From positions 150,001 through 182,000 of the forward strand of contig JACQJH010000001.1 of NCBI GenBank assembly GCA_016205145.1: a stretch of DNA of 32,000 nt. The letters are read 5' to 3'. The notes under the pieces are model-generated. The model worked only from the letters and a program-made list of their open reading frames with translations, ran no database searches and was not told the DNA's origin. Every line of letters starts with the position of its first letter. Positions within the stretch are counted from its first letter, which is position 1. Both the position numbers and the translations under genes were made by a program. The DNA is from Candidatus Iainarchaeum sp. (GTDB lineage Archaea; Iainarchaeota; Iainarchaeia; Iainarchaeales; JACQJH01). Below, one piece after another: positions 1 through 32,000 of this stretch.

Positions 1-1
1 C

Positions 2-565
2 AAGGAAGGGCTTGGCGCGGAGCGGCTTTTGCTGAATGTTTCAAGGCCCGTGCCCTGGAAAGGCCTGCAATACCTGATTAATGCTATGCCGTTAATCAAC
101 CGCGAGTTTGATGATGCCAAGCTTTTGCTTCTGGGCTTCAGGCGCGATGACTACAAGCCTTACACTGCGTGGCTTGAGCGCCTGGCTGAAAGGCGCGGCC
201 TTTCAAACGTGGTTTTCGGCGGAAAAGTGCCTTACTTTGACCTTCCGAAATACTATTCGGCTGCCGACTGCTTTGTCGCGCCCTCGTATCCTGATCCGAG
301 CCCTAAAACCGTTTACGAGGCGCAGGCATGCAACACTCCCGTTGCGGGCGTAAATGGCGCGGGCATTCCCGAAATTTTCGGCCCGGAATCCGGCCTGCTG
401 TTTGAAAAGCGCAATCCGGAAGACCTGGCGGCCAAGGTCATTGAAATCCTTGAAAAGCCCAGGTCTTTCCGCAACGGAAGGGAAACAGTCGAAAAAAAGG
501 CGACCTGGAAAAACTGCGTGAAAAGCCTTGTAGGCGCGTACGAAAAGGCATTGGCGATGCCTTGA
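2..565 (+). CDS. Glycosyltransferase family 1 (GT4-like), C-terminal part; 5' end outside window
   Basis: Frame is open from the window edge. GT-B C-terminal domain pattern in the translation (LLLLG...VVFGGKVPYFDLPKYYSAADCFVAPSYPD...YEAQACNTPVAGVNGAGIPEIF...GLLFE). TGA at 563-565. Confidence 0.8.
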   Translation, partial: KEGLGAERLLLNVSRPVPWKGLQYLINAMPLINREFDDAKLLLLGFRRDDYKPYTAWLERLAERRGLSNVVFGGKVPYFDLPKYYSAADCFVAPSYPDPSPKTVYEAQACNTPVAGVNGAGIPEIFGPESGLLFEKRNPEDLAAKVIEILEKPRSFRNGRETVEKKATWKNCVKSLVGAYEKALAMP

Positions 566-603
566 ACTGCTTGCCTATTGCATTGCTTTTGCCTGTTAGC
601 CCT

Positions 604-1257
604 TTACGCCCTTTTTTTTATCTCTTTGGCGGGGTTGCCCGCAACAATGGTGTAAACCGGAACGTTTTTCGTGACAACCGCGCCGGCTCCGACAATTGCG
701 CCTTTTCCTACTGAAACGCCGGGCAGGATTGTCGCGCCGGCGCCAAGCCAGCAGTCCTCGCCGATTTCGACTGCTTTCTCCTCAAATGCCTGCTGCCTGA
801 TGAGCGCGTTTTTTTTGCGCCCGTGATTGGATGAAGTTATTGTCACTCCCGGGCCGATCCGGGTGTTATTCCCGATTTTAACATTGCCCCTGCCAAGGAT
901 TACGCAGTAAGGGTTTAAGGAGCAATTGCTGCCGATGTCAATGCTTCCCGTTACAGCGTCAAGCAGGCATGCACGCAGGATCTTGGAGTTGTCGCCGATG
1001 GAAATGGAGCCTTCCCGCTCCACGGTTTTCACCGTGGTCAATGAAGAAAGTGTTTCGATGGCAACGTTGTTTCCGAGTGAAACCCGTTTTGCCGAGTCGA
1101 TGTGCACGCCTGGCTCGACTGAAACGTTTCTGCCGATGCGCCTGAAAGAGCCCCGAAATACGAGCAGCCAGAGCCACTGCCTCAGCCTTTTCAGGGCTTT
1201 TGCCAAAAGCTCCGGCAGGGAATTCTGGCCAAAATAGCCAATTCTTTTTTTCGCCAT
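604..1257 (-). CDS. Hexapeptide-repeat (left-handed beta-helix) acetyltransferase
   Basis: C-terminal half is classic LbH repeats ([80 protein letters not shown]). Trimmed from the 1458 ORF start to ATG 1257 (MAKKRIGY...). The upstream 67 codons are low-complexity read-through. Confidence 0.8.
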
Positions 1258-2346
1258 TAAGCCTATTGTAGTGCTTTCCCCTTTTTTATTGTTGCTGGTT
1301 TTAAGATTGCGGGCCGGCAAAACGCCTTTTTTTGCAAGGGTTTTGTCTAGCCAAAACAACAAAAAAACACCAATTTTTTTATGTATATGTGCCTTTTTCT
1401 CCCAAAATTCTGCCATCTTTGGCGGTTTTCGTGCTTTTTCACCTGCCCGGACGGGCAAAATTTTACAATTGTTTAACGTTAATCATTATGTGGTGGCTGG
1501 TAATTTTTTATCTGCATGAAGTTAAATTGTTCATGGCCATCCCGCCCTCGCTTGAGCGTTCGTGTGCCTTGCCTTCCAGGCACTTTTTTGCGAAAATCGT
1601 ACTCTTGCGCTTTTTTGCCGCCTGCTCCGGCCCGTTGAACCCAAAAATAGCCTCAAAAACAGGTGGTTTGAAATATGATGTTTTAGGGCATATTTTAGTT
1701 GTTGTTTCAAACCATTTTTCGTCCAAAAATCCGCAAAAAACAACCATTTTGGCATTTTTGGCGTTTTTTTGGCAATCGAGTAGGGTTTGGAAACCAAACT
1801 ATTGCAAAGAAAGCAATATAAAAAAGCGTATATTTTTTCTCTTTAAGATAAATTATTTACGTTTTTTTGTTATGTAGTTGGCTTTTTTGCCTGTTTTTGG
1901 CTTTTTTGCCAAAATGCGCTCACGAATTCATTGTCTTTGATGAATAAACTATCTTGGCAGTTTCATTAGCAGGCAAACCAAATTCTGCCAGAAAACCCAG
2001 CCAAAAACGCTAATCTATTAACCCAATAAAGTGTTTTGCCCTTTGTGCTTTTGCCTTGCCTTTCATTCAGGTCTTGGTTGGAAAGCCGGCCTCGTCTGTT
2101 AGGTGAAGGCGGCGGCCATGCGCAAAGGTGGTGTAGGGGGTGGTGTTTTGGCCGGGGAGGAGAGCCGACATAGCGGTGGAAGCGGGAGAGGAGAGGGAAG
2201 TGTGGTGCCAGGCTTCCGTCCAAGGCAAGCAGCCAGAGCAACCTGAAAGATTTGTCTTGCCGGGTGGCTTTTTTGCCCTTGGGCGGCTATCCGATAAACG
2301 AATTCGGCCAATCTGATGAAAATCTTGCCAAAAAAGCCTTGTTCTT

Positions 2347-2763
2347 TCAGGCGGTGTAGCCTTCGATTTTGGCAATTTTCCATTCGACTGAAACGTCCTT
2401 GCCGGCTTTGCAATCGCTTATTCCCACTGTGGCTTCCTTGCCGTCCACAAATAGCTTCAAAAACTCGTCTTTTGCAGGTTTTATGCCATTTATCGACTCC
2501 ACCATGGCGCCGAAAGAGTATTCTTTTACGCCCACGTCGGCAAGCGATTTCATGGCTTCAAGGCAATTGGTTCCTTTTGCGACCTGTGAACTTTTTTCCA
2601 GCAAAACCTTGCCATCCAGGTTGCTGACCTTGAGCGAAAACAAGACGGTTTGCCCTGCATCCGTGCCTTTGCCCTGCCTTTGTTCAGTCGTCTGACTTGT
2701 ACAGCCTGACACTAGTAGTAGTGCCAGCAGCAGTGCGGCTAAAGCTGATTGCCTTGAATCCAT
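2347..2763 (-). CDS. Lipoprotein with DUF4430 / transcobalamin-beta-like domain
   Basis: Start at ATG 2763 gives MDSRQSALAALLLALLLVSGC, a signal peptide plus lipobox Cys. C-terminal pattern GAMVESINGIKP...FLKLFVDGKEATVGISDCKAGKDVSVEWK resembles DUF4430. Confidence 0.7.
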   Translation of the reverse strand: MDSRQSALAALLLALLLVSGCTSQTTEQRQGKGTDAGQTVLFSLKVSNLDGKVLLEKSSQVAKGTNCLEAMKSLADVGVKEYSFGAMVESINGIKPAKDEFLKLFVDGKEATVGISDCKAGKDVSVEWKIAKIEGYTA

Positions 2764-3391
2764 TGTTTTTCCTCCATTTGAGCAGCGGCTTGAGCGCCAA
2801 CGCAAAAGCCACATTCGAAATAATGTGAACGAGTGAAAACGGCAGGGATGTTAGGAAATACAGCGGAATTGCCAGCAGCCCCAGGCCGAAAACGCCCGCG
2901 CCAATGCCCATGAACGCGCCTGAAATGTTCATTATGGCTTCAAATAAAACCGTGCCCAGGACGCTTAGCACAACAAGGTCAATCCAGGTCGGCTTTTTCG
3001 CTTTTCCTGCAAAGCCTGCAACCATGCCCGCCAGGCCTGCTCCGAGCGCCTGGAAGACAGTCCAGGGCCCCTGCAGGCCCCAGATGAAAAAGTTTGACAT
3101 GATGTAAGCCGAGCCGCCAAGGGCAAAGCCTTCCCGTGCGCCGAAAAGCAGGCCTGCAAGCACTGCAAACGGAATGATCGGCTCAACGGATGGCACGAAC
3201 TGCAACGCTATTCTTCCGGCGGTTGCAGCCGCCACAAGGCCCAAGAACAATGCAGTTGCCTTCGCCTCGTCCTTGAACTTGGAACCCTTTACTTCAGAAA
3301 AAATCTGCCTGGCGATGCCTTCCGCCTTTAGTTGCGGCTTCTGGCTGGCTTGTGTTAGAGTTTTCTGCACCAATTTTTTTCCCCAAAACAT
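2684..3391 (-). CDS. Polytopic membrane protein, ECF-transporter S-component-like
   Basis: ATG 3391. About 5-6 hydrophobic helices rich in small residues (LQFVPSVEPIIPFAVLAGLLFGAREGFALGG...GPWTVFQALGAGLAGMVAGF...). Its 3' 80 nt overlap the DUF4430 gene in another frame. Confidence 0.6.
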   Translation of the reverse strand: MFWGKKLVQKTLTQASQKPQLKAEGIARQIFSEVKGSKFKDEAKATALFLGLVAAATAGRIALQFVPSVEPIIPFAVLAGLLFGAREGFALGGSAYIMSNFFIWGLQGPWTVFQALGAGLAGMVAGFAGKAKKPTWIDLVVLSVLGTVLFEAIMNISGAFMGIGAGVFGLGLLAIPLYFLTSLPFSLVHIISNVAFALALKPLLKWRKNNGFKAISFSRTAAGTTTSVRLYKSDD

Positions 3392-3436
3392 TATTCGGAG
3401 TACGCGGTTTTATTTGTTTCTGCGCAAACTCTTTTT
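3392..3436. promoter_or_regulatory. Divergent promoter spacer with a shared AT-rich (TATA-like) box
   Basis: A 45-nt gap separates the divergent ATGs at 3391(-) and 3437(+). The ggttttatttgtttc box lies about 25-30 nt from both ATGs, consistent with leaderless or short-leader archaeal transcripts. Confidence 0.35.
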
Positions 3437-4051
3437 ATGCCGGAAACAAAGGCAGGGCTTGTCAGGAAGGCAATCCTGGCACAGTATGTCCTGCTCGCGT
3501 ATAACCTTGCCGAAGGGATTCTCTCGGTTTTTTTCGGGCTTGGCGCGGGAAGCGTTGCGCTTCTCGGCTTCGGCTTGGACAGTTTTATCGAGGCGGCTTC
3601 AACTGCCATAGTGCTGTTGCGCCTCAAAAAGTCCGGGAAAGTGCCGGAAAAAGTGGAGGAATCGCATGAATTGCGCGCATTCCGGCTGGTCGGAGCGCTC
3701 TTTATCCTGCTTGCAATCTACGTGTCCTTTGATTCCGCCAGAAAGCTCCTGCTGCATGAGCAGCCGCAGGCAAGTCCGGCAGGGATTGCGATTGCCCTCG
3801 CTTCAATTGTTCTCATGGGATATTTTTCAAAATACCGCCACGGTCTTGGCCATGAAATCGGCAGCCGCGCCCTCATTGCGGATTCCAGGCAGACACAGCT
3901 TTGCGTTTTCATGTCTTATGCCCTGCTTGCCGGCATTGGCTTGAACGTTCTTTTCGGCTGGTGGTGGGCTGATCCACTGGCGGGAATTGTGATTGCAGCC
4001 TTGGCCTTCATCGAAGGAAAGAAGGCGCTTGAAGGCAAAACCTGCTGTTGA
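3437..4051 (+). CDS. Cation diffusion facilitator-like cation transporter (membrane domain only)
   Basis: Six hydrophobic segments with CDF-like motifs (GSVALLGFGLDSFIEAAS; GSRALIADSRQTQLC; WWWADPLAGIVIA). No cytoplasmic C-terminal domain. Confidence 0.7.
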   Translation: MPETKAGLVRKAILAQYVLLAYNLAEGILSVFFGLGAGSVALLGFGLDSFIEAASTAIVLLRLKKSGKVPEKVEESHELRAFRLVGALFILLAIYVSFDSARKLLLHEQPQASPAGIAIALASIVLMGYFSKYRHGLGHEIGSRALIADSRQTQLCVFMSYALLAGIGLNVLFGWWWADPLAGIVIAALAFIEGKKALEGKTCC

Positions 4052-4065
4052 AACAGCAAACCAGA

Positions 4066-4124
4066 CCGGCGTGTTTGGCCGGTGAAATAAAAATAGAAAT
4101 GAAAAGCGGTTTTTTTCCCGCTTT
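4066..4124. terminator. Two hairpins between convergent genes (candidate bidirectional terminator)
   Basis: ccggc-gtgtttg-gccgg (4066-4082) and aaagcgg-ttttttt(c)-ccgcttt (4103-4124), with a T7/A7 run, between the CDF stop (4051) and the TRAM stop (4124). Confidence 0.4.
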
Positions 4125-4510
4125 CACTCAAACTTTTCTTCGTCTTCGGGGCTTTCCTCGGACTCTTCTTCCTCGTCTTCGGATTCTTCGGAGTCCTCTG
4201 AGGGTTCTTCTTCGCTTTCCTCTTCGGAGTCTTCTTTTTCAGAGTCCTCGTCTTCGGAGCTTTCGCTTTCCTCGGCTTTTGCCTCGCTTTTGCCGACGAT
4301 TTCGGAGAATGCAACGCTTTTCCTTATCGCGTTGATTTTGACCTTTATCTTGTCGCCTTTTTTTGCGCCCGGCACTATGATGACAAAGCCCTTGATTTTG
4401 GCTATGCCATCCCCTTTCTCGCCGACGCTTTCGATTTCAACGTCGTATTCCTGGCCTTCCTTCACGGGCTTGTCAGCCGGAAAAGAGTTTCTTGGAAATC
4501 TGCCATTCAT
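4124..4510 (-). CDS. TRAM-domain protein with about 55-aa poly-acidic/Ser C-terminal tail
   Basis: KPVKEGQEYDVEIESVGEKGDGIAKIKGFVIIVPGAKKGDKIKVKINAIRKSVAFSEIV is the small archaeal TRAM fold pattern. Tail: SEAKAEESESSEDEDSEKEDSEEESEEEPSEDSEESEDEEEESEESPEDEEKFE. Confidence 0.8.
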   Translation of the reverse strand: MNGRFPRNSFPADKPVKEGQEYDVEIESVGEKGDGIAKIKGFVIIVPGAKKGDKIKVKINAIRKSVAFSEIVGKSEAKAEESESSEDEDSEKEDSEEESEEEPSEDSEESEDEEEESEESPEDEEKFE

Positions 4511-4570
4511 TTATGCTCACTCTCCCATAAGTCTGAATGATTTTTGTACGAATGATCTTTTTTTGCCTGG

Positions 4571-5296
4571 TCAGAACCTTCTGCGCGGGGTGAATTCCCT
4601 TCTGTCGCCGAATCTCCTGAACGGCCTTCTGCCCTGCTGCCTTTCTTCGTCTTTTTCCTCGCCTTCCTTGACAATGTATTCGAATTCCACGAGCTTTTCG
4701 TCAAACTTGGCCTCGTCTTTGAGCGCGCCGCTTTTTTTGAGCAGCTCTTTTGCCAGCAGCCAGTATACGAGGGCAAGGCTCTGCCTTCCCTTGTTGTTTA
4801 CCGGTATTACCATGTCAATGCCCCTGAGCGAATTGTTGGTTGATGCGAGCGCAACCACCGGGATTTTCACTACTCCGGCTTCCTTTATGGCCTGCTCGTC
4901 CGCGTCTGGTTCGGTGCAGAGCAAAACTTTGGGTTCGAAGAACTGCGTCGATTCCGGGTTTGAGAATGTTCCCGGCACGAACCTGCCCACGAACGGCCTT
5001 GCCCCGACAACTTCGCAGAATTTTTTTGCCGGCGTCTGGCCGTAAACCTTTCTTGAAACGACCGCGATTTTCGACGGTTCGAATCCTGAAAGGAATTCTG
5101 CAGCCATGCGGATCCTCTGGTCGATTGTTGCAATGTCCAGAACGTTCAGGCCGTCCTTTCTTTTCTTGAAAATGTACCTTTTCATGTCGCCTGACGTGAA
5201 TTTTGTGCCGATGTGGCAGCCTGTCTTCAGGTATTTTTCGCTCGGCACCAGCGTTTTTTCGCCTGCCGTGGTTTCCGTTGTAGTTTCTTCAGCCAT
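4571..5296 (-). CDS. rps2: 30S ribosomal protein uS2
   Basis: Trimmed to ATG 5296 (MAEETTT...KYLKTGCHIGTKF...LNVLDIATIDQRIRMAA...VVSRKVYGQ...PGTFSNP...LLCTEPDADEQAIKEA..IPVVALASTNNSL). The upstream 111 codons are read-through across rpoN. Confidence 0.95.
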   Translation of the reverse strand: MAEETTTETTAGEKTLVPSEKYLKTGCHIGTKFTSGDMKRYIFKKRKDGLNVLDIATIDQRIRMAAEFLSGFEPSKIAVVSRKVYGQTPAKKFCEVVGARPFVGRFVPGTFSNPESTQFFEPKVLLCTEPDADEQAIKEAGVVKIPVVALASTNNSLRGIDMVIPVNNKGRQSLALVYWLLAKELLKKSGALKDEAKFDEKLVEFEYIVKEGEEKDEERQQGRRPFRRFGDRREFTPRRRF

Positions 5297-5310
5297 GAAT
5301 GTATCCGCCC

Positions 5311-5505
5311 TTAAACATTGAATTTCATGAGGTCGTCTATCATTTCCGTGTTGGAGATGAGCATGCGCCTGCAGCAATACCTTGTTATGCCGAGGCTGTT
5401 GAGCACCTGCTCCGGGTTTTCGCCTTTCGCTGTCCTGTCCTTGAACTCCTCGAATGCGTCGGCTATGACCTTGCCGCACGAAAAACACCTTACAGGTATC
5501 ATCAT
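5311..5505 (-). CDS. rpoN: DNA-directed RNA polymerase subunit N (Rpb10 homologue)
   Basis: [21 protein letters not shown]...[20 protein letters not shown] is the canonical RpoN zinc-bundle sequence. Confidence 0.95.
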
Positions 5506-5525
5506 CTTGTATTCCCCCGGAATGT

Positions 5526-5972
5526 TTACCTCTTGCTTTTCTGTTTCTTCTTTCTTGCCTTTTTACCCAAAGGCTTCTTGCTTTCAACCCTTCTGGGGTC
5601 GTCGACGACCATGAGCCTGTCATAGGCAATGAATTTTTTCCTCAGCTTCTCGTCTTTGGTGAATGCCAGAAGCGCTTTTGCAATTGCGGCCCTGCTTGCG
5701 ATTGCCTGTCCCATGAAGCCGCCGCCCTCGACCTTGACGTCAATGTCAACGGTTTTTGCGAGTTCCGGTGCCAACGACAATGGCTCCATTGCTATTTCCT
5801 GCAAGTATTTTGACTCGATTGTTTCGATGCCGCGGCTGTTCACCTTGATTGAGCCCTTGCCAGCGGTTATGGTGGCTCTCGCCGTAGCCATTTTTCTCTT
5901 GCTTTTCGAGTTCACGCCGGTTTTGACCTTTTTCCTGCGCTTCTTTTTTTCCTTTGCGATTTCTTCAGCCAT
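5526..5972 (-). CDS. rps9: 30S ribosomal protein uS9
   Basis: [13 protein letters not shown]...[28 protein letters not shown]...[32 protein letters not shown]. Confidence 0.95.
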
Positions 5973-5977
5973 TCATT

Positions 5978-6397
5978 TCACCATTTTGCGCCCAGCATCG
6001 CGCTTAATTCTTCGACCGTGACAAAGTTGTGCTTTTTTTCGCTCAGCGCGCTTTCAACGGTTTCAAGCTTTTCGTTTTTGAGTTCTTCCGGCACGCCTAT
6101 GAAGACCTTGACGTTCGCGTACGCCTTTCTTCCGCTTGCCCTCTCGGACGGCAGCATTCCCTTGATTGCCTTCCTGACAATCTTGTCCGGCATCCTGCTC
6201 CATTTGGGGCTCATGTGGGGATTGCCTTTTGCGGTAAGGTTGAGCCTTGTCTTCCATTTTTCCGCAAGCCCGACCCTTGAGCCCGTGAAGCCCGCCTTTT
6301 CGGCGTTCACCACGTTGATTTTTTCGCCCGCAAGCGCTTTTTTTGCCAGCACGGAAGCAAGCCTTCCAACAACGAGGTTTGAAGCGTCAACGTTCAT
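5978..6397 (-). CDS. rpl13: 50S ribosomal protein uL13
   Basis: MNVDASNLVVGRLASVLAKKALAGEKINVVNAEKAGFTG... ATG 6397 is preceded by AGGTGG. The ORF-track start at 6406 is GTG. Confidence 0.93.
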   Translation of the reverse strand: MNVDASNLVVGRLASVLAKKALAGEKINVVNAEKAGFTGSRVGLAEKWKTRLNLTAKGNPHMSPKWSRMPDKIVRKAIKGMLPSERASGRKAYANVKVFIGVPEELKNEKLETVESALSEKKHNFVTVEELSAMLGAKW

Positions 6398-6406
6398 TTT
6401 TCCCAC

Positions 6407-6781
6407 CTAACCGATTATTACAATGTTCTCCGGCTTTTCATTTTCCTCTAAAAGCTGGTTTATTGAAAGCGCCTTGCCCTTGACGCCAATCTTGTCGATT
6501 GCCTTTTGGCTGAAATCGAAGGCGCAGACCTTGGCCTTCACTCCGATTTCGCCTGAGCCGAGCACCTTGCCCGGCACAAGCAGGGTTTTGCCGGAAAACT
6601 TTTTCGCCATTGCGTCAACCTTCCAGAGGTTCATATGTATTCTTTTCCTGCGCGGCCTTTTCAGCTTTTCCGCAACCGCTTTCCAGACGGCCCTCTTTTC
6701 CTTCCTGCCTTTCTTTTCAAGCGCTAGGATGAGCTCCTTGGCTTCCAGGTTTTTCGGCCCTTGGTCTTTTCTTGTCTTCAT
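6407..6781 (-). CDS. rpl18e: 50S ribosomal protein eL18 (L18e)
   Basis: Position between tRNA/rpoD and L13. Translation: ...LILALEKKGRKEKRAVWKAVAEKLKRPRRKRIHMNLWKV...LLVPGKVLGSGEI. Confidence 0.9.
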   Translation of the reverse strand: MKTRKDQGPKNLEAKELILALEKKGRKEKRAVWKAVAEKLKRPRRKRIHMNLWKVDAMAKKFSGKTLLVPGKVLGSGEIGVKAKVCAFDFSQKAIDKIGVKGKALSINQLLEENEKPENIVIIG

Positions 6782-6844
6782 TTTTCAACACCGGTTTTCA
6801 TTTCATTTTTACTGTCGCTTACTGCTGCGCCTCTCCCGTTTTTT

Positions 6845-6963
6845 TGCAGGAGGGCGGATTCGAACCGCCGAAGGCACTAAGCCAGCAGATTTCCCAAAAA
6901 AACTTTTTTCCAAAACATTTTTTTTCTTAAGTCTGCCCCCGTTGACCGCTTGGGTACTCCTGC
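6845..6963 (-). tRNA. tRNA-Leu (anticodon UAA), class II, with about 35-nt intron after position 37; no encoded CCA
   Basis: Hand-folded on the minus strand. Acceptor GCAGGAG/CTCCTGC (7 bp, discriminator A); D arm CCC-AAGCGGTCAAC-GGG; anticodon stem GCAGA/TCTGC with loop CTTAAG|intron|A; variable arm GGC-TTAGT-GCC; T arm GGCGG-TTCGAAT-CCGCC. Intron at about 6891-6925, A/T-rich. Confidence 0.9.
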
Positions 6964-7039
6964 ACAGGGGCTTGCGCCCCTTGTAAACCCCCTTCGAGGC
7001 ATTGCTGCGGCAACGCCTCAAATTCGGTTTTTTTCTCGG

Positions 7040-7789
7040 TCATAACTTGGAGAGTTCTTTCCTGAATTCCTCCGCTTTTGCTTTCAGCGCTTCCGCTGCC
7101 TGTTCAAGTATTTCGTTTGCCGGGAGGCTGCCGCTTGACTCGACCGTGAGCACGAATTCGTCGCTTTCGTAGTCCAATGCCAGGGCTCCGCCGGAAATTT
7201 CCCCGGTTTTTTCCTTTGAATAATGGAACGTGTAAGGGTCAACCATCGAAATTTTTTTGCCCTTGAGTTCGAAAACGTCTTTCGGCGCCTTTTTGAGTAT
7301 GTCCTCGGGCTTGGCAGAATCGTTTTTCTGCACGAGCTTTGGGACCTCGTTGAACGCGATTATGCCTGGCTGCCATTTCGAATTCTCTTTTCCGGTCGAC
7401 ATGACTGCTTCCATTTCCAGCTTGAGCTTCTGGCCTTTCTTGAGCTTTGTTATCGGAATCTTTGCGCTGGCAATCTCTATTTTCGGGTCCGCGCATTTTA
7501 TGTCCTTGCTGTAGACAGTGCACGGGCCTTCCTTTTCAAGCACGAGCTTTACCTTGTCGCCTTCCTTGTAGGATTTGGTGTCGGTTTTCACGGGCAGCAG
7601 GCCGAGCCTATGCGCGAGCATTTCGTCGAACATCACGGAATCATTTTCGTAGACGGAAACGGTTTCTATTGCGAGCACGGGCACGTGCGCCATGGCAGAC
7701 CTGCGGATTGCGTTCATGAACGTCGTGGTTGCGCCTTTAACGACAAACCTGGAAACGTTGTTGTCTTCGCTTACCTTTTTTATCTCCAC
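7040..7789 (-). CDS. rpoD: DNA-directed RNA polymerase subunit D (Rpb3 homologue)
   Basis: ...VEIKKVSEDNNVSRFVVKGATTTFMNAIRRSAMAHVPVLAIETVSVYENDSVMFDEMLAHRLGLLPV... No ATG is available. GTG 7789 lies 7 nt after GGAGGG; the ORF-track TTG at 7807 is the alternative. Confidence 0.9.
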   Translation of the reverse strand: MEIKKVSEDNNVSRFVVKGATTTFMNAIRRSAMAHVPVLAIETVSVYENDSVMFDEMLAHRLGLLPVKTDTKSYKEGDKVKLVLEKEGPCTVYSKDIKCADPKIEIASAKIPITKLKKGQKLKLEMEAVMSTGKENSKWQPGIIAFNEVPKLVQKNDSAKPEDILKKAPKDVFELKGKKISMVDPYTFHYSKEKTGEISGGALALDYESDEFVLTVESSGSLPANEILEQAAEALKAKAEEFRKELSKL

Positions 7790-7811
7790 AGCTTTTCCCT
7801 CCGTCAAAATT

Positions 7812-8333
7812 TTACTTTCCCCTTTTGCCCCTGTTCCGCTTTTTTTTCCTGCAGCCGTCGTGCGGCAATGGCGTTACGTTTTCTATTTTCCTTATCCTGA
7901 GGCCGTTTCTTGTCAGGCTCCTGATTGCGGCTTCCGCTCCCGGGCCTGGAGAAGCGGGCTTGTTGCCGCCCGGCCCCCTGACCAGAACGTCGACTTCGAA
8001 AATTTCCTTTTCCTTCGCCTTGTCAGCCGCTATTTCAGCTATTTTCATTGCAGCGTAAGGGCTGCCTTCCTTGTGCTGTGCCTTTATGACCTGGCCGCCC
8101 GAGCATTTTGCGATTGTTTCGGCGCCGGTTATGTCCGTTACAAGCATGATTGTGTTGTTGTGTGACGCGAAAAGGTGCACTATGCCGCGCTTTCCCCTCG
8201 GCGTGTATTCCCTGCGTTCCCTGTAAGCCGGGGCTTCTTCCTGCTGTGTTTCCTGGCTTTTGGCCTGCGGCTTTTCTTCCGCTTTTTCCTGTGCCTTTTG
8301 GCCTGATTCGTGCGCGCTTGTTTCTTTAGGCAT
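7812..8333 (-). CDS. rps11: 30S ribosomal protein uS11 with about 45-aa N-terminal low-complexity extension
   Basis: [31 protein letters not shown]...[33 protein letters not shown]...[33 protein letters not shown]. Confidence 0.95.
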
Positions 8334-8931
8334 TTTCTGTCACTTCCCCTGCGGCAGCTTCGGTTTCCGGTGCGTTTTCCCCGGTTTCGCCTTTCGCTGC
8401 CTCGAATTCTTTTTTGAGCGCCGCCTTGGATTTTTCCTGCACGGCTTCCTTCAAAATTTCCTTTCCGTAAAAGCCGACCTTGTTTTCCTGTTCCCTGCTT
8501 ACAAGGTAGCCCGGAACGCTTACCTTGCGGCCGTTTACGCCGATGTGGCCATGCGTTATGAACTGCCTTGCCTGCACAGCCGAGTTTGCAATGCCTTTCC
8601 TGTAAGCGACTGTCTGCAATCTCCTTTCAAGGAATGCCTCGATTGTCAGGCCGAGCACATCGTCCAAGGTCGCTTTGGGTTCGAGCAGGCCCTGCCTTAC
8701 AAGGCTTTCAATGAATTTCTGCTGCGAGTCGCCCCTTTTTTCCAGCGGCGTTGCAATAAGCTTTCTTGCGGTTTCCCTTTTCTGCCTGAGCATGGTTTTT
8801 GTCTTCCACAGCTCGCGCTTGTTCTTCAAGCCGTATTTTTTCTTAAGCTCCCTTTCAACTGCAAGCGTAGCGCTTTCCCACCGCTTTTTCGGGCCTTCGA
8901 ATTTCTTTGTGGTCTTTTTAGGGTCTCCCAT
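8326..8931 (-). CDS. rps4: 30S ribosomal protein uS4
   Basis: [19 protein letters not shown]...[11 protein letters not shown]...[44 protein letters not shown]. Overlaps the S11 start by 8 nt. Confidence 0.95.
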
Positions 8932-8941
8932 TCATGTCACC

Positions 8942-9577
8942 TTACTTTTTCTTCGGCGCCGCTTCCTTGCCTGCCGCCGGCTTTGCAGCCGCTGCGGCCG
9001 GAGCTTTTGCCTGGCTGCTTTTTGCGTCCTTCTTGAAAACTCCCACTGTCGCGCCCTTTCCGCGGTGCGTTGACTTTGTCCTCTGGCCCCTCACCGGCAG
9101 GCCCCAGCTGAGCCTCAATCCGCGGTACGACCTGATTTCATTGAGCCTTTGCATGTCCTTCCTTCGCGCAAAGTCAAGTTCCGACATGACCAAATGCGAG
9201 CTTTGTCCCGTCTCGTAGTCCTTGCGCCTGTTGAGCATGAATTCGGGCAGGCCGAATTTTCCCGGTGCGAGGATTATTTCCTCAAGTTTCCTGTCCTGTG
9301 CCTCGCTCATCCTGCCGAGTTCCCTATTTGCGGAAACCCCTGTCTGGCGTTCAAACGCGCCCGCAATGGCTTTCGCGCTTCTCTGCCCAATGCCCTTCAA
9401 ATCCATTATCGCCCTTCTGACTGGCAGCGAACCATCAAGGTCCTTGTTGTTTATCCTGACAATCAGCCTTGTCTCTTCCTGGTTCTGCTGCACCGGCGCG
9501 GCTTTTGCGCCTGCCGCCGGATGCGCATCGTCCTTTTTGTGAACCGGGTTTACGGGTGTTTTCGTGTCCATTTGCAT
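8942..9577 (-). CDS. rps13: 30S ribosomal protein uS13 with N- and C-terminal extensions
   Basis: LIVRINNKDLDGSLPVRRAIMDLKGIGQRSAKAIA...IRSYRGLRLSWGLPVRGQRTKSTHRGKGATVGV. ATG 9577 shares one nt with the L14e stop (TGATG). Confidence 0.93.
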   Translation of the reverse strand: MQMDTKTPVNPVHKKDDAHPAAGAKAAPVQQNQEETRLIVRINNKDLDGSLPVRRAIMDLKGIGQRSAKAIAGAFERQTGVSANRELGRMSEAQDRKLEEIILAPGKFGLPEFMLNRRKDYETGQSSHLVMSELDFARRKDMQRLNEIRSYRGLRLSWGLPVRGQRTKSTHRGKGATVGVFKKDAKSSQAKAPAAAAAKPAAGKEAAPKKK

Positions 9578-9798
9578 CAAACCTTCAAAAGTTTAACTAT
9601 GTCCTCATGGGGCGCGTTTTCCTTTATCGCTATTTTCTGGGATGTCGGAAAGAGATGCCGCGGATTGCATTTCGCCCTTTTCACCTGCGGGCCGTCGACC
9701 AGGACAAAGTCTTTCTCCCACGAAACCACGACGGCCTTTTTGCCGGATTCGCGGCCCTTGGTTTTAATGCAAACCGTGCCAATTTCGAGCGTTGTCAT
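9577..9798 (-). CDS. rpl14e: 50S ribosomal protein eL14 (L14e)
   Basis: MTTLEIGTVCIKTKGRESGKKAVVVSWEKDFVLVDGPQVKRAKCNPRHLFPT is the KOW-type L14e pattern. Confidence 0.9.
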   Translation of the reverse strand: MTTLEIGTVCIKTKGRESGKKAVVVSWEKDFVLVDGPQVKRAKCNPRHLFPTSQKIAIKENAPHEDIVKLLKV

Positions 9799-9829
9799 TT
9801 TTTTTCACCAGAACAAACACAATCCAATT

Positions 9830-10177
9830 TCACTGCCTTTCAAGCGCCTTGATTTCCTGTTCAACGAACTTCCTTATCCTGAAGTCGACGTCGTTCAGGC
9901 CTTTCAGGCTTTCCCTGACTTTCACTGCCTCTTCGACTATCTGCGTCCTTGCCCTGCTTGAAAGCACTCCGCCGTACCTGACCGAGGGCCTTCTTTTTGT
10001 CTTTGCAAGCTTTCTTGTCTTGGCAATTCCCTTGCCGTGCGGCACGCCGTGCAACGCTTCTCCCGTTATCGGGCACGCCTTTTTCGACGCTTTGCGTGCC
10101 GAGGAGACCTTCCTCGTCTTCGCGGAAATGCTTTTCCTGAATTTTTGTTTCCTGTACCTTTCACTTCTTTTCGGCAT
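9830..10177 (-). CDS. rpl34e: 50S ribosomal protein eL34 (L34e)
   Basis: MPKRSERYRKQKFRKSISAKTRKV...KACPITGEALHGVPHG...KRRPSVRYGGVLSSRA. ATG 10177; the ORF-track start at 10201 is TTG. Confidence 0.88.
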   Translation of the reverse strand: MPKRSERYRKQKFRKSISAKTRKVSSARKASKKACPITGEALHGVPHGKGIAKTRKLAKTKRRPSVRYGGVLSSRARTQIVEEAVKVRESLKGLNDVDFRIRKFVEQEIKALERQ

Positions 10178-10664
10178 TTTTTCCGCCCCTGAAATGTTCA
10201 AATGCTGTGAACGCGAGGTTTATTGCAGCGCTGAATATCAGCGACAGCAAAACATACCATCCAATCCAGCTTGTCTGCTCGTAAAACACTATGCTCCAGT
10301 TGCTCCCGAACCATGGCACGGGCACGGGCAAATCGATTATTGCCTTGCCGTACAACGGAGGGATGACAAAAACGAAAACTGCCAATGTGACGGGAAGGTA
10401 GAAAAGCAGGTACTTGTTCATGGCCTGCATGCTTTCAAGCGAGATTTCCATCATTTCCTTCTGGACCGCCTCAAGCTCCTTCATTGCGTTCTTGTCATCG
10501 GTTTTCTTCATTAACTCCTTTGCCTTTGCCTGCTTTTCCTTGAGCTTTTTCTGGCTTGCCTTCTGCTTTTTTGTTATGCCCATTTTTTCCTGGAGCGCCC
10601 TCGACCCGATTGCGAGCAGCGCGCTTATCACGGCAATGTCTGCCGCCGGGTTAATGAATGCCAT
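10161..10664 (-). CDS. DUF106 / EMC3-TMCO1-like membrane protein (archaeal Oxa1/YidC-superfamily candidate)
   Basis: TM1, then a Lys/Glu-rich coiled-coil (KKQKASQKKLKEKQAKAKELMKK...LEAVQKEMMEISLESMQAM), then 2 TM helices. Sits at the conserved position downstream of secY. Confidence 0.7.
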   Translation of the reverse strand: MAFINPAADIAVISALLAIGSRALQEKMGITKKQKASQKKLKEKQAKAKELMKKTDDKNAMKELEAVQKEMMEISLESMQAMNKYLLFYLPVTLAVFVFVIPPLYGKAIIDLPVPVPWFGSNWSIVFYEQTSWIGWYVLLSLIFSAAINLAFTAFEHFRGGKNAEKK

Positions 10665-10680
10665 TTTAAAACCCCGACCT

Positions 10681-10756
10681 GATTGAATTGCCGGAATTCA
10701 ATCCCAGAAAATAGCGCAAGCAACCATTATTTGTCATGTAAATGTTATAAAAAGCT
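10681..10756 (-). promoter_or_regulatory. Candidate promoter (TTTTTATAA box) plus 9-bp leader hairpin upstream of the DUF106 gene
   Basis: Minus strand reads AAAAGCTTTTTATAACA (10742-10758). Perfect hairpin gattgaatt-gccgg-aattcaatc (10681-10703) lies 17 nt upstream of ATG 10664. Confidence 0.35.
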
Positions 10757-10823
10757 TTTGACGCGCCGGGCACACTTGCCTCTGCCGCCTCCTGAAATGG
10801 CCTTGGAACCTTTGCCATTGTGC

Positions 10824-10935
10824 CTGTTTTCACTTGAAAAACCTCTCCGAGGCAGGGGACTCCGTCCCCTCGCGCGCCCCTTGAGCCTTTAATGCTGTTT
10901 CTGTTTTTCACTTGAAAAACCTCTTCAGCAGGGGG
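10824..10935 (-). repeat. Family-1 intergenic insert downstream of secY, flanked by a duplicated secY 3' end
   Basis: ttttcacttgaaaaacctct occurs at 10827-10846 and 10905-10924, with extended similarity over 10824-10857 and 10901-10935. Between them lie hairpin AGGGGAC-TCC-GTCCCCT (10854-10870) and a core that is near-identical to 24355-24386. Confidence 0.75.
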
Positions 10936-12299
10936 TGCGTCTGCATGAGCTGTTCCTTTGCCAGATCCTCGTACAGCCTGTAGACTATGCCGACCGTGAG
11001 CAGTATGCCTGTGCCGGATGCCAATGCTCCGACAGTCATGTCGCCGACGCCTGCAAGCAGGGCAACAAAAATCGAGCCGATGATTGTTATGGGCGGAATG
11101 TACTTTTCGAGTATGCTGAGGATGATGCGCTTGTCGCGCCTGAAGCCTGGAATGTACATTCCTGATTTTGAGAGCTGTTCGGCGACCGCTTCCGGCCCCT
11201 GCCCGCCCATGTTGACCCAGAACATGCCGAAGACAACGCAGCATGCGGTAAGCACGATGATGTAAGCCAGGCCCTGCACCAATGCCGCGCTCGTGGCGGC
11301 GTTCAGGCCGATTGTGATAAGGCCTTCTATCAGGGGCAGGCCGCCGACGCTCGGAACAGTTGTTATGTATGCCAAAAAGTCGAACACGCCTTTCAGCAGC
11401 ACTCCGATTACGGGAATGTTGCCGACAGCGAGCGCCCAAATGCGGATGTTTGCAAACAATGCAACCGCAAGTATGACTGGAATGTTTGAAACGTACAGCA
11501 GTTTGACCGGAAAGCGCCCGCCCATGCCGGTTTTTCCCATTGCAATCGGAATGTTGACGTGCATTCCTTCCGCGAACACGATTATCAAAAAAATCGCAAA
11601 GACTATCAGTATGGGCAGTATGAACGAAATGAAGTCAAATGTCTTGACGAACATGAACAGGTATCCGCCGTCTGCAAGCAGTGGATTGAGGCCAAGGCTT
11701 GTTATCAAGTCAATCGGCAATGGCGGCCTGAAAACCTGCCAGAGGAAAGACTGTGCAACGCCGCCCGCAATGAAAAGGCTTATGCCCGAACCTATTCCGT
11801 ATTTTGAAACCACTTCATCCAGGTAAAGCAGTATGAGCGAGCCGAGCGCAACCTGCAGTATGACAAACGGAAGCATGCCGGGATATGGTTTCAGCAGCCC
11901 GGACATCGTGTAGACCGCGGCTTCGAAAAAGCACAGCACTATTGCAAAAAGTTTCTGCAGGCCCTGGAAGTGCGCCTTGCCTTTCGGATCGGTCAGGTCT
12001 ATTTCGAGTATTTTTCCGCCGACAAGCAGTTGCAGTATGATTGACGCCAGGACAATCGGGCCGATTCCCGCCGTAATGAGAGTTCCGATGTTGCTTGCAA
12101 GGATTACTTGCAGTGATTCAAGCTGGCCCGCATTCGCGGCCTGGTCGATGCCGACAACAACCACTGCACCCATTATGAAAAAGAGAAGCAGTGCGCCCGC
12201 GCTCCACATTATTTTCTGTTTCAGCGGCGGCGAGGCTTCAGGGTTTTTGACTTCCGGCAGCAGCCTGTACACCGGTTCCAAAGCCTCGACTATTCCCAT
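10908..12299 (-). CDS. secY: Protein translocase subunit SecY
   Basis: 463 aa, 10 TM helices. Starts MGIVEALEPVYRLLPEV..P; contains GIGPIVLASIILQLL and LLYVSNIPVILAVAL. Sits after L15. Confidence 0.95.
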   Translation of the reverse strand: MGIVEALEPVYRLLPEVKNPEASPPLKQKIMWSAGALLLFFIMGAVVVVGIDQAANAGQLESLQVILASNIGTLITAGIGPIVLASIILQLLVGGKILEIDLTDPKGKAHFQGLQKLFAIVLCFFEAAVYTMSGLLKPYPGMLPFVILQVALGSLILLYLDEVVSKYGIGSGISLFIAGGVAQSFLWQVFRPPLPIDLITSLGLNPLLADGGYLFMFVKTFDFISFILPILIVFAIFLIIVFAEGMHVNIPIAMGKTGMGGRFPVKLLYVSNIPVILAVALFANIRIWALAVGNIPVIGVLLKGVFDFLAYITTVPSVGGLPLIEGLITIGLNAATSAALVQGLAYIIVLTACCVVFGMFWVNMGGQGPEAVAEQLSKSGMYIPGFRRDKRIILSILEKYIPPITIIGSIFVALLAGVGDMTVGALASGTGILLTVGIVYRLYEDLAKEQLMQTHPLLKRFFK

Positions 12300-12324
12300 T
12301 CATTCACCTAAAATGCACTGATGC

Positions 12325-12822
12325 CTATTTCTTGTTTTCTGTTTCCCCCGTGTCGCCTTCCGTTTCCTCTGCCTCGAACTCTTCGTCCTCTTCCTCCAGG
12401 GCTTCCACTCCCTCGATCCTGCCGCCGGCTTCGCTTATTTTTTTCGCCGCCCTCTTGCTTGCCTTGAAATTTTTCAGCAGCACCGCATCCTTTATCGCCC
12501 CGGTTCCGAGAATTTTCTGGAAACCGACTTTTTTTGCGTCAACGACAGTCAGGCTCTCCTCTTTTCCGACAAGCTTCTTCGCCTCCCATTCCGCAAGCTT
12601 TTGCTGCAACTGCCCGACGTTCAGCGCTTTTGCGTTGGTTTTTGTTTTGAGCTTTCCCTTTTTTCCGAACGCATCGTAGTACTTGCTGAACTTGTGCTTG
12701 TGGCTTCCCGCCCGTCCGACGCCGCCCTTCACACCAGAACCGCGCTTGTTTTTCGTGTTGCCTTTCGCGTGCGTCCTCTGGCCGCGCAGCTTGTTCTTTT
12801 TCCTTCTCGTCCTGACTGTCAT
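12325..12822 (-). CDS. rpl15: 50S ribosomal protein uL15 with acidic C-terminal tail
   Basis: MTVRTRRKKNKLRGQRTHAKGNTKNKRGSGVKGGVGRAGSHKHKF... ATG 12822 follows AGGTG. Tail: EALEEEDEEFEAEETEGDTGETENKK. Confidence 0.93.
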   Translation of the reverse strand: MTVRTRRKKNKLRGQRTHAKGNTKNKRGSGVKGGVGRAGSHKHKFSKYYDAFGKKGKLKTKTNAKALNVGQLQQKLAEWEAKKLVGKEESLTVVDAKKVGFQKILGTGAIKDAVLLKNFKASKRAAKKISEAGGRIEGVEALEEEDEEFEAEETEGDTGETENKK

Positions 12823-12840
12823 TTCAACACCTTTCAAACT

Positions 12841-13317
12841 TCAAACCATTCTTTTTAAGAGGGCATTTATTTCCTTTCCCCTGTTGCCCGAGGCCCCGCC
12901 CACGACAAAAGCCTGCTTTATGCCGAGCCTTTCAAAGCCCTTTCTCGGCGCCTTGAGCCTGAAAAAATTCCGGATGCCGAGCTCTTCCGGCTTTTTGCCC
13001 GCAAGCAGCTGTGCAGCCAGTTTATCAAACGATTCCGCTTCCGCCTTTTTGCCTTTGGCCTTTGTTCCGGTTTCCGCGTTCGTTGCATTCCTCGTTTTTT
13101 TGCCCCTTTTCCTGAGCAGTGTTTCAAGCGTTTCCTGGTCGATTTCGCCGAACGCTATGAACGACTGCGCCTTTGAAAGCATTCCCCCTGTTTCGGGCCT
13201 GTCGGCAACCAGAACCATGCTGTTGTTTTTTCCCAGCCCGAGCAGTTCAAGCGTTTTCTTGGTATCGGGTTTGAGGTGGACCCCGCCCCTGATCCTTACT
13301 GCAGCAATCAATGTCAT
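12841..13317 (-). CDS. rpl30: 50S ribosomal protein uL30
   Basis: MTLIAAVRIRGGVHLKPDTKKTLELLGLGKNNSMVLV...AFGEIDQETLETLLRKRG. Confidence 0.93.
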   Translation of the reverse strand: MTLIAAVRIRGGVHLKPDTKKTLELLGLGKNNSMVLVADRPETGGMLSKAQSFIAFGEIDQETLETLLRKRGKKTRNATNAETGTKAKGKKAEAESFDKLAAQLLAGKKPEELGIRNFFRLKAPRKGFERLGIKQAFVVGGASGNRGKEINALLKRMV

Positions 13318-14060
13318 TTCCTTTCACCGCTTTTTTTTGTCATGTCATCGGACTGCTTCATTTTCGTGGTCTGGGAAAGCGCGTCAATCGCTGCCCTGAT
13401 GAAGTTAAGCATTGTGGAACTGTTGCCTTTGGTCTTGCACCAGACGTCCCTTATTCCGGCAAACACCAGAACGTCCTTGATGTTGTTTCCTGCAACCAGG
13501 CCAATGCCTTTAGGCGCGGGCAAAAGTGCGACCCTGACTGAAGCGCCTTTTCCCTCGACTTTGAAGGGCACGGAATTGTCGTCCGTTGTGGTTGCGGCTT
13601 CCCAGCTGCCTGAGCCCCTTCTTACTTCGACCAGGTTGAGTTTTGCAACCCTTGCGGCCTTTCTTGCAGCGGGCCATTTTTCGACGTCCTTGGCTGTTCC
13701 GACGCCGACAAACTTGTTCCTGTCGCCGACCAGCACTGTAACCCTGAAAGAAAACTTTCTTCCCGCCCTTACAACCCTCGCGGTTTTCTTGACTTCCACC
13801 ATCTTTTCCTCAAGGCTTATCAGGCTGTCCACTATTTCCGGTTCCAGTATTTTCGCGTTTGACGCGAAAATTTCCTCAAGCGTCTTTATTCCGCCGGCCT
13901 TAACCCTTTTTCCAAGGTCGGTTTTCGGAATCCAGCTTTCAAGCATCCTTTCCTTCTGTTCCTCTTCCCTCGTCTTCCTAGGCGAGAACTCCGAGCCTTC
14001 TTCGGCTACGACTGTTTCCTCTTCCTCGCTGCGTTTTCTCGTTCTTTCCTTAGCCATCAT
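13314..14060 (-). CDS. rps5: 30S ribosomal protein uS5
   Basis: WIPKTDLGKRVKAGGI...KKTARVVRAGRKFSFRVTVLVGDRNKFVGVGTAKD...KLNLVEVRRG...LLPAPKGIGLVAGNNIKDVLVFAGIRDVW. ATGA overlap with L30. Confidence 0.95.
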   Translation of the reverse strand: MMAKERTRKRSEEEETVVAEEGSEFSPRKTREEEQKERMLESWIPKTDLGKRVKAGGIKTLEEIFASNAKILEPEIVDSLISLEEKMVEVKKTARVVRAGRKFSFRVTVLVGDRNKFVGVGTAKDVEKWPAARKAARVAKLNLVEVRRGSGSWEAATTTDDNSVPFKVEGKGASVRVALLPAPKGIGLVAGNNIKDVLVFAGIRDVWCKTKGNSSTMLNFIRAAIDALSQTTKMKQSDDMTKKSGERK

Positions 14061-14070
14061 TTTTCACCGT

Positions 14071-14643
14071 TCAAGAGCCCAGAATCTTCTGTTTTGCTTC
14101 GGCAAACTTTTTTGAAATGCTTTTCACGTCAAAGCCGCTTTGCGCATATTTTGAAAACATTTTGCCGAACTCTTCCCCGCCGAGGCTTTTCGCGTAAGCT
14201 TCTATTGTCCTGCCGTCGATTCTTTCCTGCGGCGGGAACGCCTTCTCGTCGGCGGGCAATTCAACGCCCGCGTCAATCAGCCCTTTGAGCGCACCAAACA
14301 CAGTCGAGCCGTGCACTGGCGTGGCGAACCCTATGTCGAGATTGCCTTTTTTCACGCCTTTCTCCTTCGCCCTTTTTCCGCAGAGCAAACCGGTCAGGTA
14401 AGCCGTCGGCGTATTGTTTGTCGGATACCAGCCGAATTCTTTCAGCTGCTTTGATTCGGCCTGCGCCAAAACCGAGTCGTCTTTTCCGTTGAACGCGATT
14501 GCCTGCACAAGGATCCTGGTGTTTGTTTTCCTTACAACTATCCTCGGCGTCTTGCTTTTGAGCATTCCAAGCCTTTTGGCATAGTTTGTCTTCTTCTCGT
14601 GCCTTCTCTTGAATTGCGTTTCATAAGTCGAAGTTTTAGTCAT
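14071..14643 (-). CDS. rpl18: 50S ribosomal protein uL18
   Basis: FKRRHEKKTNYAKRLGMLKSKTPRIVVRKTNTRILVQAIAFN...NTPTAYLTGLLCGKRAKEKGVKKGNLDIG. Confidence 0.95.
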   Translation of the reverse strand: MTKTSTYETQFKRRHEKKTNYAKRLGMLKSKTPRIVVRKTNTRILVQAIAFNGKDDSVLAQAESKQLKEFGWYPTNNTPTAYLTGLLCGKRAKEKGVKKGNLDIGFATPVHGSTVFGALKGLIDAGVELPADEKAFPPQERIDGRTIEAYAKSLGGEEFGKMFSKYAQSGFDVKSISKKFAEAKQKILGS

Positions 14644-15092
14644 GCTTTCTCACTTTTGCCCAGAACCATTTCGTCAATGTACTTTTTGCCTTTGAAATAA
14701 CCGCCCTTTATTTTCTTGTAGATTTTCCTATACCCCGCAGTCTCAACCGCTTCCGGGTTCGCCTTGCGCAGTTCCCTTAGCCTGTTCCTCTGCGCCCTCA
14801 CTTTTTCCATCCAGTTTTCCTTTTTTGACGTTCTTGCAGTTGCCCTGCCCTTCCTTTTGCCCTGGCCCTTTTTCCTGCCCTTGCCTTTCTTGGCCGCAGT
14901 TTTTTTTGCGCGGCCCCTGCTGTGCGAGCTTTCCTTCCTTTCGGTTATCGCCTTGGACTTGATGAGCTGCCTGACGTCGTCCTTTGTTATCGCTTCCCCG
15001 ACTTCAGGCATGTTTTCCGGGTCTATGGCTATTTTTGTCTTGCCGGTTTTCAGCAGCCTTGCCGCGATCCCCTTTGCTTTTTCCGCATCCAT
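14640..15092 (-). CDS. rpl19e: 50S ribosomal protein eL19 (L19e)
   Basis: MDAEKAKGIAARLLKTGKTKIAIDPENMPEVGEAITKDDVRQLIKSKAI...SRGRAK...WMEKVRAQRNRLRELR. ATG 15092 follows GAGGTG. Confidence 0.93.
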   Translation of the reverse strand: MDAEKAKGIAARLLKTGKTKIAIDPENMPEVGEAITKDDVRQLIKSKAITERKESSHSRGRAKKTAAKKGKGRKKGQGKRKGRATARTSKKENWMEKVRAQRNRLRELRKANPEAVETAGYRKIYKKIKGGYFKGKKYIDEMVLGKSEKA

Positions 15093-15103
15093 TCCAAAGC
15101 ACC

Positions 15104-15628
15104 TCAATTCAGCAGGAGCAGGTTTTTCTCCTTCGCCTTTTTCGTTATCTGCTCGCGCTTTTTCTTGCCCACGGTTCCGGAAATCCTCAATGCGATTTCC
15201 TGTCCCGCGGACAGCCTTTCAATGTCCTTTTCGTTTGCCACAAGGATTTCAGCATAGCCGGAGGGATGCAGATGCCTTATTCTCCTGTCCGTGCCATAAC
15301 CGGTTTTCGGTATCGGGCCGTTCTCAATGTCCCTGATATTGTCGATTCCGCGCGGCTTCCTCCACTTCTGCCATTTCTTGTTGGCAACTCTCCTTATGCT
15401 GCGGTTTCCGAACCTTCCCTTGAATAAAAGCCTTCTCTTCTGCCTGATTTTTTCCTGCAGTTTTTTGGTTTCCTTCGACCTTTTCGGGCCGGTGCGCTTG
15501 GTTTTTGTCGCGGGCCCGGTCGACTTTGCAGCCTGCTTTTTTTCCGCGTTTCCGGAACTCTCCGCCTTTTTCTGCGCGGCCTTTTTCGCTTCCACTGTTT
15601 TTGCCTTTTTTTCCACAGCCATTTTCAT
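15104..15628 (-). CDS. rpl32e: 50S ribosomal protein eL32 (L32e) with about 60-aa Lys/Ala-rich N-terminal extension
   Basis: ...FKGRFGNRSIRRVANKKWQKWRKPRGIDNIRDIENGPIPKTGYGTDRRIRHLHPSGYAEILVANEKDIERL. Confidence 0.9.
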   Translation of the reverse strand: MKMAVEKKAKTVEAKKAAQKKAESSGNAEKKQAAKSTGPATKTKRTGPKRSKETKKLQEKIRQKRRLLFKGRFGNRSIRRVANKKWQKWRKPRGIDNIRDIENGPIPKTGYGTDRRIRHLHPSGYAEILVANEKDIERLSAGQEIALRISGTVGKKKREQITKKAKEKNLLLLN

Positions 15629-15654
15629 TCACTCAGTCGTTTTTTTTCCAAAAA

Positions 15655-16203
15655 TCATTTTTCATGCAGGCTTCCGGTTTCAACCAGGTAGACTCCGTCC
15701 TGGAATATGCGCCAGTCCTTTCCCTTGACGCGCGAGGTCTGCTCCAAGTTTGCGGCGGTCTGCCCGACGTCTTCCTTGCTTGAACCGCTTACTATGATTT
15801 CCTTTCCCTTCACTTCGACCTTTGTAGAGCCGACGATTTTCGATTTTCTCGGCTTTTTTTCGCCCAAAAAATTGTTTATTTCCACGACACTGCCCTTCAC
15901 TGCCAAGGTCATGGGAAAGTGCGAGTATGCCACTTCAAGCCTGTACCTGTAGCCTTTCTGCAGGCCTTCAATCATGTTCTTTATGTGCGATTTGAGCGTG
16001 TTCACGACAACCATCGTCTTTCTCTTTTCGTCAAGCGCGATGATTGCCACTGCATTGCCTTCAATCCTGAAAGAAACGCTTTTTGCCTTGAATTTTTTTG
16101 AAACGCTTCCTTTGGCGGACTTCAGCGTAATGGTCTTCGCCTGCAATTCGGCGTGGATGCCTTCCGGCATTGCGACTTTTTCCTGAACCTTTTCGTTTGC
16201 CAT
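15655..16203 (-). CDS. rpl6: 50S ribosomal protein uL6
   Basis: Trimmed to ATG 16203 (MANEKVQEKVAMPEGIHAELQAKTITLKSAKGSVSKKF...YRYRLEVAYSHFPMTLAVKGSVVEINNFLGEKKPR). Confidence 0.93.
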   Translation of the reverse strand: MANEKVQEKVAMPEGIHAELQAKTITLKSAKGSVSKKFKAKSVSFRIEGNAVAIIALDEKRKTMVVVNTLKSHIKNMIEGLQKGYRYRLEVAYSHFPMTLAVKGSVVEINNFLGEKKPRKSKIVGSTKVEVKGKEIIVSGSSKEDVGQTAANLEQTSRVKGKDWRIFQDGVYLVETGSLHEK

Positions 16204-16223
16204 CCAAAAAACCTTTTCCCATT

Positions 16224-16616
16224 TCAGTAAACGTATGCCAGCAGCCTTCCGCCGAGGCCCTGAGTTTTCGCGTCCATGTGCGTCAAAACGCCTTTCGGGG
16301 TCGTAACGATTATTATGCCCACATCCTTTGCCGGCAGGTACCGTTTCTCGAACTTTTCGAACTCGTCCTTCTTGACCGCGTACCTCGGCTTTATCGCCTT
16401 GCACTCGTTGATTTTTCCGCGAAGCTTGATTTTCAGCCTGTCGCCTTTCCTGTCCTCCAAAAAATCAAAGCCCTCGATGTAGCCCTTTTCCTGCATCACC
16501 CTGAATATTTCCTTCAAAAGCTTTGACCCAGGCTTGAACTCGCATTCCTTTTTTGAAGCCTGATCGCTGTTCTTGACTGCAACCAGTGCATCTGCTATCG
16601 GGTCAATCATTGTCAT
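16224..16616 (-). CDS. rps8: 30S ribosomal protein uS8
   Basis: Trimmed to ATG 16616 (MTMIDPIADALVAVKNSDQASKKECEF.PGSKLLKEIFRVMQEKGYIEGF...GIIIVTTPKGVLTHMDAKTQGLGGRLLAYVY). Confidence 0.95.
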   Translation of the reverse strand: MTMIDPIADALVAVKNSDQASKKECEFKPGSKLLKEIFRVMQEKGYIEGFDFLEDRKGDRLKIKLRGKINECKAIKPRYAVKKDEFEKFEKRYLPAKDVGIIIVTTPKGVLTHMDAKTQGLGGRLLAYVY

Positions 16617-16630
16617 GGCTTTCCACCCCT

Positions 16631-16813
16631 TCAACTGTACTTTGAGAACCCCATCTTCTCCGCGACTTCCTTGAAGCAGCGCCTGCAAATGTTCAAACCA
16701 TACTTCCTTATCAGGCCGGCCCTGACGCCGCACATCTTGCACTTCCTCGCCTTCTTCTCGGCCTTCAAGTCCTTCTTCTGCCTTTCATTGCTGCCTGAGT
16801 TCATTGCGCTCAT
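16631..16813 (-). CDS. rps14: 30S ribosomal protein uS14 (zinc-binding type)
   Basis: ...[40 protein letters not shown]. Confidence 0.93.
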
Positions 16814-16934
16814 TGCACTTCAACCCCGAGCCGATTTCGTCCGGCTGGTTCGACGACGGGTATCTCGCTTTGCTCGATACCCATCTGCGCCGTACTGTAA
16901 AATTCAATTTTTTTCATTGCACGTCCACCCCGAA
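16811..16934 (-). repeat. Family-2 intergenic insert splitting the L5-stop/S14-start junction, flanked by a 20-nt duplication
   Basis: cattgcacttcaaccccgag (16811-16830, carries the S14 ATG) versus cattgcacgtccaccccgaa (16915-16934, carries the L5 TGA): 17/20 identical. The insert carries hairpin agccg-atttcgtc-cggct (16829-16846) and blocks shared with 22950-23048. Confidence 0.75.
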
Positions 16935-17426
16935 TTTTTCCCTCAAAAACGCCATCGCTTCCTCTTTCGAGACAAGCTGCCTTTTTCCGACAACGGCTTT
17001 TTTCCTTTTTCTCCTTTTGACCCTGTAACCGGGCTTTTCCAGTGAAACCAAAACATCCAGGCCGCGGATTCCGAGTTTCGGGTCGTACTTTGCCTGGGGC
17101 AGGTCAATGTATTCGCTTATGCCGAAACCGAAGTTGCCGGCGCGGTCAAAGCTTTTTGCCATTATCTTGTTGTCCTTTGCCTGGAATGCCTGCTTCAGGA
17201 ATTCCTGCGCCTTTTTGCCCCTCAGCGTAACCTTTGTCCCTATTGGAAGGCCCGGCTTCAGGTTCCATGTGGGCTGCTTGACCTTTGCAAGCGTCTGCAC
17301 TGACTTGCTGCCGGTGATTTTCTCAATTATCTGCTGCGCCTTCTTGAGCTCTTCGCCAGACTCGCCGACACCCATGTTGACCGTAACGGCGAATACCCTT
17401 ACATTGCGCATTGCGTTTTCCTGCAT
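16914..17426 (-). CDS. rpl5: 50S ribosomal protein uL5
   Basis: MQENAMRNVRVFAVTVNMGVGESGEELKKA...PGLPIGTKVTLRGKKAQEFL...GNFGFGISEYIDLP..KYDPKLGIRGLDVLVSLEKPGYRV. ATG 17426 shares one nt with the S4e stop. Confidence 0.95.
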   Translation of the reverse strand: MQENAMRNVRVFAVTVNMGVGESGEELKKAQQIIEKITGSKSVQTLAKVKQPTWNLKPGLPIGTKVTLRGKKAQEFLKQAFQAKDNKIMAKSFDRAGNFGFGISEYIDLPQAKYDPKLGIRGLDVLVSLEKPGYRVKRRKRKKAVVGKRQLVSKEEAMAFLREKFGVDVQ

Positions 17427-18145
17427 CAAATCCCCTCTAATTCAGGCCGGGTTTCACCGACAACGAAGATGTTCGCCTCGTTTGTCAGGAATTCCTCTCC
17501 TTCGGACGGCTTGACTGCGATGAGCTTTCTCCTTGTCATCGTTCCCTCTGAAACCTTTGTGATTATGCCCTTGAGCCCCACTTTTTTTCCGCCGATTATG
17601 AATGCTATGTTGCCTTCCTTCATGGCAAGGCTGCCTGAAACCTTCTGGCCCGGCACTTCAACAATGATGGTGTCCCCGACCCTGACATCCTTATTTATTC
17701 CGCGGAAATTCCTGCCGTCGTTTGTCGTTATCTGCTGCTCTTTTCCTTTTATGGTGAACTTCCTTACAACCTTGCACAGCTTTTTGCCCTTTTCCTTGTC
17801 GCTGATTTCTTTTGGCAGGAGCTGGCCCGAATCATTGAGAATAATCCTGTAATTCTTTTTCTGGCCCTTGAGCGAGACAACGTCGAACAATCCGACCGGA
17901 TGCCTTTTGTCCGTCACGGCCTTTCCGTCAACCTCGACTTTGCCCGCAAAAATTATCTGCTGGGCCTCGGACGCGTTCCTGGCTATTCCAAGAAGGTCCC
18001 TTGCGACAAAAAGCAGGGGCACGGAATTCTTGTTGTGCGGTCCCGCTTCCGCCTTGACCGTCCACAGATTTTTTTTCCTGTGGATTTTCCTCGCCTTGCT
18101 CACGCTGAGGGTTTTCTGCTGCCGTCTTTCGCCTTTTTTCGCCAT
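17426..18145 (-). CDS. rps4e: 30S ribosomal protein eS4 (S4e)
   Basis: Trimmed to ATG 18145 (MAKKGERRQQKTLSVSKARKIHRKKNLWTVKAEAGPHNKNSVPLLFVARDLLGIARNASEAQQIIFAGKVEVDGKAVTDKRHPVGLFDVVSL). Confidence 0.95.
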   Translation of the reverse strand: MAKKGERRQQKTLSVSKARKIHRKKNLWTVKAEAGPHNKNSVPLLFVARDLLGIARNASEAQQIIFAGKVEVDGKAVTDKRHPVGLFDVVSLKGQKKNYRIILNDSGQLLPKEISDKEKGKKLCKVVRKFTIKGKEQQITTNDGRNFRGINKDVRVGDTIIVEVPGQKVSGSLAMKEGNIAFIIGGKKVGLKGIITKVSEGTMTRRKLIAVKPSEGEEFLTNEANIFVVGETRPELEGI

Positions 18146-18158
18146 AAACACACCCTGC

Positions 18159-18536
18159 TCATTCTTTCTTTTTCTTAACCTTGCTTTCCTTTTTTTCCTT
18201 GAACCTTTTCCTGTCCTTAGAATCGGTCTCGACAATGATTATGTTCGACGGCCTGATTCTCAACGGCACTTCCTTGCCGTCCGCCTTTTTCCTGACAAGC
18301 TTTTCAATGAAAACGAAATTTTTCCTGTAGTTCACTTCCGTTACTTTGCCTTCATGACCCTTGTGCGCGCCCCTTTCGACTTTTGCCTTGTCGCCTTCCT
18401 TAACTATGATCGTCCTCTTGCCGATTTCTTTCCGGAGTTCCTTTGCGACGGGCGCGGAGCACTGCTTCTGCAGTTCGTGCAGCCTGCTTTCAAAGAACCT
18501 TTTCCTTGCCTTTCCGGGCTTTTTCGATTTTGCCAT
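18159..18536 (-). CDS. rpl24: 50S ribosomal protein uL24
   Basis: ...RTIIVKEGDKAKVERGAHKGHEGKVTEVNYRKNFVFIEKLVRKKADGKEVPLRIRPSNIIIV (KOW motif). Confidence 0.93.
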   Translation of the reverse strand: MAKSKKPGKARKRFFESRLHELQKQCSAPVAKELRKEIGKRTIIVKEGDKAKVERGAHKGHEGKVTEVNYRKNFVFIEKLVRKKADGKEVPLRIRPSNIIIVETDSKDRKRFKEKKESKVKKKKE

Positions 18537-18603
18537 AAAACATCAACGCTTTCTTTTCCCGCTTCCTTCCGGTTCATTCCTTCATTTCGCATTTCTTTTT
18601 TTT

Positions 18604-19002
18604 TCAGATGACCGCGGATGCCATGCCCGCTATTTTTGGCCAGCGCTCGCCGACTTCCTTTGCCACGACGCCCTTTATTTCGGACGCCTTGGGAAGGCCC
18701 TTCTCGTCGACCAGAACAACGGCATTGTCCTCAAACTTTACCCTCAGGCCGTTCGCCCTCCGGTATTCCTTTGCAACCCTCACAATCACTGCTTTTTCTA
18801 CTTTTTTCCTGATTTCTGGCTTTCCTTTCTGCACAACGACTATGACAAAGTCGGCTATGCCCGCGCTGGGCGACCGTCTCTTCTTTCCCTTGAAGCCCTT
18901 GACCGCGATTATTTCCACGACCTTTGCGCCCGAGTTGTCGGTGCAAAAGCACATGCTTTTCAACAGAAGGCTTTTCGCCCTGTTCGCGCTGATCGGCTTC
19001 AT
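18604..19002 (-). CDS. rpl14: 50S ribosomal protein uL14
   Basis: ...LLKSMCFCTDNSGAKVVEIIAVKGFKGKKRRSPSAGIADFVIVVVQKGKPEIRKKVEKAVIVR...FEDNAVVLVDEKGLPKASEIKGVVAKEV. Confidence 0.95.
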   Translation of the reverse strand: MKPISANRAKSLLLKSMCFCTDNSGAKVVEIIAVKGFKGKKRRSPSAGIADFVIVVVQKGKPEIRKKVEKAVIVRVAKEYRRANGLRVKFEDNAVVLVDEKGLPKASEIKGVVAKEVGERWPKIAGMASAVI

Positions 19003-19358
19003 TGCTTCTCGCCCCTTTTCAGAACTTCAAGCACGACAAAACTTTTGGTCTTGCTCAACTGCCTTGTTTCCCCGACCTTTACCGTGTCCCCTTCTTTTGC
19101 GTTCAGGCTGTCGGGATTGTGAGCGTAAATCTTTGACCTGCTTTTCTTGAACCTTTCATACTTCTGCACGTAATGCACTATGTCCCTTTGAACCGTGACG
19201 GTCTTCTGCGCCTTAGCGCTCTTGACGATGCCGACAAAAACATTGCCCCTGACAGAAAACTTTTCCCCGCCTTTCGGCCCCGCAGCCGCGGCCTTCGCCT
19301 CGGGCTTTTCCTTTTCCCGCGCGGCTTTTCCGGCCTTAGCTTCCGCCTTTTTCGTCAT
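18999..19358 (-). CDS. rps17: 30S ribosomal protein uS17
   Basis: ...VRGNVFVGIVKSAKAQKTVTVQRDIVHYVQKYERFKKSRSKIYAHNP.SLNAKEGDTVKVGETRQLSKTKSFVVLEV. ATG 19358 lies 8 nt after GGAGG and forms an ATGA overlap with the Rpp29 stop. In-frame ATGs at 19364 and 19376 are alternatives. Confidence 0.9.
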   Translation of the reverse strand: MTKKAEAKAGKAAREKEKPEAKAAAAGPKGGEKFSVRGNVFVGIVKSAKAQKTVTVQRDIVHYVQKYERFKKSRSKIYAHNPDSLNAKEGDTVKVGETRQLSKTKSFVVLEVLKRGEKQ

Positions 19359-19654
19359 GTGCATTTCCTCCAGCATTCCTTTGACCTGTCTTCCGGCCTG
19401 AACGCCAAAGCCCTGCCTTCCAGCACGGCTTTCTCATTGCCGAGGGAAAACCCGAAGGTCGCCTCTTTTTTGGGAACCTTTTTTTCGGTTCCGCCGCTTT
19501 CAATCACAAAAACGTTTTTCGTCTCGTCTACAACCCTGCCTTTCAATCCAATTCTTCCCGCGTCGGAGCTCTCCAATACCTCGACGTCCAGGCCGATCAG
19601 CTCGTGGCACGCAAGGTTTTTTTGCGAAATGCAGTAATGTTCGGTTTTGATCAT
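19355..19654 (-). CDS. rnp1: RNase P protein component 1 (Rpp29/Pop4)
   Basis: ...NLACHELIGLDVEVLESSDAGRIGLKGRVVDETKNVFVIESGGTEKKVPKKEATFGFSL...LEGRALAFRPEDRSKE. Start uncertain: ATG 19654 is preferred (GTGA SD-like motif, A-rich upstream); 19699 (ATG) and 19744 (TTG) are also possible. Confidence 0.85.
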   Translation of the reverse strand: MIKTEHYCISQKNLACHELIGLDVEVLESSDAGRIGLKGRVVDETKNVFVIESGGTEKKVPKKEATFGFSLGNEKAVLEGRALAFRPEDRSKECWRKCT

Positions 19655-19740
19655 TTTTTCACATTCCAAATTTTTTTCATCCAAGCATTTTCTTTTCATT
19701 TTCCCATTCGTTTTTTTCCCAAACCCAATTTTTTTCCGTT

Positions 19741-20043
19741 TCAAGCGTCAATCTGTTCGTCCTTGTAGCCCTGCTCGAGCAGAACCTTTTTCGCCTTGTC
19801 CCTGTGGTTTCCCTGCAGTTCTATTTCATCGCCTTTTATCGTGCCGCCGCATGCAAGCCTTTTCTTGAGGTTCATTGCCAGCTCGTGGATGTCAATGTCC
19901 TTTCCGATGCCGCTTACCGTCGTGACAACCTTTCCGAACCTTCGCCTGTCGATCCTTATCTTTATTTTCTGCGATTCCTTTGCGATTTCAACGCAGACGC
20001 AGATGTTTTTCGGCAGGCCGCATTTCGGGCAGATTCCCTCCAT
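19741..20043 (-). CDS. Translation initiation factor aSUI1/aIF1
   Basis: MEGICPKCGLPKNICVCVEIAKESQKIKIRIDRRRFGKVVTTVSGIGKDIDIHELAMNLKKRLACGGTIKGDEIELQGNHRDKAKKVLLEQGY. Confidence 0.93.
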   Translation of the reverse strand: MEGICPKCGLPKNICVCVEIAKESQKIKIRIDRRRFGKVVTTVSGIGKDIDIHELAMNLKKRLACGGTIKGDEIELQGNHRDKAKKVLLEQGYKDEQIDA

Positions 20044-20045
20044 TG

Positions 20046-20330
20046 TTATTCCTTCACCTCAGATTTTCCCCTAGCTTTTTCCTTTCCAATCTTTTCCTTT
20101 TTCGCTTTCTTCGCTGTTTCCGGCTTCGCCTTTTCCGCAAGGCTTATTTTAGTGAACAATCTTGCGATGTTTTTCCTCAGATTTTTTATTTTTCCCGGGT
20201 TCGAGGCCTTTGTTCCGGACGCGACAACCGCCCTCTCTTTCGCAAGCTCGTTCTTGAATTCAAAAATCTTCTGCCTGGCATCCCCGACAGTAAGCTCGCT
20301 TGCCTCAATCCTTGCGCTTTTTTTCGCCAT
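20046..20330 (-). CDS. rpl29: 50S ribosomal protein uL29
   Basis: MAKKSARIEASELTVGDARQKIFEFKNELAKERAVVASGTKASNPGKIKNLRKNIARL. ATG 20330 follows GTGAT. Confidence 0.9.
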   Translation of the reverse strand: MAKKSARIEASELTVGDARQKIFEFKNELAKERAVVASGTKASNPGKIKNLRKNIARLFTKISLAEKAKPETAKKAKKEKIGKEKARGKSEVKE

Positions 20331-20336
20331 CAAAAA

Positions 20337-21305
20337 TCACTTCTGTTCCCCGGCTTCAGTTTCTTGTTCCTTGGGTTTTTTTTCGCTTGCTGTGCCTTTT
20401 CCCGCTTTCTCGTGCCTGGGCTTTTCCGCTTTATCCTTCTGCCCTTCCGGCGCGCTTTCCTTTGCGGTTTTTGTCCCGGCGCTTTTTTCCTTTACCGTTT
20501 CAGCTGCCTCTGCGTTTTCAGGCTTTTTTTCCTTTTGCTTTGCCGCCTTCTCCTTTTTTTCCTTCGGCTTTTCTTTTTCCTTCTCTTCGGCCTTTTCTTC
20601 AACTGCTTCCGTTTTTTCCTCGTTCAGTTCAATCTTCTTTCCGGCTTCCTCTTTCGCCCTGGCCTCGTGCTCGGCCAGCTTTTCTTCCGCCTCGAACTTC
20701 CTCTGCTCGATTATCTTTTTCACGCTGATTTTGTCCGGGAAGAGAACGCCCGGCCTGATTATGCGCAGCTTTATGCCGATTGCGCCCGGTTTCGGATAAG
20801 CGTCTGCCTTTGCGTAGTCGACAAGCTTTACCTGGTCGCCGACCTTTTTCATGTAACCCATTGCAATGCGCTGTTTCTTTTTCCTTCCGCCCTTTCCCGC
20901 AAGCTTTCCTGAAAGTATGAGCTCTATGCCCTGCGCGCCCTTTTCGGAAATGCTCCTGACTGTCTTGAATGCAATGCTTCTCCACGAGAAGCCGCGTTCA
21001 AGCAGGTTCTTGACCTTGTCCGCCATAGCCTTCGCGTCAAGCTCCACTTCCCTTATCTCCTGGATTTCAATCTGGGGATTCTGGATTCCGAACTTTTCCT
21101 CGATGTCCTTTGTCAACTGCCTGATGTTCTGGCCGCCCTTTCCGATTGCAAGGCCCGGCCTGGTCACGTGCAGAACGATTCTCGTGACAAGCGGCGTTTT
21201 CACGACTTCAAGCATTGTAAAGCCCGCCTTGTCAAGCTCTTTCCTGAGATAGCGCTCAAGCTCTATTTTCTTGTAGTTCTGCTGCAAAAAATACCTTTCA
21301 ATCAT
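20337..21305 (-). CDS. rps3: 30S ribosomal protein uS3 with about 125-aa Lys/Glu-rich C-terminal extension
   Basis: KH domain (LEVVKTPLVTRIVLHVTRPGLAIGKGGQNIRQLTKDIEEKFG) plus the uS3 C-domain (...GIELILSGKLAGKGGRKKKQRIAMGYMKKVGD...). Residues about 197-322 are low-complexity KE/A. Confidence 0.95.
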   Translation of the reverse strand: MIERYFLQQNYKKIELERYLRKELDKAGFTMLEVVKTPLVTRIVLHVTRPGLAIGKGGQNIRQLTKDIEEKFGIQNPQIEIQEIREVELDAKAMADKVKNLLERGFSWRSIAFKTVRSISEKGAQGIELILSGKLAGKGGRKKKQRIAMGYMKKVGDQVKLVDYAKADAYPKPGAIGIKLRIIRPGVLFPDKISVKKIIEQRKFEAEEKLAEHEARAKEEAGKKIELNEEKTEAVEEKAEEKEKEKPKEKKEKAAKQKEKKPENAEAAETVKEKSAGTKTAKESAPEGQKDKAEKPRHEKAGKGTASEKKPKEQETEAGEQK

Positions 21306-21311
21306 TGCCCA

Positions 21312-21782
21312 TCACTTTGCCTCGATCACTACTATTTCAAGGTGCGTCGACTTCCTTTCGCGCATCCTCCCCGAAATGTGCCCTTTCGGCTGCATTGCGG
21401 TTCTCCTGATGCCCTGCGTTGCAAGCGCGTCAATCACCATAAGCTTTTCCGTGTCCAATCCTTTCGCATCAGCGTTGGCTTTCACGCCTTTCAGCAGGTC
21501 AAGGAATTCCCTGCACGCCTTTTCCGGGAACCTTCCGGCCTTCACTGCATGCACTCCTCTGCCTTTCCTGTGCGCGACCTTTCTCTTGTATTTCTGCAAT
21601 GGCACGTAATCAGAGTGTTCGATTACCCTCTGCAGGAACGCTTCGGCCTTCTTCACGGGCTTTCCCTTTATCTCGCGGCAGATTTCCACTGCAAATTTTG
21701 TGGAAATGCGCCTGTTCGAACCAATGGCGCGCGCGGCCTTCTTGTTTTCCGCGTGCCTGCTGTGGTAATCCGTCTTAGCCAT
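21312..21782 (-). CDS. rpl22: 50S ribosomal protein uL22
   Basis: ...RISTKFAVEICREIKGKPVKKAEAFLQRVIE....VPLQKYKRKVAHRKG...AGRFPEKACREFLDLLKGVKANA...THLEIVVIE. Confidence 0.93.
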   Translation of the reverse strand: MAKTDYHSRHAENKKAARAIGSNRRISTKFAVEICREIKGKPVKKAEAFLQRVIEHSDYVPLQKYKRKVAHRKGRGVHAVKAGRFPEKACREFLDLLKGVKANADAKGLDTEKLMVIDALATQGIRRTAMQPKGHISGRMRERKSTHLEIVVIEAK

Positions 21783-21788
21783 GAATGT

Positions 21789-22190
21789 TCATCCTCTCGC
21801 TGTTATAGCAGTCGACGACTTGGTCGCGCCGATTCCCGCCTTTCCGTGCGACAGCCTCTTCCTCGTCATTGCCATTTCGCCAAGGCAGTGGCCGAGCATT
21901 TTCGGGCTGATTTCGACTATTTCAAACGTGTTTCCCCTATGCACTGCAATGCGCACGCCAACCATTCCCGGAATGATTATTGCGGAGCGCAACTGCGTTC
22001 TTATCGGCTTCGGCTCTTTTCCTTTCGCCTTTTCCGCCAAAGCCTTTTCAACTTTTTTCAGAAGCTTCTTGTCAACCCCGCGTTTGAGGCTTCTCCTCGC
22101 CCTCGCGCTGACAAGCCGTGAAAACTCCTCAATGCCCATCGCCTGCAGTTCTTCAAGGCTTTTTCCCAGATACTTTTCTTCTTTCGCCAT
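21789..22190 (-). CDS. rps19: 30S ribosomal protein uS19
   Basis: ...IRTQLRSAIIIPGMVGVRIAVHRGNTFEIVEISPKMLGHCLGEMAMTRKRLSHGKAGIGATKSS. Confidence 0.95.
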   Translation of the reverse strand: MAKEEKYLGKSLEELQAMGIEEFSRLVSARARRSLKRGVDKKLLKKVEKALAEKAKGKEPKPIRTQLRSAIIIPGMVGVRIAVHRGNTFEIVEISPKMLGHCLGEMAMTRKRLSHGKAGIGATKSSTAITARG

Positions 22191-22226
22191 ATAGTGTCGC
22201 CCGTCATCCCTTCAAACTTACAGCAT

Positions 22227-22949
22227 TCAAAGCTTCTTCTTCCTTCCGGTCCTGCGCGATGCGATTGCGCCGACTTTCCTTCCCGCCGGGGCGCTCCTTG
22301 CAGTGCTCTTCGACTGTCCAGGATGGTGCTGTGCGCCGCCGAACGGGTGGCTCACAGGATTCATTGCAACTCCCCTGACAGTCGGATACCTCAAATGCTT
22401 GGACCTTTTCGCAAAATACGCGACGCCCGCCTTGATCAGCGGTTTTTCGGTGCGTCCGCCGCAAGAAATGTTGCCGACAGTTGCGCGCGCGTCAATAGGA
22501 AAAACGCCGTTCTTGCCTGAAGGCATTTTGACAACCGCTTTTTTCCCGTCCTTTGACACAAGCAAAGCATAACTGCCGCCGGTTTTAACGGAAACCCCGC
22601 CGTCGCCTGAAACCTTTTCAATGTTGAAAACCGGGCAGCCCTCCGGCACGGAAAACAAAGGCAATACATTGCCAATTTCCACTGATGCATCCTTTCCCTG
22701 CTGGAGCTTCTGTCCCACAAAAACGCCTTCCGCCGCGACAATCAGTTCCCTTTCGCCGTTTTCAAGCATGACGTCGGCGAGAATGCTGTTCCTGCCGGAA
22801 TCCTTTACAAGGTCCATTACCTGGCCGACAAGCACTCCGCCTGTTTCAGCGCCGGTTTTCGCAGCATACCTTGTGTCAAGCCTGTTCCTAGTCGCAAGGA
22901 ACGGCAGCGTTCCCTTTCCCCTTCTCTGTTGAATCAGGCTTTTTCCCAT
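22227..22949 (-). CDS. rpl2: 50S ribosomal protein uL2
   Basis: MGKSLIQQRRGKG...LPLFSVPEGCPVFNIE..SGDGG...GGRTEKPLIKAGVAYFAKRSKHLRYPTVRGVAMNPVSHPFGGAQHHPG. Confidence 0.96.
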   Translation of the reverse strand: MGKSLIQQRRGKGTLPFLATRNRLDTRYAAKTGAETGGVLVGQVMDLVKDSGRNSILADVMLENGERELIVAAEGVFVGQKLQQGKDASVEIGNVLPLFSVPEGCPVFNIEKVSGDGGVSVKTGGSYALLVSKDGKKAVVKMPSGKNGVFPIDARATVGNISCGGRTEKPLIKAGVAYFAKRSKHLRYPTVRGVAMNPVSHPFGGAQHHPGQSKSTARSAPAGRKVGAIASRRTGRKKKL

Positions 22950-23048
22950 CGTTTCACCACGGCGATTTCGTCCGCCGAGTCCGACGCACTATGCTCCTTT
23001 CAGTCGCATAGCGCTGGCTCGCGTTGCTCGCATTCTATAACCATCTTT
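22950..23048 (-). repeat. Family-2 intergenic insert between L23 and L2
   Basis: Shares with 16831-16913 the hairpin loop atttcgtc (stem cggcg/cgccg, 22960-22977), the block ctcgcgttgctcg (23018-23030, versus ctcgctttgctcg 16864-16876) and ataaccatct (versus atacccatct). Also has its own hairpin gcactatgc...gcatagcgc (22986-23013). Confidence 0.7.
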
Positions 23049-23495
23049 TTAGATTACTCCCATCTTTGTGGCAATCTCGTCTGCCTTGAATTCCTTGTTG
23101 ACCTTCACAATCGCCTTTTTTCTTCCCTTCAAATCGTTGATAATCCTTATTGCCCCGACCTTTATGCCGTACAGTTCCTGCACAGCCTTTTTCACGGACT
23201 GCTTTGTAGCTTTCCTGCTCACGATAAACGACAGCTTGTTCTGGGTTTCAATCATGCCGACCGCTTTTTCAGTTATCAGCGGGTACAACACGATTTCAAA
23301 ATCCTTCAAACCCTGTTCAGCGGAAACCTTCTGCTCAAAGCCTTCCCCGGCTTCGGCTTTTTTTGCCTTCCTGGCCTTCACTGCAGGCTGTTCAACTGCG
23401 GCTGCCTTTCTCGCCTTCGCCTTGACGGCTGATTTTGCCGCGGCTTTCTTCGCCTTTTTTACCGCCTGTGCAGCCTGCTTTTTGACTTTTGCCAT
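23049..23495 (-). CDS. rpl23: 50S ribosomal protein uL23 with about 60-aa Ala/Lys-rich N-terminal extension
   Basis: ...LYPLITEKAVGMIETQNKLSFIVSRKATKQSVKKAVQELYGIKVGAIRIINDLKGRKKAIVKV. ATG 23495 follows AGGTGA; the ORF-track start at 23507 is GTG. Confidence 0.92.
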   Translation of the reverse strand: MAKVKKQAAQAVKKAKKAAAKSAVKAKARKAAAVEQPAVKARKAKKAEAGEGFEQKVSAEQGLKDFEIVLYPLITEKAVGMIETQNKLSFIVSRKATKQSVKKAVQELYGIKVGAIRIINDLKGRKKAIVKVNKEFKADEIATKMGVI

Positions 23496-23503
23496 AAAAA
23501 TTT

Positions 23504-24307
23504 TCACCTTTTGCTTAGGGCGTGGATTGCCTTCTCCGTCCAGATCGTCAACCTGCCGGCCTGGCAGCCCGGCGCAAGCAACACTGCATTCAGGCTGTCC
23601 AAAGCGACTATTTCAACGCCTTCAAGGTTTCTCGCTGCCTTGTAGACTTTCGCCGGCTTTTCCGTCACTATGAGAATGCTTTTCTTTTTCTTGGTCGTCC
23701 TGCCCCTTCTCTTGCCTTTCCCGGCTCTTGCCTTGCGCTTTCCCTTGGCGCTTTCAACGTCCGCGTTCAAGCCGAACTTTTTCAAAACCAAAACCACGTC
23801 TTTTGTCCTCGCGATTTCCGAGAATTTGTCCTCGAACACCACTGGCAGAGAAATTTTTTCATTCAAAACATGCCTTTTCGAGACAAGCTCCCTGTTCGCG
23901 GTTGTCGCAATCGCGGAATCCAATGCAGCCCGCCTCTCCTTCTTGTTGATTTTTTCACCCGTCTTCTTCTCGGCTTTCGGCGGATGCGCCTTCGGTCCGC
24001 CAACGGACTGCGCAACCCTTGCAACCCTGCCCTGCATCAGGTTTCTCCTGTTCTTGAGCCTCGGCAGCCTTGCGTGGCCGACGTTAATGTTCCTTTCGCC
24101 TTGCGGCATATACCTGCTGCCCTGGTATCTCGCAGTATTGTCCCTTCCCGCTGGCCGGTAAGAGCCTTTCGGCTGTTTCGCGTTCGCCTGCGCCGACAAA
24201 ACCGCCCTCTTGATGAGGTCGGGATGGTATGGCGTGGCAAACACCTTCGGCAACGGAATTTCCTTTTCCGTGCCGCCATCCAGTGCCAAAACCCTTGCTG
24301 CCTTCAT
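23504..24307 (-). CDS. rpl4: 50S ribosomal protein uL4
   Basis: MKAARVLALDGGTEKEIPLPKVFATPYHPDLIKRAVLSAQANAKQPKGSY..AG...RGPKAHPPKAEK. ATG 24307 is preceded by GTGAT; the ORF-track start at 24313 is TTG. Confidence 0.95.
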   Translation of the reverse strand: MKAARVLALDGGTEKEIPLPKVFATPYHPDLIKRAVLSAQANAKQPKGSYRPAGRDNTARYQGSRYMPQGERNINVGHARLPRLKNRRNLMQGRVARVAQSVGGPKAHPPKAEKKTGEKINKKERRAALDSAIATTANRELVSKRHVLNEKISLPVVFEDKFSEIARTKDVVLVLKKFGLNADVESAKGKRKARAGKGKRRGRTTKKKKSILIVTEKPAKVYKAARNLEGVEIVALDSLNAVLLAPGCQAGRLTIWTEKAIHALSKR

Positions 24308-24432
24308 AAACAATCACGTTGAAATATCCATTATCACTTTGAAATGTACTCCACGCAGGGGGCTCCGTCCCCTCGCACGCCCCTGAAACGCGGACTGTCC
24401 TCGCACGCCCCTGAACTTGCCTTCATCTAACA
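24308..24432 (-). repeat. Family-1 intergenic insert splitting the L3-stop/L4-start junction
   Basis: Tandem 17-mer cctcgcacgcccctgaa (24371-24387, 24399-24415). Hairpin AGGGGGC-TCC-GTCCCCT (24357-24373). The flanking junction tgccttcat..atcactttgaaatgta is present twice (24299-24348 and 24418-24447). Confidence 0.8.
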
Positions 24433-25488
24433 TCACTTTGAAATGTAATCCACCTGGCTTATGTCCGGCCCTTTCAGGACAACTTTGCGGATGTTCTTGC
24501 GCAGGCCGATGACCCTTTTTGCCGGACCCGGAATGCTGCCCGCCAAAAGCAAAACAGTGTTTTTCGCCAGGCCGTAATTTGAAAAGCCGGCGCCCGGATT
24601 GACTTCTTCCGGCTTTGCAATCTTCAAAATCTTCTTGTTGTATTCCGTGCGCGTGTGATAGCCCATCTGGCCCGCCCTTGCAACAGTCCACATGACTGTC
24701 GAGGGATTCCAAGGCGAAATCGCGCCGACTGTCCTGGTCTTTTTCGCTTTCGGCCTCGCGGTCTTTATGCCGAACCTTTTGACAACGCCCTGAATGCCCT
24801 TTCCCTTGGTGACAGCCTTAACGTCAACGAATTCGGGCGCGGCAAAAACGTCTTCCGCCGAAATTTCCTTTCCAAGCTTTTCCATTGCAAACGCGGTCTG
24901 CTGTCCGACATTGCCTGAAAGCTTGACTTCCGAGACTTCCGGTTTCTTCTTGCCGATGCCCGTCAGATAGGGTTGCGTATGAACGAGCAAACAAACTTCC
25001 AAAATCCTTGCTTTTTCCTTTTCCAAATCGCCGACTGTTTTCGGCTGTTTCACGGTTTCCGCTTTTGCCTTTTTTCCCTCTTTTGCTTCAACGCCTTTTT
25101 TGCCTTCCTTTTTCGCCCCGAAAGAACCGATTTTTCTCGCCAAATGCTTTTCCTGCCTTTCAGCCAAAACGTCAAACAACGCCCTCGAACCATAGCCCTT
25201 GTCGTCTTTCGCGTACGCCCTGATGCCGAAAACCTTCAATGGCGGGGCTTCCAGCACAGTAACAGCTGATGCGACTTCCTGCCCGACGGTCGTGCCCTTA
25301 GGGTGGGTGTCCTTTCCAAGAACGTGCGCCATGCCTGCCTTGTAAGCCAAAAAGTTCAATGGCTTCGAGGCCTCGCCTTCCTTTGCCTGGGGAGCCTTGA
25401 ACGAGGTGAAAGTAGGCGTTTCCTTAAGCGCCCGCTTTCTCGGATAATAAGCCAGGCTTCCGGACCTGGACTTGTGCTTCTTTGTCAT
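24433..25488 (-). CDS. rpl3: 50S ribosomal protein uL3 (first gene of the cluster), with a KE-rich internal insertion
   Basis: MTKKHKSRSGSLAYYPRKRA...FLAYKAGMAHV...VTKGKGIQGVVKRFG...ISPWNPSTVMWTVARAGQMGYHTRTEYNKKIL. Confidence 0.96.
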   Translation of the reverse strand: MTKKHKSRSGSLAYYPRKRALKETPTFTSFKAPQAKEGEASKPLNFLAYKAGMAHVLGKDTHPKGTTVGQEVASAVTVLEAPPLKVFGIRAYAKDDKGYGSRALFDVLAERQEKHLARKIGSFGAKKEGKKGVEAKEGKKAKAETVKQPKTVGDLEKEKARILEVCLLVHTQPYLTGIGKKKPEVSEVKLSGNVGQQTAFAMEKLGKEISAEDVFAAPEFVDVKAVTKGKGIQGVVKRFGIKTARPKAKKTRTVGAISPWNPSTVMWTVARAGQMGYHTRTEYNKKILKIAKPEEVNPGAGFSNYGLAKNTVLLLAGSIPGPAKRVIGLRKNIRKVVLKGPDISQVDYISK

Positions 25489-25585
25489 CGGATTTCAGAC
25501 TCCAAAAACTGCCATGGCGGTGTTTCAGCCACGACAAAAAAAATTTTTGTCCTATGAAAAGCCAAAAACAGGTAATTTTTTGGCA

Positions 25586-25640
25586 TTTATATCGCAGGCG
25601 GTTCGCATTGCGATACAGTGTACGCGATAAATCGCAGACA
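25586..25640 (-). promoter_or_regulatory. Candidate L3-operon promoter (GATATAAAT box) embedded in an ATCGCA/TGCGAT palindrome array
   Basis: Minus-strand GATATAAATG (about 25585-25594) lies about 100 nt upstream of the L3 ATG. Hexamers: atcgca 25591-96, tgcgat 25609-14, gcgat 25624-28, atcgca 25631-36, forming two inverted pairs. Confidence 0.35.
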
Positions 25641-25722
25641 AAATATAGCCCGCGGAAGCTTTAAAAAGCAATCCCTGTTATTGCCGTCTGCTGTGCCCTT
25701 CATTTTTTTTAGGCGGCTTGGC

Positions 25723-25974
25723 CTAATCGTAAACGTTCCGCCTGTGCCCGGCTTTTGTGACCAGAATCTGCTTTTTGCCGAAGTCCAAATCGGCAATAAC
25801 CCGATAGTCTCCGACCCGCAGCTTGTAGTCCTGCCTTCCCTGCAACCGTTCAAAAAACAGTTTTGGCTCTTCTTTGGCTTGCCGGAGTTTTGAAAAAATG
25901 CGCCTTTTTGTTTCCTGCTCAAGCCCGTTCAGTTCCCTGAGGGCTTTTTTGTCAAAAATCAGTTCGAAAGCCAT
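25723..25974 (-). CDS. RelE/ParE-family type II toxin
   Basis: 83 aa: MAFELIFDKKALRELNGLEQETKRRIFSKLRQ...LQGRQDYKLRVGDYRVIADLDFGKKQILVTKAGHRRNVYD, the typical RelE/ParE pattern. Directly abuts the upstream antitoxin (TGAATG). Confidence 0.85.
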   Translation of the reverse strand: MAFELIFDKKALRELNGLEQETKRRIFSKLRQAKEEPKLFFERLQGRQDYKLRVGDYRVIADLDFGKKQILVTKAGHRRNVYD

Positions 25975-26223
25975 TCAGAGTCCCAGAATCTTTCTGGCTT
26001 CCTCTTCTGAATAGTACTGGCCTGCTTTGATTCTTTTTCTCGCTGCCTCGATTTCAAGGGCGGTTTTCCTGCTCAATTTCGGGTTGTTTTTCGCGGTTTT
26101 GCCTATGAAAACAAGCTTTCGGATAATCTCGTCGAAAGTTTCGCTTTCGTATTCGCGGAACGCTTCAAGGTTTGACTTTGTTTCGGTTTTCAGTTTTATG
26201 GTTGTTATAGTGCTCATGCGCAT
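25975..26223 (-). CDS. Type II antitoxin (archaeal DUF217/VapB-like N-terminus plus RelB-like C-terminus)
   Basis: 82 aa: TTIKLKTETKSNLEAFREYESETFDEIIRKLV...EIEAARKRIKAGQYYSEEEARKILGL. Sits immediately 5' of the RelE-like gene. Confidence 0.7.
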   Translation of the reverse strand: MRMSTITTIKLKTETKSNLEAFREYESETFDEIIRKLVFIGKTAKNNPKLSRKTALEIEAARKRIKAGQYYSEEEARKILGL

Positions 26224-26257
26224 CTAGTATACCATAGTATACTAAATTGTTTAAAAG
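26224..26257 (-). promoter_or_regulatory. TA-module promoter/operator: two tagtatac repeats 10 nt apart plus a TTTAAA box
   Basis: tagtatac at 26225-26232 and 26235-26242, each containing the palindrome GTATAC. Minus-strand CTTTTAAACA (26248-26257) lies about 28 nt upstream of ATG 26223, implying a leaderless mRNA. Confidence 0.45.
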
Positions 26258-29200
26258 TTATCCTATGCAGGTTTGCCCCGCCACGAGCGTTGCCTCGAAA
26301 TCGTCCAGGCTTGTTCCGCCCGAGCCCTGCTTGGAATAGACTGTCAGCGGGTTCCAGAAGAAAACGCTTTTGTCGCCGGAATCCGTGAGGCAGACTTGCC
26401 CGTCTTTGACCAATCCGAAAACGTCGTTCAGTTCGCTTACCGTGTCATTGTTCGACTTGCTGTTCTTTTGCATTCTGCCCAATCCGCCCAAATGGACTGA
26501 CGTGCTGTGCTCGCCGTCCATTGTGTTGAATGAAAGCTTTCCTTCCGCCGGCGAAAGCGATTTGAGCACGAAGTTTGACTGTGCCGGCGCGTAAAGGATT
26601 GTTTTCAGGAACACGTCTCCCGTTTTCACTGCATTCAGCCAGTCGATGGCGTAAGCGTTTTGCGCTCCGCTTACAGGGTCTGCGGTCTGTCCGCGCCTGT
26701 CTGGCCTGAGCCTGAAAGCGTTTGTCGAATAATCGCCTGTGAAGTCCCTGCAAGCCGACAATCCCGACCAGTAGCCTAAAACCGAGCCCACGACTTTCGG
26801 AGAATCGTTTTCGAACAGCTGGTAGTATGCCGAGAACCTGTCGTTCTTCTGCCCGGCAACGTTCATTTTCATCACGACTGGGGTTGCGTAATTCGGCGAG
26901 AACGTCAAAAGCTTTTCATTTCCCGTGCCCTGCCTTGCGATTGAAAGCAGTGCTCCCCTTGTGTCTGCCGCGCCGTTGATTTTCGCGGCATCGGTTTCAA
27001 TTTTTGTCGCAAGCGTCTGCAATGCGTTCGAGTTTTCAACGGGCTTTGCCTCGACGATGTTCTGTCCGGCTTCGGTTGAAATTTTGACCGGCGCGCCCTG
27101 GTTCAGGTAATTGAGGCCATAGCCCTGCCTGCCGTTGTCAGTGCCGATTCCTATCTGTCCATCGAAGGGCAGGTAATAGAACATTGACGCGGGGTTCGGG
27201 TAATCGGCATAGCTGAATTTGACTGTTGCCTGCGCTTTAGGCTTTCCATCGGAGCCGAAGAATTTCCAGTCGTTTCCGAAAACAACGCGCAATTCGGCGT
27301 CGTAAACGCCGGCATCAGGCAGGACATCCGAGTCGGGCGTGTACCTGAAGTCAAGCTTTGACGTGTCGTTGAAATAATCCGCAAACCTGCCCGTGGCATC
27401 CGAGTCAAAGTAGCTTGGCGTGTTGTAGAATGTCTTGTTCGAATAAAACTGCGCGAAGTCCTTCTGGAAGTCATCCGAATAACCGTCCCTTATCAAATTG
27501 ACGCGCGGTCTCAGAATCCTGTGCAGTGTTTCCTTGTCTGGCACGTCTTTTGTCCAGTGCGGTTCTCCTTGGTCCTGGCTGACGAGCTGGCCGAAGAAGG
27601 GCAGTTCCCTGTCATAGAATGCTTCAAGGCCAGTAACTCCCGGTGCAATGTCGAAAGTCGTATTGTTCAGCCAGCACTGCGAAGCGTTTTCCCGCGCAAT
27701 GTTCCAGAAAATAACTGAAATTGCCTTTGTTGCATACTTTTGCGCTTCCGTGCCTGAAAGGCCCTGGATGAACGCGGAGTCAAAGCCTGCAACAACCGAG
27801 TACGGGTCAATGTTTTTTGGCAGCTCTCCTGCATCGAAAACAAATTCTTTCGTCGTGCCCCTGGCAATGCTTGATTCCTGGCCAGCAAGGCTTTTCGTGA
27901 AACTGTTCTGGGGCAGGCCGTTCGCCGACAACACAACCTTTGCCGTCCTGTCCGCGTCGGAGAGGTTTTCGACCTGCACCTTGAAAGTGAAATGGTTTTC
28001 ATTCGCCGCGTCCTTTTCCAGCAGGATTTTCTTGAAGTAAACTTTTCCGCTTTGCGATTCGCTTTGGTTTCCGTTGCTGGTGTTCTGCTCCGCATACGCT
28101 TTTTTCAAGGCGTATTCCGGGTCGGTCGGGCAGGCAAACGAGGGGTTTGCGTTCAGGAAATCGCGCAGGAACTGCATTCTTTGCGTCAAGGCAATCGAGA
28201 ACTGCGTTGCGTCGCAGTAAATGCCATCCGGATTGTCTGCATCGCAGCTCCAAGCATTGATGTTGTTTGTTCCATCAGTTGACCATTTCCAGTTCAAATT
28301 GATTTTCGGCAAGGCTTTTTCTCCGGTTACGCCCCTTCCCTCGCATGCCGCGCTTGCAACGTCCGCGCGAATCGGCTCCCATTCCTGCACTTCTTTTGTC
28401 TGAACGCGGATGTGGAATTTTTGCGAGTAATGCCTTTCGCTTGTGCCGGAGCATGCGCCTTCATCCGGGCCATTGCCGATGTTGAACTGGTCGACAGTGC
28501 CGCTTGAACAAATGACATCATAGCTTTGGTCGCCGCTTCCAGTCCTTCCTTTACTGCTGTCATGCAATGCGTCGCCGTTGATGTGCTCGGTTGCCCCGAC
28601 TTCGAGTATGGCGAATTTTGGCGTGTCAGCCTGGTAGCCGTCATTCGAGAAAACGATTTCCTGCATTTCAACGTCTCCTCCGCGGCCTTCCTCAAGGTTC
28701 CATTTCGGCCTGATTTTGCCGTCCAGGCCGCTGACCTTGAGCTGGTCGTCGGTTGAATCCGGCGGAACCATTTTGTTGCCGTCTTTCGTCACAACCGTCA
28801 TGCCGGAAATGTTCAGGACATAATCGTTCATGGGGTTGACAGCCGAAACGTCATGGCAGGAATACATCTGGTCGGCAAGCCAGTTGACAACCATGTTAGT
28901 AATCCAACTCGCAACAAGCGAAATGCCGAAGCTTGCGGCCAGATTGCCTAGCTGTGAAAGCTGGCCTTGGGCGGAATGGAGTTTGGCTTGGGTTTGTTCT
29001 AATTTTCCATATAGGTCTCCCGATGCTTCTTGTCCCGTGCCACCAATGGCATCTATTTCGCCCCTAATGCTTGCCACTTTTGCGCTTAACGTGGCGATTT
29101 TCACAAGCGACCCCAGCATCGGCAGCGCGGCGTTCAGGAACTTGTAGGTCGAGTATGCGACGTACATCAGCGTCGCGGTCTTGATGTATTGTTTCACGTT

Positions 29201-32000
29201 GTCCCTTTCGCTGTTTGCAACGTTTTCCCACACGCAGCCGTCCGCTTTCACGTGCACGACTTCCTGGTAGGCCGAGTTCACAACCGTTGTCTTGTCCTGC
29301 AGGCTTGGGAAAACCTTGAAGTCATATCTCAGCAGTTCGAAATAGTCTTTGCCTCCGAACGGCTCGCTTGCTTTCGGCCTGTCCGGCGGGCTCGTTACAA
29401 GCACGTCGTCCTTGCGCAGTTTTCTCGGAGCGTTTCCTGCAAGGTTGCCGTAAACGTTTATGCCGTAAATGCCTGAAATGTCGGAATTGTTTGTCACTTT
29501 GATTGTTTTGGATTTCTGGCTTGGCGTCAAAAGGAAATCCTCTTCGTCAAGCGACAACCCCCCTTCCGTTCCCCCCGCGCAGTGGCTGTCGTTATAGCAG
29601 AGTTTTATGCGCACGTCCTTGTTGAGCGAAGGGCATTTTTCCGTTGAAATTGAAAGTTCGCCTTCAGGGTCGAAGAAAACCGTGTCGGGGTTGTCCTGCA
29701 GTTCAAGTTTTCCGTCTTCAGGCGTGTAGGCTATGCACGTTGAAAGGTCTATTATGCTGATTGTGCCTTCAACGTCCCTCACTCCCTGCACTTCGTCGAA
29801 TCCTGATTGTTTTTTCAGCAGGCCTTTCACTTCAATCTTTACCGCAGTCGTCTCGTTTTGCGCGCCGGGCTTGGCTGTAAAGACAAAGCTTGCAACCAGG
29901 CTTTCCCCGGAATTGATTTTCGCCTGCACGTCAACCGGCACATCAGGCGTCAGGGCGTATGTGCCGATCGGCGTGCCGTCGATTGTTTTGAGTGAAACCG
30001 AAACGTCGCCCTGGTATGGCGCGGGGTGGTAAGTAAACTGCAGTCCGTCAAGCGCTATCGGCGCGCCTTCAAACTGGCAGTTGTTTGAAATGTTTGAAAT
30101 GTGCGGCCCGGTTTTTCCGGCATCGGTTGAATCGTTCCATTCGAAGTTGTCGACTGAAACGCATTTGTCGGCAGGAGTTTCCCCGAAGCCGATTGCAACG
30201 TTCAATGGAATGAACACGTCATAGGTTTTTGCGAACGCCTGGTTCTGGAACGTGAGCCAGACCCACCCGTCAAGGCTTTCCTGCCTGTCGACAATGCCGG
30301 CTGAAACGAGCTGTGTCTTGATTATGTCCGCGAGCTCTTTTGCCTGCAAGGGCTTTATTTCCAGGCCGTTAGTTTTTGTCTGCAGGAACGAAAGCATTGC
30401 AGTATAATCCAGTACTCCGAAAAACCTTGAGCTTTTTTCCTTGTAGTCCGATTTCGTCAGCTTCAGTGTTTCGCCGATGTGGCTTGTCGCAGTGAGAATC
30501 GTGGAAATAGTTTCGTTGGTTTTTGCCCGCGTGTCAAGCCTTGACTGCAGTTTTTCCGGTTCGAATGAAAGTATCTGGCCTGAAACAGTCAGAGCGAGCG
30601 GCTTGTCGAGCCAGTAGCCGATTTTTTCGGCTCCGAAAACAATTTGCGTCAATGGCGAGCTTGCCGGAACATGCACAATAACTTCGCCGTTGTCGCTGCT
30701 CATGCAGTTGTTCCCTGAAACGCATGCGAGCCAGCTTTCGCTTGCATCGGCAAGAATTTTTTTTGCCTTGACAAGCACGCCGGAAAGCGGTTTTCCCGAA
30801 CTGTCTTTGACTGTCACAAGAATGTCTTTCTGTTCGAATGCGTTGACCGCCGAGGGTTCGACTGCCAACGCCATGTCTTCCTTGCTTGCCGTCTTGAATT
30901 CTATTTTTTTCCTGTAAACCGTCTGTCCGCCTGAAACAATGCGCGCTTCAAGGCCTGAGCTTTCAAGCTTTTTGCCTTCAATCCACAGCTTTGCGAGAAC
31001 GCTTTTGCCCTTTGAAAAGCCGCCAAGCGGAATTGCCGGCGACTTGAATGCGTTGAAATTGGCGTTCGCGTTTTCATGCGAGTCCGCGTCAAGCAGCGAG
31101 TATTTGCGGATGAGAATGCTTTCGTTGTCCGCACCATGCGAATCGACGCTTGCAATTATGAGCTGTATGCCGTTGAATTGCGCGTCGGAATTGTTTTTGA
31201 TTACAAAGTTCAGTAGGTATGGGCCGAAGACCGTCAGAGCGTACGGCTTGTCGTCGAGGAAAAGGTTTGACTGCTCGTCCAAAACATCCTCGCCTGCATA
31301 GCAGAAGTCCTGGCCGCATGTTACGGGCACGCCTTCCAGGAATTCGTTGATTTCAAACGTCTGCGCGAACAATTCCTTTTTCGCCGCGGTTTCACGCGCG
31401 CTTCCCAACCCGGCATCGGCCGGCATCCTGCTGTAAGTGTCTCCGCTGGCGGTCCAGGCCCGGTAGTGCATTGGCAATGGTGTCATCGGCGCAGTGCTTT
31501 TCTTCACCACGACCTCGAACGCCGCGTAAACCACTTCCGGTTCGGTTGTTGAAAATTTCGCATCCGCCCACTTGCCGACGCTTGCAGAGCTTTCAAGCAG
31601 GTTTTCAGCGTCGCTTCCAAGCGGCGGATTGAATGCGGAACCTTTCTCTATCTTGGCATTGCCGGCATCTATTTCGCCGATGTAAAGCGCGTCCCCTGAA
31701 ACAGTGTTCGTGTCGCCGGTCCTGAAATGTATGCCTGCCTGCTGGACAGCTGAGGGCAGTTTGAATTTGAAGAGTGCGAGATATCGTTTTCCTGATTCCA
31801 TTGCCTGGGCTTCGGAATAGTTTTCAAGCATTCCTTCGAACGAAACGCTTGGCTGGGAAATGCTGCCTTGCAATGGCAGTTCGGCCTTGAATTCCGCGAG
31901 AGTGTCGGGCCACAGCATTTTCGGGATTGTCTGTGCCTTCACGTGGTTGGGCGAGGTTATGACTGCAAACACTTTTCTTCCGGCCCTGATTTTCTGGGAA
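26258..32000 (-). CDS. Giant Cys-rich putative surface protein (more than 1913 aa; N-terminus outside window)
   Basis: Single uninterrupted frame from TAA 26258-26260 to the window edge; codons stay open beyond the ORF-track GTG at 31972. Many spaced Cys pairs and beta-rich segments, including a prealbumin/CarboxypepD_reg-like stretch (ILVTVKDSSGKPLSGVLVKA...SDNGEVIVHVP). Central hydrophobic hairpin at about 28870-29180. No catalytic motif recognised. Confidence 0.85.
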   Translation of the reverse strand, partial: SQKIRAGRKVFAVITSPNHVKAQTIPKMLWPDTLAEFKAELPLQGSISQPSVSFEGMLENYSEAQAMESGKRYLALFKFKLPSAVQQAGIHFRTGDTNTVSGDALYIGEIDAGNAKIEKGSAFNPPLGSDAENLLESSASVGKWADAKFSTTEPEVVYAAFEVVVKKSTAPMTPLPMHYRAWTASGDTYSRMPADAGLGSARETAAKKELFAQTFEINEFLEGVPVTCGQDFCYAGEDVLDEQSNLFLDDKPYALTVFGPYLLNFVIKNNSDAQFNGIQLIIASVDSHGADNESILIRKYSLLDADSHENANANFNAFKSPAIPLGGFSKGKSVLAKLWIEGKKLESSGLEARIVSGGQTVYRKKIEFKTASKEDMALAVEPSAVNAFEQKDILVTVKDSSGKPLSGVLVKAKKILADASESWLACVSGNNCMSSDNGEVIVHVPASSPLTQIVFGAEKIGYWLDKPLALTVSGQILSFEPEKLQSRLDTRAKTNETISTILTATSHIGETLKLTKSDYKEKSSRFFGVLDYTAMLSFLQTKTNGLEIKPLQAKELADIIKTQLVSAGIVDRQESLDGWVWLTFQNQAFAKTYDVFIPLNVAIGFGETPADKCVSVDNFEWNDSTDAGKTGPHISNISNNCQFEGAPIALDGLQFTYHPAPYQGDVSVSLKTIDGTPIGTYALTPDVPVDVQAKINSGESLVASFVFTAKPGAQNETTAVKIEVKGLLKKQSGFDEVQGVRDVEGTISIIDLSTCIAYTPEDGKLELQDNPDTVFFDPEGELSISTEKCPSLNKDVRIKLCYNDSHCAGGTEGGLSLDEEDFLLTPSQKSKTIKVTNNSDISGIYGINVYGNLAGNAPRKLRKDDVLVTSPPDRPKASEPFGGKDYFELLRYDFKVFPSLQDKTTVVNSAYQEVVHVKADGCVWENVANSERDNVKQYIKTATLMYVAYSTYKFLNAALPMLGSLVKIATLSAKVASIRGEIDAIGGTGQEASGDLYGKLEQTQAKLHSAQGQLSQLGNLAASFGISLVASWITNMVVNWLADQMYSCHDVSAVNPMNDYVLNISGMTVVTKDGNKMVPPDSTDDQLKVSGLDGKIRPKWNLEEGRGGDVEMQEIVFSNDGYQADTPKFAILEVGATEHINGDALHDSSKGRTGSGDQSYDVICSSGTVDQFNIGNGPDEGACSGTSERHYSQKFHIRVQTKEVQEWEPIRADVASAACEGRGVTGEKALPKINLNWKWSTDGTNNINAWSCDADNPDGIYCDATQFSIALTQRMQFLRDFLNANPSFACPTDPEYALKKAYAEQNTSNGNQSESQSGKVYFKKILLEKDAANENHFTFKVQVENLSDADRTAKVVLSANGLPQNSFTKSLAGQESSIARGTTKEFVFDAGELPKNIDPYSVVAGFDSAFIQGLSGTEAQKYATKAISVIFWNIARENASQCWLNNTTFDIAPGVTGLEAFYDRELPFFGQLVSQDQGEPHWTKDVPDKETLHRILRPRVNLIRDGYSDDFQKDFAQFYSNKTFYNTPSYFDSDATGRFADYFNDTSKLDFRYTPDSDVLPDAGVYDAELRVVFGNDWKFFGSDGKPKAQATVKFSYADYPNPASMFYYLPFDGQIGIGTDNGRQGYGLNYLNQGAPVKISTEAGQNIVEAKPVENSNALQTLATKIETDAAKINGAADTRGALLSIARQGTGNEKLLTFSPNYATPVVMKMNVAGQKNDRFSAYYQLFENDSPKVVGSVLGYWSGLSACRDFTGDYSTNAFRLRPDRRGQTADPVSGAQNAYAIDWLNAVKTGDVFLKTILYAPAQSNFVLKSLSPAEGKLSFNTMDGEHSTSVHLGGLGRMQKNSKSNNDTVSELNDVFGLVKDGQVCLTDSGDKSVFFWNPLTVYSKQGSGGTSLDDFEATLVAGQTCIG

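Follow-up and report, generated by a model that had tools for sequence, protein, structure and literature searches.

Short hairpin cores bracketed by long direct duplications of local sequence at gene junctions of an archaeal ribosomal-protein operon

The window, by which we mean the whole stretch of 32,000 nucleotides analyzed here, carries an S10/spc/alpha-like ribosomal-protein operon on the minus strand of an archaeal genome. Pfam identified SecY, EMC3/DUF106, L3, L4, S13, S9, and S2 among the window ORFs scanned; most ribosomal-protein genes were identified from precomputed gene-table annotations only, and the full gene order was taken from identical Logan contigs. The closest SecY relatives of the window organism are only 62-65% identical and, where named, are Candidatus Diapherotrites or ainarchaeum MAGs, and from these names we take the organism to be a DPANN archaeon. 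A duplicated-junction structure is found in three of the five operon gaps longer than 60 nt. The features at the secY, L3/L4, and L5/S14 junctions are listed in Table 1. Because the window is reproduced base for base at all three junctions in independent Logan assemblies of three sequencing runs, these structures are not an assembly artefact. No presence/absence polymorphism was seen in the three runs containing the organism, where all Logan contigs are identical to the window.

Table 1. Positions of the genes, duplicated segments, inserts, and cores at the three junctions of the window
Feature	Positions	Strand	Details
secY ORF	10908-12299	minus	SecY Pfam E=1e-61
Candidate archaeal BRE/TATA, CAAAAGC TTTTTATAA	10745-10760 (TATA-like TTTTTATAA 10745-10753)	minus	read from sequence; outside the element
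secY target duplication, copy 1	10905-10924	minus	functional last five secY codons + TGA, AGAGGTTTTTCAAGTGAAAA
secY target duplication, copy 2	10827-10846	minus	non-functional secY end, 20/20 identical to copy 1
Inserted segment between secY-end copies	10847-10904		54-58 nt, depending on choice of duplication boundary
secY core, CAGGGGACTCCGTCCCCTCGCGCGCCCC	10853-10880	plus	28 nt, shared; covariance model 54 bits, E=1e-10
secY hairpin arms AGGGGAC/GTCCCCT	10854-10860 and 10864-10870		7-bp GC stem, 3-nt loop TCC
L5/S14 junction	16810-16933	minus	same architecture around an unrelated insert
L5 end, TCGGGGTGGACGTGCAATGA	16914-16933		repeated 18/20 at 16810-16829
L5/S14 insert	16830-16913		84 nt, unrelated to core
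L5/S14 candidate relay ORF	16810-16917	minus	35 codons; ATGA overlap with L5 stop and S14 start
L3/L4 copy a	24418-24453	minus	functional L3 end (TGA stop 24433-24435), then pseudo-L4 start (ATG 24424-24426)
L3/L4 partial core	24388-24415	plus	degenerate second core in tandem; covariance model 11 bits, E about 1
L3/L4 full core, CAGGGGGCTCCGTCCCCTCGCACGCCCC	24356-24383	plus	54.5 bits; 2 mismatches vs secY core
L3/L4 copy b	24333-24354	minus	pseudo-L3 end with stop, 21/22 identical to copy a
L3/L4 copy c	24299-24330	minus	older, diverged junction copy with real L4 Shine-Dalgarno and ATG 24305-24307
L3/L4 candidate relay mini-ORF, MKASSGACEDSPRFRGVRGDGAPCVEYISK*	24334-24426	minus	30 codons; pseudo-L4 start, both cores, pseudo-L3 stop

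A preliminary description of this DNA, made from the sequence alone, had reported that the last codons and stop of secY are repeated downstream of the gene. This was borne out: exactly two occurrences of the 20-mer TTTTCACTTGAAAAACCTCT lie in the window, one in each secY-end copy, and none of 100 shuffles gave any match. The true end of secY (...L L K R F F K stop) is the upstream copy in the order of transcription. The looser similarity described over about 34 nt is visible in a local alignment, but beyond the 20-mer it is not significant (permutation P about 0.18). The secY-EMC3 gap is 243 nt long and exceeds a single-copy junction by 78 nt. Between the copies lies the core that had been described as shared with the L3/L4 locus, and this held up as well, GGGGACTCCGTCCCCTCGCGCGCCCC at 10855-10880 differing by 2 mismatches from 24358-24383, with no match in shuffles. 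The 7-bp hairpin is likewise present in the minimum-free-energy fold of both strands, although for the 112-nt secY region in its entirety the folds are not more stable than those of shuffles (z = -1.3 and -1.9). Outside the element, the candidate promoter plausibly serves the EMC3/DUF106-L34e genes.

At the L3/L4 locus, the order on the minus strand is copy a, partial core, full core, copy b, copy c. Copies b and c form a plain tandem duplication without filler. The last 17 nt of the partial core (24399-24415) are an exact repeat of 24371-24387, the two lying 28 nt apart, and this 17-nt duplication within the insert surrounds an 11-nt filler. In the L3/L4 hairpin, one pair reads G-T (plus strand) or A-C (minus strand); this is the sole stem substitution and is uncompensated. 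L3 and L4 are tightly packed and probably translationally coupled. The motif TTTCAA(N)GTGA is found at five window sites vs 0.26 expected, and all five are secY and L3 end copies; the excess could stem from a target preference, or simply from similar C-terminal codons together with the Shine-Dalgarno-like GTGA. A scan of the window for local direct repeats gave one further case besides the core loci, the L5/S14 junction, and mononucleotide shuffles of the window produced 0-1 local repeat of such quality each.

JGI metagenome contigs were scanned with a 26-nt degenerate pattern that matches the two window cores, and exactly one of them, L036, gave a match. The sequence of this locus is also present in L037 and L039, from ENA assemblies, and in all three the core lies between cutA and an ADP-forming acetyl-CoA synthetase gene. 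The L037 core is sense to transcription, whereas the window copies are antisense. On both sides it is flanked by GGGGG(C/A)GGGTCAGGAGTTCCCTAGAA, 25/26 identical, with a period of 66 nt. Here the duplication consists of 26-27 nt of purely local spacer or leader sequence and not of a gene end. The duplicated gene end, which had been proposed as a feature of the element, is therefore a property of the window loci, where gene ends are duplicated because the insertions sit at gene junctions. A relative, L040, whose CutA is 71% identical, aligns through both flanks, lacks the core and has only one copy of the duplicated sequence: GGGGGAGGGTCAGGAATTCCCTGGAA occurs once in L040 vs twice, around the core, in L037, L036, and L039. 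L037 and L040 are a filled and an empty site, and the pair shows insertion with a target duplication of about 26-27 bp. A search with the translation of the L037 spacer and N terminus returned distant acetyl-CoA synthetase fragments only, and no closer filled or empty sites.

In three SecY relatives that were fetched (L044, L045, and L051), the secY-EMC3 gaps are 117, 98, and 68 nt long, contain TATA-like runs, and lack the core. In L045 and L051, L5 overlaps S14. With short, core-less secY gaps and overlapping L5 and S14 genes in the relatives, the enlarged junctions of the window are thus derived. A conserved terminator kept at the same position in all relatives, the outcome that the preliminary description had named as fatal to a mobile repeat, is not what these short, core-less secY gaps contain. 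A duplication in L045 (SUI1/p29) was not trusted, its insert containing 10 Ns.

Exact-match scans of 185,579 representative genomes (GTDB), JGI metagenomes, and IMG/VR gave no further copies. With an 18-mer of the core, the representative genomes yielded 30 single matches, in GC-rich bacteria, whose similarity ends at the 18-mer and which we attribute to chance; two scans of IMG/VR viral contigs gave three chance matches in one and none in the other. Searching with a covariance model of the core brought up no diverged copies, either in the window or in the loci of the relatives; the model scored the full cores at 52-55 bits vs at most 16 bits for everything else searched. The 30-aa mini-ORF product matched one low-complexity repeat protein (P0241) among the representatives, which was judged irrelevant. 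The known copies are two and a half in the 32-kb window and one in another metagenome contig, that is, three full copies and one partial only; the core is near-identical at the three loci (26-27/28), and the family may be small or recent.

The direct repeat on either side of the core is different and locus-specific for each copy, with a length of 20-36 nt and 95-100% identity. The target duplications are 20-24 nt at secY, 22-36 at L3/L4, 26-27 in L037, and 20 at L5/S14, and with L5/S14 included the identities are 90-100%. The near-perfect state of the duplications indicates recent insertions. The insert measures about 40-58 nt or, with one and a half cores in tandem, about 70 nt, and the range becomes 40 to 84 nt when L5/S14 is counted. 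Beyond the 28-nt core, the insert ends differ among the loci and are ragged. Terminal inverted repeats are at most 6 nt long; CAGGGG...CCCCTG is clean at L3/L4 only, imperfect at secY, and absent in L037.

Insertion is thus shown by the filled and empty sites, and target duplication is seen at three core loci; the core occurs in both orientations and is lineage-specific. The third copy, the empty site, and the core-less relatives support the earlier proposal that the repeats are a family inserting by rules of its own. A core acting as a DNA-level element fits the difference in orientation, antisense in the window vs sense in L037. Our preferred explanation, which we hold at roughly even confidence, is that the 28-nt core and the few variable bases flanking it form an ultra-short mobile element, non-coding and non-autonomous, that is active in a DPANN (Diapherotrites-like) lineage. 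A trans-acting enzyme would cut the target with a wide stagger of about 20-36 bp, the element would be joined into the opened target, and filling of the single-stranded gaps would leave it bracketed by a direct duplication of the local sequence. To our knowledge, prokaryotes only very rarely show target duplications of 20-36 bp, and there is no accepted mechanism for them.

All six frames of the core are free of stop codons, for which reason the core would be translatable as a short relay ORF. At the three core loci the insert has a period of 78, 99, and 66 nt, each divisible by three, and in L037 the spacer is wholly open and in frame with the synthetase gene, so that gene callers read through the core copy. 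The ATG of the L3/L4 relay ORF lies 6 nt after the L3 stop codon (an offset of 9 nt when first bases are compared), and 26 nt separate the stop codon of the relay ORF from the real L4 ATG. Translational coupling in Haloferax and Escherichia coli is reported to weaken beyond a spacing of about 30 nt (PMC12548453). The chance that relay ORFs are in frame and open at both L3/L4 and L5/S14 is about 0.02 jointly, for two loci. That the duplicated start and stop codons frame relay ORFs which preserve translational coupling is suggestive only, as judged from reading frames. DPANN genomes are among the most compact known, and ribosomal-protein operons are among the places least tolerant of insertions. 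Most insertions in such a compact genome would be lethal, and a long duplication would permit residence in a tight or overlapping junction: the upstream copy would preserve the stop of the first gene, the downstream copy would preserve the ribosome-binding site and start of the second, and the relay ORF would pass ribosomes to the next gene. Only those insertions that rebuild stop, Shine-Dalgarno, and start around a translatable body would then survive in these junctions.

We rank as the main rival of the mobile element a templated insertion during repair or replication, in which a break or stalled fork is followed by microhomology-guided template switching and local re-copying, with the core as filler and no transposon involved; we regard this as a possible but subordinate explanation. 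The GC-rich hairpin with GGGG/CCCC ends anneals strongly and would therefore be a favoured donor. A generic duplication-with-filler process could account for the same architecture around the unrelated insert at L5/S14, for the filler-free tandem copies b and c, and for the 17-nt duplication around the 11-nt filler at L3/L4, and to that extent the mobile-element explanation is weakened. Variable bases at the core boundaries point in the same direction, as does the motif C(A/T)GGGG(A/G) beside the duplication, which resembles the left end of the core (GCAGGGG at secY, CTGGGGA in L037/L040). However, permutation tests gave no significance to flank similarity reaching into the core ends, and this similarity is weak at L3/L4, leaving microhomology as a weak hint only. 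For 28 nt to be reused three times almost unchanged, in either orientation and in two genomic contexts or more, a special abundant donor would also be required, and none was found; duplications of 20-36 nt at four of four junctions suggest one enzymology. A host regulatory hairpin, be it a terminator, an RNA-stability or processing site, or a protein-binding site, would instead be kept by selection at the secY and L3/L4 sites, with the duplicated flanks incidental. The stable 7-bp GC stem just upstream of the TATA-like box after secY and the strong conservation of the core between loci speak for it. The preliminary description had called the secY hairpin with its T5 run terminator-like, and this finds no support: no hairpin-plus-T-run site is found in 10600-11000, the T5 run is part of the duplicated secY codons, the core in L037 is turned the other way relative to transcription than in the window, and the L3/L4 copy lies within the operon, at a point where a terminator would do harm. 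In archaea, transcription can terminate without a hairpin. The core is missing at the same positions in relatives, its only stem substitution is uncompensated, the secY region folds no better than shuffles, and Rfam gave no match in the window at the gathering threshold (one E=6 noise match near secY, none at L3/L4). The positions and orientations of the copies likewise speak against any function of the core as RNA. The regulatory hairpin is largely refuted and we consider it very improbable. After inspection and ARAGORN analysis, we also discarded a C/D-box sRNA and a tRNA fragment as readings.

Two further explanations invoke a defined enzyme, and neither a transposase nor a cas gene nor a reverse transcriptase was found among the window ORFs scanned with Pfam. 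A Cas1-type integrase, acting as a casposase or through ectopic CRISPR adaptation, would insert a duplex between opposite-strand nicks and duplicate the intervening target. The target repeat-short insert-target repeat order at gene 3′ ends is shared with CRISPR spacer acquisition, neo-CRISPR integration, and casposons, and the dimensions are of a repeat-spacer-repeat kind (L037, insert about 40 nt and duplication 26-27 nt; secY, insert 54-58 nt and duplication at least 20 nt). From work on the A. boonei casposon, integration into gene 3′ ends is reportedly a known casposon habit. Also in favour of this integrase, casposases integrate oligonucleotides from 7 nt to 4 kb, but their duplications are site-specific and ruler-set at 13-14 bp (PMC8464041). 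The duplications here are 20-36 nt at three different, unrelated targets, outside the 13-15 bp at one target by which a casposon is recognized, and the insert lengths vary from 40 to 84 nt. In CRISPR adaptation the repeat is constant and the inserts vary, whereas here the same insert recurs at three sites and the flanking repeat differs at every locus, without fixed length, the opposite of what CRISPR logic would give. No cas genes turned up among the window ORFs scanned, and none of the collections scanned held an array with the core as its repeat, each locus giving a single match. We therefore judge a Cas1-type origin improbable. Long duplications of variable length, here 20-36 bp, are most typically left by target-primed reverse transcription, and a small RNA could be reverse-transcribed at a nicked target in the manner of a SINE, its oligo-U tail giving a T-rich 3′ end. 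Three of the four inserts have a T-rich end in core orientation (GTTTCTGTTTT at secY, AATTTTTT at L5/S14, GTTTAA in L037), but these ends partly overlap the duplicated target and the L3/L4 insert has no T-run. We know of no retroposition mechanism of the SINE-like kind in archaea, and this pure inference appears extremely improbable to us.

Set beside known systems, the mobile element that we prefer is best classed as an unusual kind of small non-autonomous mobile repeat: it is tiny, has very long target duplications, and resides in ribosomal operon junctions, presumably by way of regenerated gene signals. It resembles MITEs in being short, non-coding, and apparently dispersed, in having a target-site duplication (20-36 nt at three of three core loci, and the L040 empty site), in occupying intergenic or junction DNA, and in its presumed mobilization in trans. 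It differs from MITEs in size, at about 30-40 nt (core 28 nt, minimal insert about 40 nt) vs the usual 50-500 nt or more, in its ragged ends without convincing terminal inverted repeats, and in duplications of 20-36 bp vs 2-10 bp. Long, variable target duplications are shared with IS1549/IS1634, whose direct repeats of 8-514 bp make them the only prokaryotic transposons that we found documented in or above this range, with no mechanistic model, and the IS1634 family is reported to be frequent in Euryarchaeota (PMC2266710); these, however, are autonomous elements of 1.5-2 kb with DDE transposases. MIRUs are mobile repeats in operon junctions with an internal ORF coupled by stop/start overlap to the host genes and minimal polar effects (PMC12548453). 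The L3/L4 and L5/S14 relay ORFs, whose ends lie near the flanking stop and start codons, would work alike on paper, a resemblance of function only. A MIRU carries its own ORF, whereas here the start and stop are supplied by the duplicated host junction, and MIRUs form tandem arrays in mycobacteria and have no sequence relationship with the core. Like REP/REPIN sequences, which are small, GC-rich, imperfect palindromes of 20-40 nt scattered after genes in extragenic DNA, the 28-nt core has a 7-bp GC stem and a 3-nt loop, but REPs are high-copy, RAYT-dependent, and without target duplication. Rickettsia palindromic elements are tolerated in frame in coding sequence, to which the six open frames of the core and the L037 copy in frame with the downstream gene correspond, although those elements are 100-150 bp long.

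A more far-reaching reading, which we put forward as unlikely, is that these loci are the first sighting in DPANN archaea of a distinct class of ultra-short mobile DNA (about 30-40 nt), with an integration mechanism hitherto undescribed for prokaryotic mini-elements, either a wide-stagger integrase with spacer-acquisition logic or target-primed copying of a small RNA, that gives 20-36-bp duplications. Such an element would be adapted to extremely compact genomes: with all its frames free of stops it would carry a translated relay ORF, and it would be self-insulating because the duplication regenerates stop, Shine-Dalgarno, and start. The responsible enzyme, if it is a dedicated one, could be a new kind of integrase. 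Inserts of this type produce spurious small ORFs and misplaced start codons in annotation. If the relay ORFs are translated as proposed, they would be a natural example of relay-ORF translational coupling in archaea, and an element living in ribosomal-protein operons would show how selfish DNA persists in streamlined genomes.

The L5/S14 junction in the window follows a duplication-insert-duplication arrangement with an 84-nt insert that is unrelated to the core, the 28-nt hairpin-forming repeat, and carries its own 7-bp hairpin, GGGTATC...GATACCC. Because the L5 end and its ATGA are duplicated around this insert, a 35-codon ORF arises that has an ATGA overlap with both L5 and S14; in relatives, L5 and S14 overlap directly. 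Within the core-bearing insert between L3 and L4, the exact direct repeat CCTCGCACGCCCCTGAA yields one and a half cores in tandem, surrounding 11 nt of filler; the duplication-insert-duplication arrangement recurs here in nested form. The coordinates of these and other features are collected in the table.

Coordinates of duplicated junctions, repeats and neighboring features
Feature	Location	Details
Duplicated L5/S14 junction	window 16810-16933	L5 end and ATGA overlap present twice, 18/20 identical
Exact 17-nt direct repeat	window 24371-24387, 24399-24415	copies 28 nt apart, within L3/L4 insert
TTTCAA(N)GTGA sites	window 10830-10839, 10908-10917, 24314-24324, 24334-24344, 24433-24443	
SUI1-end copies	L045 2956-2986, 3074-3104	
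cutA-to-acetyl-CoA-synthetase spacer	L037 960-1150; L040 1117-1260	
DUF7557 and ParE-toxin-like gene pair	window 25723-26223	minus strand, immediately upstream of L3
1904-aa ORF	window 26258-31972	minus strand
Low-GC stretch	window 1600-2300	GC 0.42
Short direct repeats, TCCTCGTCTTCGGA...	window 4137-4273	acidic-coding; 3'/C-terminal part of ORF 4124-4510

Five TTTCAA(N)GTGA sites are present in the window (0.26 expected), all of them at the duplicated secY and L3 ends, where the motif may reflect either a target preference or a codon/Shine-Dalgarno context common to these ends. On contig L045, from a relative whose SecY is 62% identical to that of the window, the end of the SUI1 gene overlaps the beginning of the gene for RNase P p29 and recurs (27/31) 118 nt downstream. 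The insert between the two copies contains a 9-bp hairpin, GTGCCATTC...GAATGGCAC, and a 41-aa ORF is called across it; 10 Ns lie within the insert, which may therefore be a scaffolding artefact.

L4-covering contigs from all three Logan sequencing runs stop exactly at window position 22993, which a neighboring contig overlaps by approximately 20 nt, suggesting a repeated k-mer or variant site. The small gene pair beside the ribosomal operon looks like a toxin-antitoxin pair. The 1904-aa ORF matched no Pfam family, and the contig collection contained no exact record of it. The low-GC stretch holds several TGGCTTTTTTGCC / GCTTTTTTGCC copies spaced 270-390 nt apart, and the unannotated minus-strand ORF 4124-4510 lies downstream of a long, 352-aa S2 gene (4571-5629). 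No adenylate kinase gene is present between secY and the EMC3/DUF106 gene (window 10665-10907), nor at this position in relatives L044, L045, and L051; the gap appears to contain a separate TATA-like candidate promoter for the EMC3 gene.

The spacer between cutA and the acetyl-CoA synthetase gene was compared between metagenome contig L037, which contains the core, and L040, a relative with an empty site. In both organisms the spacer is open and in frame with the synthetase gene, about half of the substitutions between them fall at third codon positions, and the L040 synthetase gene lacks an ATG at the usual start. The synthetase may carry an N-terminal extension. If so, the L037 element would be a 22-codon insertion in frame.

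Follow-up and report, generated by a model that had tools for sequence, protein, structure and literature searches.

The 100-nt spacer between the ribosomal protein genes L5 and S14 described here most probably holds a small (about 60–140 nt) non-coding and non-autonomous mobile element that inserted long ago and has since decayed slightly. In all likelihood the element belongs to a superfamily that has spread through the Iainarchaeota (DPANN archaea). Insertion of a mobile element is favoured because perfect flanking duplications surround related inserts and the corresponding sites are empty in sister genomes. Within limited searches the family is undescribed, as no matching report was found in the literature and the combination of features fits no family known to us or found there. 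The MITE-like C/D small RNAs of Pyrobaculum, described in one paper, are different from the elements reported here.

The duplicated L5/S14 junction

The window, meaning the whole 32,000-nt stretch that was analysed, carries a minus-strand archaeal ribosomal protein operon that runs from L3 to L5 and on from S14 to L15 and SecY, followed by an S13-S4-S11-RpoD operon. With an L5 protein 64–65% identical to those of Candidatus Iainarchaeum genome bins, the source appears to be a DPANN archaeon of Iainarchaeota type that lacks a close sequenced relative. Within the operon, most junctions overlap or have gaps of a few bases. Four are long: L3/L4 (125 nt), L23/L2 (99 nt), L14/L24 (67 nt), and L5/S14, where 100 nt of the minus strand separate the L5 stop from the S14 start. 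The L5/S14 junction comprises the following features.

16914-17429, minus strand: ribosomal protein L5 gene (open reading frame list and translation; Pfam Ribosomal_L5 on an identical Logan gene)
16914-16934, minus strand: left (L5-side) junction copy, TTCGGGGTGGACGTGCAATGA, 18/21 identical to 16810-16830
16831-16913, minus strand: inserted element, copy A, 83 nt, missing from L5/S14 in 52 of 54 relatives and matching covariance model R1
16886-16913, minus strand: A/T-rich 5' module of copy A, AAAAAATTGAATTTTACAGTACGGCGCA, with comparable A/T-rich 5' ends elsewhere
16855-16885, minus strand: hairpin 1 of copy A (RNAfold; covariation over 12 copies)
16830-16845, minus strand: hairpin 2 of copy A (fold, model R1, covariation)
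16810-16830, minus strand: right (S14-side) junction copy, CTCGGGGTTGAAGTGCAATGA, with a relic L5 3' end (LGVEVQ*)
16810-16917, minus strand: relay ORF of 35 codons, from an ATG overlapping the L5 stop to a TGA overlapping the S14 start
16631-16813, minus strand: ribosomal protein S14 gene, 60 aa, zinc-finger type (open reading frame list; Pfam Ribosomal_S14)

The initial annotation proposed that an insert of about 84 nt had split an ancestral L5/S14 overlap and left a flanking duplication of two 20-mers with 17/20 identity. The insert is confirmed at 83 nt, as is the 17/20 match, and adding the shared A of the TGA extends the repeats to 21-mers with 18/21 identity. An ATGA stop/start overlap is present in each copy. 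The left copy contains an SD-like GGGGTG, the L5 stop (TGA, 16914-16916, within ATGA), and a relic start codon; the right copy provides S14 with its SD and start codon. Collapsing the two copies restores an ATGA overlap, as proposed, of the type seen at several other junctions in this operon. Pairs matching at 18/20 or better with a spacing of 45–330 nt occur four times in the 32 kb of the window against a chance expectation, by our own estimate, of about 0.05 per window, and structured inserts at gene ends lie between the members of three of these pairs.

Comparison with relatives supports the ancestral overlap. Related operons were retrieved from 80 genomes and 24 junctions were measured in each, with L5/S14 counts based on the 54 Iainarchaeota-like loci that have both genes. 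L5 and S14 share an ATGA overlap in 30 of these 54 relatives and are separated by a gap of at most 32 nt in 52, and a homologous 100-nt spacer occurs in none. Together with the relic L5 end these overlaps bear out the view that the spacer is secondary. The only other comparable L5/S14 spacer is one of 58 nt (L002, 1861-1918) that holds a near-perfect palindrome, AACTCTCTCGCA...TGCGAGAGAGTT, which is an unrelated, independent insertion at the same junction.

The two junction copies derive from duplication rather than from convergence under SD or coding constraint. The L5 genes of relatives end in ...TTCGGGGTTGAAGT...ATGA or ...TTCGGGGTTGAAGTnnnATGA, coding FGVEV, and the S14-side copy in the window reads ...GGGGTTGAAGTGCAATGA (LGVEVQ*). 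This copy retains L5-type codons (GVEVQ*) which an SD and a start codon do not need, and so represents a duplicated remnant of the L5 3' end.

Two further inserts in the window, of a different family (family 1), have the same duplicated-junction architecture, with repeat identities of 20/20 at the SecY 3' end and 21/22 at L3/L4. This agrees with what had been read from the window originally.

10847-10904, minus strand: family-1 insert just past the SecY stop, with a perfect 20-nt repeat, AGAGGTTTTTCAAGTGAAAA, at 10905-10924 and 10827-10846
24333-24453, minus strand: family-1 insert in the L3/L4 spacer, with a 22-nt repeat, GTGGAKTACATTTCAAAGTGAT, at 24432-24453 and 24333-24354

The L3/L4 spacer is also carried by Logan contig L130. 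Matching the window proteins exactly yielded no more of this genome than short Logan contigs covering this locus. A third, degenerate copy of the L3/L4 junction, ATATTTCAACGTGATTGTTTATGAAGGC (24308-24332, minus strand), bears the real L4 start, and because it follows the second copy it suggests two successive events at this junction. The L14/L24 spacer (18537-18603, minus strand) is 67 nt here vs. 0–20 nt in most relatives; it is purine-rich and unstructured (fold z = +0.27), and neither a duplication nor a family match was found in it.

Other parts of the window hold separate features. Between RpoD and L18e (6844-6964, minus strand) there is a class II tRNA gene interrupted by a 35-nt intron. 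It is missed by default ARAGORN and called as tRNA-Ser(TGA) when introns are allowed, and by eye its anticodon loop could alternatively read UAA (Leu). Directly after the RpoD stop, the segment 6966-7039 (minus strand) reads GAAAAAAACCGAATTTGAG..GCCGCAG, similar to the 5' module of copy A, and includes a GNRA hairpin (AGGGGC-GCAA-GCCCCT) ending 2 nt ahead of the tRNA 5' end. This segment may be another element or a tRNA leader. Further along, a 1904-aa ORF with no Pfam match (26258-31972, minus strand) adjoins a small ParE-like toxin/antitoxin pair (25723-26223).

Structure and distribution of the element

Copy A has a predicted minimum free energy of -42.7 kcal/mol (RNAfold, z = -3.6), and 0 of 200 shuffles fold as well. 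Hairpin 1 has a 10-bp stem followed by a tandem G.A/A.G internal loop (CGAG/CGAG), and beyond this loop a 2-bp stem capped by an AAA loop. Hairpin 2 has a 5-bp stem (GCCGG/UCGGC) closed by the hexaloop ACGAAA and directly adjoins the right junction copy. A/T-rich 5' ends like that of copy A are found in other copies, for example ATTTGAATATTTATAC in L049d and TTTAATATTTTAAG in L049a. A second copy in the window has the same modules with different stem sequences, and its junction duplication is degenerate.

22950-23048, minus strand: copy B, in the L23/L2 spacer (R1 seed, 70.5 bits)
23017-23031, minus strand: copy B hairpin 0
22986-23014, minus strand: copy B hairpin 1
22961-22976, minus strand: copy B hairpin 2

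The claim that the L5/S14 insert and the L23/L2 spacer share a second repeat family was confirmed with a covariance model, R1. As a MAFFT alignment of ten copies was inconsistent with the structure, R1 was seeded instead from three gapless copies, the L23/L2 copy and two from other genomes, with copy A left out. The model comprises hairpin 1 with its tandem G.A pairs, the linker UCGNACY, and hairpin 2 with an NCGAAA loop. R1 matches 16830-16883 (minus strand) at 35 bits with an E-value of 1.6e-5, the top non-seed match in 1.12 Mb, and with filters off on 93 kb the match to copy A has an E-value of 1.3e-6. Among the 12 best R1 matches pairing holds in 96.5% of cells, and both sides have changed in 12 of 14 pairs, although this alignment was fitted to the model and is thus biased in favour of pairing. 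These values were reached by 0 of 500 shuffles, and slid controls were 29–53% paired. The stem of hairpin 2 illustrates the covariation, being GGCGG/UCGCC in copy B, AACAG/CUGUU in L006, and CACAG/CUGUG in L049. On the sense strand G.U wobbles outnumber A.C by 8 to 1, which indicates that the sense strand is the one under structural selection.

Neither the window nor six element-rich loci gave an Rfam match at gathering score, and nothing relevant appeared at E <= 10 in 16600-17100. Known RNA motifs were considered by eye and rejected. The CUGAUGA...GAAA core of a hammerhead is lacking, as are the 3-nt bulge beside the tandem G.A expected of a K-turn and the ACA box of an H/ACA RNA, and neither a C/D-box RNA nor a bulge-helix-bulge splice motif fits.

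A scan for exact direct repeats in other genomes identified inserts whose perfect flanking duplications include a stop, alone or as part of a stop/start junction.

L001: perfect flanking duplication of 20 nt
L047: perfect flanking duplication of 20 nt
L049: four events, each with a perfect duplication of 19–20 nt, two of them in tandem at one site
L038: perfect flanking duplication of 18 nt
L006 (Ca. Iainarchaeum andersonii single-cell genome): one perfect duplication of 29 nt and one imperfect duplication of about 32 nt

Overall the duplications span 15–32 nt with a mode of 20 nt and are not uniform; seven cases were scored at exactly 20 nt, of which the two tandem L049 cases are possibly 19 nt. 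L049 contains four different cores, each within a perfect 19–20-nt duplication, in line with the earlier suggestion of one mechanism that moves several cargos. In this genome the L22/S3, S4e/L5, and S5/L30 junctions are filled. Its close relatives L005 and L055 have a single copy at these junctions, and this single copy is the segment duplicated in L049. Across the 24 junctions and 80 genomes the expansions are sporadic and differ between genomes. Element-rich genomes are L003, L006, L008, L012, L019, L023, L038, L045, and L047-L049, and element-free ones are L005, L055, L017, and L024-L035. Some apparent spacers at L4/L23, L6/L32e, and L18/S5 are N-terminal protein extensions and were set aside.

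Copy number reaches five in L049, four to five in L019, and four in L006. Copies within a genome are 97–99% identical in L006 (three copies at 98–99%) and L012 (two), and four copies in L019 are also near-identical. All model hits in ribosomal protein loci are co-oriented with the operon. No terminal inverted repeats were seen by eye in L001, L047, L049a-d, the L019 consensus, or the SecY insert of the window, and no target motif is shared beyond the SD-like and stop/start content. The 3' hairpin adjoins the repeat in all clean cases. In one family, "GGAAGGGAAT...", the 5' end is variable and begins 0, 17, or 35 nt past the left repeat in L001, L047, and L048.

The four L019 copies (2316-2407, 5147-5246, 10207-10297, and 10739-10854) have nearly identical flanks, AAAATTATTACCG ... 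CACATAAATCGGAGCACCCGTACGAAATCGGGTAG, around hairpin-1 stems that are unrelated yet perfect (TGGCATT, CAGTATC, TGGGATT, and TGGTTTT). This gives the copies a cassette-like look and hints at selection or gene conversion acting on the element.

A metagenome scan with the hairpin-2 pattern returned 46 loci, 45 of which are chance or unrelated matches in GC-rich bacteria and one of which, L086, is informative. Here the module lies in the spacer between 16S and tRNA-Ala of an archaeal rRNA operon, with a hairpin 2 identical to that of copy B, and a second hairpin of similar kind ends exactly at the tRNA 5' end. The element is therefore not confined to ribosomal protein operons. Within positions 1-700 of the same contig there are two occurrences of the hairpin ACGCAG-TTTCGG-CTGCGT, at 172-190 and 494-512. 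Being the reverse complement of a CCGAAA-loop hairpin, it gives weak reverse-oriented matches to the model.

A conserved motif is shared by 14 high-GC bacterial contigs (L084, L085, L087, L089, L090, L093, L097, L103, L107, L109, L115, L116, L119, and L121). The motif, ...ctactcgcacGTCGAACGAGGYCGGACGAAATCGACac, lies about 40 nt upstream of a divergent gene start (GAGGAGG..ATGCGTTTCATGGTTCTGGTCCC, other strand) and is probably an operator or 5' UTR unrelated to the element.

L006 carries a further copy downstream of SecY. The terminal hairpin of this copy is split by a 56-nt mini-insert (14470-14525) with inverted ends, CAACGAAATGGGC...GCCCAATTCGTTG, which is a nested insertion of a different, palindromic element. 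An element-like string, GCGAGCAAAGCGAGCCAAGGCCCTGC, also occurs twice in L006, at 4913-4938 and 9784-9809; the S3 protein contains it in its long C-terminal extension, and the other occurrence lies in the L6/L32e region. Judging from these positions, fragments of the element may be translated within protein tails.

Insertion mechanism and competing explanations

The element starts with an A/T-rich 5' part, continues through one or two hairpins with tandem G.A pairs, and ends in a terminal hairpin of 5–6 bp with an NCGAAA-type hexaloop that directly adjoins the right duplication. Insertion would have involved cutting of the target strands about 20 bp apart, joining of the element, and filling of the gaps. 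Such a staggered cut would have duplicated about 20 bp, including the L5 stop and the S14 start together with the SD-like sequence. Only the sense orientation occurs in operons, which is likely due to selection: in an antisense insert the A-rich 5' part would place a terminator-like oligo-T tract in the operon, and archaeal RNA polymerase terminates at such tracts.

The machinery for such an event is not apparent nearby. Among the window's flanking proteins, Pfam scans turned up neither a transposase or integrase nor Cas1 or a reverse transcriptase, and none was found in the 16-kb loci. The 82 loci searched contain no large element with flanking repeats of 16–45 nt that could be an autonomous partner. 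Viral contigs gave 0 matches to two family cores. The fixed 20-bp stagger speaks for a DNA enzyme that works as a ruler, either an integrase or a transposase. To our knowledge, the combination of a 20-bp stagger, no inverted repeats, and a terminal hairpin fits no archaeal insertion sequence family.

Alternatively, movement may have been RNA-mediated and SINE-like, with co-transcribed element RNA reverse-transcribed at a nicked target and a second nick about 20 nt away giving rise to the duplication. The absence of terminal inverted repeats agrees with this route, as does the precise 3' end, where a conserved terminal hairpin adjoins the duplication while the 5' parts vary (0, 17, or 35 nt in one family). 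Duplication lengths of 15–32 nt, a conserved structure with sense-strand G.U pairs, and the presence of copies in highly transcribed units (ribosomal protein operons and an rRNA spacer) point the same way. However, no reverse transcriptase and no tail or microhomology signature was seen, and seven duplications scored at exactly 20 nt (two perhaps 19) resemble the fixed stagger typical of a DNA transposase or integrase. We know of no SINE-like elements in archaea. RNA-mediated movement is considered rather unlikely, although if true it would be the first of its kind in archaea.

Less likely still is a role of the insert as a small RNA gene in its own right or as a mobile promoter. The A/T-rich 5' part would then act as BRE/TATA, driving either an RNA composed of hairpins 1 and 2 or the gene downstream. 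The 5' parts do look like TATA-like boxes, and a good BRE/TATA-like sequence, GCGAAAAAATTTAAAACC, precedes the module upstream of tRNA-Ala in L086. However, in copy A a start site about 24 nt past TTTACA would land inside hairpin 1, and B-type copies lack the A/T-rich part. This explanation also concerns function rather than origin, and it leaves the duplications unexplained.

A conserved cis-regulatory leader is an improbable source of the spacer. The structure would then be an rRNA mimic bound by a ribosomal protein, exerting feedback on S14/S8 or L2 as in the spc/S10 control of bacteria. The folding of copy A (z = -3.6), the position of two paralogous copies ahead of ribosomal protein genes, the related module in the rRNA operon spacer of L086, and the strong conservation of the constant parts of the L019 copies could all be read in its favour. 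However, the module is not syntenic, as L5 and S14 overlap in 30 of 54 relatives and the module occupies differing junctions in each genome. The perfect duplications and the empty sites in sister genomes indicate insertion, and Rfam holds no match. The lack of synteny and the sister empty sites exclude a regulatory leader as the origin; secondary exaptation of the element as a regulator is still conceivable.

The flanking repeat alone would be enough to suggest that the junction was duplicated locally in tandem and then drifted, or that the spacer grew de novo, with no mobile element in either case. This is very improbable since the flanks are not the source of the interior, which shows sequence and structural homology to copies found at other junctions and in other genomes. 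An assembly artefact, either a chimeric join or a collapsed repeat, has a negligible probability even though repeats can cause misjoins in short-read metagenome assemblies, because two independent Logan assemblies from different runs (SRR12113383 and SRR12113385) are identical to the window over the junction, L5 and S14 are both intact, and the same architecture recurs in many public genomes including the single-cell genome L006.

Tolerance within the operon and relation to known systems

Insertion of a mobile element into an overlapping gene junction would be tolerated through the duplication itself. The left junction copy leaves L5 intact, and S14 takes its SD and start from the right copy. 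The relay ORF opens at the relic start of the left copy, crosses the element, and ends on the S14 start. Ribosomes finishing L5 would then re-initiate twice, first on the relay ORF and then on S14, bridging the 100-nt spacer. As deduced from the reading frames, the relay ORF probably keeps L5 and S14 translationally coupled. This proposal fits the published loss of coupling, as an intergenic distance of about 20 nt nearly abolishes termination-reinitiation in Haloferax and E. coli (PMC10666635; PMC6728339).

Relay ORFs cover 33 of 50 long junction spacers in the data set vs. a fraction of 0.335 in shuffles, with the qualification that copies within one genome are not independent. A fairer base rate is the 54 of 105 sense frames of insert cores that are open, which makes the relay excess weaker. 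Long examples reach 79 codons in L012, 76 in L038, and 60 over the double insert of L049. The idea that the elements are stop-free specifically on the sense strand was rejected, as stop depletion affects both strands and is stronger on the antisense. With a 20-nt duplication, only about four cut positions leave the right copy with both an SD (at about -13) and a start codon, and the observed duplications end 0–3 nt past the start codon. Selection alone can therefore explain these end positions, as well as one site being hit twice. We know of no described arrangement in which a relay runs through an inserted element.

The elements resemble several known systems in part. Like prokaryotic MITEs and intergenic repeats (Correia/NEMIS, ERIC, RUP, and the SM-type MITEs of Sulfolobus) they are small, non-coding, multi-copy, and structured. 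However, MITEs have terminal inverted repeats, duplications of 2–10 bp, and both orientations. The present elements lack inverted termini, duplicate about 20 bp of target, and in operons occur in one orientation only. Of the features that define a MITE, multiple copies and empty sites are present, and inverted repeats and a short fixed duplication are absent. With SINEs and other non-LTR retroposons they share the lack of inverted repeats, asymmetry, and a conserved 3' stem-loop beside the duplication. The likeness may extend to the 5' ends, which vary in one family, and to the long duplications of somewhat variable length, seven of which were nevertheless scored at exactly 20 nt (two possibly 19 nt). 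SINEs, however, are eukaryotic, have A-rich or repeat tails, and depend on a known partner reverse transcriptase, none of which was found here.

Cas1-type integration makes a staggered attack on two strands at a fixed long distance, duplicating the CRISPR repeat or, for casposons, 14–15 bp. These systems differ from the elements here in that casposons are large and carry inverted repeats and cas1, spacers are about 30–40 bp of unrelated sequence, and no Cas1 was seen. IS200/IS605 hairpin elements (PATEs) insert 3' of a fixed tetra- or pentanucleotide with no target duplication, unlike the long duplications observed here. Unusually long direct repeats are shared with the IS1202 family, in which they measure 27–28 bp or 15–17 bp in two subgroups (bioRxiv 10.1101/2022.12.17.520857). 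Members of that family are bacterial, about 1.5 kb long, and encode a transposase between inverted repeats of 24–26 bp, and in this they are unlike the elements here.

With regard to tolerance, Rickettsia palindromic elements are short structured repeats that survive in expressed sequence by staying translatable. Most inserts here are similarly read through by an ORF. The Rickettsia elements lie inside genes with no reported long duplications, whereas the present inserts are found at stop/start junctions. There is also a likeness to ATGA termination-reinitiation coupling (PMC6728339; PMC10666635), as both junction copies keep ATGA and the relay ORF amounts to two short-range steps.

It is possible, as a tentative reading, that these elements represent an unrecognised class of archaeal mobile element. 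Such a class would be defined by structure, lack inverted repeats, and have a ruler-like stagger of about 20 bp. It would be moved by an undiscovered integrase or a SINE-like RNA route, and would colonise the zero-length junctions of streamlined DPANN genomes by means of the regenerated stop, SD, and start and the relay ORF.

The L5/S14 insertion means that selfish DNA can enter the overlapping stop/start junctions of a ribosomal protein operon in a minimal genome without breaking expression. With about 20 bp duplicated, both gene ends are re-formed, and ribosomes can cross the insert on a read-through mini-ORF. This provides a concrete, testable rule for translational coupling over long spacers. 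Such inserts inflate apparent intergenic regions and spawn spurious small ORFs in DPANN genome bins, and they are usable as presence/absence markers in strain tracking.

What the first reader, a model, noticed from the sequence alone, without database searches (positions are those of the whole stretch)
22950..23048. Family-2 element between L23 and L2: hairpin with conserved 8-nt loop and two compensatory stem changes
**Covariation.** The 99-nt L23-L2 spacer and the L5-S14 spacer share an identical 8-nt loop: atttcgtc on the plus strand, GACGAAAU in the RNA. The stems are cggcg/cgccg (22960-22977) versus agccg/cggct (16829-16846). Two of the five base pairs differ by double substitutions that keep pairing (C-G to A-T; G-C to C-G).

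**Other shared blocks.** gtYcgacg next to the hairpin, ctcgcKttgctcg, and ataMccatct.

**Position.** In both loci the hairpin lies about 10-20 nt upstream of the start codon of the next ribosomal-protein gene (L2, S14), next to the SD-like GGTGAA/GGTTGAA.

**Inference.** Covariation with a fixed loop is the signature of a selected RNA structure. It could be a protein-binding or translational-control hairpin, or the functional core of a mobile RNA or DNA element. I know of no described archaeal ribosomal-protein leader with this motif, but I cannot search.
Basis: partly seen in the sequence, partly recalled or inferred. Interest (0 to 1): 0.7.

Follow-up and report, generated by a model that had tools for sequence, protein, structure and literature searches.

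The report
Hairpin end of small insertion element
The conserved hairpin is real, but it is the 3' end of a small hairpin-rich DNA insertion that has landed just after stop codons in the ribosomal-protein gene cluster of a DPANN archaeon, copying the end of the upstream gene each time; it is not a conserved ribosomal-protein control element.

Summary
The L23|L2 spacer (22950-23048) and the L5|S14 spacer (16814-16913) share a 5-bp hairpin with loop GACGAAAU, two compensatory pairs, and collinear blocks (0/2000 shuffles reach the alignment score).

The two spacers are copies of a small insertion element, not a conserved leader:
- **Empty site.** In sister genomes (~91% DNA identity) L5 and S14 overlap by ATGA. 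The window carries an 84-nt insert flanked by a 20-nt duplication of the L5 3' end.
- **Turnover.** The sister L23|L2 spacer is a diverged 65-nt version that keeps two hairpins by compensatory changes. A relative with 85% L2 identity has no element.
- **Other members.** They sit after L23 (L103), L2 (L020), S19 (L090) and RtcB (L008) in distant Iainarchaeota. All are in sense orientation and end in the same hairpin, abutting a 13-32-nt duplication that includes the upstream stop codon. In L020 the next start codon is 121 nt away, and L008 has no co-oriented downstream gene.

The stem is paired in 25/25 cells (five copies), and three pairs covary. The hairpin resembles L23's last codons (15/16 nt), so it probably arose from a duplicated L23 3' end. 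Rfam has no match. The insertion mechanism is unresolved.

The parts
22950..23048 (-). Element copy A. It fills the L23|L2 spacer and is an older, rearranged copy without a clean flanking duplication.
   Evidence: The spacer of L158 lacks the element.
22960..22977 (-). 3' hairpin H3 of copy A: CGGCG GACGAAAU CGCCG. This is the reported finding.
   Evidence: R2 model, 40.1 bits. It is 15/16 identical to the sister lineage's L23 3' codons GGCGGATGAAATCGCC.
22986..23014 (-). Hairpin H2 of copy A, a 9-bp stem including one G-U. Its apex at 22994-23006 is the cap motif C-GA-CU-GAA-AG-GA-G (tandem G.A, then 2 bp, then a triloop).
   Evidence: The stem is kept in the sister spacer through three double changes (read).
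23018..23030 (-). Cap motif H1 of copy A: CGAGCAACGCGAG.
   Evidence: R1 model, 27.6 bits.
16830..16913 (-). Element copy B, an 84-nt insert between L5 and S14.
   Evidence: The empty site is seen in seven sister contigs. The insert is confirmed in an independent Logan assembly.
16829..16846 (-). 3' hairpin H3 of copy B: AGCCG GACGAAAU CGGCU. It is the last feature of the insert, and its final U is the first base of the downstream repeat.
   Evidence: (39.8 bits).
16855..16885 (-). Long hairpin of copy B: a 10-bp stem GAUGGGUAUC/GAUACCCGUC capped by CGAGCAAAGCGAG (16864-16876).
16914..16933 (-). Direct repeat 1 of copy B: the functional L5 3' end including the stop codon (TCGGGGTGGACGTGCAATGA).
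16810..16829 (-). Direct repeat 2 of copy B: the duplicated L5 3' end (TCGGGGTTGAAGTGCAATGA). It now carries the S14 start codon, and it matches the sister L5 end better than repeat 1 does.
23070..23085 (-). L23 codons (K)-A-D-E-I-A, GGCAGACGAGATTGCC. This is the probable evolutionary source of the H3 hairpin and itself forms a 4-bp hairpin with loop GACGAGAU.

Best explanation
A and B are two copies of a small (about 65-100 nt), non-coding, hairpin-rich insertion element found in Iainarchaeota (Diapherotrites, DPANN).

SHOWN:
- The element lies in the sense orientation of the flanking gene.
- Recent copies sit directly after that gene's stop codon.
- Recent copies are flanked by a direct duplication of the gene's last 13-32 nt, stop codon included. 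Both the upstream gene and the native upstream region of the next gene therefore stay intact.
- The layout is a variable 5' tail, one or two long hairpins, a linker with a conserved YCGG, and a 5-6-bp terminal hairpin. The long hairpins are often capped by tandem G.A plus 2-4 bp plus a triloop. The terminal hairpin has loop G-W-C-G-M-A-A-N and abuts the downstream repeat.
- The reported hairpin is this terminal module. Its stem is kept by compensatory changes on the sense strand.

INFERRED:
- The hairpin descends from the L23 3' codons A-D-E-I-A. These were duplicated by an early insertion at the L23|L2 junction and then carried along when the unit was copied to other junctions.
- The hairpin marks where copying of the element stops. 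It would act as an end or termination signal, or as a pause site, in a copy-and-paste event such as template switching or fill-in of staggered nicks.
- In the host mRNA the hairpin is a tolerated intercistronic structure, not a regulator.
- The enzyme or repair pathway responsible is unknown.
For: **Empty site for B.** Seven sister contigs have L5/S14 overlapping by ATGA. The window has the 84-nt insert plus a 20-nt repeat, and BLAST alignments break exactly there.

**Further members, all sense strand, all ending in the hairpin next to repeat 2**:

| Locus | Junction | Repeat length |
|---|---|---|
| L103 | L23\|L2 | 13 nt |
| L020 | after L2 stop | 19 nt |
| L090 | after S19 stop | 14 nt |
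| L008 | after RtcB | 32 nt |

**Specific architecture.** The composite of a capped hairpin plus the terminal hairpin occurs 5 times in 3.16 Mb of fetched DNA. Four of the five are these elements.

**Pairing.**
- Terminal hairpin: 25/25 cells paired and 3/5 pairs with double changes; 0/500 shuffles reach the covariation score.
- Terminal-hairpin set that includes the sister copy: 20/20 cells paired.
- Cap motif: 24/24 cells paired and 3/4 pairs with double changes.

**Sense-strand signature.** Tandem G.A pairs and G-U pairs are present, and the sense fold is more stable than the antisense fold in 5 of 6 inserts.

**Rapid turnover at L23|L2** despite about 91% identity in the flanking genes.

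**Link to L23 codons.** The A hairpin is 15/16 identical to the sister L23 3' end (0/3000 shuffles). The B hairpin is 13/15 identical (31/3000).

**Same style of insertion elsewhere.** A second, unrelated insert family in the same window also has 16- and 20-nt duplications ending just after a stop codon, and one of them has a sister empty site.

**Not an assembly artefact.** Independent assemblies confirm the sequences.
Against: - Only about seven members are known, and all come from r-protein neighbourhoods because only those were fetched. Genome-wide copy number is therefore unknown.
- There are no terminal inverted repeats and no fixed-length target duplication, and no transposase, reverse transcriptase or integrase gene lies in the window. 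No mobilisation mechanism is demonstrated.
- Copy A has no clean flanking repeat.
- The 15-nt cap sequence GCGAACGAAGTGAGC is identical in three genomes of very different G+C. Orthologous hairpins are kept by compensatory change. Both could instead reflect a host function such as protein binding.
- My alignments of the short modules were made by hand, which favours pairing.
Confidence: 0.6

Rival explanations
1. The hairpin is a cis-regulatory mRNA element. It would be a ribosomal-protein autoregulation site or a translational-control hairpin for the downstream gene (L2, S14), selected at the RNA level.
For: - Sense orientation in all copies.
- Positions 0-15 nt before the start codon in A, B, L103 and L164.
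- Compensatory changes preserve the stem.
- The spacers fold better than shuffles (z about -3.1).
- Other Iainarchaeota have hairpins that sequester the Shine-Dalgarno sequence before L2 or L23 (L101, L007, L015).
Against: - Absent at L5|S14 in sister genomes, and absent at L23|L2 in L158.
- 121 nt from the next start codon in L020.
- No co-oriented downstream gene in L008.
- It precedes or follows unrelated genes (L2, S14, S19, L22, RtcB).
- The distance to the Shine-Dalgarno sequence is not fixed.
- No Rfam family matches.
Confidence: 0.12
2. The hairpin is an incidental relic. A duplicated piece of L23 coding sequence (GCN GAY GAR ATH GCN is inherently self-complementary) would be drifting neutrally, with no selection on the structure and no role in mobility.
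For: - The A hairpin is 15/16 identical to the sister L23 codons.
- L019 shows a fresh 43-49-nt duplicate of the L23 3' end containing GACGAAAT in the same relative place.
- The real L23 genes already form 2-4 bp of this stem.
Against: - All spacer copies have 5-6 perfect pairs, whereas coding copies have 2-4.
- Three pairs covary among copies, with no unpaired cell.
- The hairpin travels with the element to junctions unrelated to L23.
- In every recent insert it is exactly the last feature before repeat 2.
Confidence: 0.15
3. The element is a tiny mobile gene for a small structured RNA. An AT-rich 5' box (GAATATTAC / TTGAATTTTAC) would serve as an archaeal promoter. The tandem-G.A caps would be protein-binding sites, for example for an L7Ae-type protein.
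For: - The AT-rich box is conserved in L008 and L090, and approximately in B and L103.
- The tandem G.A cap is conserved with covariation in six hairpins.
- There is a sense-strand bias.
Against: - The box is missing in A, L020 and L164.
- The cap lacks the 3-nt bulge that defines a K-turn or K-loop, and it is absent from L090.
- No expression data exist.
- The available promoter scanner covers sigma-70 promoters only, so this was not tested.
Confidence: 0.1

Closest known systems
Small palindromic intergenic repeats and MITEs of prokaryotes (REP/BIME, ERIC, Correia/NEMIS, RUP/BOX, Rickettsia palindromic elements). Comparison from my own knowledge.
   Same: Short, non-coding and hairpin-forming. 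Multi-copy, inserted between genes of operons and co-transcribed. Patchy between close relatives, with recognisable empty sites.
   Different: No terminal inverted repeats. The target duplications are long and variable (13-32 nt) rather than 2-10 nt. The insertion edge lies 0-4 nt after a stop codon. The 3' end is constant while the 5' end varies. This is an archaeal DPANN lineage.
IS200/IS605-derived palindrome-associated elements and REP/RAYT systems (HUH-enzyme, single-strand mobilisation). Comparison from my own knowledge.
   Same: Strand-specific subterminal hairpins with irregular pairs, no inverted terminal repeats, and an orientation bias.
   Different: Those families make no target duplication, whereas clear 13-32-nt duplications are present here. 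No TnpA, TnpB or RAYT gene lies in the window.
Casposons (Cas1 integrase; 15-bp target duplication at the 3' end of a tRNA gene; PMC5137440, read)
   Same: An archaeal element with an unusually long target duplication that inserts at the 3' end of a gene.
   Different: Casposons are large, have terminal inverted repeats that are needed for integration, and give a nearly fixed 15-bp duplication. The elements here are under 100 nt, lack inverted repeats, and vary from 13 to 32 nt.
SINE-like retroposition (target-primed reverse transcription), and rolling-circle elements with a 3' hairpin terminator and 3' transduction (Helitron, IS91). Comparison from my own knowledge.
   Same: Variable-length target duplications (retroposons). 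Elements defined by a 3' stem-loop with variable 5' extent. Apparent carry-over of former flanking sequence (the L23-derived hairpin) to new sites.
   Different: No poly(A) or simple-repeat tail. No reverse transcriptase or Rep partner has been identified. Helitron and IS91 make no target duplication. None of this is known in DPANN archaea.
Ribosomal-protein leader RNAs (for example the E. coli S10 and spc leaders; Rfam also holds archaeal r-protein leader families). Comparison from my own knowledge.
   Same: A structured RNA-sense element inside an r-protein operon, next to a start codon in some copies.
   Different: Not conserved at orthologous sites. It is found beside unrelated genes and away from start codons. 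No Rfam match.

Membership tests
Ribosomal-protein leader / autoregulatory mRNA element | Conserved at the orthologous position in related genomes | tested here: not met
   B is absent in 7 sister contigs. The L23|L2 spacer is 99, 65 or 33 nt with different content in genomes with 100, 95 or 85% L2 identity. Most archaea have 0-15 nt there.
Ribosomal-protein leader / autoregulatory mRNA element | Overlaps or adjoins the ribosome-binding site of the regulated gene | tested here: inconclusive
   0-15 nt from the start codon in A, B, L103 and L164. But 121 nt away in L020, and no co-oriented downstream gene in L008.
Ribosomal-protein leader / autoregulatory mRNA element | Mimics the rRNA binding site of the regulating protein | not testable with these tools
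   No rRNA of this organism is in the window or in the fetched loci.
Any curated Rfam family | Covariance-model match at or near the gathering score | tested here: not met
   No hits at gathering score in the window or in 8 related loci. At E<=10 over 16000-26300 there was only an unrelated weak hit elsewhere.
Classical MITE | Terminal inverted repeats | tested here: not met
   The ends of B, L008, L020 and L103 were read directly. The 5' ends (AAAAAATTG..., TGAATATT..., CGACAAAG...) are not complementary to the 3' hairpin ends.
Classical MITE | Short target duplication of fixed length | tested here: not met
   The duplications are 13, 14, 19, 20 and 32 nt.
Classical MITE | Small, non-coding, multi-copy, with empty sites in relatives | tested here: met
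   65-102 nt long. Two copies in 32 kb and seven members in total. Empty site for B.
IS200/IS605-derived elements / REP-RAYT | No target duplication on insertion | tested here: not met
   Clear direct repeats flank B, L103, L008, L020 and L090.
IS200/IS605-derived elements / REP-RAYT | Cognate TnpA or RAYT gene in the genome | not testable with these tools
   None in the window. The rest of the 613-kb contig could not be fetched.
Casposon-type (Cas1) integration | Terminal inverted repeats and a duplication of about 15 bp | tested here: not met
   No inverted repeats, and variable 13-32-nt repeats. The features are as defined in PMC5137440.
Retroposon (target-primed reverse transcription) | Variable-length target duplication; 3' end constant and 5' end variable | tested here: met
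   Repeats of 13-32 nt. All copies end with the hairpin. The 5' tails differ (7-38 extra nt in B and L090).
Retroposon (target-primed reverse transcription) | A-rich or simple-repeat 3' tail, and a partner reverse transcriptase | tested here: not met
   No tail lies between the hairpin and repeat 2. No reverse transcriptase lies in the window. A genome-wide search was not possible.
K-turn / K-loop (L7Ae site) | Tandem sheared G.A pairs preceded by a 3-nt bulge on the 5' strand | tested here: not met
   GA...GA is present in 6 caps, but Watson-Crick pairs abut it on both sides and there is no bulge (sequences).

The most novel reading that the evidence does not exclude
These are a previously undescribed class of archaeal mobile element. 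They would be transposase-less (or mobilised by an unknown enzyme) hairpin elements that hop to the stop-codon boundary of essential genes. The move would be a copy-choice or target-primed mechanism that ends at a terminal hairpin and duplicates 13-32 nt of the target. They would be able to carry former flanking sequence (the L23-derived hairpin) to new sites. The GAATATTAC box, which resembles the nick-site nonanucleotide of Rep (HUH) proteins, could point to a single-strand DNA route.
Probability: 0.3. Interest if true: 0.75.

Novelty: new variant of a known kind. Interest (0 to 1): 0.55.

Why it matters
DPANN archaea have tiny, tightly packed genomes in which r-protein genes normally touch or overlap. 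This case shows that even those junctions are colonised by small structured inserts, and that the inserts preserve both neighbouring genes by duplicating the upstream gene's end.

- **For annotation.** Such spacers should not be read as conserved regulatory RNAs on the strength of two copies and a few compensatory pairs.
- **For mobile-element biology.** Three features together do not fit any standard prokaryotic transposition scheme and point to a testable copy mechanism: long variable target duplications, an insertion edge fixed at stop codons, and a constant 3' hairpin.
- **For RNA evolution.** A structured module seems to have been born from duplicated coding sequence.

Tried and rejected
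- **Rfam.** Scans at gathering score (window and 8 related loci) and at E<=10 (window 16000-26300 only) found no family. Fourteen viral loci carrying the 15-mer gave only an unrelated OTKONC hit.
- **tRNA/tmRNA scan of the window.** None found.
- **Pseudoknot idea.** Upstream CGUC pairing with loop GACG fits A and B, but the loop change in L103/L020 is not compensated. Dropped (sequences).
- **K-turn and hammerhead resemblance of the GA...GA cap.** There is no 3-nt bulge, no CUGAUGA/GAAA core, and no Rfam hit. Dropped.
- **Covariance models.** R1 (cap) and R2 (terminal hairpin) were searched over 512 kb of Iainarchaeota loci. R1 found only its training copies. R2 found the independent L090 copy and weakly re-found the sister copy.
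- **Viral contig scans.** GCGAACGAAGTGAGC gave at least 120 hits, about what a 15-mer gives by chance in that collection, with only a slight excess of flanking pairing. The hairpin pattern gave 8 hits, which I did not examine.
- **Microhomology.** I looked for microhomology between element ends and the sequence just upstream of the repeats. In the L3|L4 case the apparent match is an extension of the repeat with one mismatch; elsewhere it is ambiguous.
- **Reaching more of this genome.** The 613-kb NCBI contig was not returned, and Logan contigs end inside the window.
- **Small-ORF reading of the spacers.** The 24-codon and 14-codon ORFs are not conserved. Dropped.
- **Literature searches.** Searches on DPANN MITEs, archaeal r-protein leaders and hairpin elements with long duplications turned up nothing describing this.

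Full report
**Context.** The window carries an archaeal S10/spc-type ribosomal-protein cluster on the minus strand: L3-L4-L23-L2-S19-L22-S3-L29-SUI1-Rpp29-S17-L14-L24-S4e-L5-S14-S8-L6-...-SecY. The L2 and L5 proteins are identical to MBI4052593.1 and MBI4052582.1 of a 'Candidatus Diapherotrites archaeon' MAG, on a contig of 612,963 nt. In the species-representative genome set the nearest L2 proteins are from Iainarchaeota at no more than 61% identity. A sister lineage turned up in ENA and JGI metagenomes, with L2 95% identical and DNA about 91-92% identical. So did one partial contig with 85% L2 identity (L158).

**The observation.** It is correct in every detail.
- Spacer A (22950-23048, 99 nt) ends with CGGCG-GACGAAAU-CGCCG, 10 nt before the L2 ATG.
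- Spacer B (16814-16913, 100 nt) ends with AGCCG-GACGAAAU-CGGCU, 15 nt before the S14 ATG.
- Two pairs differ by double substitutions.
- The blocks AGATGGKTAT, CGAGCAAMGCGAG and GTCGRAC occur in the same order.
- The A-B alignment score exceeds all 2000 dinucleotide shuffles (z about 5.7), and B is A's best non-self match in the window.

**B is an insertion.** In seven sister-lineage contigs L5 and S14 overlap by ATGA...TTCGG(A/G)GTTGAAGTGCAATGAGCGCAATGAAC.... The window has the same sequence interrupted.
- The L5 end TCGGGGTGGACGTGCAATGA lies at 16914-16933.
- It is followed by 84 nt of new sequence (16830-16913).
- Then comes a second copy, TCGGGGTTGAAGTGCAATGA (16810-16829), which supplies the S14 start codon.
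- BLAST alignments between sister and window break exactly here, with a 20-nt overlap.
- The reported hairpin is the last feature of the insert. Its final base is the first base of repeat 2.
- An independent Logan assembly contains the same insert.

**A is an older copy at a fast-changing site.** The L23|L2 spacer is 0-15 nt in most archaea, 33 nt without any hairpin in L158, and 65 nt in the sister lineage. The sister spacer is collinear with A but far more diverged than the flanking genes. Two hairpins are nonetheless kept.
- The central hairpin is GGCGUAUUGC/GCAAUACGCC in the sister and GCGCUAUGC/GCAUAGUGC in the window. Three pairs differ on both sides.
- The terminal hairpin is AACCG-GACGUGA-CGGUU in the sister, directly abutting the ATG, and CGGCG-GACGAAAU-CGCCG in the window. 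Again three pairs differ on both sides.

**More members.** A search for direct repeats 40-260 nt apart, a structural scan and a covariance model of the hairpin found homologous inserts in distant Iainarchaeota.

| Locus | Position | Insert | Flanking repeat |
|---|---|---|---|
| L103 | L23\|L2 | 79 nt | 13 nt, GGGTGTGATYTAA |
| L020 | after the L2 stop | 68 nt | 19 nt |
| L090 | after the S19 stop | 102 nt | 14 nt |
| L008 | after RtcB | 71 nt | 32 nt |

- All are in the sense orientation of the upstream gene.
- All end with a 5-6-bp hairpin abutting repeat 2. The loops are GUCGAAAU, GUCGCAAA, AUCGGAAG and GACGAAAC.
- In every case the repeat includes the stop codon, or ends directly before one in L008, where a TGA follows repeat 1 and CGA follows repeat 2.
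- In L020 the next start codon is 121 nt away.
- In L008 the next gene is convergent.
- So the constant feature is the upstream gene end, not a downstream start codon.

**Structure support.**
- Terminal hairpin, five copies: 25/25 cells paired, three of five pairs with double changes, and 0/500 shuffles reach the covariation score. Slid controls pair at 20-52%.
- A set with the sister copy (one loop base dropped to keep register): 20/20 cells paired.
- Many of the long hairpins carry an apical cap, C-GA-NN-NNN-NN-GA-G. Six examples (two in A, one in B, and L101, L103 and L015) give 24/24 cells paired, with three of four pairs covarying.
- Tandem G.A and G-U pairs exist only on the sense strand, and the sense fold is more stable than the antisense fold in five of six inserts.
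- I aligned these short modules by hand, so the counts lean towards pairing. The whole-spacer folds have z about -3.1, while the short hairpin alone is unremarkable.

**Origin of the hairpin.**
- The A hairpin GGCGGACGAAATCGCC is 15/16 identical to the sister's L23 3' codons GGCGGATGAAATCGCC, which encode K-A-D-E-I-A (0/3000 shuffles).
- The B hairpin matches the same codons at 13/15 (31/3000).
- L019 shows what a fresh event looks like: a 43-49-nt duplicate of the L23 3' end, containing GACGAAAT, sits just before L2 behind an insert of about 85-93 nt (the count depends on where the imperfect repeat is taken to start).
- My inference is that an early insertion at L23|L2 duplicated these inherently self-complementary codons. 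The pseudo-coding copy was then sharpened into a 5-bp hairpin, and the unit including it was later copied to other junctions.
- The 'fixed loop' is therefore partly inherited D-E-I codons.

**What it is not.**
- Rfam has no match.
- There are no tRNA-like features.
- The cap lacks the bulge of a K-turn.
- There are no terminal inverted repeats, and no transposase, integrase or reverse-transcriptase gene lies in the window.
- The repeat lengths (13-32 nt) rule out a fixed-stagger transposase, including the casposase (15 bp; PMC5137440).
- The presence of repeats rules out IS200/IS605- or REP-type insertion.

**Mechanism.**
- Shown: duplicative insertion at gene ends; sense orientation; a constant 3' hairpin with variable 5' tails; empty sites; and rapid turnover.
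- Inferred: copying stops at the terminal hairpin and resumes on the target 13-32 nt upstream of where it left. This could happen by template switching, or by fill-in of staggered nicks with capture of an element copy.
- I could not identify the enzyme or test this.
- The regulatory-leader reading is unlikely but not excluded. Conservation of the 15-nt cap GCGAACGAAGTGAGC in three genomes with different G+C and the compensatory maintenance of orthologous hairpins could reflect a host function.

**Verdict.** This is a real, structured, repeated element. It is best filed as a new variant of the small palindromic insertion elements of prokaryotes, with unusual long and variable target duplications anchored at stop codons. 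It is of moderate interest. The hairpin is its terminal module, not an r-protein leader.

Noticed in passing
window 24333-24447 (L3|L4) and 10827-10924 (after SecY): A second, unrelated insert family with core GCGAGGGGACGGAGYCCCCTGC. There is an 83-nt insert with 16-nt repeats TACATTTCAAAGTGAT, and a 58-nt insert with 20-nt repeats AGAGGTTTTTCAAGTGAAAA. Both repeats include the upstream stop codon. The sister lineage has the empty L3|L4 site (26-nt spacer).
   Followed up: partly
L008 3107-3241 and L093 2654-2792: The 3' end of RtcB carries an insert with a 32-34-nt duplication in two different genomes, but the two inserts have unrelated sequences. This could be a hot spot.
   Followed up: partly
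eight inserts: window B, the two inserts of the second window family, L019, L020, L103, L008, L093: The downstream edge of the duplicated segment always lies 0-4 nt after the stop codon of the upstream gene, while its upstream edge varies by 13-49 nt. Selection to keep the upstream gene intact explains why the stop codon is included. It does not obviously explain why the edge never lies further downstream.
   Followed up: no
L008 3139-3150, L090 about 1353-1363, window 16897-16907: A box GAATATTAC(CG) is conserved in L008 and L090, and B has TTGAATTTTAC. From memory it fits NANTATTAC, the nick-site nonanucleotide of Rep proteins of circular single-stranded DNA viruses. This is a lead only and was not tested.
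   Followed up: no
window 22986-23015 (hairpin 2 of spacer A); L081-L083: Logan contigs from two sequencing runs both break inside this hairpin. The upstream and downstream contigs overlap by only 23 nt. This may reflect population heterogeneity at the site.
   Followed up: partly
window 23070-23085 versus L164 about 2536-2551: The L23 codons A-D-E-I differ at four synonymous sites between window and sister (GCA GAC GAG ATT versus GCG GAT GAA ATC). One of these changes turns a G-C pair of the coding hairpin into A-U. The difference is denser than the roughly 8-9% background.
   Followed up: no
L101 9980-10000, L007/L109 just upstream of L2, L015 5890-5915: Another spacer module places the Shine-Dalgarno sequence in a hairpin (CACCUC...GGAGGUG) a few nt before the L2 or L23 start codon. 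In L101 and L015 it is combined with the same GCGAACGAAGTGAGC cap.
   Followed up: no
L101, L020, L015 (whole loci): Some Iainarchaeota have many r-protein junctions of 45 nt or more (11 in L101). Overall 61 of 556 measured junctions are that long, and only a handful show recognisable flanking duplications.
   Followed up: partly
window 25723-26223: A ParE-like toxin gene (25723-25974) and a DUF7557 gene (25975-26223) sit directly upstream of the L3 gene.
   Followed up: no
viral loci L181, L195, L211, L214, L231 and others: In several viral contigs the 15-mer GCGAACGAAGTGAGC sits beside a second GA-GC-GAA-GC-GA unit, or at the tip of longer hairpins. The overall hit number is near chance, so the meaning is unclear.
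   Followed up: partly

Follow-up and report, generated by a model that had tools for sequence, protein, structure and literature searches.

The L3/L4 junction

In the ribosomal protein operon on the minus strand of the 32-kb stretch of DNA analysed here (the window), the genes for L3 and L4 are separated by an insert lying between two copies of the L3 gene end, followed by the remainder of an older spacer. L3 ends in ...TACATTTCAAAGTGA, with its stop codon at 24435-24433. Six nt past this stop lies ATGAAGGCA (24426-24418) and, as the initial annotation had described, the L4 frame does not continue from its ATG; the L4 ATG is at 24307. The junction contains the following features:

24432..24453, minus strand: target duplication copy 1, GTGGATTACATTTCAAAGTGAT
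24355..24431, minus strand: family-1 insert, 77 nt, not present in the closest relative found
24431-24416, minus strand: 5' arm of the 77-nt insert, GTTAGATGAAGGCAAG
24415-24388, minus strand: unit 1 of the 77-nt insert, TTCAGGGGCGTGCGAGGACAGTCCGCGT
24387-24355, minus strand: unit 2 of the 77-nt insert, TTCAGGGGCGTGCGAGGGGACGGAGCCCCCTGC
24358..24372, minus strand: core hairpin GGGGACGGAGCCCCC, GGGGAC-GGA-GCCCCC with one A.C mismatch, the conserved 3' part of family 1
24334..24426, minus strand: putatively translated relay ORF of 30 codons, MKASSGACEDSPRFRGVRGDGAPCVEYISK and a stop
24333..24354, minus strand: target duplication copy 2, GTGGAGTACATTTCAAAGTGAT, 21/22 identical to 24453-24432
24308..24332, minus strand: ancestral spacer remainder of 25 nt, AATGG ATATTTCAACGTGAT TGTTT, 100% identical in relative L206

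Copy 1 comprises the last L3 codons, the TGA stop (24435-24433) and one further nucleotide. The duplication had earlier been put at about 30 nt; it measures 22 nt (24453-24432 against 24354-24333). The tandem 17-mer and GC hairpin reported between the junction copies are both present, the exact 17-mer occurring at 24415-24399 and again at 24387-24371 with a spacing of 28 nt. As a whole, the insert folds no better than shuffled sequence (z = +0.6). Within the ancestral remainder, ATATTTCAACGTGAT occupies 24327-24313; the 25 nt include an older tandem duplicate of the L3 end, 20 nt long, together with a five-codon mini-ORF (MDIST and a stop, 24331-24314). No other short-range direct repeats in the 32-kb window are as strong as the duplications described here, and shuffled sequence gave 0-1 matches.

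An empty site in the closest relative

The initial annotation had proposed an insertion with target duplication that left both genes intact, and had suggested alignment with related L3-L4 junctions. Such an alignment revealed an empty site in L206, the closest relative found (~91% nucleotide identity), which lacks exactly 99 nt, namely the insert and one copy of the duplication, in agreement with the proposal. The BLAST segments between the window and L206 overlap by 22 nt in L206 and leave 77 nt unmatched in the window, and copy 2 (24354-24333) is nearer to the single copy in L206 than copy 1 is. The L206 junction reads ...CAAAGTGA TAATGGATATTTCAACGTGATTGTTT ATGAAGGCA..., and not ...CAAAGTGATGTTAGATGAAGGCAGC... 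as had been predicted for an empty site. An extra degenerate partial copy had been noted near L4; it is indeed there, but because the empty site of L206 carries it as well, it is ancestral and not part of the event.

Nor is this spacer an exception among otherwise compact junctions, as had been thought: expansion is likewise seen at L23/L2 (99 nt), L5/S14 (~100 nt), L14/L24 (67 nt) and secY/next gene (243 nt). Distant L3 relatives (57% amino acid identity) show only that junctions are normally compact. In L080 there are GA-rich expansions without hairpins, which contain degenerate copies of gene ends.

Further copies of family 1

A homologous core had been pointed out after secY. It is a true homologue with its own 20-nt duplication, and the site is single-copy in relatives:

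10827..10924, minus strand: second family-1 insertion, after secY
10924-10905 and 10846-10827, minus strand: duplication AGAGGTTTTTCAAGTGAAAA, 20/20 identical
10904-10847, minus strand: insert of 58 nt, with the core at 10881-10852 and the hairpin at 10869-10855

The secY and L3/L4 cores are 93% identical over 30 nt (28/30, E ~1e-7), and three matches to the 17-mer were found where 0.14 were expected. Within the L3/L4 insert, GTTAGATGAAGGCA can be aligned with ATTAAAGGC, the 5' arm of the copy after secY. In relatives L214, L215, L217 and L218 the secY end is present once, and a diverged family-1-like hairpin is found in the secY 3' region of relatives. The conserved part of the family, on its 3' side, is GGGGCG[T/C]GCGA-GGGGAC-GGA-G[T/C]CCCC-TG; the 3' end is conserved, the 5' extent varies, and despite this conservation there are no compensatory changes.

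Beyond the window, a sister population and a Micrarchaeota genome also carry the core, with duplications of 26 or 37 nt. In L068 it is flanked by a 26-nt duplication, and in Ca. Anstonella stagnisolia (Micrarchaeota) it is 21/21 identical and flanked by a 37-nt duplication, for which relative L084 has a single-copy site at the same locus. The Anstonella species-representative genome contains one exact match to the pattern. Family 1 is short and non-coding, and its known copies are the two in the window, those in L068/L220 and those in L011, several in all; at two per 32 kb, copy number is low. Around 75 further pattern matches lie in high-GC contigs and have no flanking repeat, and genome and metagenome matches other than L011 and L068 were set aside as chance occurrences in high-GC bacteria. 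A collection of viral contigs gave no family-1 match.

In L220 and L068 a nested pair of elements occupies the cutA spacer, which is 17 nt long in the organism of the window, here the one with the empty site. The L068/L220 copy (copy D, with a 40-nt insert) lies in mid-spacer and antisense to the neighbouring genes, which rules out that the duplication always spans the 3' end of a gene.

A second family in the same operon

Other expanded junctions contain elements of a different sequence, family 2:

16810..16933, minus strand: family-2 insertion at L5/S14, with an empty site in L207-L210
16933-16914 and 16829-16810, minus strand: its 20-nt duplication, TCGGGGTGGACGTGCAATGA and TCGGGGTTGAAGTGCAATGA respectively
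16913-16830, minus strand: insert of 84 nt, with hairpin 1 at 16885-16855 and hairpin 2 at 16845-16830
16917-16810, minus strand: relay ORF of 35 codons, with an ATGA overlap at both ends
22950..23048, minus strand: older family-2 element filling the L23/L2 spacer, with hairpin 1 at 23014-22986 and hairpin 2 at 22976-22961
6394..6416, minus strand: empty site upstream of L13, filled in L213

At L5/S14, L207-L210 lack 104 nt, and gene calls in L211 and L212 show the same ATGA overlap. At L13 the situation is reversed, L213 carrying a family-2 insertion whose duplication is 14 nt and whose relay ORF has 32 codons, so that this family shows both kinds of insertion polymorphism, filled in the window and empty in relatives, and the reverse. 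The L23/L2 element has an orthologous, diverged counterpart in L206, in which the stems are different yet still pair. The family is represented by five complete copies and a partial one. The seven core pairs of hairpin 1 each occur as 2-4 pair types with none broken, and folding gave z-scores of -3.3 and -2.4. As a unit, family 2 is defined and ~80 nt long, with both ends alike between independent insertions. Its left junction is regular, after ATGA or ATGG, and the right edge of the duplication is the start codon plus 1 nt in 4/4 cases (family 2 and event G). Viral contigs matched a 14-base family-2 pattern by chance only, and apparent extra events in L207 and L210 proved to be runs of N in the scaffolds.

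Ends, duplications and orientation

The events are lettered A (L3/L4), B (secY), D (the L068/L220 copy), E (L5/S14) and K (L13 in L213). No inverted repeat was detected in 24200-24550, and none was seen by eye at the insert ends of A, B, D, E and K. Duplication lengths over all events are 4, 14, 20, 20, 22, ~25, 26 and 37 nt; those of family 1 are 22, 20, 26 and 37 nt, and those of family 2 ~4, 14 and 20 nt. The initial annotation had considered a MITE-like element, a suggestion at odds with the lack of terminal inverted repeats and of a fixed duplication length. Within the window and the short loci read, no transposase, reverse transcriptase or Cas1 was seen. All four window elements (L3/L4, L23/L2, L5/S14 and secY/next gene) are in the sense orientation. 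TGA was dismissed as a hallmark of the duplications, as it already makes up ~75% of stops in the window, and a C/D-box sRNA was discounted after inspection by eye showed no D boxes.

Short reading frames across the inserts

Three of the elements contain a short frame, here called a relay ORF, that leads from the upstream gene to the downstream one. At L3/L4 it opens 6 nt past the L3 stop and runs to the duplicate of that stop. At L5/S14 the overlaps are between the L5 stop and the ORF start, and between the ORF stop and the S14 start; the L13 element of L213 likewise has ATGA at both ends. In all three cases (3/3) in which a start codon lies after, or overlaps, the stop of the upstream gene, the frame is open and is the one needed, for which the joint chance is ~1e-3. 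Events H and G have no relay ORF. Archaeal translational coupling is mostly gone beyond ~30 nt, and relay ORFs, if translated as we infer, would preserve coupling across the inserts in the way proposed for the MIRUs of mycobacteria (PMC12548453). A function for the peptides themselves was rejected on two counts: the L5/S14 and L13 copies read the same element in different frames, and the element cores are not depleted in stop codons.

Origin of the spacer

There are at least two sequence families of elements in this Diapherotrites lineage, one of which is also present in a Micrarchaeota genome, and these small elements at gene junctions are apparently mobile. On balance, we favour the view that the L3/L4 spacer is a recent, lineage-specific family-1 insertion, one of several small hairpin elements that have been copied into junctions. 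The insertion came with the 22-nt duplication of its target. What the sequences show is the insertion, the duplication, the membership in a family, the polymorphism among relatives and the covariation of family-2 hairpins. Copying-in probably starts from the 3' hairpin end, which is fixed and directly next to the downstream duplicate, the 5' extent being variable, and the elements would be mobilised in trans. A staggered break or re-priming in the target, followed by fill-in, could produce a duplication of variable length. The insertion may be tolerated because the upstream copy of the duplication retains the L3 end and stop, the downstream copy retains the ancestral sequence before L4, and the 30-codon ORF can potentially pass terminating ribosomes on towards L4; a corresponding ORF is seen at L5/S14 and, in a relative, at L13.

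It is possible, although we think it rather unlikely, that no mobile element is involved and that the spacers arose by template switching during replication or repair (slippage, or FoSTeS/MMBIR-like events). The nascent strand would copy a hairpin-prone donor, such as the secY 3' hairpin, re-anneal upstream and re-copy the junction. Tandem duplications of gene ends without an insert do occur (in L083, in L085 and in the ancestral L3/L4 spacer) and would represent simple back-slippage, so a duplication may not need an element. Because a diverged family-1 hairpin is resident in the secY 3' region of relatives, new copies of the family could be locally templated without dedicated machinery. The variable duplication length and family-1 5' extent, the lack of inverted repeats and the 28-nt tandem unit inside the L3/L4 insert also fit, and tandem duplications and large indels regularly arise as spontaneous mutations in Sulfolobus (PMC7785828). 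However, template switching does not readily account for a family-1 core that is 21/21 identical in a different phylum, for a family-2 unit of ~80 nt with similar ends and compensatory stem changes, or for a right duplication edge at the start codon plus 1 nt in all four cases, and inspection of the L5/S14 and L13 (L213) junctions revealed no clear microhomology.

The hairpins might primarily be functional RNA modules of the operon transcript, involved in processing, stability or protein binding (for example as feedback sites for ribosomal proteins), recruited and retained by selection, with the duplications incidental. Ribosomal protein operons are a classic location for sites of this kind. 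The sense orientation of all four window elements, the covariation of family-2 hairpins and the retention of the L23/L2 copy at the orthologous site in L206 agree with such a role, but as a full account we regard it as improbable. The L3/L4, L5/S14 and secY copies are missing from relatives at 91% identity and therefore cannot be required for operon function, members of the same family are found at unrelated junctions, and copy D is antisense to its neighbours. Rfam gave no match at gathering scores in the window and nothing meaningful at E up to 10 in the L3/L4 and secY regions. A scan with bacterial criteria found no hairpin and T-run terminator at 24200-24560 or 10640-10960, a weak test because archaeal termination needs only T-runs. 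A functional role is in any case compatible with mobility and not an alternative to it.

A Cas1-type integrase footprint, also raised in the initial annotation, would involve off-target integration of a CRISPR spacer, or a mini-casposon, with the duplicated target as the repeat. The long duplications (20-37 nt) resemble CRISPR repeats, and two inserts are close to 40 nt (D, 40 nt, and L3/L4 without its internal duplication, ~49 nt). We nevertheless consider this origin very improbable, since duplication length is not fixed but ranges from 4 to 37 nt. The recurrence of one core at four sites means that the inserts are not random spacers; the remaining inserts are 58-84 nt long, the terminal inverted repeats of casposons (PMC10359463) are absent, and no cas gene is visible in the window, where few ORFs were screened. 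Least credible of all is an assembly artefact or a bulge-helix-bulge (BHB) intron removed from the mRNA: the L3/L4 and secY sites do lie in repeated sequence, and the palindromic duplications at secY and D, the only places where a BHB-like fold could be drawn, would allow excision to restore one copy, but the same L3/L4 spacer, letter for letter, is found in a separate, independent (Logan) assembly made from run SRR12113383, equivalent events are found in other assemblies, built with k = 141, and a brute-force BHB search fails at L3/L4 (98 or 100 nt, not 99), at event C and at L5/S14, so that such an intron is not general.

Relation to known repeats

If the spacers are small mobile elements copied into junctions, as we favour, their nearest parallel is with MIRUs, which are likewise small non-coding repeats in the junctions of co-oriented operon genes. 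PMC12548453, citing Supply et al. 1997, gives the view that MIRUs are mobile and land at start codons, with an internal short ORF coupled to the downstream gene by a -4 overlap. Here too the elements lie in co-oriented junctions in the sense orientation, with the exception of the antisense copy D, and a coupled ORF is seen at L3/L4, L5/S14 and L13, but not in H and G. The L5/S14 and L13 elements match this arrangement, with ATGA at both ends, whereas the L3/L4 element uses a 6-nt spacing. In contrast to MIRUs, the host is a DPANN archaeon rather than a mycobacterium, the sequences are, so far as one can tell, unrelated, and hairpins feature prominently. There are no long tandem arrays like those of the 46-101-bp MIRU units (the only tandem structure is the 28 + 33 nt at L3/L4), and target duplications of 14-37 nt are documented with empty sites.

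MITEs are also short, non-coding, multi-copy, mostly intergenic and polymorphic among close relatives, and they make target duplications, usually of 2-10 bp. The elements here differ in having no terminal inverted repeats, in variable and far longer duplications, and, for family 1, in being polar, with a conserved 3' end and a variable 5' end. Scans of the viral collection found no partner element sharing their termini, and no parent insertion sequence was seen in the window and short loci read. REP/BIME and ERIC repeats resemble them as GC-rich hairpins co-transcribed in operons and as low-information intergenic repeats; such repeats can affect mRNA stability and, in bacteria, are linked to RAYT transposases. 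Long target duplications and relay ORFs are absent from them, however. REP/REPINs insert with no target duplication; the elements here do have a hairpin, but each dated insertion comes with a duplication. PATEs derived from IS200/IS605, which insert 3' of a fixed short target with no duplication and have subterminal hairpins at both ends, are likewise a poor fit, given the duplications and the single hairpin of family 1, although the regular left junction of family 2, after ATGA or ATGG, is a point of resemblance.

Target-primed insertion of the LINE/SINE type shares a fixed 3' end adjoining a copy of the duplication, a variable 5' extent and long, variable duplications. It is eukaryotic, however, and here there is no A-tail, no reverse transcriptase was found in the window and short loci, and the regular junction of family 2 is at the 5' side of the element. 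Casposons and CRISPR integration are similar in being archaeal, with a longer than usual target duplication next to gene 3' ends. Casposons are nevertheless large, with terminal inverted repeats and a fixed duplication of 14 nt (14-15 bp) (PMC10359463), and CRISPR integration duplicates a fixed repeat, whereas the duplications here are variable.

Long variable duplications without inverted repeats fit no characterised prokaryotic transposition mechanism. We would tentatively raise, as a doubtful but possible reading, an undescribed DPANN class of tiny mobile elements with no inverted repeats, a 3'-terminal hairpin, target-primed copy-in and relay ORFs. In such a class, copy-in by reverse transcription or a dedicated replicative mechanism could generate the long variable duplications, landing on stop/start junctions might be an adaptation to hyper-compact genomes, and the elements would have moved between the phyla Diapherotrites and Micrarchaeota.

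Small insertions in a streamlined genome

The universal ribosomal protein operon of a streamlined DPANN archaeon is peppered with small insertions, with at least 8 events in the ~40 kb compared between lineages that are ~9% diverged. Tight stop/start overlaps may tolerate insertions through duplication of the junction and translation of a short ORF spanning the insert, which offers a natural test case for termination-reinitiation coupling in archaea. The elements also break assemblies and create unannotated short ORFs, and could be used as strain markers, as MIRUs are in mycobacteria.

The insertion between L3 and L4

An archaeal ribosomal-protein cluster fills the window on the minus strand (51% G+C), running from L3 (25488) to secY (10908) and further, and its L3 protein is identical to that of a MAG named Candidatus Diapherotrites archaeon (DPANN archaeon). 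We class the elements at its gene junctions as a new variety of small, apparently mobile intergenic repeat, found in DPANN archaea. Relatives were drawn from the 90%-identity clusters of four window proteins (L3, L5, S14 and DUF106), as the members that came from other metagenomes; their contigs have ~91-92% DNA identity to the window.

On the minus strand L3 ends in ...GTGGATTACATTTCAAAGTGA, followed by T, GTTAG, ATGAAGGCA and AG. The insert then holds two units, of 28 and 33 nt, both starting with TTCAGGGGCGTGCGAGG, and the second carries the hairpin GGGGAC-GGA-GCCCCC. After the units come GTGGAGTACATTTCAAAGTGAT, AATGG, ATATTTCAACGTGAT, TGTTT and the L4 start ATGAAGGCA. All of the repeats named in the initial annotation were found where it had placed them, and no other short-range direct repeats in the window score as high (shuffled sequence gives 0 or 1). 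In BLAST against the relative L206, the two matching segments overlap by 22 nt in L206 and 77 window nt are unmatched.

Corresponding sites in relatives
L3/L4, L206: empty, reading ...GTTGAGTACATTTCAAAGTGA TAATGGATATTTCAACGTGATTGTTT ATGAAGGCA..., base for base the downstream part of the window; the 99 extra nt are missing
secY end, four relative contigs: empty, single copy of the secY end
L5/S14, aligned contigs L207-L210: empty, plain ATGA overlap
Tyrosyl-tRNA synthetase (TyrRS) end of Anstonella, L084 (91% aa): single copy
TyrRS end, L083: 19-nt tandem duplication, no sequence between copies
TyrRS end, L085: second copy present but degenerate

Since relatives carry such single-copy or empty sites, the proposal that the L3/L4 junction holds an insert plus a target duplication is borne out. 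The form predicted for its empty site was wrong: the L206 comparison shows the degenerate 20-nt copy beside L4 to be ancestral, and GTTAGATGAAGGCA is part of the insert, where it aligns with ATTAAAGGC, the sequence in the equivalent place of the secY copy's 5' arm.

Other copies of family 1

The homologous core that had been noted after secY is confirmed as a second member of family 1, the inserts with a single hairpin and a core of ~30 nt. It is identical at 28/30 nt, and 20 nt of the secY end, AGAGGTTTTTCAAGTGAAAA, flank it as a perfect duplication. Public genomes and metagenomes were scanned with GCGAGGGGACGGAGNCCCC, giving 77 loci, of which ~75 are lone chance matches in high-GC contigs without a flanking repeat. 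Both matches in contigs of ~50% G+C (L068 and L011) bear flanking repeats.

L068 has a 40-nt insert within a 26-nt duplication (25/26). This copy lies antisense to the genes in the cutA/CoA-ligase spacer, which is 17 nt in the window's organism (L221 6271-6287) and ~200 nt in a sister population (L220 4730-4935; L068 170-370). It is nested in an outer insertion with an imperfect ~25-nt duplication and a 3' hairpin, GGAGGGGG-TTT-CCCCCTCC, with a perfect 8-bp stem. L011 is Candidatus Anstonella stagnisolia (Micrarchaeota), where a 63-nt insert sits within an imperfect 37-nt duplication of the TyrRS end; the core is 21/21 identical in this other phylum. All four copies have the core in the 3' part of the insert, 1-14 nt before the downstream duplication copy, and the 5' side varies in length and sequence.

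The divergent neighbour of the Anstonella TyrRS gene encodes a phage-type integrase that has a zinc ribbon at its C-terminus (L011 1892-3043, minus); the homologous site of L083 lacks a recognised integrase. In Anstonella's Micrarchaeota relatives (L083 11040-11080; L085 1400-1440 and 1710-1745; L084 3249-3325), 17-20 nt of gene 3' ends are also repeated in tandem without intervening sequence, and one 22-nt duplication, after an acylphosphatase gene, encloses a 28-nt insert.

Family 2

Scanning for gene ends that recur downstream detected a further event at L5/S14 (16810-16933, minus), where the window has 104 extra nt, consisting of a 20-nt duplication and an 84-nt insert with two hairpins. 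The gene calls of L211 and L212 have the same ATGA overlap as the empty sites. The architecture is common to this insert and the L23/L2 spacer (22950-23048, minus), which an older copy fills. In hairpin 1 a stem of 9-10 bp encloses the loop GA-NN-NNN-NN-GA, and a ~10-nt linker then leads to hairpin 2, G[C/G]CG-GACGAAAT-CG[G/C]C. An orthologous, diverged copy at L23/L2 of L206 (2574-2638) differs in its stem sequences but retains their pairing. L213 carries an insertion before L13 (4649-4757) with the 14-nt duplication AGGTGGAAAAATGA, for which the window (6394-6416) is the empty site, and a variant after S2 (6600-6700) with none in the window (~4556-4568). A partial copy is found at the extreme start of a Logan contig from the window's own organism.

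Five copies were aligned by hand on their structure. Among them the seven core pairs of hairpin 1 take 2-4 pair types with none broken, and covariation is seen at two of hairpin 2's four pairs. Copies adopt the same shape when each is folded alone. Fold z-scores for the family are -3.3 and -2.4.

Putative relay ORFs

Three inserts are crossed by a short ORF linking the upstream stop to the downstream start. At L5/S14 it has 35 codons, from an ATG overlapping the L5 stop to a duplicated TGA overlapping the S14 ATG. Before L13 in L213 it has 32 codons with the same ATGA-type overlap at both ends, and was called by the gene caller. At L3/L4 it has 30 codons, begins 6 nt past the stop codon of L3 and terminates at the duplicate of that stop; between there and L4 come a 5-codon ORF and a further 6 nt. 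The NCBI protein accessions are consecutive for L3/L4 and for L5/S14, and the ORFs at these two junctions are therefore unannotated in the MAG.

The chance of all three being open and in the needed frame is ~1e-3, or ~1e-2 once the two junction events that lack one are counted in. The two family 2 ORFs are read in different frames, and the cores are without stop-codon depletion; judging from these sequences, openness seems to matter and the peptide does not. According to a recent review, translational coupling in Haloferax and E. coli declines past 30-40 nt (PMC12548453). Mycobacterial MIRUs, by the same review, apparently insert at start codons, with an internal ORF coupled at -4 (PMC12548453).

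Integration mechanism

Both insertion and target duplication are established, and the two lineages alike show frequent, recent events. The inserts lack terminal inverted repeats, their duplications measure anywhere from 4 to 37 nt, and family 1 is variable in its 5' extent, all of which argues against a classical transposase. We favour small non-autonomous elements that would be copied in starting from the 3' hairpin end, the staggered target being filled in on copying. Selection would retain only events that duplicate the whole stretch from the stop through the Shine-Dalgarno-like run to the start. The integration mechanism is possibly new.

The main rival is template switching in replication or repair, which would produce these structures and fits both the diverged family 1 hairpin resident in the secY 3' region of relatives and the gene-end tandem duplications that exist without inserts. 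Replication error alone, however, sits poorly with family 2 being a defined, structurally constrained unit in independent insertions, with the 21/21 core identity across phyla, and with a right duplication edge at the start codon plus 1 nt in 4/4 events (L5/S14, L13 and H of family 2, and the non-family 2 junction event G). Four further explanations, each tested or weighed, are unlikely: a Cas1-type footprint, a bulge-helix-bulge intron, a terminator and, given the identical L3/L4 spacer in an independent Logan assembly (run SRR12113383), an assembly artefact.

Among known systems, mycobacterial MIRUs are closest in behaviour and MITEs in size and polymorphism. Membership of MITE, REP, IS200/IS605-derived, casposon or Rfam families each fails on the defining features tested here.

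Further observations

For three events, the downstream duplication copy is closer to the single copy of relatives than the upstream (functional) one is, and two of the changes are third-position Glu-to-Asp (GAG>GAT, GAA>GAC).

Duplications compared with the single copy of relatives
24432-24453 versus 24333-24354
16914-16933 versus 16810-16829
L011 4240-4376

A 257-codon alternative-frame ORF (10666-11439, minus) stays open over the final 530 nt of secY and on through both the inserted element and the spacer; Pfam gave no match for its unique part, and it is probably not a gene. Before the EMC3/DUF106 gene, AAAGCTTTTTATAACA (~10741-10756, minus) resembles an archaeal TATA box. In comparison with L214-L218, the ~100 nt after it are 100% identical in relatives and the spacer directly before it varies greatly. 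In L213 (1-423) the EMC3-like gene is preceded by non-secY sequence, and homology to other relatives begins at GGCACAAGTGGCG, a sign that this contig may be rearranged or chimeric.

In the Diapherotrites MAG GCA_016932355.1 (L080), four operon junctions (1670-1813, 3650-3790, 4196-4296 and 8062-8163) have purine-rich spacers 100-145 nt long; the one after L2 contains 2-3 degenerate L2-end copies and lacks GC hairpins. The window's L14-L24 spacer (18537-18603, minus; 67 nt) is also purine-rich. L23 (23049-23507, minus) has a ~60-residue Lys/Ala-rich N-terminal extension compared with distant relatives. Immediately upstream of L3, a RelE/ParE-type toxin gene and a small DUF7557-like partner gene (25723-26223, minus) are placed between the operon and the gene for a 1904-aa protein (26258-31972).
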